Positions 1 to 18,502 of a DNA stretch of 18,502 nt are shown one piece after another. The notes under the pieces are model-generated. The model ran no database searches. It had not been told where the DNA came from and saw only the letters and a list, made by a program, of their open reading frames with translations. The DNA is from a bacterium. GTDB lineage: Bacteria > Bacillota > Clostridia > Christensenellales > Aristaeellaceae. The DNA is taken from contig CAVFPH010000042.1 of assembly GCA_963624325.1 (NCBI GenBank), positions 1 through 18,502 on the forward strand, read 5' to 3'. The number at the start of each line of letters is the position of its first letter. Within the stretch, counting starts at the first letter, position 1. The translations under genes were made by a program, and so were the position numbers.

Positions 1-879
1 GCGCTGATTATTTTAATCTCCATCGGGCTTACCTATTCCATCCGCAAACTGACCAAGAAAGTACGCCAGCTGCCCGCCAACAGCGTGCTCCATGCCAATG
101 AGCTGCCCAATGAAGCGCTGCTGACCACCGTCACGTCTCCGAGCGATAAGGAAATATACGATCTGGAGCAGGTGCTCAATCACCTGATGATCAAGCTGCG
201 CGACAGCACCACCAACGAAATGGCGCTGCGCGAGGGCGCGCTGCATGCCCAGCTCAGCGCCCTGCAAACACAGATCAACCCGCATTTCATTTACAACACG
301 CTCAACATCATCAGTGCCAAATCCATGGAAAGCGGCAACTATGATGTGATTGAAATCTGCGATCAGTTTGCCCAGATGCTTCGCTATTCCACCGATACCC
401 GTTCCCGCACGGCAACCATGGCGGAGGAAATCGAAAACGTACGCAACTATCTGATGCTTGCCAAGGCCCGCTATGAAAACAACCTGGAGTTCACCATCGA
501 AGTGCCCGAAAATCTAAGCGAAATCACCGTGCCCAAGCTGACCCTGCAGCCCCTGGTGGAAAACGCCCTGACCCACGGATTCAACGGCCAAAATGAGCTG
601 CGGCGTCTGTCGGTAACGGGGCGCATTGAAAAGGAGCAGCTGATCTTGTGCATCCGCGATAACGGCACGGGCTTCTCGGAGGAAATGCTTCAAAGCCTGC
701 GGGCGCGCATTCGGGAAATCGAAAAGGGCAAAGTCTCCATCGAGGCTTCCGGCGGTCACATCGGCCTGGCCAATACCTGCCTGCGCCTGTATTACTACAG
801 CCACGGGCAAATGCACGTTTCCATCCACAATGAAAACGGCGCCGTCATTACCATCACCATGCCCTGCGCCGCCAAGTGA
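1..879 (+). CDS. Sensor histidine kinase, YesM/LytS type (His_kinase + HATPase_c), 5'-truncated by the window edge
   Basis: Frame 1 is open from base 1, so the listed ORF 85..879 is only the Met-initiated part. Hydrophobic ALIILISIGLTY is followed by the H-box-like QINPHFIYNTLN, N-box LQPLVENALTHGF, G1 IRDNGTGF and G2 GGHIGLANT. Confidence 0.85.
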   Translation, partial: ALIILISIGLTYSIRKLTKKVRQLPANSVLHANELPNEALLTTVTSPSDKEIYDLEQVLNHLMIKLRDSTTNEMALREGALHAQLSALQTQINPHFIYNTLNIISAKSMESGNYDVIEICDQFAQMLRYSTDTRSRTATMAEEIENVRNYLMLAKARYENNLEFTIEVPENLSEITVPKLTLQPLVENALTHGFNGQNELRRLSVTGRIEKEQLILCIRDNGTGFSEEMLQSLRARIREIEKGKVSIEASGGHIGLANTCLRLYYYSHGQMHVSIHNENGAVITITMPCAAK

Positions 880-895
880 CGCAAATTTAAGCTGT

Positions 896-925
896 CCGGC
901 AGTCTTTTCTGCCGGGCTTTTGTTT
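896..925 (+). terminator. Rho-independent terminator after the kinase gene
   Basis: CCGGCAG-tctttt-CTGCCGG hairpin followed by GCTTTTGTTT, 17 nt after the stop codon. Confidence 0.6.
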
Positions 926-1023
926 CCGCGCGAAACATTTTATCCGTTTGTTCACATTTATTTCATTGTCTTGTAATTTGCCGGGAGTATCCTAAGTGCA
1001 CCCCCGCAAAAGGAGGAAGTTGC

Positions 1024-2745
1024 ATGAAAGCAGCCCGGAAGCTGATCCCTCTGCTGCTGGCATTGACGCTGCTCGGCAGTGTCCCCGCCGCATGGGCAGA
1101 AGACAGCGGCTATTTTACCAATCGCGATTTAAGCCAAACCTATGATGCAGGCAAAGCTGTCCGTATCCTGCTTGAAGGCGATTCCGCTTCGTGTGAAAGC
1201 GCGGCGGTTTCCGTCCTGGGCGCTGCGGTCACCATTTCTTCCGAGGGCATTTATGTGCTGTCGGGCACGCTTACGGACGGACAGATCATTGTGGATGCCC
1301 CGAAAAACGCCAAAGTTCAGCTGGTACTAAGCAGCGCGGATATCCACTGCGAAACCTCCGCCGCCATCTATGTCCGCCAGGCGGACAAGGTGTTTATTAC
1401 CCTGGATGCCGGCACGCAAAGCACCCTTTCCTGCGGCGAAACTTTTGAAGCCATAGACGATTCGAACATCGATGCTGCCCTGTTTTCCAAGGATACCCTG
1501 ACCATCAACGGAAGCGGTTCCCTGACCGTCCTTTCCGCCGGCGGCCACGGCATCGTCTCCAAAGGCAAGCTGAAAATCACAGGCGGCAATGTTCGGGTTA
1601 CGGCCGTCAACCATGGCATCACGGCAAAGAACGGCGTTTACATGGCAGACGGCACGCTGAGCATCACAGCCGGCCGGGATGGTCTCCGCGCCGAAAACGA
1701 TGAGGAGACCGACCGCGGGCTGATTGTCATCAGCGGCGGCAGCATACACGTTTCCGCTGACGGTGACGGCATATACGCAAGCGGAAACATCGAAATTTCA
1801 GGCGGCGATTTTGCCGTAACCACAGGCGGCGGAAGCGCCGAGGTCTCTTCCAGTCGGGATGACCGCGGCCGGGATCGCGGCGGCTGGGGCAGCAGTTCGG
1901 GATCTTCCAAGGACAGCATCAGCACCAAAGGGATAAAATCCGGCGGGATCATATCCCTGAGCGGCGGAAATTATGTGCTGGACTGCCCGGACGATGCCAT
2001 TCACGGCAGCGCAAATGTTGTCATTTCGGGCGGAACCTATCAGATCACAACCGGGGATGACGGCATCCATGCCGATACCGATGTGCTGATATCGGGCGGC
2101 ACCATCACAATCGCCCAAAGCTATGAAGGCATTGAAGGGCAGCGGATTGAAATATCGGGCGGAAGCATCGATATTACCGCCTCGGATGACGGTATGAATG
2201 CCGCCGACGGGAACAGTGAATCGCAGTTCGGCTTTTTTGAATCCAATGACAGCAACGAAATTATCATTTCGGGCGGATGCACCGTAATCAATGCGGATGG
2301 CGACGGCCTGGATTCCAACGGCGATTTCACCGTGACCGGCGGGGAGCTCTATGTATCGGGTCCCGAAAACAGCGGAAACGGCGCGCTGGATTTCAACGGC
2401 ACGGGAACCATTACGGGCGGCATCGTAATTGCCGCCGGCGCCTCCGGCATGGCGCAGAATTTCGGCAGCACCTCCACGCAGGGTGCCATGCTGGTATCCT
2501 GCTCCGGACAAAGCGGCACGGTCATCACCCTGCTGGATGAGGACGGAAACGAGCTGATCAGCTGGACGGGCCGCAAGCGTTTTTCCTCAATTGTCATCAG
2601 TATGCCATCCATTCAAAGCGGCAATACTTATACGCTCACATCGGGCACCTCTTCGCAGACAATCACCATGAACGGGCTGATTTACGGCAGCGGGTTCAGT
2701 TTCGGCGGAGGAGGCTTCGGCGGAGGGGGCAAGCATCATCCATGA
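1024..2745 (+). CDS. Secreted carbohydrate-binding beta-helix protein, Cthe_2159 family
   Basis: RBS AAAGGAGGAAG lies upstream of the ATG. Signal peptide MKAARKLIPLLLALTLLGSVPAAWA. Family-typical N-terminus FTNRDLSQTYD..., then many repeats of I(S/T)GG-x-(I/V) rungs (ISGGSIHV, ISGGDFAV, ISGGTYQI, ISGGTITI, ISGGSIDI, ISGGCTVI, VTGGELYV). Gly-rich C-terminus GGGGFGGGGKHHP. Confidence 0.8.
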   Translation: MKAARKLIPLLLALTLLGSVPAAWAEDSGYFTNRDLSQTYDAGKAVRILLEGDSASCESAAVSVLGAAVTISSEGIYVLSGTLTDGQIIVDAPKNAKVQLVLSSADIHCETSAAIYVRQADKVFITLDAGTQSTLSCGETFEAIDDSNIDAALFSKDTLTINGSGSLTVLSAGGHGIVSKGKLKITGGNVRVTAVNHGITAKNGVYMADGTLSITAGRDGLRAENDEETDRGLIVISGGSIHVSADGDGIYASGNIEISGGDFAVTTGGGSAEVSSSRDDRGRDRGGWGSSSGSSKDSISTKGIKSGGIISLSGGNYVLDCPDDAIHGSANVVISGGTYQITTGDDGIHADTDVLISGGTITIAQSYEGIEGQRIEISGGSIDITASDDGMNAADGNSESQFGFFESNDSNEIIISGGCTVINADGDGLDSNGDFTVTGGELYVSGPENSGNGALDFNGTGTITGGIVIAAGASGMAQNFGSTSTQGAMLVSCSGQSGTVITLLDEDGNELISWTGRKRFSSIVISMPSIQSGNTYTLTSGTSSQTITMNGLIYGSGFSFGGGGFGGGGKHHP

Positions 2746-3647
2746 GCAAAAAATGCAGGCTCTTCCTTTCCCTGTACGTTCTGCTTCTGCTTTGTTATAC
2801 CGTGTTTGTCGTGCTGGATGCCTTTGTCATCCGCCGTGTAACAGCCACGGTCGATGCAGAGCAGGCCGCAGGCAATCTCGCGGAAGATGCGCAGGAAACT
2901 GCCGTTTCCGATCCCGTCATTACCGAAAACAGCTATCGGGATGAGCATATTTCCGTCACCATCACCACCAAGGAACTGGATGACACCACCGTCTATATTG
3001 CCGACATCACCCTTTCTTCCCCCGAATACCTGAAAACCGCTTTTGCGGATGATGCCTACGGCAAAAACGTAACCGAAAAGACATCTGCCATCGCTGCCCG
3101 AAAGAATGCCATTCTGGCCATTAACGGCGATTACTACGGCTCCCGTGAGCGCGGATACGTGCTGCGGGGCGGCACGCTGTACCGCAGCACGGCCGCTTCC
3201 GATCAGGAGGATCTGGTGATCGGTTCGGACGGCTCCTTTTCCATTATCGAGGAAAGCAAGGTAAGCGCAAACGCCCTGCTTTCACAGGGAGCGATGCAGG
3301 TTTTCTCCTTCGGTCCTGCGCTGGTAAAGGATGGGGAAATTGCCGTAACCACCCGCACAGAGGTCGGCAAGGCCATGGTCAGCAATCCGCGCACGGCCAT
3401 CGGCATCGTCGATTCGCTGCATTACCTGTTTGTCGTATCGGACGGACGCACACGTGAAAGTGCCGGGCTGTCCCTGTACGAGCTAGCGCAACTGATGCAG
3501 TCGCTGGGCGCACAGACGGCTTATAACCTGGACGGCGGCGGTTCCTCCACCCTGTACTTCAATGGCAGCGTCATCAATCATCCGACCACTACCGGCAGGA
3601 ACACGCAGGAAAGGAGCGTGAGCGACATTGTTTACATCGGTTACTGA
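2742..3647 (+). CDS. Membrane-anchored phosphodiester glycosidase family protein (NAGPA/DUF2233-like)
   Basis: ATGA start/stop overlap with the upstream gene. N-terminal TM LFLSLYVLLLLCYTVFVVLDAFVI. Family-typical motifs AINGDYYG and YNLDGGGSSTLYF. Confidence 0.8.
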   Translation: MSKKCRLFLSLYVLLLLCYTVFVVLDAFVIRRVTATVDAEQAAGNLAEDAQETAVSDPVITENSYRDEHISVTITTKELDDTTVYIADITLSSPEYLKTAFADDAYGKNVTEKTSAIAARKNAILAINGDYYGSRERGYVLRGGTLYRSTAASDQEDLVIGSDGSFSIIEESKVSANALLSQGAMQVFSFGPALVKDGEIAVTTRTEVGKAMVSNPRTAIGIVDSLHYLFVVSDGRTRESAGLSLYELAQLMQSLGAQTAYNLDGGGSSTLYFNGSVINHPTTTGRNTQERSVSDIVYIGY

Positions 3648-4026
3648 TCCGCAGCATCGCCAAATGAAAAAGCTCAGCAGACATTTTTTGCTGCTGAGCA
3701 TCGGATGTGCCGTTTTTTCCTTTGTGTATGAGTGCTTCAGCCATCACGTATACGCACTCAGCATGATTCTTGCCTTCCTGTATCCCCTGCTCGGCGGCGC
3801 ATTGGTCTGCCTCATTCTGTCACATCTTCGCCGTCTGCCGCCTTCCTGGGCGCTGGGGACATGGTGCGCAGGCATCATTACCGCCATGCTCGGCAGCCTG
3901 ATGCAGGGCGTGCTGGTCATCTTCGGTACAACCAACCGCTTGATGATCGTCTATCCCCTGCTGGCCGTCGGGCTGTGTCTGGCAGGCCTTTACGGATATC
4001 TGACCGGTTTCCTGCTTCATGACTAA
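3628..4026 (+). CDS. Small polytopic membrane protein (about 4 TM), unknown function
   Basis: Four hydrophobic segments. The start is ambiguous: either TTG at 3628, 11 nt after AAGGAG (3611..3616), or ATG at 3664 (MKKLSRHF...) with no clear RBS. Confidence 0.55.
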   Translation: MFTSVTDPQHRQMKKLSRHFLLLSIGCAVFSFVYECFSHHVYALSMILAFLYPLLGGALVCLILSHLRRLPPSWALGTWCAGIITAMLGSLMQGVLVIFGTTNRLMIVYPLLAVGLCLAGLYGYLTGFLLHD

Positions 4027-4064
4027 GCAGCATCATCGGCTGTCAAATTTCTTTGGCGGCCTTT

Positions 4065-4883
4065 TTATTCTTCCGCCTTCTGCAGATTGCCCTGATATAC
4101 ATAAGATCCGCTGGCGTTGAAGGCAATGTACAGGTCATCCCCCACATGGAATACATCTTCGATTTCCTGGAAGGAGTTTACCTTGACGGTGTTGATATAG
4201 TTGCCTTCCCAATCATAGACCACTATCTGGTTTACCGTGCAGTCCTTACTGTTCTGCGGGAAGTAAATATACTTGTCATCGCAGTCCACGCCCTGCTTTA
4301 CAAGGCCCGTATCAAGGCCAAAGTAGTATGCCACATCGTTGAATTCGCTGTCCAGCACGGCAAAATTAAAGGTGCCGCTGATGCCCACAACATACTGATC
4401 GCGGCTCTCGCAGTAAGCAATGGCATACATGTCATGGCTCAGCTGCTTGGTTTCGGCAATCTGCAGCGTGTCGGTGTCCACAAGGGTGAGCGTATCATAG
4501 CGGGGCTTGTTGTTGGCCACAACCAGCTGCTTGCGGGATGGGTTGTAGCACATGCAGTTGCCGTGGGACAGATCCAGCCCGTACATCGTATCCGCCACCG
4601 TCCAGTCCTGCATGTTTACCTTCCAAATTGAGCACAGGCTGTCCACCTGATTTTCCATAATCATATAGGCATATTCACCATCGGTGGCGGCACCCTGCTG
4701 AACATGATAGTTGTGGTATGCCCACTCGTTGGGGGGAGACAGACGGATTTTTCTGCTCAGCTTGATTACATAGCTGCCGTCCGCCGTGATATCGCGCATC
4801 GTCAACGCCGCTTCATCGGCCAGTGCCGCACAGGTCATGCCGAGCAGGAGGGCAGCCAGCAAAAATGCGATCATTTTTTTCAT
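4065..4883 (-). CDS. Secreted hypothetical protein, Tyr/Asp/Asn-rich and probably all-beta
   Basis: Start trimmed to the internal ATG at 4883, preceded by AAGGAAA. Signal peptide MKKMIAFLLAALLLGMTCAALA. The gene looks more AT-rich by eye than its neighbours. I recognise no family motif. Confidence 0.65.
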   Translation of the reverse strand: MKKMIAFLLAALLLGMTCAALADEAALTMRDITADGSYVIKLSRKIRLSPPNEWAYHNYHVQQGAATDGEYAYMIMENQVDSLCSIWKVNMQDWTVADTMYGLDLSHGNCMCYNPSRKQLVVANNKPRYDTLTLVDTDTLQIAETKQLSHDMYAIAYCESRDQYVVGISGTFNFAVLDSEFNDVAYYFGLDTGLVKQGVDCDDKYIYFPQNSKDCTVNQIVVYDWEGNYINTVKVNSFQEIEDVFHVGDDLYIAFNASGSYVYQGNLQKAEE

Positions 4884-4932
4884 CGTTTTTCTGTTTCCTT
4901 TCTTACGCGAAATTCCATTTCGCGGCAAAAAG

Positions 4933-4961
4933 ATTATAGCATGCCCTGTGTTTTCCCGCAA
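4933..4961 (-). promoter_or_regulatory. Sigma-A-type promoter for the 4883..4065 gene
   Basis: On the minus strand: TTGCGG, a 17-nt spacer, then TGcTATAAT (extended -10). Confidence 0.6.
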
Positions 4962-4975
4962 CCTTATTTGCTTTA

Positions 4976-5004
4976 TTGATCTTCTGTTTCCGCCGTGTTA
5001 TAAT
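4976..5004 (+). promoter_or_regulatory. Sigma-A-type promoter for the cupin gene
   Basis: TTGATC (4976..4981), a 17-nt spacer, then TGtTATAAT (TATAAT at 4999..5004). Confidence 0.65.
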
Positions 5005-5038
5005 GCAGCTGAAATTCATTCAAAGGAGATTGAAAGCA

Positions 5039-5371
5039 ATGAACGGACCGATGAAGAACATCGATAAAGCGCAGGTGCTGGTGCTGCGCGATCAGGTTGC
5101 CTATCAGGACGGGCAGATCGTCAGCAAAACCCTGGCGCAGAACAGCAGCGTAAGCATCACCCTGTTTTCCTTTGACAAAGGTGAAGAAATCAGCTCCCAC
5201 AAGGCCGGCGGCGATGCTTTTGTTACCTGCCTGGACGGCGAGGGCGAAATCACCATTGACGGGGAAAAATACATTCTGCACACCGGCGAATCCATCGTGA
5301 TGCCCAAGGATCACCCGCATGCGGTATTCGGCAAGGAAAAATTCAAGATGCTGCTGGTAGTCGTCTTCTGA
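5039..5371 (+). CDS. Cupin domain protein (Cupin_2-like)
   Basis: Start trimmed to ATG 5039, 10 nt after AAGGAG (5023..5028). Small single-domain protein with the cupin-like segments ISSHKAGGDAFVTCLDGEGEITIDGE and GESIVMPKDHPHAV. Confidence 0.8.
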   Translation: MNGPMKNIDKAQVLVLRDQVAYQDGQIVSKTLAQNSSVSITLFSFDKGEEISSHKAGGDAFVTCLDGEGEITIDGEKYILHTGESIVMPKDHPHAVFGKEKFKMLLVVVF

Positions 5372-5392
5372 TTCAGCAGCCAAAACAGTACC

Positions 5393-5426
5393 GGCGCTTT
5401 TCATTGCGAAAAGCGCCGTTTTTTTG
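5393..5426 (+). terminator. Rho-independent terminator of the cupin gene
   Basis: 10-bp stem GGCGCTTTTC / GAAAAGCGCC with loop attgc, followed by GTTTTTTT. Confidence 0.85.
5396..5418. repeat. Copy 1 of an identical 23-nt hairpin repeat (GCTTTTCATTGCGAAAAGCGCCG)
   Basis: Exact match to 8696..8718, same orientation, 3300 bp apart. This copy forms the core of the cupin terminator. Confidence 0.9.
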
Positions 5427-5436
5427 CGCGCCGATG

Positions 5437-5490
5437 CAGAAAAAGCAAATGCCTCTTTCGCAAGGCAGCGCCTTCGAAAGGGGCATTTGC
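5437..5490 (-). terminator. Rho-independent terminator of the flavin reductase gene
   Basis: On the minus strand: GCAAATGCCCCTTTCG ... CGAAAGAGGCATTTGC, a 16-bp stem with one G-U pair, followed by TTTTTCT. It begins 8 nt after the stop. Confidence 0.75.
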
Positions 5491-5497
5491 AGTTGTT

Positions 5498-7600
5498 TTA
5501 TTTATTCAGTGCGTTTGCAGCCTGTTCGCCGGCGATCTTGCCGCTTGTAGCGCCAAATGTCAACTGGGTACCGCTGAAATAGTACTGATTGTAATACACA
5601 CCATTGGTCATTGCACCGGTAGCATAAAGTCCTTCAATGATGCTTCCATCCTCACGCAGTACGTGCTGATTTGCATCCGTCACAACGCCGCCCAGCGTAT
5701 CACAGCAGCCGGGAAGAATGCGAACCAGATAATACGGACCCGCTTCGGAGATGGGAATGAGATATTCAGCTTTTTTGCCAAAGTCGATATCCTCGCCTGC
5801 CGCTACGATTTCCTTGTAGCGATTGACGGTTGCTTCAAAGGTATCGACATTCATGCCAGCCTTTTCGGCAACTTCGCGAATGCTGTCGCCCTTGATAACC
5901 TCTCCGCAGTCGATGCCCTGCTCCGCAATTTCGGCAGCCTTTTCAGACAAATCTGTATACAGGCACCAATACGGGGCGTTATTCAGCTTGAACATGGCCA
6001 TATCCTGGGAAGAATATGCCTGCGCTTCGTTCATGAAGCGGTTGCCGTCACTGTCAACAACAAGGCGGCGATAGGTTGTTTCGTCCAGACCTTCAATCGG
6101 GCTTGCATCCTGCATAAAGATGTCGCAATACATGCTCTGCGAATGCATCAGCGCGGAGCAACGCGGGCGGCCGTTGTGAATCCACTGATCCTCATACAAT
6201 GCCGCGCCGATTGCTTCGGCCATCAAAAGGCCATCGCCCGTATTGCCAACCGAGGCATAGGAGGAAACCTCGGGCAGTTCGGGGATCAAGCGGTTGAGCA
6301 GATCGGGATTTTCAGAGTAACCGCCGGTAGAAAGGATTACGCTGTCGGCATAAACGTCCAGCTCGCCTGTTTTCGTTTCAGCACGAACGCCAACCACTTT
6401 GCCATTTTCGACGATCAGTTCGGTCGCGCGCGTGTCGGTGTACAGTTCCATCCCCTGATCAATGCATTTATCTCTCAAAAGTGTCAGGAGCTTGCCTGCG
6501 CGGGTGCCTTCAGGAATGCTTTCCACATCGAGACGCACCATCGCCATTCCACGATCAGCGATTCCCTGGTAAGGGATAACGGTCGCGCCCTGTTCGACCA
6601 GCCAATTGATGGTAAACATACTCTGAACAAGCTGGAATTTCAGTCTGTCAATGTCGGGATAAATCGACTCACGGTAGCTGACACTCTGATATTCCATCCA
6701 ACGCGTGACAGCCGCATCGAGTGTATCTTCTTCTTCCGTCAGGTGATACCCTTCGTTTTCATCAACTTCGCAGATCATGAACGTGCCCAACGAATTCTTG
6801 GCACTTCCGCCGGTGATGGACAGCTTTTCCAGCATAATTACATTCGCACCCAGTTCAATGGCGCGCATGGCTGCAGTTGTACCAGATAGACCGGAGCCAA
6901 CGACAACAATGTCCGTATGCAGCACCTTGGGTTCAGCGTTCTTTTCATGAACCACCGGTGTGCTGAACTGCGCAGTCGTTGCGCCCGCCTGCGTCAGACA
7001 ATCGCGCACGGCGGATTTAATTGCATTCGTCGTCAGGCTCGCACCGGTTACTGTGTCCACACCAGTGCTCTGGTTTGCGATGATTTCCTCCGGCAATGTG
7101 TCAATTGCGATAGAGCCAATAGCGAATGTATCGAAGTTTTCGACTACTTCAATTCCGGTAATGGCGTTCTCAGATACAGTTACGGTAAGCGTAAGCAAGC
7201 CGCCGTAGCTGTTGGCCGTCGCAGTATAAGTTCCTGCAGTCATTGTTACATTGCTCTGCTGCACACCCATAATCTGGTTGTAAGCATTCTGCGCGGCGAG
7301 AAGAACCGCTTTCGAAGTAACAGTTGCACCTGTTACGCCGTCAACGTCAATGCTTCCTGTGGCCGACATGGCAGCAGACATTGTTTCAATGGCTTTTCCA
7401 CCTATTGTCGGCGTTTCATTTTCTCCGTTTATAACAACTTCCGTGATCGCGCCGTCCGTCACCGTCAGCTTTACGCTTACGACACCGCCGAAGCCCTGCG
7501 CTGCGCCTTCCGCCGTCAGGACGCCGGTTTCAGCGTTGGCGGCTGCACAGAAAGTGAAAAGCATGCAAACTACAAGAAGCCAGGACAAAAGATGCTTCAT
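5498..7600 (-). CDS. Exported FAD-dependent oxidoreductase with two N-terminal FMN_bind domains (fumarate/urocanate-reductase-like flavin reductase)
   Basis: Start trimmed to ATG 7600, preceded by GGGAGGAAAA. Signal peptide MKHLLSWLLVVCMLFTFCAAANA. Two FMN_bind-like modules carry flavinylation-type motifs DGVTGATVTS and DTVTGASLTT. The FAD dinucleotide fold reads DIVVVGSGLSGTTAAMRA...LEK, and the C-terminal motif is GLYATGAMTNG. Confidence 0.85.
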   Translation of the reverse strand: MKHLLSWLLVVCMLFTFCAAANAETGVLTAEGAAQGFGGVVSVKLTVTDGAITEVVINGENETPTIGGKAIETMSAAMSATGSIDVDGVTGATVTSKAVLLAAQNAYNQIMGVQQSNVTMTAGTYTATANSYGGLLTLTVTVSENAITGIEVVENFDTFAIGSIAIDTLPEEIIANQSTGVDTVTGASLTTNAIKSAVRDCLTQAGATTAQFSTPVVHEKNAEPKVLHTDIVVVGSGLSGTTAAMRAIELGANVIMLEKLSITGGSAKNSLGTFMICEVDENEGYHLTEEEDTLDAAVTRWMEYQSVSYRESIYPDIDRLKFQLVQSMFTINWLVEQGATVIPYQGIADRGMAMVRLDVESIPEGTRAGKLLTLLRDKCIDQGMELYTDTRATELIVENGKVVGVRAETKTGELDVYADSVILSTGGYSENPDLLNRLIPELPEVSSYASVGNTGDGLLMAEAIGAALYEDQWIHNGRPRCSALMHSQSMYCDIFMQDASPIEGLDETTYRRLVVDSDGNRFMNEAQAYSSQDMAMFKLNNAPYWCLYTDLSEKAAEIAEQGIDCGEVIKGDSIREVAEKAGMNVDTFEATVNRYKEIVAAGEDIDFGKKAEYLIPISEAGPYYLVRILPGCCDTLGGVVTDANQHVLREDGSIIEGLYATGAMTNGVYYNQYYFSGTQLTFGATSGKIAGEQAANALNK

Positions 7601-7652
7601 GGGTTTTCCTCCCTTGTTTTCAATAAACATCGACAAGCTGCTTGCGGGGCAC

Positions 7653-7690
7653 ATTATAGCACCGATGGGAAAGCAAGGGAAGTGAATTTT
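7653..7690 (-). promoter_or_regulatory. Candidate activator-dependent promoter of the reductase gene
   Basis: On the minus strand, TGcTATAAT (TATAAT = 7658..7653) is a perfect extended -10, but there is no good -35 hexamer 16 to 18 nt upstream. Confidence 0.45.
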
Positions 7691-7734
7691 TTGCAATGTG
7701 TCTTATGCTTAGCGTTGCAAAAAGCGCAACGATT

Positions 7735-8634
7735 TTACAATTCGCGGAAGACACGCACATAAGAATCCGCAGCATAAGAAATCAGCGGATTGTTATTGCG
7801 CTTTTTATAAAGCAAGCAAAAGCATGTGTCAACCGGCGGCATATCCAGGAACGGACGTGCAACCAAGGAATCCGGAAGATTGCGCAGCACACCGGCAGAA
7901 AAAATTGAAACACCCCGCCCGGAAAGTACGGGCCATAGAATATCGTCACGGCTATAGGGGCGCACAATTACGTTGGGCGCGTTTCCCTTCCATGTACACC
8001 CCTGAATAATCGCGTCATATAGTATGGGGCTTCGTTCTCTCTCCCACATGAAAAGCGGCTGCCCGGCCAGATCGGCCGCGGTGAGCCCCTGCTTTTCTGC
8101 AAGCGGAGAATTGGCAGAAACTGCAACCATAAACGGAACGTTTTTCAGCGGAACACAAACAAGCGTATCGTCCATCGTCTGCAAAGCCGCCCTGAATCCC
8201 AGCAGCAGATCCAGCTTATCCGTTTTCAAATCTTCGCAGGCAGAAGGACGGTATGATCGAGTCAAACTGATTTTAGCGTCGGGAAAGCGGCTGCACAGGT
8301 CGTGAAAAGTTTGCATGATAATGTCCGGAAAGCTCATGTTCAGCATGGCGATTCTTATTTCATTCGCCCCGTTTTCGACAGTCTGGTGCAGTGCCATCCG
8401 TGTTTCGTCATATGCGTCCATCATCTTTTGCGCATGTTCACGAAATACACTTCCGGCGTTGGTCAACGACATTACGCCTGCATGGCGTTCAAACAGCTTT
8501 ACCCCGAATTCTTCTTCCAGATGTGCAATCTGTCTGCTTGCAGTAGATGGGCTGATAAACATCCGGTTGGCAGCATCGGTGATGTTCAAGTGTTCCGCAA
8601 CCATAAGAAAGCAAGCCAGGCTTTCCATATTCAT
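7735..8634 (-). CDS. LysR-family transcriptional regulator
   Basis: N-terminal HTH LNITDAANRMFISPSTASRQIAHLEEEFGVKLFER, followed by a LysR-type substrate-binding domain of appropriate length. The start is probably ATG 8634 (MNMESL...), downstream of GAGGAAA. The tracked ORF begins at a GTG at 8652. Confidence 0.85.
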   Translation of the reverse strand: MNMESLACFLMVAEHLNITDAANRMFISPSTASRQIAHLEEEFGVKLFERHAGVMSLTNAGSVFREHAQKMMDAYDETRMALHQTVENGANEIRIAMLNMSFPDIIMQTFHDLCSRFPDAKISLTRSYRPSACEDLKTDKLDLLLGFRAALQTMDDTLVCVPLKNVPFMVAVSANSPLAEKQGLTAADLAGQPLFMWERERSPILYDAIIQGCTWKGNAPNVIVRPYSRDDILWPVLSGRGVSIFSAGVLRNLPDSLVARPFLDMPPVDTCFCLLYKKRNNNPLISYAADSYVRVFREL

Positions 8635-8695
8635 ATCGTATCGTTTCCTCACTTTAGATATGGGTTTATTGAAAGGCCCGAGCGGCCATCAGGCT

Positions 8696-8718
8696 GCTTT
8701 TCATTGCGAAAAGCGCCG
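8696..8718. repeat. Copy 2 of the identical 23-nt hairpin repeat; possible bidirectional terminator
   Basis: Exact match to 5396..5418. It lies between the stop of the 8733..9242 gene and the LysR start. The T-run (TTATTTTTT) is on the plus-strand side only. Confidence 0.85.
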
Positions 8719-8732
8719 GTATTCTTATTTTT

Positions 8733-9242
8733 TCAGTTGTATTTGGCCGTCACGCTCATCGGAATTCCCCAAATGTAATAGGTGATTTTGAAGCTGCGCG
8801 ATACCTGGTGTTCTTCCTGATTTTGTATGCTTGTAAGCACCACAATCCATGCATCGTTTTCGCTTCCCGCGGAAACAACCGTGTTGGCATTGGCCTGCGA
8901 AGCATCCGAGGTAGCATAGGCCAGCACATCGCCGTTGGCGGGAATGGGCTGTATCTCCACCATTTCGGCATCAATCAGGCCGCCGTTGCGCAGGCGGAAT
9001 GTATAGGTAAAAAAGCTATAGTCCGCCGCCGTTCCGGGAACGCTTTCGGCAAACGCCGTACCGCTGAGCGCCCCCCGGTCCACTGCCGTCTGCAGGGCGA
9101 TGAATTCGCTGGTATTGCTTCCGGCTGCCGTGGCCTTCAGTTCAATCGATACCACCTGCAGTTTTGCATTGGCATAGGTGTAGATGCCCAGCCCCGCGGC
9201 AATCACCACCAGGACAATCATAAAAATCGCGACATATTTCAT
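8733..9242 (-). CDS. Small N-terminally membrane-anchored protein, unknown family (third gene of the stator-like operon)
   Basis: The ATG lies 6 nt after the stop of the upstream gene, with GGAG 9 nt upstream. TM anchor VAIFMIVLVVIAAGLGIYTY, then about 140 aa with a beta-rich-looking composition. Confidence 0.6.
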   Translation of the reverse strand: MKYVAIFMIVLVVIAAGLGIYTYANAKLQVVSIELKATAAGSNTSEFIALQTAVDRGALSGTAFAESVPGTAADYSFFTYTFRLRNGGLIDAEMVEIQPIPANGDVLAYATSDASQANANTVVSAGSENDAWIVVLTSIQNQEEHQVSRSFKITYYIWGIPMSVTAKYN

Positions 9243-9248
9243 ACTTTT

Positions 9249-10247
9249 TTACTCCAATGAGGACAAAATGCTGTTCATCTGCTCAATCATTTCCGCATCC
9301 TTTAAGCGGAATTTGATCTCCACACGGCGGGAACGCTCCTGATCCTCCGCGCCGTTTTCATCGTAAATCGGATCCGAAAAGCTGCGTCCCTGCGCGGTAA
9401 TGATGGACTGCAGGCGTGTCTTCTGCGCTTCGGTCAGGGTGCTCATGTTCAGGCAGTATTTGGCCACATTCAGCGCACGGTTCTGCGACAGCTCCAGGTT
9501 ATGCTCATAGCTGCCGGTAGAGTCCGTATGCCCTTCGATGATGATCTCGGCCACATAATCCCGATACTCATCCTGCAAAAGCACGCTCAGGTAGACGGGA
9601 ATCAGGCGGTTGAGCTGGGATAGTCCTTCGGGCTTTAGCGTGCTGCTGCCTGTCTCAAACATCAGCGTGCTGTCCAGCACGATATCGCCGGTATTTTCAT
9701 CCACCGTTGCGGAAATCCGTGCGGCAGCCAGCTGTGTGCTCAGTTCCTCCACAATGCGCGTGCGGATGCCCAGTATGTTGCTGATCTGCATCTGGTAATT
9801 GCTCAGTTCCTGTTCCTGATTGGCCAGCACCAACTGCATGGCATCAATGCGGTTCTGCTGATCGGCCAGATCGGCTTCCTTGAGCACAATCTGCGCCAGC
9901 AGCTCTTCATTTTCAGCCTCGCGCTCACTCAGCTTCACTTGGGCGGCATTGAGATCCTGCTCCTTTGTATCCAGCTGAATCTGGATAGCGGACAGCTCTT
10001 CTTCCTTGCCCATCAGCTCCACCCGCGTTGTCTCCAGATCCTGTTCCTTTTGGCTTAGGGTAATCTGCGCGGCATCCAGCTGCGTCTGCTGCTCTCCCAC
10101 CTGATCCAGCAGCGTATAATAATGATAAATGCACAGGGTAATGGCCAGTATGAACATCAGCAGCAGCGAACACATCATATCCGAATAGGATATCCAGTGT
10201 GTACCGCCGTCGCCGCCCCGGCGCGCACGGCTCAAGTGTCTGCTCAT
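9249..10247 (-). CDS. MotB/ZorB-like protein: TM plug with conserved Asp, long coiled coil, C-terminal OmpA-like peptidoglycan-binding domain
   Basis: Start trimmed to ATG 10247, preceded by AAGGAGG and 2 nt after the upstream stop. MotB-type segment HWISYSDMMCSLLLMFILAI (Asp23). Heptad-like E/K/Q/L stretch of roughly 120 aa with repeated KEQDL. OmpA-like motifs IIIEGHTDSTGSYEHNLELSQNRALNVAKY and RSRRVEIKF. Confidence 0.85.
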   Translation of the reverse strand: MSRHLSRARRGGDGGTHWISYSDMMCSLLLMFILAITLCIYHYYTLLDQVGEQQTQLDAAQITLSQKEQDLETTRVELMGKEEELSAIQIQLDTKEQDLNAAQVKLSEREAENEELLAQIVLKEADLADQQNRIDAMQLVLANQEQELSNYQMQISNILGIRTRIVEELSTQLAAARISATVDENTGDIVLDSTLMFETGSSTLKPEGLSQLNRLIPVYLSVLLQDEYRDYVAEIIIEGHTDSTGSYEHNLELSQNRALNVAKYCLNMSTLTEAQKTRLQSIITAQGRSFSDPIYDENGAEDQERSRRVEIKFRLKDAEMIEQMNSILSSLE

Positions 10248-10249
10248 GC

Positions 10250-11851
10250 TCAGGCCTCCTTGCTTGCCTGCTGCGTCAACGCTTCTCCTGCCGTCTGCAT
10301 GCATGCCGACATATCGCCCAGCGCACGCTGTAATTTGGACAAAGCGGAAATAACCCCCTCGGTGCCTGCGTTCAGGCGCTCGGTTTTATCCGCATAGGCG
10401 CCCTGCGCTGCCTTGGCCGTTTTTTCGATGCTTTCCAGCTTGCCGTCCAGCAGGGACACCATTGCATGCATATTTTCTTCAAACAGCCCCATGGTGCGCG
10501 ACAGTCCGCCGCTGATGTTCTCCACAAAGGATGTATAGCTCTGGCTGAGCTCCCGGCTGCTGTCCCGCATGGCCGCGGAAATCTGCTTGCTGTCCGCCCC
10601 CGATGCATCGGCCTGCTGGTGCACAGCCTCCAGCACACGCCCGCTCCACTGGGCGTATTCCTGCATGCTGCTCTGCAGCTGTTCATGCCCCGAGCGCAAG
10701 GTCATCATATAATCGGTCTGCTCCTGCACAGCTGCGTGCATGGCGTTTAGCAGATCCTGCGTCTTTTGCGCAAAATCCCCCTGCTGGCCGCTGATGGACG
10801 CGGCATCCGCCTCGTATTCCGCCATGCGGTCGGCAATCTGATGCATCAGCGTGCCGACATCCTGCATGCTGTCCATGATGGCCGATGCCGCCTGCAGGGA
10901 AGTATTGAGCGTATCATAATCCATGCGCTGCGATTGATTGATGGCCGTCAGGGTTTGTCCAAGCTGGGTAAACTGCCCGCCCAGCGCCCCGTTCATGCGG
11001 CTGATAAACGCCCCGACCAGCTGATTCAGCCCGTCAATCTGCGTCTGTGTCTGCCCGGCGATGAAGTTATTCATGGATTGTGCCACAGGCACCAGGCTCT
11101 TTTCCACCGCGGTGGTCATGCTGCTGCTTACGCGGTCGCCGATTTCCGTTACCGCATGGCGCAGGAACGCCGCGCGGTCCTCCTGCTGACAGATTGCCTG
11201 CACATTGTCGCTGAGGGGCTGCTGCATCACAAACTCCGTAAAGGCCTCATAAAACTCATCCAGTGCCTTTTGCGCCGATCCGATTGCGGCATGGTTCAAA
11301 ATATTGAAGGCCAGGGAGCAGGAGCAGCCTGCAATGGATGTGCCGAATGCAAAGTTCATGCCGTTGATCATATCCGATATGCCCGCCATGGTGCTGGCGG
11401 CATCCGACAGATCCAGTGCTCCCAGACCGCGCACAAGTCCGACAAATGTGCCCAGAATGCCCAGCGATGTCAGAATGCCCGGTATCACCTCACCCAGCTG
11501 GGTATGGCAATGGGCATATATGACGGTGTCATCGTTAATATAATCTTCCACGTTGCAGTTCATGCCGCGGCTGTCCAATTGTTCCGCATTTACCAGAAAG
11601 CGCTTCCACGCCGTGTGCATGCGCTTGCCAAGGAACATCGGATCCTGCCACACCGGATGCCCGACATCCTTGATGGTCATCATTTCCAGCCGATGCACCG
11701 CGCGGCGCAGGGCACGTGCGCAGGATCGGCATACAAATGTGCACTTGAAAAAGCCCGTCAGGCACACAATCGCAATGGCGCCATATATCAATAAATCAAT
11801 CAGGCTTCCGGCAGAGAAAATCCCCGAAATTTTTTGCGCAAAATCCTGCAT
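10250..11851 (-). CDS. MotA/ExbB/TolQ-family channel protein with a long C-terminal helical tail (ZorA-like architecture)
   Basis: RBS GGGAGGAAGG. TM1 at residues 16..36, then a basic Cys-rich loop. TM2 carries the MotA/ExbB-type motif GILTSLGILGTFVGL. TM3 is FAFGTSIAGCSCSLAFNIL. About 340 aa of Q/S/A/M-rich, helix-looking sequence then runs to the C-terminus. Confidence 0.8.
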   Translation of the reverse strand: MQDFAQKISGIFSAGSLIDLLIYGAIAIVCLTGFFKCTFVCRSCARALRRAVHRLEMMTIKDVGHPVWQDPMFLGKRMHTAWKRFLVNAEQLDSRGMNCNVEDYINDDTVIYAHCHTQLGEVIPGILTSLGILGTFVGLVRGLGALDLSDAASTMAGISDMINGMNFAFGTSIAGCSCSLAFNILNHAAIGSAQKALDEFYEAFTEFVMQQPLSDNVQAICQQEDRAAFLRHAVTEIGDRVSSSMTTAVEKSLVPVAQSMNNFIAGQTQTQIDGLNQLVGAFISRMNGALGGQFTQLGQTLTAINQSQRMDYDTLNTSLQAASAIMDSMQDVGTLMHQIADRMAEYEADAASISGQQGDFAQKTQDLLNAMHAAVQEQTDYMMTLRSGHEQLQSSMQEYAQWSGRVLEAVHQQADASGADSKQISAAMRDSSRELSQSYTSFVENISGGLSRTMGLFEENMHAMVSLLDGKLESIEKTAKAAQGAYADKTERLNAGTEGVISALSKLQRALGDMSACMQTAGEALTQQASKEA

Positions 11852-11886
11852 GCGGCCTTCCTCCCTTAACGATGGATGCTGCTTCT

Positions 11887-11915
11887 ATTTTAACGGATAA
11901 AAGCACAAAATGCAA
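11887..11915 (-). promoter_or_regulatory. Sigma-A-type promoter of the stator-like operon
   Basis: On the minus strand: TTGCAT (11915..11910), a 17-nt spacer, then TAAAAT (11892..11887), about 35 nt upstream of the ATG. Confidence 0.6.
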
Positions 11916-11969
11916 CAAAATTGTTACAAGTTGAAAAGATTATTTAATCATTTTGTCTGTTTTCAGGGA

Positions 11970-12656
11970 TTATATATCGTATTTCAGGCAGATCCGCTCC
12001 AGCTTTTCACCGATCGGGCGGCTGAGCAGGGCAAGATACAGCACGTTGGCAACGATGTAGGATACTGTGTGCGGCAGGGCCGAAAGGAGTGCCGCTCCGT
12101 AAAGGCCCAGACTGAACGTGCCGTGATACCACAGTACCGTCCAGATATCCATGATAAAGGAATAGGCTGCCCCCGCAATCAGACCGCAAAACATCAGCAT
12201 TCCGCGGCTCTTTTTCAGCGTGCGGGACAGATAGCCTGCAATCAGCCCGATCATCCCCCATGCAAACATCTGGAAGGGGGTCCATGGCCCCTGCCCAAAA
12301 TAGAAATTGCTGATTGCCGCGCTGAGCGCGCCCACAAGAAAGCCCGATTCTCCGCCCAGGTACATGCCCGTCAGAATTGTCATGGCCGTCACGGGCTTCA
12401 GCAGCGGAATAAACCGCCCGGCTGCCGTCAGCGCCGTCAAAGCGGAAACCAGCACCAGCCGCCGATGTCCCGTGCGCCTGTGTTCAAAGCCTGCGGCAAA
12501 CAGCACCAGCGCGCACACGGCAATCAGCCAGGCAATCAGCGCGTAGTGCTTTTCCCGCAGCAGAAATACACCCGCCGCAACCAGGGCGGGAACAATCAGG
12601 AACGGAATCGCGCGGCGCAGAATACGGCGGGTGCGGGCATTTCGGATCACTATCAC
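11970..12656 (-). CDS. ECF transporter S (substrate-capture) component, candidate corrinoid-specific
   Basis: Polytopic hydrophobic protein, including FYFGQGPWTPFQMFAWGMIGLIAG. There is no in-frame ATG near the upstream stop. GTG 12656 overlaps the ATPase stop as GTGA, and a second GTG lies at 12650. It is the last gene of the riboswitch-controlled operon. Confidence 0.7.
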   Translation of the reverse strand: MIVIRNARTRRILRRAIPFLIVPALVAAGVFLLREKHYALIAWLIAVCALVLFAAGFEHRRTGHRRLVLVSALTALTAAGRFIPLLKPVTAMTILTGMYLGGESGFLVGALSAAISNFYFGQGPWTPFQMFAWGMIGLIAGYLSRTLKKSRGMLMFCGLIAGAAYSFIMDIWTVLWYHGTFSLGLYGAALLSALPHTVSYIVANVLYLALLSRPIGEKLERICLKYDI

Positions 12657-14281
12657 AGCTGTTTTTCTGCCTCCTTGATGCGAAGCGATGCAATCTCCTC
12701 TGCGCAGATTGCCGTATCGCAGATGCCGCGCGCCATCCTGTTGGCCGGGGTTGTGTAATAGTGATTTCCCGCAAAAAATGCATGCGGCTCGGCGCACGCA
12801 ACAATTTCTCCCCTGAAAAGCAGAGCGCAGCGGTCGGCACATGCCGCGGCAAAAGAAACATCATGTGTTACACACAGCACCGTCAACCCTTTGCTGCGAA
12901 GCGCCCGAAGCAGCTCCGTCATTTTTTCGCACGCAAAGGCATCCAGCCCCTTGGTGGGCTCATCCAGCAGCAAAAGTTTCGGGTGTGCCGCCAGTGCCCT
13001 GCACAAGGCCAGCGCCTGCTGCTCTCCGCCCGACAGATCATAAGGGTGCCGTTTCAGCAAAGGCGTAAAATCCATGGGAAAGTTTTCGGTATCGGCGTGT
13101 GATTTTTTCAGTTCCTCCTCCACCGTGCTGTGCATAAAAAGCGTCTGCACATCCTGCGGCAGCAGCGCAAGGCAGTCCCGGTAAAGCGTTTGTCCCGTAT
13201 AGGCCCGTTGTTTTTTCCCGAATATCATGATATTTCCCGCATACGGCCGCTGGAGCCGCGCCGCGCAGGCAAGCGCTGTGGATTTTCCGGAGCCGTTTCC
13301 GCCCAGCAGGCAGAAGATCTCCCCCGTATGAACTGTCAAATTCAGGCCGCGCAGTACATCGGGCACATTGCGCTCATAGCGGAAATAAACATCCTTCATT
13401 TCCAGAGCCGGCGGCGTATCGGCAGCAGCGCCTCCTCCAAAGGTCGGCCTATCGCCAATCAGCCTTTGGCTTTCCAGCATGCGCCTGCCCTCCCGCACGG
13501 TTAGCGGGCAATCGGCTGCATGCCACATTTCCGCCACGCGTGCGGCAGCCGGCATTGCTTTGGACAGCACGGGATGTCCGCGCAGCTCGGATACAACCTT
13601 TCGGGTTTCACCATCGGCAATCAGGCAGCCACCCTCCATGGCAAGCATTTTGCCCGACAGCGGAACGGCCTCCTCCAGCCGATGCTCAATCAGCAGGACC
13701 GTCAGGGACAATTCCCGGTTGAGCCGCTGCAAAGTAGATAAAAAGCTGCCCACCGCTATCGGATCCAGCTGCGCCGTCGGCTCATCCAGCAAAAGGATAT
13801 CAGGCTGCATCACCATCACGGCCGCCAGGCAGAGCAGCTGCTGCTGTCCGCCGGAAAGGGAAGCTGTATCCCGTCCAAACCAATCCTCAATGCCGAAATA
13901 GCAGGCTGTTTCGGCCACTCTTTGCCGAATCACCGTCTGCGCAAGTCCCATATTTTCAAGCCCGAAGGCCAGCTCGTGCCACACTTTGTCCGTCACAATC
14001 TGCTGCTGCGGATGCTGCGAAACAAAGCCGATGCGGCAGGCGCTCTCCCGCTCGGACATGTCACCAATCGGCTTTCCGTTATACAGAATCTCCCCCGTCA
14101 TCGTCCCTTTCGGGGCGATTTCCCGCTTCAGGCACCGCAGAAGGGTGGACTTTCCGCTGCCGGTTGCTCCGCACAGGATGCAAAAATCCCCCTTATCCAG
14201 TTTGAAGGAAACCTGCTTTACCGCCTGATTGCCGCATTGCGGATAGGAAAAGCTTAAATTTTTGACCTCAAGCAGTGCCAT
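12653..14281 (-). CDS. ECF transporter ATPase, fused duplicated nucleotide-binding domains (EcfA1A2-like)
   Basis: RBS GGAGGAG. Two Walker A motifs (GATGSGKST, GGNGSGKST), two ABC signatures (LSGGQQQ, LSGGEQQ) and two Walker B motifs (LLLDEPT twice). Confidence 0.9.
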   Translation of the reverse strand: MALLEVKNLSFSYPQCGNQAVKQVSFKLDKGDFCILCGATGSGKSTLLRCLKREIAPKGTMTGEILYNGKPIGDMSERESACRIGFVSQHPQQQIVTDKVWHELAFGLENMGLAQTVIRQRVAETACYFGIEDWFGRDTASLSGGQQQLLCLAAVMVMQPDILLLDEPTAQLDPIAVGSFLSTLQRLNRELSLTVLLIEHRLEEAVPLSGKMLAMEGGCLIADGETRKVVSELRGHPVLSKAMPAAARVAEMWHAADCPLTVREGRRMLESQRLIGDRPTFGGGAAADTPPALEMKDVYFRYERNVPDVLRGLNLTVHTGEIFCLLGGNGSGKSTALACAARLQRPYAGNIMIFGKKQRAYTGQTLYRDCLALLPQDVQTLFMHSTVEEELKKSHADTENFPMDFTPLLKRHPYDLSGGEQQALALCRALAAHPKLLLLDEPTKGLDAFACEKMTELLRALRSKGLTVLCVTHDVSFAAACADRCALLFRGEIVACAEPHAFFAGNHYYTTPANRMARGICDTAICAEEIASLRIKEAEKQL

Positions 14282-15129
14282 TGAATGCGTTCTCCTCCTT
14301 CCGCCAGGGCAGGCAGCAGGCAGAGCATGCCGTACGCGGCCATCACTGCCTGCGCGGGTAAAGAATGTTCGGATGCCGTGATCTCAGGATAATATTCAAA
14401 CCGCAGGCTGCCGCTGAAAATCCCCCACAGCGCCGCCGCCGTCAGAATCAGCGAAATGCTCAAAAAAGCCGCATCCGCCCGCGTGAACCGAAATATTGCA
14501 TACCGTGTTCTGCGGCCCGTGCCATAGCCACGCGCCGCCATGCTGTCCGCCGTAACAATCCCGTTTTCCAGTGCCCAGGTTGTCAGAATGGAAAATTCCC
14601 GTGCGCGCCCCGCTGCCGCGTCGGGCAGGTTTTCATCCCGATATAATCCCAGCCCAAGCTGCGCCCGATGAATGCGCTCTCCCTGCCGCGCAAAAAGCGG
14701 CACAAACCGCAGTGCCATGCTGACCGTCAAGGCAAAGGACGGGGATATCCCTCCCAGCAGATACAGCAGCTTATCGCTTGTCAGCGTGGCGCTCAGCAGC
14801 CGAAACCAGCCGATCATGCCCACAATCATGCCGGATGCCGCCATGCCGTATAAGAGCGCCTCCAGCGTGAAGGGCCGATCGTTGATGACAAACAGCACCG
14901 TTACGCCGTCATGATAAAAAAGCGGGTTCAGCAGTGACATCAGTAGAAAAATCATTATGCCCGCAGCCGCCATGCGCAGGCTCATCCTGCCATGAAGCAG
15001 CAAAAGCATCGTGCATCCGAGCAGCGACAGGACAATCAGCGCGGGATGCAGAGACAGCATGCCAATGCTCATGACGCCCGCAAAATAGCAAAGCTCGGTG
15101 ACGGGATGCAGTTTTTCCAGCCCTCTCAT
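14254..15129 (-). CDS. ECF transporter transmembrane T component (CbiQ/EcfT family)
   Basis: Start trimmed to ATG 15129, preceded by GGGAGGAA. Polytopic membrane protein in the position expected beside the ECF ATPase. It overlaps the ATPase start by 28 nt. Confidence 0.85.
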   Translation of the reverse strand: MRGLEKLHPVTELCYFAGVMSIGMLSLHPALIVLSLLGCTMLLLLHGRMSLRMAAAGIMIFLLMSLLNPLFYHDGVTVLFVINDRPFTLEALLYGMAASGMIVGMIGWFRLLSATLTSDKLLYLLGGISPSFALTVSMALRFVPLFARQGERIHRAQLGLGLYRDENLPDAAAGRAREFSILTTWALENGIVTADSMAARGYGTGRRTRYAIFRFTRADAAFLSISLILTAAALWGIFSGSLRFEYYPEITASEHSLPAQAVMAAYGMLCLLPALAEGGERIQWHCLRSKI

Positions 15130-15142
15130 TTTGTTCCTCCCG

Positions 15143-16714
15143 TCACGTAAAATCCCGCCCCATATCGCAGGTATACAGCCACTCGATCTTATCTCCGTCC
15201 GACAGCTGATATTCGCCGCAGCCGACATTCGGAATTTCGCCGTTTACGCGGTACATCCATCCGGACAGCTCACCAAAGTCAAACTCATAAAGGTGGCAGA
15301 TGCCCGCCACATAGGCAGATGTGCCGCTTCGGCTGTCCAATTGCAGCTTGTTTTCCCGAACGGCTCTTACCAAAACATCGTAAACCGTATCCCCCTGCGA
15401 AATTGCATAAGTTGTTTCCGCAAGGATGATGCCGTTCTCCGGGATATAGCGTGCATCGGTCTGCCCCTTCACGGTGTCGCAGCGGATGGTCAGCATCACA
15501 CTGTCGACGCTCTCTGATGTGTTTGCCGTCGCCGCTGCGTAGTAGTCCGATGCGCTTTCGATGCGCAGGGAGCACAGCACCGCCGCCAGCGCGATGCAGA
15601 TCACCCATACCGCAATATAATTTTTGACGTTCCGTTTTTTTGCAAGGAACAGCAGGAGGCCTGCAAGCAAACCGGCAGCGGCAATCGCAATCACCGCCCA
15701 GGCCTTCCAGCCCGGATGCACAGCAGAAGATGCTGTCTCTGTCGTTTGCGCATCCAGATGATAGAACGCGCCGCGTCCGCTTTGAAAGCGTTCCAGGGCA
15801 ATCAGGGCACTGAGTGCCTGCACGGTTGCTATGCTGCTCTTTTCGCCGTTTTCGGCATGGGAAAAACTGTTGTCCGCCAGCTGATAGCGAAGCATCGCAT
15901 CCGTCACCGTACAGCCGTTTTTGATAAACCTTTCGTCGCTTGCCGGGTCGATATTCAGGGCGCATAGGGCAATGATCACCTGTGCTGCACTTTCGCAGTT
16001 CGGCGTGCCCATGCTGCAGTAACCTCCGCTCTCGGTCTGGATTTTGCTGAGCAGCGCAAGGGCATTGTCAACGGCTGTCCGGACATCATCCGAATCGGAT
16101 GCATAAGGGGCAAGTGCCTGCAGTGCCATTGCCGTTACATCGGCATCCGCCTGTGCCCCCATCACTGCCCAGCCGCCGTCCGAAAGCTGCAGGCTCAGCA
16201 GTCCCGAGATGGCCTGCTCTATTTCTTCATCCGTACTTTCTGGCAGGTTGCTCAGCAGATGCAATCCGTAAATCCAGCTCATAACGCCCTGTCTGCCGAT
16301 ATCCTCGTTTCGTGCGCAGGATACAAAGGGATGATCCGCACGGCCGCAGGCCGCAAGCACCAGGGCCAGTTTCAGCCTTGTCGCCGCGCCTGCAGGCGGC
16401 GATGTTTCCACAAATTGCTGCAGTGCATCGGCATAGGCAGAATAGTCCGGGCCCGATATATACTGATGCAGCGCCAGCACGTACCACTCGGCATTTCCGC
16501 CGATATCCTCACACAAAGCACCATTCAGCCATGCCTGCACACTGTCTGCTCCGTCGGCAGCTTGCTCGGATGCCAGGATTTCGTCAATCCGCTGTGCCTC
16601 CGACGGCGCTGCCGCCTGTCCGCATCCGGCACAAACAAGCAAAAACAGCCCCAGCAAAAGGGCAGCCATGCACCTTTTGCCAAGGCTGAAACGTATTGTT
16701 TGAGCAGTCATCAT
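15143..16714 (-). CDS. Lipoprotein-like surface protein: prenyltransferase/terpene-cyclase-like alpha/alpha-toroid, TM hairpin, C-terminal DUF4430 (transcobalamin-like beta domain)
   Basis: ATGA overlap with the upstream gene. Signal peptide with Cys (LFLLVCAGCGQ). Toroid-repeat motifs LQLSDGGWA and IQTESGGYC. Two TM helices at residues about 336..383, flanking KKRNVKN. The C-terminus carries DUF4430-like LSGWMYRVNGE...LSDGDKIEWLY. Confidence 0.8.
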   Translation of the reverse strand: MMTAQTIRFSLGKRCMAALLLGLFLLVCAGCGQAAAPSEAQRIDEILASEQAADGADSVQAWLNGALCEDIGGNAEWYVLALHQYISGPDYSAYADALQQFVETSPPAGAATRLKLALVLAACGRADHPFVSCARNEDIGRQGVMSWIYGLHLLSNLPESTDEEIEQAISGLLSLQLSDGGWAVMGAQADADVTAMALQALAPYASDSDDVRTAVDNALALLSKIQTESGGYCSMGTPNCESAAQVIIALCALNIDPASDERFIKNGCTVTDAMLRYQLADNSFSHAENGEKSSIATVQALSALIALERFQSGRGAFYHLDAQTTETASSAVHPGWKAWAVIAIAAAGLLAGLLLFLAKKRNVKNYIAVWVICIALAAVLCSLRIESASDYYAAATANTSESVDSVMLTIRCDTVKGQTDARYIPENGIILAETTYAISQGDTVYDVLVRAVRENKLQLDSRSGTSAYVAGICHLYEFDFGELSGWMYRVNGEIPNVGCGEYQLSDGDKIEWLYTCDMGRDFT

Positions 16715-17406
16715 GCCGCCTGCTGATCGGCCTCATCGGCAGCGATCACGCAGCAGGGGGGCACCAGCGTCATGCTTTCACTGGTTGCGCTGACCACATC
16801 GCCCGCGCTGACGGTGATAACGGCCATTCCGTTTTCATCCGTCTTGACGCCGGTGGAAATGCCGTTTACGGTAATTTCCGCATCCGCAACGGGGGAAGCT
16901 ACAGGCGCATAGGTAACAGGATCAAAGCCGATGGCGGAAAGCGTCAGGGTTACTTCGCCGGCAGCTGCGGTGTTCACATCAAAGTAGGTATAGGTATCGG
17001 ACCATGTGACAAGATCGCTGTACACATAGGCCGTTACATAGTCGCCGTCGCTGAGCGCATCGGACAAGCCCATGGCCATGCTGTTGTTGACATAGTAACC
17101 ATAGGAACCGCCGTTTTCAACGCCCCACAGGCGGGTAATCATCAGGCCGTAGCTGCCCATCTCGGCGGTAAATCCCGCCTCGGCGCCGCCTTCAAAGGCA
17201 TCCTCATGCGCCAGATACAGGGCATCGGCGATGGTCAGGGCGCCGTCCTCATCGGCATCGGTCAGGGTTACGGGATGCTGTACCAGCACAAGCCCGTCGC
17301 AGGCGATGGTAACATAAACAGTCGGCGCCGCTTCCTCGGCCACAGCGGCAGGAAGCAAGGACAGCATCAGCATCAGGGCAAGAACAAGGGAAGTTGCTTT
17401 TTTCAT
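16711..17406 (-). CDS. Secreted DUF4430 (transcobalamin-like beta domain) protein with a C-terminal Ig-like/beta-sandwich module
   Basis: RBS AAGGAG. Signal peptide MKKATSLVLALMLMLSLLPAAVA. DUF4430-like pattern VYVTI...TIADAL...ITRLWGVENGGSYGYYVNN...LSDGDYVTAYVY, then EITVNGISTGVKTDENGMAVITV. Confidence 0.8.
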   Translation of the reverse strand: MKKATSLVLALMLMLSLLPAAVAEEAAPTVYVTIACDGLVLVQHPVTLTDADEDGALTIADALYLAHEDAFEGGAEAGFTAEMGSYGLMITRLWGVENGGSYGYYVNNSMAMGLSDALSDGDYVTAYVYSDLVTWSDTYTYFDVNTAAAGEVTLTLSAIGFDPVTYAPVASPVADAEITVNGISTGVKTDENGMAVITVSAGDVVSATSESMTLVPPCCVIAADEADQQAA

Positions 17407-17741
17407 GGTTCATTTTCTCCTTTTTGTATTTCGGATAGCGCGCAGGATGCGCGGAAATCCCGATTTTTCATTTGCTTTTCTATTTTGCACTGCGTGGCGC
17501 GGCGGCGCTGAAGAATGCGCTTTTCCATGCGTTTTTCGCGTCTGTCGGGATCACGCGGCGGCTTGATGCCCGCCGCCTCCAATGCGCGCGGCCACGGGCC
17601 CAGAAAAGCCTTGATCGCCGCCACCTGTTCGGGCAGGAAATCGTCCCTTTTCGGATATCGGCTTTCTCCCCGTGCCGACAGGGTATCGCGCATATCCGTA
17701 AGCAGACGGATGGCGCTGACGCGGTCATACTGCCCCTTCAT
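17403..17741 (-). CDS. Small basic protein with a homing-endonuclease-associated-repeat-like domain; first ORF after the riboswitch
   Basis: Start trimmed to ATG 17741, preceded by GGGAGGA. The segment PKRDDFLPEQVAAIKAFLGPWPRALEAAGIK resembles the HNH_repeat consensus (...FGSW..AL..AGL). Arg/Lys-rich C-terminal half. ATGA overlap with the downstream gene. Confidence 0.55.
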   Translation of the reverse strand: MKGQYDRVSAIRLLTDMRDTLSARGESRYPKRDDFLPEQVAAIKAFLGPWPRALEAAGIKPPRDPDRREKRMEKRILQRRRATQCKIEKQMKNRDFRASCALSEIQKGENEP

Positions 17742-17754
17742 GCATCCTCCCAAT

Positions 17755-17795
17755 AAAAAAGCCGTTCTTCGCCTTTGGCGAGAACAGCGCAACAG
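17755..17795 (-). terminator. Riboswitch expression-platform terminator
   Basis: On the minus strand: GCTGTTCTCGCC-aaa-GGCGAAGAACGGC, an imperfect stem with a one-base bulge, followed by TTTTTT. It sits immediately before the RBS of the first ORF. Confidence 0.6.
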
Positions 17796-17894
17796 CCATG
17801 TCAATCAAGCGCCATCGGCCTTGGCCGAAAAGCGCACAAAACACAGGCGGCTGCGCTTTTCAAAAACCAAAAGCCGCTGGCAGATGCCAGCCTC

Positions 17895-18015
17895 CGCAGG
17901 CATGCTTGGCAAGTATCCCGACTTACGGGCAATCACCCGATCACGGTAATGGTTGTTGCGACGGATTTTCACCGAACTTCCCTCTCATCCGATTTCTCGG
18001 AACCAAGCACGCTGA
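17895..18015 (-). promoter_or_regulatory. Cobalamin riboswitch aptamer (compact form)
   Basis: On the minus strand: AGGGAA (17983..17978), GGTGAAAATCC (17973..17963) and the B12-box-like AGTCGGGATACTTGCC (17923..17908). P1 pairing is TGCTTGG (18009..18003) with CCAAGCA (17909..17903). Confidence 0.75.
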
Positions 18016-18050
18016 ATGTTCAATTGTTTGTCCGCATTGCGGACGCGCAC

Positions 18051-18079
18051 AGTATAGCATGAAAAATTTTTTGCGTCAA
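18051..18079 (-). promoter_or_regulatory. Sigma-A-type promoter of the riboswitch-controlled operon
   Basis: On the minus strand: TTGACG (18079..18074), a 17-nt spacer, then TATACT (18056..18051). Confidence 0.7.
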
Positions 18080-18142
18080 TTAAAATCAAGCAGCCTTGTA
18101 AATGTTGCAAAGCTCGTACCATCCCCAAAGCGGCAGTTGCAT

Positions 18143-18502
18143 CTAATGTGCTTGCTCACCTTTAGAGAAAATCAAACCGAAGCCGATTGTAATTTGCAGC
18201 CAACAGTTTTCACGCTCGACCAGCAGGGGCGCAATATCAACCGAACCGAGAGTGTTGCTACCAATATAGGTCTTGCCAATGCGCCATTCGTAGCCAGCTT
18301 CAGTCAGTGCAGCGTCTATATCATGGGGCAGCCTTCTCTCGTTTTCTTCCTGTAAATTGCTTCGTGTGTACTCTTGACTATCTACTTCATATCACACGTT
18401 CAAAATATTGCTATGTAGCTTTTGCATTTTTTTGATCTCATTGGAATACCGATACATGCTTGTGTCCATGTCCACTATAGCCTTTTCTGATATTTTTTCC
18501 TT
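18143..18502 (-). pseudogene. ORF entering from the window edge, interrupted by one in-frame TGA (candidate pseudogene or two unrelated reading frames)
   Basis: The minus-strand frame reads ...KEKISEKAIVDMDTSMYRYSNEIKKMQKLHSNILNV, then TGA (18394..18392). It continues in the same frame as YEVDSQEYTRSNLQEENERRLPHDIDAALTEAGYEWRIGKTYIGSNTLGSVDIAPLLVERENCWLQITIGFGLIFSKGEQAH to TAG (18145..18143). The second part has no start codon. The region is clearly AT-richer. Confidence 0.35.

Follow-up and report, generated by a model that had tools for sequence, protein, structure and literature searches.

Three tightly packed genes in an 18,502-nt stretch of DNA from an Aristaeellaceae bacterium (the whole analysed stretch is called the window here) look like the subunits of an ion-driven motor, and they raise the question of what such a motor could do with no flagellar, Ton/Tol or Zorya effector gene beside it. 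Our most likely reading, which we hold at roughly even odds, is that the three products form an ion-driven membrane motor of the ZorAB type, enlarged by a further subunit, and that it works as a transducer coupled to the state of the cell wall rather than as a classic mobile defence system.

The operon and its candidate promoter

The operon lies on the minus strand and consists of gene 1 (10250..11851, a ZorA-like channel/rotor subunit of 533 aa), gene 2 (9249..10247, a ZorB-like stator subunit of 332 aa counted from the MSRHL start) and gene 3 (8733..9242, a third subunit of 169 aa). The intergenic gaps of 2 and 6 nt given by the sequence-only reading are exact. The gene 1/gene 2 junction reads TGA-gc-ATG, with AAGGAGG within the 3' end of gene 1, and the gene 2/gene 3 junction reads TAA-aaaagt-ATG. 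The three genes are real rather than chance open reading frames because they occur in the same order in 86 of 86 related loci extending far enough, which come from 54 lineages with gene 1 identities as low as 37% and were collected by the presence of the triad. The three-gene operon is thus confirmed as it was described earlier.

The same reading assigned the operon its own promoter, and the sequence it named, a candidate sigma-70-type site TTGCAT-17-TAAAAT, is indeed present at 11887..11915 on the minus strand, with a GGGAGG ribosome-binding site upstream of the gene 1 ATG at about 11861-11866. A consensus promoter scan of the region did not report this site, and it found 2 promoter-like sites versus 3.6 expected in shuffled sequence, which is no excess. 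Two ~94%-identical relatives keep both hexamers and their distance of 17 nt, and differ in spacer bases. Given the 8/12 consensus match, a scan no better than chance and the hexamers kept in two relatives, we therefore regard an own promoter as plausible.

Anatomy of the three subunits

Gene 1 matches the PADLOC model ZorA1 (PDLC00601) with an E-value of 5.1e-25 over residues 25-530, and 19 ZorA models in total. It scores below every curated ZorA cut-off in NCBIfam (best 76.8 versus 100 bits), so that these significant matches mark it as a relative outside the curated ZorA subfamilies. Its sequence matches in the PDB include 8vvn_C (2.6e-12) and 8qyk_A (3.4e-10). The top six Foldseek hits of its predicted structure, whose motor domain is modelled with confidence, are all ZorA chains (E-values 4.5e-7 to 6e-5, TM-scores normalised to the target 0.53-0.64), and TolQ and ExbB, also MotA, come after them with E-values all above 0.04. 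By profile and predicted fold, gene 1 is of the ZorA type, an assignment more specific than MotA-like. All listed homologues, close and distant, carry the precomputed Pfam label PF28082 'ZorA-like_t1', and gene 1 is therefore almost certainly a member of that family. The family of gene 1 is hence already catalogued, though as a sequence label that is silent on gene 2, gene 3 and the operon, and our literature search turned up neither a paper on PF28082 nor an account of its function.

The topology proposed earlier for gene 1 is found both in the sequence and in the AF2 model. The motor domain (aa 1-194, 11270..11851, minus strand) comprises TM1 (about aa 17-40), a basic cytoplasmic loop, TM2 (about 120-145, PGILTSLGILGTFVGL) with the motif LGILGTFVGL, and TM3 (about 165-190), and the pLDDT is 80-93 across residues 14-210. 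It is the best-conserved part of the protein, L127-F136 being invariant in 17 sequences and, with the exception of L130, in 27. A cytoplasmic tail of ~340 aa follows (aa about 195-533, 10253..11269, minus strand), predicted to be all alpha-helical with helices at 215-306, 312-354, 360-414 and 420-532; its pLDDT is low, as expected for a monomer model. According to the conservation profile, the conserved patches of the tail lie around residues 200-305, whereas its distal end varies. The alignment to the ZorA1 profile runs on through the tail, and no characterised domain matched the tail above its cut-off.

Gene 2 matches the PADLOC model ZorB1 (PDLC00609) at E = 7.6e-71 with 236 bits and the ZorB chains 8vvn_B (6.9e-13) and 8qyd_F (3.9e-11) in the PDB, and it too remains below the NCBI curated ZorB cut-offs. 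The Asp-bearing membrane segment noticed earlier, SYSDMMCSLLLMF, is present (10119..10202, minus strand). Its motif WISYSDMM aligns with WISYADLM of E. coli ZorB and WMSFSDLM of Shewanella ZorB, which places the predicted ion-coupling residue Asp23 (codon 10179-10181) on the ZorB Asp; W18, S22 and D23 do not vary among 21 lineages. The OmpA-like peptidoglycan-binding domain (aa about 165-315, 9303..9755, minus strand), with GHTDSTGS and NLELSQNRALNV, is equally well borne out, scoring 62.3 bits against the Pfam OmpA cut-off of 27.2. The GHTD and NxxLSxxRA motifs are invariant among the homologues, and so are the residues G239, T241, D242, N250, L251, L253, S254, R257 and A258. Of the three Pfam models suggested earlier for checking the operon, only OmpA is matched above its cut-off. 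MotB_plug (16.1 versus 24 bits, gene 2) and MotA_ExbB (PF01618, 15.4 versus 22.9 bits, gene 1) stay below theirs, and gene 1 clearly matches ZorA models and ZorA structures instead; some gene 1 homologues do have a precomputed PF01618 hit.

Between the membrane helix and the OmpA-like domain, gene 2 has a predicted stalk that canonical ZorB does not have (aa about 43-160, 9768..10121, minus strand). Between positions 43 and 155, nearly every seventh residue is hydrophobic and usually Leu, N113 being the one exception, and the leucines L64, L71, L92, L99, L106 and L127 are invariant. In 37 of 40 lineages the Asp and GHTD are spaced by 208, 215, 222 or 236 aa, so that the lengths differ in steps of 7. 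Gene 2 is longer by ~100 residues than both the ZorB1 profile and 8qyd_F, and its linker is not the short one of ZorB. By its sequence, gene 2 is of the ZorB type, having retained the membrane Asp and an intact OmpA-type motif and having the stalk in addition.

Gene 3 matches no family in Pfam, NCBIfam or PADLOC. It begins with a 22-residue hydrophobic stretch, a putative signal-anchor helix (aa 3-24, 9171-9236, minus strand), and continues as an ectodomain (aa 28-169, within 8733..9242, minus strand) predicted by AF2 to be an Ig-like beta-sandwich. The pLDDT of the model is 82, and Foldseek returns generic Ig-like or adaptin-ear folds only. Our profile search collected 233 cluster representatives, and nearly all of the 150 full-length ones listed are ~155-175 aa long. 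The same profile also picks up repeats in two giant proteins, 26 in one and 16 in the other, which Pfam assigns to DUF11; this indicates a distant relationship only. The N-terminus in nearly all lineages has 1-3 basic residues and then 21-24 hydrophobic ones in a row (range 18-27), and no AxA site is conserved across lineages. These data agree with the earlier description of an N-terminally anchored extracytoplasmic protein, and the model refines it to an anchored Ig-like (DUF11-like) ectodomain of no known family. Gene 3 directly follows gene 2 in every one of the 86 loci.

Neighbourhood and inheritance

The relatives of the triad were found in Clostridia MAGs, one of them annotated as Aristaeellaceae, in keeping with the host suggested from the letters; the monoderm envelope is read from taxonomy labels only. 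The sequence-only reading placed the operon outside any known context. That is true for the window, while the relatives have a recurrent neighbourhood in which hprK, ROK and asnS adjoin the triad in 16, 15 and 12 lineages, respectively. The pairwise identities of genes 1, 2 and 3 follow those of hprK with Spearman coefficients of 0.82, 0.79 and 0.86 over 105 non-independent pairs. In uncultured gut Clostridia the triad thus looks to be a fixed unit of the chromosome that is inherited vertically, and in the loci collected it is always intact, often in this neighbourhood.

PADLOC assigned ZorA1 and ZorB1 to genes 1 and 2, and it found no ZorC/D/E/F/G-type effector among the 10 other proteins of the window and no Zorya or other PADLOC effector among 157 flanking ORFs from 53 lineages. 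The latter gave only generic ABC-ATPase-type matches and single isolated ones. We tallied Pfam families for 78 of these 157 ORFs, and the commonest are housekeeping or metabolic; no defence island was found in the flanks examined. The absence of flagellar, TonB/TolA and Zorya effector genes noted earlier for the window hence extends to the flanks examined in the related loci, among which no chemotaxis genes appeared either. Neither flanks of the flagellar, chemotaxis or Zorya kind nor a characterised tail domain, both of which had been named as speaking against the earlier interpretation, were found. The plasmid collection holds only a ~20%-identical proteobacterial zorA, the phage collection two partial matches of ~33% identity, and the viral contigs distant relatives only, so that neither phages nor plasmids in these collections carry a close relative of the triad.

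A gene for an exported Peptidase_M15 (a VanX-like D-Ala-D-Ala peptidase) lies directly after gene 3 in 14 lineages. It starts within ~20 nt of the gene 3 stop in most of them, usually with a 16-nt overlap, and one contig has the peptidase fused to gene 3. Judging from these junctions, the peptidase is translationally coupled to the triad in one large clade. The link covers only about a quarter of the lineages and is not present in this window.

Competing explanations and a proposed function

To our knowledge, all experimentally characterised ZorAB complexes function in antiphage defence, with solved structures from E. coli (type I, PDB 8QYD), Shewanella (type I, 8VVN) and Sulfuricurvum (type II, 8VVI). 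The triad could then be a minimal or new type of Zorya for monoderms, in which ZorAB senses phage damage to the wall and the tail recruits a distant effector, or the motor and gene 3 themselves block infection. ZorA and ZorB are the best matches of the triad in sequence, profile and structure, the top family models being defence models and the closest solved structures Zorya complexes. Gene 1 shares with ZorA the three-TM channel subunit, the PGxLTxxGIxGTF motif and the long helical cytoplasmic tail (~340 aa versus ~500 in EcZorA), and gene 2 shares with ZorB the W-I-S-Y-x-D-hydrophobic membrane motif and the C-terminal OmpA-type domain. Zorya subtypes are modular in their partners, and a TIR-TPR protein is encoded ~2 kb downstream of the triad in one lineage (L001, L002, L014). 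The long ZorA tail is the signalling element in Zorya (PMC11946911). However, the triad comes without the adjoining effectors by which Zorya types I, II and III are recognised (ZorC+ZorD, ZorE, ZorF/G(/H)), and what always follows the zorB-like gene is gene 3, an obligate partner that is extracytoplasmic, Ig-like and non-enzymatic. The triad also departs from Zorya in its ~100-aa heptad-phased stalk, its scores under the NCBI curated ZorA and ZorB cut-offs, its chromosomal and housekeeping location with co-divergence from hprK, and the distance of its plasmid and phage relatives. Its host is of the class Clostridia and presumably monoderm, whereas Zorya has been reported to be under-represented in single-membrane bacteria. 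We consider a Zorya for monoderms rather unlikely on this balance. Vertical inheritance and housekeeping neighbours are in themselves compatible with defence, and the gene for an effector could lie at another place in the genome.

The gene order of a channel protein, an Asp-TM protein and a single-pass N-anchored protein in one operon is also that of ExbB-ExbD-TonB and TolQ-TolR-TolA, which by analogy would share the 5:2-type motor, and gene 3 is strictly co-inherited with the other two genes. The motor might accordingly pull gene 3, as a TonB/TolA analogue, and energise a process at the wall or cell surface; TonB and TolA bind the outside of the ExbB and TolQ pentamers. The parallel drawn by the sequence-only reading holds for the layout and is only formal, because gene 3 is Ig-like and shows nothing characteristic of TonB or TolA, and gene 2 does not resemble ExbD. 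No TonB_C, TolA or other TonB/TolA family was matched by gene 3 in Pfam or NCBIfam, its Ig-like domain comes immediately after the TM helix with no proline-rich or extended linker, and the helix is not specially conserved in the wider family. Gene 2 scores 16.2 bits versus the ExbD cut-off of 25.4 and has an OmpA domain instead of the ExbD/TolR fold, the fold of gene 1 is far closer to ZorA than to TolQ/ExbB, and the host, as inferred from its taxonomy, has no outer membrane to energise. We rejected Ton/Tol membership, and such a force transducer seems improbable. A flagellar or gliding stator would account for the Asp-bearing helix, the peptidoglycan anchor and the occurrence in monoderm Firmicutes, all of which MotAB, MotPS and PomAB share with the triad, as well as for weak MotA, MotB and MotS matches. 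Those matches are far under the NCBIfam cut-offs (12.1 bits versus 340 for the flagellar stator MotA NF005997, 29-38 bits versus 264-312 for the MotB and MotS models). Gene 1 has three TM helices and a helical tail where a flagellar stator has four and a FliG-binding cytoplasmic loop, and gene 2 has a long, predicted phased coiled coil in place of the plug and flexible linker. No flagellar or chemotaxis family was seen among the flank Pfam families examined, and cultured Aristaeellaceae are reported to be non-motile. Flagellar stator identity is poorly supported, and a motility role of either kind is very improbable.

We favour the wall-state transducer as the most likely role because the unit always has three genes, with no nuclease or other Zorya effector, because its inheritance is vertical and its neighbours are housekeeping genes, and because a peptidase is coupled to it in one clade. 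The earlier proposal of an uncharacterised envelope-sensing or energy-transducing motor or a defence module can thus be narrowed: the ZorA/ZorB branch is identified and the envelope option is favoured, while the defence option is weakened by the recurrent housekeeping neighbourhood and the apparent vertical inheritance. Homology with the solved ZorAB complexes suggests a ring of five gene 1 copies around two copies of gene 2, and the ion flow past Asp23 would turn this ring together with its helical tail. The gene 2 dimer would be carried by a rigid coiled coil with about 16-18 leucine heptads, which in a fully helical state would measure ~17-19 nm, and we read this stalk as an adaptation for reaching the wall in a cell with one membrane. 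The Ig-like domain of gene 3 would lie next to the motor, directly at the membrane's outer face, and gene 3 may serve as a regulatory or sensing subunit controlling when the stator engages or conducts. We infer that the motor would report or act on the status of the peptidoglycan or envelope, with the rotating tail as its link to a cytoplasmic partner whose gene lies elsewhere.

A triad without a known defence effector may have a different, cell-wall-linked job. More tentatively, we speculate that ZorAB-type motors reach beyond antiphage defence, and that a large group of Clostridia from gut and rumen has a three-subunit version as a core, vertically inherited envelope machine, marked by the rigid heptad-phased stalk and the Ig-like membrane subunit, which couples proton flow to wall sensing or remodelling and signals inward through the rotating tail. 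If so, this would be a previously unrecognised housekeeping, and possibly ancestral, use of the Zorya motor. A still more distant ZorAB-like pair is located between pheT and rplS-lepB-ylqF-rnhB, a second example in a core-genome setting.

The three genes and their products

Three genes lie together on the minus strand of the window, i.e. gene 1 (10250-11851, 533 aa), gene 2 (9249-10247, 332 aa from its MSRHL start, with a longer in-frame ORF extending to 10304) and gene 3 (8733-9242, 169 aa). The sequence-only reading described them as a stand-alone stator-like operon with gaps of 2 and 6 nt, and these gaps are exact since the junctions read TGA-gc-ATG and TAA-aaaagt-ATG. The AAGGAGG inside the end of gene 1 is predicted to be a strong ribosome-binding site for gene 2. 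A promoter of its own was also claimed for the operon. The candidate TTGCAT-17-TAAAAT is present on the minus strand (11915-11887), 5' of a GGGAGG and the gene 1 ATG, and two relatives that are ~94% identical over the stretch keep both hexamers and the spacing with four spacer bases changed, which lends it weak support. On the other side, it matches the consensus at 8 of 12 positions and is not among the sites reported by our consensus scan, in which promoter-like and terminator-like sites were not in excess over shuffled sequence; we retain it as a candidate. The G+C content shows no break over the operon. With the refinements given below, the earlier description of the operon and its hedged interpretation as an envelope-sensing or energy-transducing motor, possibly a defence or envelope-stress module, stand, and the operon is real and well conserved.

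The product of gene 1 is ZorA-like. It matches 19 PADLOC ZorA models, the best being ZorA1 (E 5.1e-25, residues 25-530), and scores below the curated cut-offs of the NCBIfam ZorA subfamilies (best 76.8 vs 100 bits) and of Pfam MotA_ExbB (15.4 vs 22.9 bits). The closest solved sequences are the ZorA chains 8vvn_C (2.6e-12) and 8qyk_A (3.4e-10), which have the PGILTxxGIxGTF motif of TM2 in common with gene 1. The AlphaFold model, built from 27 homologues, has a confident motor domain (residues 14-210, pLDDT 80-93), followed by a tail (215-532) that is predicted to be wholly helical with low confidence. In the PDB structure search with this model, ZorA chains take the first six places (E 4.5e-7 to 6e-5), and TolQ, ExbB, MotA and PomA rank after them with E above 0.04. 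The Apolipoprotein, BAR, Sec10_N and similar Pfam matches on the tail, all far under their cut-offs, reflect its helical composition, and we do not count them as domains.

Gene 2 matches PADLOC ZorB1 over its full length (E 7.6e-71, 236 bits) with ~100 residues inserted relative to the profile, and its OmpA domain is recognized by Pfam (62.3 bits). It falls under the Pfam cut-offs for MotB_plug and ExbD and fails the curated NCBI ZorB threshold, as gene 1 does that for ZorA. In the alignment with E. coli ZorB its WISYSDMM is paired with WISYADLM, which makes Asp23 in the TM helix the counterpart of the ion-coupling Asp of ZorB. GHTDxxG and NxxLSxxRA, the motifs for peptidoglycan binding, do not vary among 21 lineages. 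We are highly confident that the motor is of the ZorAB type as far as structural identity alone is concerned.

Between the TM helix and the OmpA domain (residues 43 to 155) gene 2 carries a hydrophobic residue, usually Leu, at nearly each seventh position, with N113 as the sole exception in the window protein and L64, L71, L92, L99, L106 and L127 invariant. Of 40 lineages, 37 have a spacing of 208, 215, 222 or 236 residues between the TM Asp and GHTD, and the length of this stalk therefore varies by whole heptads. This periodicity of the sequence, by which alone the stalk is characterised here, is typical of an uninterrupted coiled coil in which the angular register is important. At ~0.15 nm per residue the stalk would hold the peptidoglycan-binding dimer ~17-19 nm off the membrane; the matching segment in E. 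coli ZorB is ~100 residues shorter. A stalk length quantised in heptads is a clear-cut structural prediction, open to direct testing.

Gene 3 has no match in Pfam, NCBIfam or PADLOC. Its predicted structure (pLDDT 82) starts with an N-terminal helix, which leads straight into an Ig-like beta-sandwich interrupted by one helix, and the PDB structure matches are generic, e.g. adaptin-ear and GAE domains and a FixG-related protein, with TM-scores of ~0.4-0.5. A gene 3 profile searched against 1.84 billion representatives gave 233 clusters; the full-length matches among the 150 listed are nearly all 155-175 aa long, and the homologues found by word search all come from uncultured Clostridia. Across the lineages 1-3 basic residues at the N-terminus precede a hydrophobic run, of 21-24 residues in nearly all, and no AxA site is conserved; this combination indicates an uncleaved signal anchor. 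A cleavable signal peptide, for which the window protein offers an ANA-K site, was rejected on these same features. Since the modelled Ig-like domain starts right after the TM helix, it would have to sit on the outer membrane face beside the motor. The core of the profile also matches 26 and 16 stretches in two giant proteins, P0175 and P0203 (4372 and 4048 aa), which are DUF11 proteins by Pfam with 30 and 25 detected DUF11 repeats, and one of which terminates in a T9SS CHU_C sorting domain.

Conservation and inheritance of the triad

We gathered 114 loci from genome, metagenome and viral collections, of which 86 extend 520 bp or more beyond gene 2 and were scored for gene 3. In all of them (86/86) gene 2 is followed by gene 3. 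Clustered at 85% gene 1 identity these loci make up 54 groups, and the most divergent have 37% gene 1 identity to the window protein. The mean pairwise identity is highest for gene 2 (61%), followed by gene 1 (56%) and gene 3 (43%). The triad is thus an obligate unit in a large family. The relatives are labelled at source as Clostridia or Clostridiales, twice as Oscillospiraceae and once as Aristaeellaceae, a family of Eubacteriales, and were sampled from human gut, rumen, bioreactor and fermentation metagenomes. The one annotated in an Aristaeellaceae MAG belongs to a family with cultured species, and experiments may be possible if isolates carry the operon. In one MAG (loci L007 and L023, 4046-5017) the ZorB-like gene is split into ORFs of 73 and 202 aa, possibly a pseudogene or a sequencing frameshift.

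The commonest neighbours among the 54 lineages are hprK (16), a ROK kinase gene (15) and asnS (12), which lie upstream and are divergently transcribed, and this linkage holds to 43-46% gene 1 identity. The pairwise identities of genes 1, 2 and 3 follow those of the adjacent hprK with Spearman correlations of 0.82, 0.79 and 0.86, respectively (105 non-independent pairs from 15 lineages), which is what vertical co-inheritance predicts. For 53 lineages we screened the two ORFs closest to the triad on either side with PADLOC, and found no recurrent family among these 157 ORFs except ABC-ATPase look-alikes, with single matches to mad2, Cas3, CARF and Csa3. The Pfam families tallied for 78 of the 157 are hydrogenase, HprK, Sua5, binding proteins, SH3 proteins, MarR and similar ones. 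A TIR-TPR protein of 969 aa is the only defence-like neighbour seen; a single lineage (L001, L002 and L014, ~12762-15671) encodes it ~2 kb 3' of the triad, followed by the gene of a small protein with a faint Lar_restr_allev match. The context of the triad is apparently one of housekeeping genes and vertical inheritance, not a defence island.

An origin from mobile elements was also considered and rejected. The phage and plasmid collections hold no close relatives; the plasmids carry only proteobacterial zorA at ~20% identity, and the viral contigs only distant relatives. Among the latter, an IMG/VR 'viral' contig (L109) encodes a distant pair of ZorA-like (545 aa) and ZorB-like (332 aa) proteins at 3204-5848 with the third gene absent. 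This pair sits between pheT plus a histidine phosphatase gene and rplS-lepB-ylqF-rnhB, so the stretch is chromosomal housekeeping DNA with a second core-genome ZorAB-like variant. In GenBank, two contigs of human faecal origin that are labelled 'Bacteriophage sp.' and lack annotation (MT835828.1, 1452-1790, and MT839011.1, 3283-3546) encode ~33%-identical matches to the motor segment of gene 1 (residues ~100-215).

In 14 lineages gene 3 is followed by the gene of an exported Peptidase_M15 (VanX-type D-Ala-D-Ala peptidase, PF01427), e.g. at 13035-13742 of locus L008 and also in L024, L026, L027, L028, L041, L042, L049, L052, L053 and L087. These lineages belong to clades more distant from the window, which itself has no such gene. 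The peptidase gene starts less than ~20 nt from the gene 3 stop in most of the 14, usually with a 16-nt overlap, and almost all copies have AxA-type signal peptides. On one metagenome contig (L091, 10608-11780) gene 3 and the peptidase form a single 390-aa ORF with a remnant signal-peptide-like segment between the two parts; this may be a real fusion or stem from an assembly indel.

Proposed mechanism and competing explanations

Few antiphage systems are as widespread as Zorya, whose ZorAB motor is the latest addition to the class of 5:2 ion-driven motors. The triad motor is homologous to ZorAB and is predicted to work alike, with the solved ZorA5B2 complexes as the basis of the comparison (PMC11946911, PMC11890865). 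On the basis of this homology the gene 1 pentamer would turn about the gene 2 dimer as ions flow past Asp23, with the OmpA dimer fixed to peptidoglycan and the cytoplasmic tail of gene 1 turning with the pentamer. The triad differs from canonical ZorAB by the stalk, the third subunit and, in some lineages, the peptidase link. We interpret the anchor, predicted to be borne on a rigid, phase-locked stalk, as an adaptation to the single-membrane envelope. Gene 3, the only invariant partner and one placed outside the cytoplasm, would more likely act as a subunit that regulates the motor or senses for it than as an effector. The lack of a cytoplasmic effector in cis, the core-like inheritance and the recurrent link to a stem-peptide-trimming enzyme together favour a wall-state-coupled transducer whose cytoplasmic partner would be encoded elsewhere, and we give this whole statement a probability of roughly 0.5.

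The main rival is a new Zorya type of monoderms, with its effector encoded elsewhere or with an action at the envelope. It would use the same ZorAB-type motor, and it has the housekeeping surroundings against it; we regard it as possible but rather unlikely. The triad falls outside Zorya types I-III, since a search of the window and 157 flanking ORFs for their defining effectors found none. Zorya is reported to be under-represented in single-membrane bacteria, with the reason left open (PMC11946911). A Ton/Tol-like transduction of force through gene 3 would suit an anchored third protein, and a TM face of A5, V12 and G19 appeared conserved in close relatives. Only A5 exceeds 95% conservation in an alignment of 47 lineages, so we dropped a TonB-like TM contact as evidence, and this explanation is poorly supported and improbable. 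Motility, which ion-driven rotation could serve, is poorly supported as well and the most improbable; cultured Aristaeellaceae species are reported to be non-motile (PMC12694931).

The homologues of gene 1 number more than one thousand and bear the precomputed Pfam label PF28082 'ZorA-like_t1', so this family is already catalogued. In our search of the literature, which covered ZorA-like and Zorya-like proteins, type IV Zorya and the occurrence of Zorya in Gram-positives or Firmicutes, neither the gene 1 family nor the triad, the stalk or gene 3 was described. According to these data, motors of the ZorAB type are common among the uncultured Clostridia of one large group living in gut, rumen and bioreactors, in a package that differs by the absent effector, the fixed third subunit, the ruler-like stalk to the wall and the core-genome inheritance. 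The Zorya motor class is thereby extended to monoderm gut Clostridia in an effector-less, three-subunit and apparently core-genome form. If the triad serves defence, it would be a new Zorya type for monoderms with an effector logic of unknown kind. If it does not, the motor class would have a housekeeping role, giving a handle on how 5:2 motors are re-purposed.

Surroundings of the operon in the window

The operon is flanked by an ECF-type transporter on one side and by a LysR regulator and an FMN-bind/FAD flavoprotein on the other, and none of its neighbours matches a Zorya effector in PADLOC. The transporter cluster (11970-16714, minus strand) lies 5' of the operon and encodes a DUF4430/prenyltransferase-like lipoprotein, a CbiQ-like T component, a double ABC ATPase and a riboflavin-type S component. 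The PADLOC mad3, mad8 and AriA matches on this ATPase are generic ABC-domain matches. The longest ORF of the S component overlaps the ATPase gene by ~190 nt, and its true start is therefore probably further downstream.

The LysR gene (7735-8652) lies just 3' of the triad and is followed by the flavoprotein gene (5498-7696), both on the minus strand. The closest relative (L113, 98% gene 1 identity) keeps the ECF genes upstream and lacks this pair, with a cupin gene and the gene of a secreted 271-aa protein directly after gene 3. The pair is therefore either a strain-specific insertion downstream of the intact triad or a deletion in L113. Exact-sequence look-ups of two window neighbour proteins, aimed at strain-level presence or absence, returned no match. 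A secreted protein of ~270-300 aa with only a faint beta-propeller-like Pfam match is encoded at 4065-4961 (minus strand). In 11 loci such a protein recurs within a few kb on the 3' side of the triad, with tandem duplication in L001 (10545-12459) and L014, and may reflect plain synteny or a functional neighbour.

Follow-up and report, generated by a model that had tools for sequence, protein, structure and literature searches.

Organization of the operon and its leader

The window analyzed here, an 18,502-nt stretch of DNA (contig CAVFPH010000042.1), carries on its minus strand a B12-repressed operon for a CbrT-type ECF importer and two cell-surface proteins, and belongs to an uncultured, Gram-positive gut Clostridium. 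In order of transcription we found a promoter, a cobalamin riboswitch, a terminator hairpin followed by a T tract, and six tightly coupled genes, which encode a small basic protein, a 231-aa protein, a 523-aa protein and the T, fused A1A2 and S components of an ECF transporter. A base-by-base check proved the gene order and junctions given in an earlier note on this DNA to be exact: an ATGA overlap between the genes of the small basic protein and the 231-aa protein (17406/17403), a second one between the 231-aa and 523-aa genes (16714/16711), a 13-nt gap before the T gene, a 28-nt overlap of the T and A1A2 genes and a GTGA junction between the A1A2 and S genes. All operon starts except that of the 523-aa gene are preceded by a GGAGG-like ribosome-binding site. 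The six genes are translationally coupled, and an independent gene call in assembly GCA_963614755.1 yielded identical products of 112, 231, 523 and 291 aa.

The promoter and terminator that had been claimed were both recovered, by a consensus scan and a terminator scan, respectively. The promoter (18051..18079, minus strand) is of the sigma-70 type, with TTGACG, a 17-nt spacer and the extended -10 element TGcTATACT; it matches the consensus at 10 of 12 positions, plus the TG, and is kept in the related loci L001 and L002, the coding regions of which show just 66-77% identity at the protein level. The riboswitch aptamer (17891..18022, minus strand) matches Rfam model RF00174 with 50.6 bits (E 3.3e-10), above the gathering score of 31.5, so that the covariance-model check proposed in the earlier note bears out its cobalamin riboswitch. 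The match covers the full-length model (positions 1-189), with the 58-position P6 extension down to 5 nt; the element is a short form with a reduced P6 peripheral extension. The alignment with L001 and L002 shows that the P1 and P2 pairing is maintained despite multiple changes on both strands of the stems.

The aptamer is followed by an intrinsic-terminator-like hairpin and GGCTTTTGGTTTTT (17862..17891, minus strand), as seen from the terminator scan and the sequence. The hairpin itself, GCTGGCATCTGCCAGC at 17891..17876 (GCTGGC-ATCT-GCCAGC), is part of the leader's minimum-free-energy fold and has a conserved stem and a variable loop in L001 and L002; it is presumably the off-switch of the riboswitch. 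Folding and alignment revealed two more conserved hairpins in the remaining leader (17742..17861, minus strand; about 91% column identity with L001 and L002), the second of which is also terminator-like, its T run lying immediately 5' of the first gene's ribosome-binding site (GGAGG). The z-score of the leader fold is -4.1. The leader thus contains a bona fide cobalamin riboswitch aptamer and, behind it, a terminator-like hairpin.

Distribution of the operon

Operons of this type are common among Clostridia of the gut and the rumen. The gene set, the T component gene included, is syntenic in most of 80 related Clostridia loci, and the five core genes keep their synteny across MAGs of Oscillospiraceae, Ruminococcus, Lachnospiraceae and Acutalibacteraceae. 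We derived a profile from 18 Rfam-confirmed aptamers; it detected an element like a cobalamin riboswitch at the operon's 5' end in 55 of the 80 loci, 73 of which offer 500 nt or more of upstream sequence. All matches are on the coding strand, 85-630 nt 5' of the leading gene of the operon, and Rfam at its gathering score confirmed the riboswitch in 17 of the 24 loci scanned with it. Two gene orders occur, with the genes of the putative binders either before or behind T-A-S, and in both of them the riboswitch-like element precedes the first gene. One locus (L033) even has separate copies, one before the binder genes and one before ecfT.

The ECF transporter and the small basic protein

The T, A1A2 and S genes form a group-I (dedicated) ECF transporter with an S component homologous to CbrT, and matches to Pfam and NCBIfam models support the assignments that the earlier note had given to all three. 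The 291-aa T component (14254..15129, minus strand) belongs to the CbiQ family (PF02361, 26.3 bits versus a cut-off of 25). The fused A1-A2 ATPase of 542 aa (12653..14281, minus strand) matches PF00005 in two stretches (E 4.8e-55), and its best NCBIfam models are ECF_ATPase_1 and ECF_ATPase_2 (291 and 282 bits, under the equivalog cut-offs). The S component, of 228 aa and with a GTG start (11970..12656, minus strand), matches the Pfam models ECF-ribofla_trS, DUF6580 and ECF_trnsprt. Among solved structures it matches only one significantly, the ECF-CbrT entry, through the 182-aa membrane chain 6fnp_A (E 5.2e-8, over query residues 64-206). The specificity of the S component is therefore not implied by the riboswitch only, as had been stated, since 6FNP contains the chain of a proven B12 transporter. 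The hydropathy profile indicates two additional N-terminal helices (residues 15-33 and 39-57); TCDB lists 6 or 8 TMS for the CbrT family (PMC3654945).

The first gene of the operon (17403..17741, minus strand) encodes a small basic cytoplasmic protein of 112 aa (pI 10.1) with a weak match to PF18780 (E 6e-4, below the cut-off). It comprises one unit resembling a homing-endonuclease-associated repeat, with a FLGPWPRALEAAG motif that is invariant in the alignment, and a tail rich in Lys and Arg. We collected 550 homologues of about 100 aa each. A gene of this type leads the CbrT-type ECF operon in all four distinct loci that were looked up, one of which has no surface-protein genes, and its product may well be a conserved cytoplasmic accessory of such operons.

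The two surface proteins

The 523-aa protein (15143..16714, minus strand) matches Pfam DUF4430 (E 1.3e-17) and Prenyltrans (E 5.8e-7). From the N-terminus it has a signal or anchor helix, an alpha/alpha toroid (residues ~39-311), a two-helix TM hairpin (~336-385) with the cytoplasmic loop KKRNVKNY, and a C-terminal DUF4430/SLBB beta domain (~404-515). When the AlphaFold2 model (pLDDT 89) was compared to the PDB with Foldseek, the top 14 matches were all transcobalamin, intrinsic factor or haptocorrin, with E-values of 1e-8 to 7e-7 over 476-531 columns that span both domains. According to the model, the protein has the two-domain architecture of transcobalamin, with a conserved TM hairpin where transcobalamin has a flexible linker. 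In all 61 relatives the linker contains exactly two TM segments, and the loop is conserved as KKRxxKN[FY]. The earlier note had described a lipoprotein with a toroid and a DUF4430 domain: both domains stand, whereas the lipoprotein is unsupported, as VCAGC fails the PROSITE-like lipobox pattern and a lipobox is present in only 12 of the 61 relatives; the conserved anchor is the two-helix hairpin.

The secreted acidic 231-aa protein (16711..17406, minus strand) consists of a signal peptide and two predicted domains. In the AlphaFold2 model (pLDDT 93.6) the N-domain (residues ~29-142) is a beta-grasp with a predicted fold like that of transcobalamin beta, and the C-domain is a beta-sandwich of the transthyretin/CarboxypepD_reg type. 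The best Foldseek matches of the N-domain are transcobalamin beta domains (E 0.008-0.05, probability 0.96-1.0), including 7qbg_A (E 0.008) and 5no0 (E 0.018, TM-score 0.54). By sequence, the 231-aa protein has no Pfam match, DUF4430 was absent from all 61 of its relatives even at E<=1, and hhalign found no relation between its family and the DUF4430-bearing family. We therefore reject it as a member of DUF4430, to which both surface proteins had been assigned; the resemblance is one of predicted fold only. The N-domain family comprises 1229 cluster representatives and is covered by no Pfam model. LPXTG anchors were found in 7 of 61 relatives.

Proposed function

The most probable function of the operon is the scavenging and import of corrinoids (the vitamin B12 family). 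This reading of the locus, in which a cobalamin riboswitch represses a dedicated ECF importer of corrinoids that is accompanied by transcobalamin-like proteins outside the cytoplasm, had been put forward before and survived every test run. It is well supported because of the match of the S component to ECF-CbrT, the fold matches of the 523-aa protein, and the synteny and riboswitches of the related loci. Counting against it are the absence of a detected riboswitch from about a quarter of the related loci with enough upstream sequence, the uncertain orientation of the two domains towards each other in the 523-aa model, which has an RMSD of 8-15 A to transcobalamin, the sequence of the toroid, which is closest to terpene cyclases and prenyltransferases and not to transcobalamin, and, for the 231-aa protein, the weak Foldseek E-values and the negative hhalign result.

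The mechanism we envisage is as follows. When intracellular cobalamin is high, the riboswitch would bind it, the terminator would form and the operon would be off; when cobalamin is scarce, transcription would read through. The tethered 523-aa protein should expose both its toroid and its beta domain to the outside, given its signal/anchor helix, its two TM helices and a positively charged loop that lies inside, and these two domains could clamp the corrinoid between them next to the membrane, in the manner of transcobalamin. The secreted 231-aa protein, with its beta-grasp and Ig-like domains, may be a second binder or a partner. The ligand would then be handed to the CbrT-like S component, which would topple within the T scaffold, and ATP hydrolysis in the fused A1A2 protein would drive the toppling, with release of the corrinoid into the cytoplasm. 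We know of no experimental precedent for an ECF S component that receives its ligand from a soluble or tethered binder. The statement that accessory binders for ECF systems are not biochemically characterized appears to be true still and agrees with a 2026 review, which calls extracellular cobamide capture in Gram-positives "entirely uncharacterized" (PMC13616437).

Rather unlikely, yet the most probable of the alternatives, is that the transporter imports corrinoids independently of the two surface proteins, which would not feed CbrT. They might instead form an extracellular reservoir, sequester B12 competitively, strip it from carriers of the host or of other microbes, or be structural partners within the ECF complex. 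Indeed, ECF S components are high-affinity binders themselves with no known need for accessory binders, and ECF-CbrT functions alone in liposomes (PMC5997447). Moreover, one locus (L084/L085) has the small gene and T-A-S and no surface-protein gene, several others (L016, L058 and L061) hold binder genes with T, A and S not found beside them, and BtuJ1 of Bacteroides has been described as a reservoir. However, translation of the binder genes is coupled in this operon to that of the ECF genes, in most loci the two sets share synteny and a single riboswitch, and the conserved TM hairpin would hold the transcobalamin-like protein in the very membrane of the transporter.

Import of heme, which was proposed for the lsa1836-1840 operon of L. 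sakei, or of another non-corrin tetrapyrrole is improbable. Deletion and overexpression of that operon, which is of the same make-up, changed heme uptake, and heme was docked into a modelled alpha/beta heterodimer (Verplaetse et al., 10.1101/864751); in addition, staphylococci and streptococci possess heme-specific ECF transporters (PMC7299338). Nevertheless, cobalamin riboswitches, of the kind that precedes the operon here and in the 55 relatives, sense cobalamin and not heme, whereas the L. sakei paper does not mention a riboswitch. The window was found to be free of iron- or heme-related genes, and the S component is homologous to CbrT, for which import of cobalamin and cobinamide was established experimentally and hemin was no competitor (Santos et al. 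2018, PMC5997447).

More improbable still, in our view, is the uptake of cobalt, or of precursors or fragments of B12 (cobinamide, other incomplete corrinoids or lower-ligand bases), in place of complete cobamides: the name that TCDB gives to the CbrT family is 'Cobalamine Precursor (B12-P)', cobinamide is also bound by CbrT (PMC5997447), the T and A components are CbiQ/CbiO-like and Burroughs et al. wrote of 'B12 or its precursors' (PMC1796856), but a clamp of the transcobalamin type is built for a whole corrinoid (PMC1796856), a cobalt S component of the CbiM/CbiN type is absent, and the idea overlaps with our preferred reading, which already speaks of corrinoids.

Comparison with known systems

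The operon type is not new. It was predicted in 2007 by Burroughs et al., who described operons that combine toroid+SLBB surface proteins, a second extracellular SLBB protein and CbiO- and CbiQ-like genes, as found here, and who likewise concluded that they serve the scavenging of B12 or its precursors in Gram-positive bacteria (PMC1796856). The word riboswitch does not occur in their text, which also mentions neither an S component nor the TM hairpin of the toroid-SLBB protein; moreover, their second protein is of the SLBB type, whereas the 231-aa protein is no paralogue detectable by sequence. CbrT-type ECF transporters have been catalogued as well, and the in silico prediction of the group-I type is credited by Santos et al. 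to Rodionov et al. 2009 (PMC5997447).

ECF-CbrT of Lactobacillus delbrueckii (6FNP) is an ECF-type ABC importer with a homologous S component. There, CbrT is a group-II S component with six TM helices that uses a shared general EcfAA'T module and lacks accessory surface proteins, whereas the operon described here encodes a dedicated group-I module with fused ATPases, an S component with two extra N-terminal helices, two proteins that act outside the cytoplasm and a small one that stays within it. By its component list (S, fused AA', T, and beta-like and alpha-like secreted proteins) the Lsa1836-1840 system of Lactobacillus sakei is alike, but its alpha and beta domains are separate proteins and its reported substrate is heme.

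The eukaryotic carriers transcobalamin, intrinsic factor and haptocorrin share with the 523-aa protein the alpha6/alpha6 toroid and the beta-grasp, including Pfam DUF4430 in the beta domain. The identity is 10-13%, however, with a toroid nearer to terpene cyclases in sequence and a membrane hairpin for the linker, and delivery would target an ECF transporter instead of an endocytic receptor. In Bacteroides, riboswitch-controlled surface proteins of a gut commensal (BtuG, BtuH, BtuJ and BtuK) capture cobamides, which they then hand to a membrane transporter (10.1101/2025.07.01.662609; PMC13616437; PMC6143338). That relay has unrelated folds where these are stated (a jelly roll for BtuJ) and is a Gram-negative outer-membrane TonB system feeding BtuFCD.

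A cobalamin riboswitch in the leader

The leader of the operon carries a genuine cobalamin riboswitch with a terminator-like platform. The riboswitch had been read from the sequence in the earlier note and was borne out by the covariance-model check: a Rfam scan of the whole window gave RF00174 (clan CL00101) as the sole hit, at 17891..18022 on the minus strand, with 50.6 bits against a gathering score of 31.5 (E 3.3e-10). The match spans the whole model (positions 1-189), with the 58-position P6 extension shrunk to 5 nt. Upstream of the riboswitch lies a near-consensus promoter, TTGACG-17-TGcTATACT (18079..18051, minus strand), and directly 3' of the aptamer the hairpin GCTGGC-ATCT-GCCAGC is followed by GGCTTTTGGTTTTT, an arrangement that is terminator-like and includes a T tract. 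The order promoter, aptamer, terminator-like hairpin with T tract and first gene is the same in two related genome loci, L001 and L002. The leader (311 nt) folds better than 100 out of 100 shuffled versions (z = -4.1) and is about 91% identical to the leaders of these two loci, as compared to only 66-77% identity for the proteins. Moreover, the promoter hexamers are kept in both, and the P1 and P2 stems show changes on both strands with the pairing preserved.

The stretch from the riboswitch terminator to the first gene (17742..17861, minus strand) holds two more conserved hairpins. One is a perfect 10-bp stem, GAAAAGCGCA...TGCGCTTTTC, and the other is a second terminator-like structure whose T run stops just short of a GGAGG ribosome-binding site. 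A second attenuator or RNA processing are candidate roles.

Gene coupling and conservation of the operon

The genes of the operon, all on the minus strand, are tightly coupled, and inspection of the bases agreed with the earlier note for every junction. The small gene (17741..17403) and the gene of the 231-aa protein (17406..16711) share an ATGA overlap, as do the latter and the gene of the 523-aa protein (16714..15143). A 13-nt gap holding a GGGAGG ribosome-binding site precedes the T gene (15129..14254), which overlaps the A gene (14281..12653) by 28 nt, and the A and S (12656..11970) genes are joined by a GTGA overlap that includes the GTG start of S. The same 112, 231, 523 and 291-aa products follow from the gene calls of a public assembly in which this stretch is also contained (GCA_963614755.1, contig CAVEEU010000015.1).

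To describe the conservation, 80 genome loci were fetched, all from Clostridia and mostly from gut and rumen MAGs. The order 231-523-T-A-S was found by tblastn in most of them and the alternative order T-A-S-231-523 in L010, L012, L013, L038 and L057; the ECF gene cluster is kept in the related loci. Co-regulation is conserved as well. At the Rfam gathering score a riboswitch of the cobalamin clan was present at the 5' end and on the coding strand in 17 of the 24 loci scanned. An nhmmer profile was derived from 18 Rfam-confirmed aptamers and run on all 80 loci (73 of which have at least 500 nt upstream). It located a riboswitch-like element 85-630 nt ahead of the first gene of the operon in 55 of the 80 and never matched the opposite strand. 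Where the gene order is the alternative one, the element lies before T. Locus L033 has two such elements on the plus strand, one ahead of the binder genes (5884..6015) and the other separating the 523-aa homologue from ecfT (8644..8769), so that the two halves of the system are regulated separately there.

A ZorA-like gene (10250..11851, minus strand; PADLOC ZorA1, E 5e-25) lies directly downstream of the S gene, across a gap of 118 nt in which no terminator was found, and is followed by a ZorB/OmpA-like gene (9249..10304, minus strand; PADLOC ZorB1, E 1e-70) and the gene of a 169-aa membrane protein without matches (8733..9242). We rejected the ZorA/ZorB-like genes as operon members because they are adjacent to the operon in none of the 80 related loci and match models of defence systems; a ZorC/D/E-like effector was not found in the window. 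Several other genes of the window bear no relation to the operon. They comprise a LysR-type regulator (7735..8652, minus strand) and the adjoining gene of a flavoprotein of 732 aa, which combines FMN_bind with FAD_binding_2 domains and is of the fumarate-reductase-like extracytoplasmic reductase type (5498..7696, minus strand). Further upstream, a truncated histidine kinase, a NAGPA phosphodiester glycosidase and a carbohydrate-binding protein of the Cthe_2159 type are encoded.

A dedicated ECF transporter with a CbrT-like S component

The S component (PF07155/PF12822), the T component (PF02361) and a protein with two PF00005 domains are encoded in one operon by overlapping or abutting genes, and constitute a group I (dedicated) ECF transporter whose S component resembles CbrT. 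T belongs to the CbiQ family, with a score just over the Pfam cut-off; the two ABC cassettes of the A protein are most similar to the ECF ATPase models; and S matches the ECF S-component families of Pfam. A phmmer comparison of S to all PDB sequences yielded one significant match, 6fnp_A (E 5.2e-8, query residues 64-206), and no other chain below E = 1. This chain, a "Membrane protein" of 182 aa, is probably CbrT, as judged from its length and the PDB entry, since 6FNP is the ECF-CbrT complex of Lactobacillus delbrueckii (PMC5997447). Import of cyanocobalamin and cobinamide by purified ECF-CbrT depends on ATP, and hemin does not compete (PMC5997447); the role of ECF-CbrT as a cobalamin transporter had been predicted in silico by Rodionov et al. 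2009, as cited there. The N-terminus of S contains two further hydrophobic helices, in keeping with the 8-TMS members of TCDB family 3.A.1.32, "Cobalamine Precursor (B12-P)" (PMC3654945). By homology to the characterized CbrT, S appears to belong with this family. CbrT-type S genes are associated with a cobalamin riboswitch in the window and with cobalamin-riboswitch-like elements in 55 of 80 related loci. The specificity of S, which the earlier note took to be implied by the riboswitch only, is therefore backed by homology in addition to the riboswitch.

A transcobalamin-like protein with a membrane hairpin

The assignment of the 523-aa protein to DUF4430 (PF14478) was confirmed by Pfam, with residues 441-515 scoring 64.4 bits against a gathering score of 23.8 (E 1.3e-17), and a prenyltransferase-type alpha/alpha toroid was recognized at residues 147-310. 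At least 973 relatives of the protein were found; our literature searches found no functional study of DUF4430 in bacteria. In a confident AlphaFold2 model built on 61 relatives (mean pLDDT 89) the chain is predicted to start with a helix and to continue into a helical toroid at residues 39-311; two long helices (336-357, 363-382) then lead to a C-terminal domain rich in beta structure. When this model was compared to the PDB by Foldseek, its best 14 matches were transcobalamin, intrinsic factor or haptocorrin only (E 1e-8 to 7e-7, 476-531 aligned columns); terpene cyclases ranked next and matched the toroid alone. The predicted fold thus has the two-domain architecture of alpha/alpha toroid and beta-grasp domain known from these three carriers. 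At the level of sequence, the toroid had no Pfam match to the eukaryotic cobalamin-binding alpha domain at E<=0.01, and the sequence and profile of the whole protein retrieved terpene cyclases and prenyltransferases from the PDB and no transcobalamin. We reject the reading of the protein as such an enzyme, because it is extracytoplasmic, because the matches to the whole model are cobalamin carriers and because the toroid is fused to DUF4430.

The two long linker helices are strongly hydrophobic. Exactly two such segments are present in all 61 aligned relatives, separated by a conserved KKRxxKN[FY] loop, and form a conserved membrane hairpin. Considering the N-terminal signal or anchor helix and the positive charges of the loop, the simplest topology is one in which the toroid and the beta domain are both outside and are stitched together through the membrane. 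The label "lipoprotein" given to this protein could not be upheld: both VCAGC and LLVC fail a PROSITE-like lipobox ([LVI][ASTVI][GAS]C at the end of the signal peptide), which is present in 12 of the 61 relatives.

A second surface protein, probably from a separate beta-grasp family

The 231-aa protein is acidic and has a clear signal peptide, and LPXTG anchors occur in 7 of 61 relatives. Its proposed membership of DUF4430 was not sustained, as no Pfam match to that domain was obtained for the protein or any of its 61 relatives at E<=1, and the 120 listed homologues carry PF13715/PF13620 or no Pfam annotation, never DUF4430. The C-terminal half of the family gives recurrent weak matches to CarboxypepD_reg/transthyretin-like domains. 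An hhalign comparison of the 231-aa and 523-aa families saw no relation (probability 5%), and the idea that the two proteins are recognizable paralogues was therefore dropped. Searches of the PDB with the sequence, the family profile (A2) and the profile of the N-domain (A4) retrieved nothing relevant and no transcobalamin. The AlphaFold2 model is confident (pLDDT 93.6), and the best Foldseek matches of the N-domain (16972..17328, minus strand) are beta domains of transcobalamin, with a probability of 0.96-1.0, weak E-values of 0.008-0.05 and a TM-score of about 0.54. The protein is probably a secreted beta-grasp/Ig-like one.

A search of 1.84 billion proteins with the N-domain profile gave 1229 cluster representatives. 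Among these relatives (P0361-P0508), large surface proteins of 500-3700 aa that contain the domain two to five times are common, and His67, Trp94 and Asn107 are invariant. A Pfam scan of eight N-domain proteins showed SLH, dockerin or Ig-like domains as well, and in two of the eight (P0383 and P0389) a genuine DUF4430 elsewhere in the chain. Given the absence of a DUF4430 match or hhalign relation, the fold match to transcobalamin beta domains and the co-occurrence with DUF4430, we read the 231-aa protein not as a DUF4430 protein, but as a member of a separate beta-grasp domain family that is matched by no Pfam model and that keeps company with DUF4430.

The small first gene

The first gene encodes a small basic protein (17403..17741, minus strand; 112 aa, pI 10.1) with neither a signal peptide nor a TM segment. 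Its 550 homologues of about 100 aa share an invariant KAFLGPWPRALEAAG(I/L)K core (the FLGPWPRALEAAG motif) and a Lys/Arg-rich tail. Some homologues reach PF18780 (homing-endonuclease-associated repeat), with the copy of the window under the cut-off; no PHROG or NCBIfam match was found. A match of the small-protein profile to human Prp17 (E 3e-4) was put down to chance, involving the FLGPW motif and the basic low-complexity tail.

Among the small-gene loci examined (the window, L083, L084, L085, L086 and L087) the gene is the first of a CbrT-type ECF operon in all four distinct loci looked up. In one of the four (L084/L085) that operon has no surface-protein genes, which implies that the small gene tracks the transporter and not the binders. 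In addition, the 11 related loci that carry the gene (L001-L004, L006, L007, L018, L048, L058, L070 and L071) all have a short aptamer (<160 nt, without the P6 extension). Loci without it mostly have a long class-I aptamer of about 200 nt (37 long, 7 short and 25 without a match). This link may reflect only shared ancestry.

Function of the operon

Taken together, the operon quite probably represents riboswitch-controlled import of corrinoids by a CbrT-type ECF module that is fed by transcobalamin-like surface proteins. The observation in the earlier note was thus largely right and its functional reading is well supported, whereas two of its protein labels were wrong or unproven. Mechanistically, cobalamin would cause termination at the leader hairpin. 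The two domains of the 523-aa protein would face outward and clamp the corrinoid between toroid and beta domain, after which it would be handed off to S and imported by ATP-driven toppling of that component, by analogy to characterized ECF transporters.

Most of the remaining probability goes to a version in which corrinoids are bound by the surface proteins without being passed on to the transporter. The main rival as to substrate is heme: in Lactobacillus sakei the genes Lsa1836-1840, which encode S, a fused AA', T and beta-like and alpha-like proteins, were linked to heme uptake by deletion and overexpression (10.1101/864751). The likeness of that operon to the one described here is set by the component list alone, and the cobalamin riboswitch and the CbrT homology of S make heme an unlikely substrate in this case.

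Beyond corrinoid import as such, we tentatively propose a more specific arrangement, which as a whole we consider possible rather than probable: the operon could be the Gram-positive counterpart of the extracellular cobamide relay of Bacteroides, built from different parts. The conserved two-helix hairpin would stitch the alpha and beta domains together through the membrane and dock the bacterial transcobalamin onto the CbrT-type ECF complex for direct hand-off. The secreted protein with its beta-grasp domain would be a second corrinoid binder, and the small, highly conserved cytoplasmic protein with the FLGPWPRALEAAG motif might be a so far unrecognized subunit or regulator of CbrT-type ECF modules. 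If true, an ECF transporter would for the first time have been shown to use extracytoplasmic partners that bind its substrate. Independence from soluble binding proteins is part of the definition of ECF transporters, and proof of a hand-off to CbrT from a transcobalamin-like protein would therefore change a textbook distinction. It would also bear on the proposed Gram-positive bacterial origin of the animal transcobalamins.

Members of gut and rumen communities compete for cobamides. Firmicutes and Bacteroidetes share the dominance in the human distal gut, and the surface machinery by which Bacteroides captures cobamides is now known in detail. Extracellular cobamide capture by Gram-positives was described as entirely uncharacterized in a 2026 review (PMC13616437). 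As the tethered protein has 973 or more relatives and all 80 loci are from Clostridia of mostly gut and rumen origin, the operon family is an obvious candidate for the missing machinery and the operon a good entry point into it.

Comparison with known systems

The novelty claimed in the earlier note was overstated, as this type of operon had already been predicted bioinformatically. Burroughs et al. 2007 (PMC1796856) described bacterial toroid+SLBB proteins whose genes share operons with CbiO/CbiQ genes and the gene of a second extracellular SLBB protein, and suggested a role in the scavenging of B12 or its precursors. The locus is a clean and well-delimited example of a predicted system rather than a system of a new kind. 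Riboswitches and a membrane hairpin go unmentioned in the text of Burroughs et al. What the present analysis adds to the published descriptions consulted is the universally conserved membrane hairpin that replaces the transcobalamin linker, the placement of the second protein in a separate and widespread beta-grasp family, and the small conserved product of the first gene. The BtuG/H/J/K relay of Bacteroides is a functional analogue of the operon, made from unrelated parts.

Follow-up and report, generated by a model that had tools for sequence, protein, structure and literature searches.

A transcobalamin-like two-domain protein with an inter-domain membrane hairpin, a probable corrinoid-capture component of a riboswitch-headed ECF transporter operon in Clostridia

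The window analyzed here is an 18,502-nucleotide stretch, positions 1 to 18,502 of contig CAVFPH010000042.1 (assembly GCA_963624325.1), from a clostridial bacterium of the family Aristaeellaceae. On its reverse strand a gene for a 523-aa protein stands between a cobalamin riboswitch and the genes of an ECF transporter. The features of this region, in the direction of reading, are:

18051..18079, (-) strand: promoter-like site TTGACG-17-TATACT with a TG extension, upstream of the riboswitch (consensus scan, pattern match only)
17891..18022, (-) strand: cobalamin riboswitch aptamer RF00174 (50.6 bits against a gathering score of 31.5, E 3.3e-10)
17876..17891, (-) strand: terminator-like hairpin and T-run directly after the aptamer, candidate expression platform (pattern scan)
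17403..17741, (-) strand: small conserved cytoplasmic ORF that opens the cassette, 112 aa from MKGQ onward (tblastn)
16711..17406, (-) strand: p231, secreted 231-aa partner protein (signal peptide, N-domain and CarboxypepD_reg)
15143..16714, (-) strand: ORF of the 523-aa protein, the fused gene
14254..15129, (-) strand: EcfT, CbiQ family, with its ATG at 15129 behind GGAGG (PF02361, 26.3 bits against a cut-off of 25)
12653..14281, (-) strand: fused EcfAA' ATPase with two ABC_tran domains (PF00005, E 4.8e-55, two stretches)
11970..12656, (-) strand: ECF S component, CbrT-related (phmmer and Pfam ECF S families)

The six-gene order small ORF, p231, fused gene, EcfT, fused EcfAA' and S component recurs in most of 80 species-level related Clostridia loci. 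p231 lies upstream of the fused gene in 74 of them, EcfT is syntenic in 73, and in about 70 the fused gene is next or close to EcfT-AA'-S, in one transcription unit. At E<=1e-30 the family of the 523-aa protein amounts to 1,746 clusters and reaches at least 476 species-level Clostridia genomes. The small ORF was detected by tblastn in 47 of the 80 loci, with the motif IKAFLGPWPRALEAAGIK, and has a weak Pfam HNH_repeat match that falls below the cut-off. p231 is composed of a signal peptide, an N-domain in which a DxDxDG loop occurs, and a CarboxypepD_reg domain of Ig-like type, as obtained from Pfam on 43 members. By eye its N-domain resembles a second SLBB paralogue, a candidate that was rejected at hhalign probabilities of 1.9% and 8.8%; searches with the N-domain gave no Pfam match in the 43 members, no PDB match and no detectable homology to the beta domain described below.

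Concerning regulation, the promoter-like site agrees with the consensus at 10 of 12 positions, and a cobalamin riboswitch occupies the same position in 14 of the 16 related loci scanned. The terminator-like hairpin that follows the aptamer may be its expression platform. The S component starts at a GTG (position 12656) that overlaps the upstream stop codon, and is extended at its N-terminus by about 55 aa, which include two additional hydrophobic helices; EcfT has a C-terminal extension. In phmmer searches of the PDB the S component matches 6fnp_A with an E of 5.2e-8, the next matches having E>1. This structure, 6FNP, is ECF-CbrT of Lactobacillus delbrueckii, a proven importer of B12 and cobinamide (Santos et al. 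2018). Both systems hold a homologous S component together with EcfT and ABC ATPases. They differ in that CbrT of L. delbrueckii (182 aa) works with an ECF module that is shared, whereas the module here is dedicated and co-operonic, in the N-terminal helices of S and the C-terminal part of T that are additional here, and in the two extracellular proteins co-encoded here, whereas Santos et al. describe no extracellular binder. Judged by sequence, the operon is one of an EcfT, two ABC ATPase domains and a CbrT-homologous S component under the predicted control of a cobalamin riboswitch. The original prediction had named an ECF transporter as neighbor, and its three components do lie directly downstream; the link to corrinoids is firmer than that prediction could know, given a cobalamin riboswitch at the head of the operon and an S component related to CbrT.

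The 523-aa protein itself is divided as follows:

16613..16714, (-) strand: signal peptide, aa 1-34, ending in a non-canonical, lipobox-like VCAGC (sequence and hydropathy; lipobox poorly conserved)
15755..16612, (-) strand: alpha/alpha toroid domain, transcobalamin-alpha-like, aa 35-320 (Pfam, AlphaFold2 pLDDT >90, Foldseek, hhalign)
15644..15709, (-) strand: TM helix 1, aa 336-357, predicted outside to inside (AlphaFold2 helix, hydropathy, conservation in homologs)
15623..15643, (-) strand: predicted cytoplasmic basic loop AKKRNVK, aa 358-364 (N365 of KKRNVKN is counted with TM2)
15566..15622, (-) strand: TM helix 2, aa 365-383, predicted inside to outside (AlphaFold2 helix 363-382, hydropathy)
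15146..15505, (-) strand: DUF4430/SLBB transcobalamin-beta-like domain, aa 404-523 (Pfam, Foldseek, hhalign)

Two Pfam families are found above their cut-offs, PF00432 (Prenyltrans alpha-alpha toroid) at aa 147-310 with 29.7 bits against 26.5, and PF14478 (DUF4430) at aa 441-515 with 64.4 bits against 23.8 (E 1.3e-17). Single-sequence AlphaFold gave an unusable model (pLDDT 43), so the prediction was redone with a 50-sequence alignment, which raised the pLDDT to 87.4. In this model the toroid helices span aa 39-311, the hairpin helices are 336-357 and 363-382, and the beta-grasp domain covers aa 404-515; the linkers aa 325-334 and 384-401 are of low confidence. Within the DUF4430 domain a helix (444-454) precedes strands 459-462 and 468-472, and the later strands of the core come after these. 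As modeled, the domain is thus of the kind set out by Burroughs et al. 2007, whose criterion is a beta-grasp core in which two inserted strands follow the helix.

Compared with the PDB, a family profile of 50 homologs matched class II terpene cyclases with E of about 1e-12, drimenyl diphosphate synthase and squalene-hopene cyclase being among the matches (E 1e-12 to 1e-10), and terpene cyclases also appear among the Foldseek matches of the toroid. These are the best solved relatives by sequence profile, the Pfam match is to Prenyltrans, and NCBI labels a related gene as 'terpene cyclase/mutase family', so that an enzyme, terpene cyclase or prenyltransferase-like and working on an envelope lipid or on the corrinoid, had to be considered. 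The active site of class II cyclases is made by two domains. The 523-aa protein has one six-hairpin toroid only, and its sole DxDD string (DSDD, aa 207-210) lies in a stretch for which no residue reaches a majority in the family consensus. The conserved class II D-x-D-D motif was not found in that consensus, which holds instead a conserved D-x-D-V-T-A (aa 190-195) without the third Asp. The toroid is moreover predicted to be extracellular, is paired with a ligand-binding SLBB domain, and belongs to a chain for which the full-length fold search prefers B12 carriers (see below). An enzymatic role is hence very improbable, and was set aside on account of the single toroid and the missing conserved motif.

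In the structural comparison with transcobalamin and intrinsic factor that had been proposed at the outset, the 15 best Foldseek matches of the model in the PDB are all transcobalamin, intrinsic factor or haptocorrin (TC/IF/HC), with E from 6e-9 to 6.5e-7 over about 500-540 aligned columns and with both domains matched in the same order. The isolated transcobalamin beta domain, 5no0, superposes with a TMt of 0.75, and 3u7z also matches the DUF4430 domain. Superposed over their full length, the structures fit loosely (TMt 0.41-0.53, rmsd 9-15 A), an indication that in the model only the alpha domain overlays TC/IF/HC; the closed sandwich of holo-transcobalamin is not reproduced by the modeled domain arrangement. 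At the sequence level, HMMER sequence and profile searches of the PDB, the latter with the 50-homolog profile, did not reach TC/IF/HC chains at E<=10, and no eukaryotic cobalamin-binding family such as PF01122, the model of that family, is among the Pfam matches of the 523-aa protein at E<=1. The alpha domain is therefore tied to transcobalamin by fold alone, while the beta domain falls in the same Pfam family, DUF4430. Both halves had been anticipated from the letters of the sequence, an alpha/alpha toroid of the transcobalamin class and a DUF4430/transcobalamin-beta-like domain, and both assignments hold.

What sets the protein apart is the membrane hairpin between these domains, which in TC/IF/HC, soluble proteins with the same two folds in the same order, is a plain flexible linker. 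The two helices have Kyte-Doolittle scores of 2.7-2.8, and their positions agree with the TM helices originally placed at nt 15566..15709 around KKRNVKN; 119 of the 120 best homologs have them too. The loop (aa 358-364) has four Lys or Arg in 7 residues, and the family consensus is KKRxxKN; across 195 sequences the most frequent residues at these positions, K360, R361, K364 and N365, each occur in 83-90%. The flexible linker ahead of the DUF4430 domain (aa 384-403) carries the near-invariant Y391 and Y392.

A clear signal peptide and the K/R-rich loop between the helices point to a topology with both domains extracellular, as was first supposed. From the toroid, TM1 would take the chain back to the cytoplasm, leaving the KKRNVKN loop inside, and TM2 would then export the C-terminal SLBB/DUF4430 domain, so that both transcobalamin-like domains would be held close above the membrane by flexible tethers, some 15 and 20 residues long. 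A lipoprotein-like N-terminus had been predicted as well, with the protein tethered at three points. The signal is indeed there, but its lipobox is non-canonical, VCAG|C with a Cys at position -3 (the canonical form being taken as [LVI][ASTVI][GAS]C at the end of the signal peptide). Even with a relaxed pattern, a lipobox-like motif occurs in only 19 of 118 homologs, most of which have AxA type-I cleavage sites. Since the lipobox is rare among homologs, a three-point tether is at best particular to the 523-aa protein, and as a feature of the family it is ruled out.

Gut communities are shaped by competition for corrinoids, and corrinoid capture by Gram-positive gut anaerobes is poorly understood in comparison with that of Bacteroides (BtuG/BtuB) or E. 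coli (BtuFCD). BtuG and BtuH, surface B12-binding lipoproteins of Bacteroides, and BtuF of BtuCDF all capture corrinoids on the extracytoplasmic side ahead of a transporter and are B12-riboswitch regulated. Their folds are unrelated to that of the 523-aa protein and their partners are TonB-dependent or type II ABC transporters rather than ECF, which makes them functional analogues only. By analogy with BtuG, the protein might be a surface corrinoid sink or piracy receptor, which would hoard cobamides or take them from the carriers of a host or competitor, with no direct passage to the S component. A predicted surface exposure, the transcobalamin fold and B12 regulation agree with such a role, as do a few related loci (L042, L046 and L069) with no ECF genes within 8 kb and the existence of giant multi-domain relatives of 1,500-2,200 aa. 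Yet the proximity to EcfT-AA'-S in about 70 of the 80 loci and the short, membrane-proximal tethers fit local delivery, and we regard a sink as unlikely.

Fusions of this type are not without precedent. Burroughs, Balaji, Iyer and Aravind (2007, Biol Direct 2:4; PMC1796856) described bacterial fusions of a toroid with a transcobalamin-like SLBB domain, in operons with CbiO and CbiQ, as predicted B12 scavengers, and proposed that animal transcobalamin derived from such proteins. The resemblance is close: a toroid N-terminal to a beta-grasp domain of the transcobalamin clade, in surface or secreted proteins of Gram-positive bacteria, from operons that also encode an ATPase of the CbiO kind and a CbiQ-like membrane protein. 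Three differences emerge from the text of that paper. It makes no mention of an inter-domain TM hairpin such as the 523-aa protein has; the tethers that it names are cell-wall anchors and polysaccharide-binding domains; and the operons that it reports contain a second, paralogous SLBB protein, whereas the partner here, p231, has no detectable SLBB homology. A 2019 preprint on L. sakei likewise proposed that alpha-like and beta-like proteins hand a ligand to an ECF S component (bioRxiv 10.1101/864751). Both the 'novel hand-off device' and the hint at the origin of eukaryotic B12 carriers, which had been offered as new ideas, were consequently anticipated, and the computational observation largely repeats published inference. 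The TM-hairpin form was not found described in the literature on DUF4430, PF14478, transcobalamin-like proteins or CbrT; this hairpin is the sole element for which no earlier description was found, and it looks new.

The L. sakei system, the ECF operon lsa1836-1840, and its L. curvatus counterpart differ from the present one in that the alpha-like (Lsa1840) and beta-like (Lsa1839) parts are separate proteins, which here form one chain. Homology of the split form is evident from hhalign, the L. curvatus alpha protein matching the toroid half with E 3e-16 and the DUF4430 protein matching the beta half with E 1e-24. Homologous T, AA' and S genes follow downstream of the two genes; EcfT and S each share 29% identity with those of the window, and the two-domain ABC ATPase gene is alike by its position in the same gene order. 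The L. curvatus alpha protein has a signal peptide, two extra repeats, an LPQTG motif (LPXTG anchor), a TM segment and a basic tail; the beta protein starts with MSKKR followed by a TM segment (signal anchor) and a long Ser/Gln-rich linker. Latilactobacillus carries exactly such a split form, and the hairpin is most simply explained as the scar of a fusion between an alpha gene, with its C-terminal anchor, and a beta gene, with its N-terminal signal anchor.

This relationship also brings in a different ligand, heme or another tetrapyrrole, for the same architecture. The homologous L. sakei system is reported as a heme importer: deletion of the operon affects heme uptake, and heme was docked between the alpha-like and beta-like proteins (bioRxiv 10.1101/864751). 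The L. curvatus cassette counts as homologous in all five components, and no cobalamin riboswitch was found in its operon. On the other hand, the Clostridia cassette is preceded by one, in the window and in 14 of 16 loci, CbrT is the only significant solved relative of the S component, and heme binding by the L. sakei proteins was modeled, not measured. We hold heme to be quite unlikely as the ligand here.

Taken together, the evidence makes it likely that the 523-aa protein serves a dedicated, B12-repressed ECF-type B12 importer as its extracellular subunit for corrinoid capture, and it probably captures B12-type vitamins. The alpha and beta domains would close on the corrinoid, as in transcobalamin, and pass it on to the CbrT-like S component, whose gene is the third one downstream. 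ECF transporters are generally held to work without a separate binding protein, which counts against a capture subunit. The same functional prediction was made for the fusions treated by Burroughs et al. 2007 (PMC1796856).

The family, in its at least 476 Clostridia genomes, is tied to an ECF importer of the CbrT type and to a B12 riboswitch. Should binding and hand-off be confirmed, ECF transporters, which are usually described without binding proteins, can use one, and the transcobalamin fold would gain a tractable bacterial model, with which the bacterial source of animal B12 carriers, as proposed in 2007, would be open to experiment.

A more specific, rather doubtful version is that the 523-aa protein belongs to the ECF complex as a true stoichiometric subunit and is more than a tethered binder. 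Its TM hairpin would dock on the extra N-terminal helices of S and the C-terminal ones of EcfT, placing the clamp directly over the toppling S component, and p231 would be a further, structurally new corrinoid-handling partner. If so, no ECF transporter before this one would have been shown to need an extracytoplasmic substrate-binding module. This version refers to two conserved elements, the KKRxxKN loop and the nearly invariant YY that lies immediately outside TM2.

The 523-aa fused protein, which joins an alpha/alpha toroid to a DUF4430/SLBB domain through a transmembrane (TM) hairpin, is encoded in a riboswitch-headed cassette whose six genes all lie on the minus strand:

17891..18022, minus strand, cobalamin riboswitch RF00174 (50.6 bits)
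17403..17741, minus strand, small conserved ORF, first gene of the cassette
16711..17406, minus strand, secreted 231-aa protein (p231), second gene
15143..16714, minus strand, fused protein, 523 aa
14254..15129, minus strand, EcfT, downstream of the fused gene
12653..14281, minus strand, fused EcfAA', downstream of EcfT
11970..12656, minus strand, S component, last gene

Adjacent genes overlap or almost touch at their start and stop codons, consistent with their being transcribed as one unit. The aptamer is preceded by a promoter-like site and followed by a terminator-like hairpin. The S component has one significant match among solved structures, 6FNP chain A (E 5.2e-8; next matches E>1); 6FNP is the ECF-CbrT vitamin B12 transporter.

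In the fused protein, Pfam places DUF4430 at aa 441-515 (E 1.3e-17) and the Prenyltrans alpha-alpha toroid at aa 147-310, the latter by a narrow margin (29.7 bits, cut-off 26.5) and overlapped by weaker squalene-cyclase matches; an NCBIfam scan gave no further match above cut-offs. Against the PDB, a 50-homolog profile matched class II terpene cyclases (E about 1e-12) and did not reach transcobalamin. An enzymatic toroid is unlikely, since the family conserves no DxDD motif and the protein has a single toroid. The AlphaFold model built on a 50-sequence alignment (pLDDT 87.4, pTM 0.69; single-sequence run, pLDDT 43) shows a helical toroid (aa 39-311), two long helices (aa 336-357 and 363-382) and a beta-grasp domain (aa 404-515) with a two-strand insert after its helix, the linkers at aa 325-334 and 384-401 being of low confidence. 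Foldseek ranks 1-15 in the PDB are rat, human and bovine transcobalamin, intrinsic factor and haptocorrin, matched over about 500-540 aligned columns (E 6e-9 to 6.5e-7); terpene cyclases come next, aligned to the alpha domain alone. For the isolated transcobalamin beta domain the TMt is 0.75. Full-length superpositions on the three carriers fit only loosely (TMt 0.41-0.53, rmsd 9-15 A), hence the model does not demonstrate a closed sandwich. The original prediction placed both domains and the hairpin correctly.

The signal peptide is classical by sequence and hydropathy, its n-region being basic and its hydrophobic core spanning aa 15-31, and the inter-helix loop has four K/R in seven residues (family consensus KKRxxKN). 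Of the 120 best homologs, 119 share this layout: a signal, a toroid, a pair of TM helices separated by 8-12 residues, and about 130 aa of C-terminal domain. The original prediction also tethered the protein at three points; this part is weaker, the lipobox here being non-canonical (VCAG|C) and a relaxed one occurring in only 19 of 118 homologs, while most homologs carry AxA type-I cleavage sites. Conservation is as follows.

Conservation of the parts of the fused protein (mean frequency of the commonest residue, 195 sequences)
Beta domain: 0.69
Alpha domain: 0.59
Cytoplasmic loop: 0.59
Linker 2: 0.46
TM helices: 0.44
Signal peptide: 0.28
Linker 1: 0.23

Y391 and Y392 (nt 15539..15544), just outside TM2 in an otherwise low-confidence linker, are 95-98% conserved in 195 homologs, and K337, where TM1 begins on the outer side, reaches 81%; this pattern may reflect some specific contact made at the membrane surface.

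In Latilactobacillus curvatus the two halves correspond to separate proteins (hhalign E 3e-16 over 256 columns for alpha, E 1e-24 for beta), encoded upstream of T and S homologs (29% identity each). The alpha protein has a signal peptide and the C-terminus LPQTG-TM-KRQVEHR, and the beta protein starts MSKKR-TM and ends in DUF4430; in that organism both modules must lie outside the cell. Given such separate homologs of both halves, encoded next to homologous T and S, the simplest origin of the hairpin is that two neighbouring genes fused, in which case a TM plus basic tail and a basic N-terminus plus TM give exactly TM, basic loop, TM. The split form also lends independent support to the topology predicted for the fused protein.

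Both membrane components are extended. EcfT runs about 85 aa past its Pfam CbiQ match, a stretch that holds two further hydrophobic helices, and the CbrT-like S component is longer at its N-terminus by about 55 aa, which likewise add two hydrophobic helices. In BLASTP against L. curvatus the EcfT alignment continues through the C-terminal region and that of S begins at aa 33, covering the second extra helix only; the extensions therefore belong to the transcobalamin-like system as a whole, not to the hairpin specifically.

Members of the family are found very widely among gut anaerobes. One search returned at least 973 homologs, called 'DUF4430 domain-containing protein' where named at all, and 1,746 clusters (50% identity) match at E<=1e-30, 11,531 at E<=1e-3. 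Relatives are encoded in 476 species-representative genomes; the 80 listed all belong to Bacillota, with titles that almost always name Clostridia lineages (among them Oscillospiraceae, Lachnospiraceae, Ruminococcus and Christensenella), and are mostly gut and rumen assemblies, the closest among those listed having 66% identity to the window protein. By tblastn with the window proteins, most of the 80 loci keep the same gene order; in six the ECF genes lie upstream instead, and in a few they are absent within 8 kb. Rfam finds a cobalamin riboswitch heading the cassette in 14 of 16 loci scanned (7/8 and 7/8), alternative-order loci included.

This riboswitch bears on the ligand. Heme was reported for the homologous L. 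sakei system (2019 preprint) and could be bound here too, the L. curvatus operon having no riboswitch, but the cobalamin riboswitch of the Clostridia family argues against it. With folds, hairpin, operon, riboswitch and CbrT homology established, the fused protein is best read as a module that captures corrinoids outside the cell for an ECF importer repressed by B12. The alpha and beta domains would close on a corrinoid, which would then be passed to the S component; a surface sink or piracy receptor, with no direct hand-off to S, is a less likely alternative.

Hand-off and evolutionary origin, put forward as novel in the original prediction, are published ideas. The text of Burroughs et al. 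2007 describes transcobalamin-clade SLBB domains fused to alpha/alpha toroids, on either side, in bacteria, with signal peptides and surface anchors, operons containing CbiO-like and CbiQ-like genes and frequently a second extracellular protein, and hosts without B12 biosynthesis; it predicts B12 scavenging and reports that animals acquired the fused form by lateral transfer. In the 2019 preprint on L. sakei, extracellular alpha-like and beta-like proteins are proposed to feed an ECF S component. A TM hairpin linking toroid and SLBB domains was not found in the running text of either paper or in the literature searched, and neither text states that a B12 riboswitch and CbrT-type genes consistently accompany the family in Clostridia.

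The small ORF, first behind the riboswitch, encodes a basic protein (112 aa from MKGQ) with neither signal peptide nor TM helix. It occurs in 47 of 80 related loci with the near-invariant motif RxPxRsDFsxxEVxAIKAFLGPWPRALEAAGIKPPR, and its sole Pfam match, HNH_repeat, is weak and below cut-off. In 74 of 80 loci p231 precedes the fused gene, and it has more than 1,000 homologs ('hypothetical protein' where named), some of them tandem duplications about 500 aa long. The N-domain of p231 (aa ~28-135) matches nothing in Pfam or PDB and bears a dockerin/EF-hand-like loop, DxDxDGxLTxxDAL; its C-domain is Ig-like (CarboxypepD_reg/DUF4198), and p231 has no detectable homology to the SLBB domain. Most homologs end in a TM anchor plus basic tail (compared in loci L030, L032, L064 and L080). 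The window copy and its closest relatives (L003, L004, L010, L011, L051) lack the anchor and end in ...LVPPCCVI...; in this subclade p231 is probably released, or held some other way.

Giant relatives also exist. Vescimonas fastidiosa pMM35_01 (L082) encodes a 2,200-aa 'DUF4430 domain-containing protein' (1352..7954) and a 1,097-aa 'prenyltransferase/squalene oxidase repeat-containing protein' (11166..14459), with no ECF genes adjoining, and library search representatives of 1,540-2,179 aa show 4-6 matched stretches. The genes downstream of the cassette appear unrelated to it; they and those at the far end of the window are:

10250..11851, minus strand, 533-aa coiled-coil-like protein
9249..10304, minus strand, OmpA-domain protein
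7735..8652, minus strand, LysR regulator
5498..7696, minus strand, fumarate-reductase-like flavoprotein (FMN_bind and FAD_binding_2)
2742..3647, plus strand, NAGPA phosphodiester glycosidase, far end
1024..2745, plus strand, Cthe_2159 carbohydrate-binding protein, far end
85..879, plus strand, His_kinase/HATPase sensor fragment, far end
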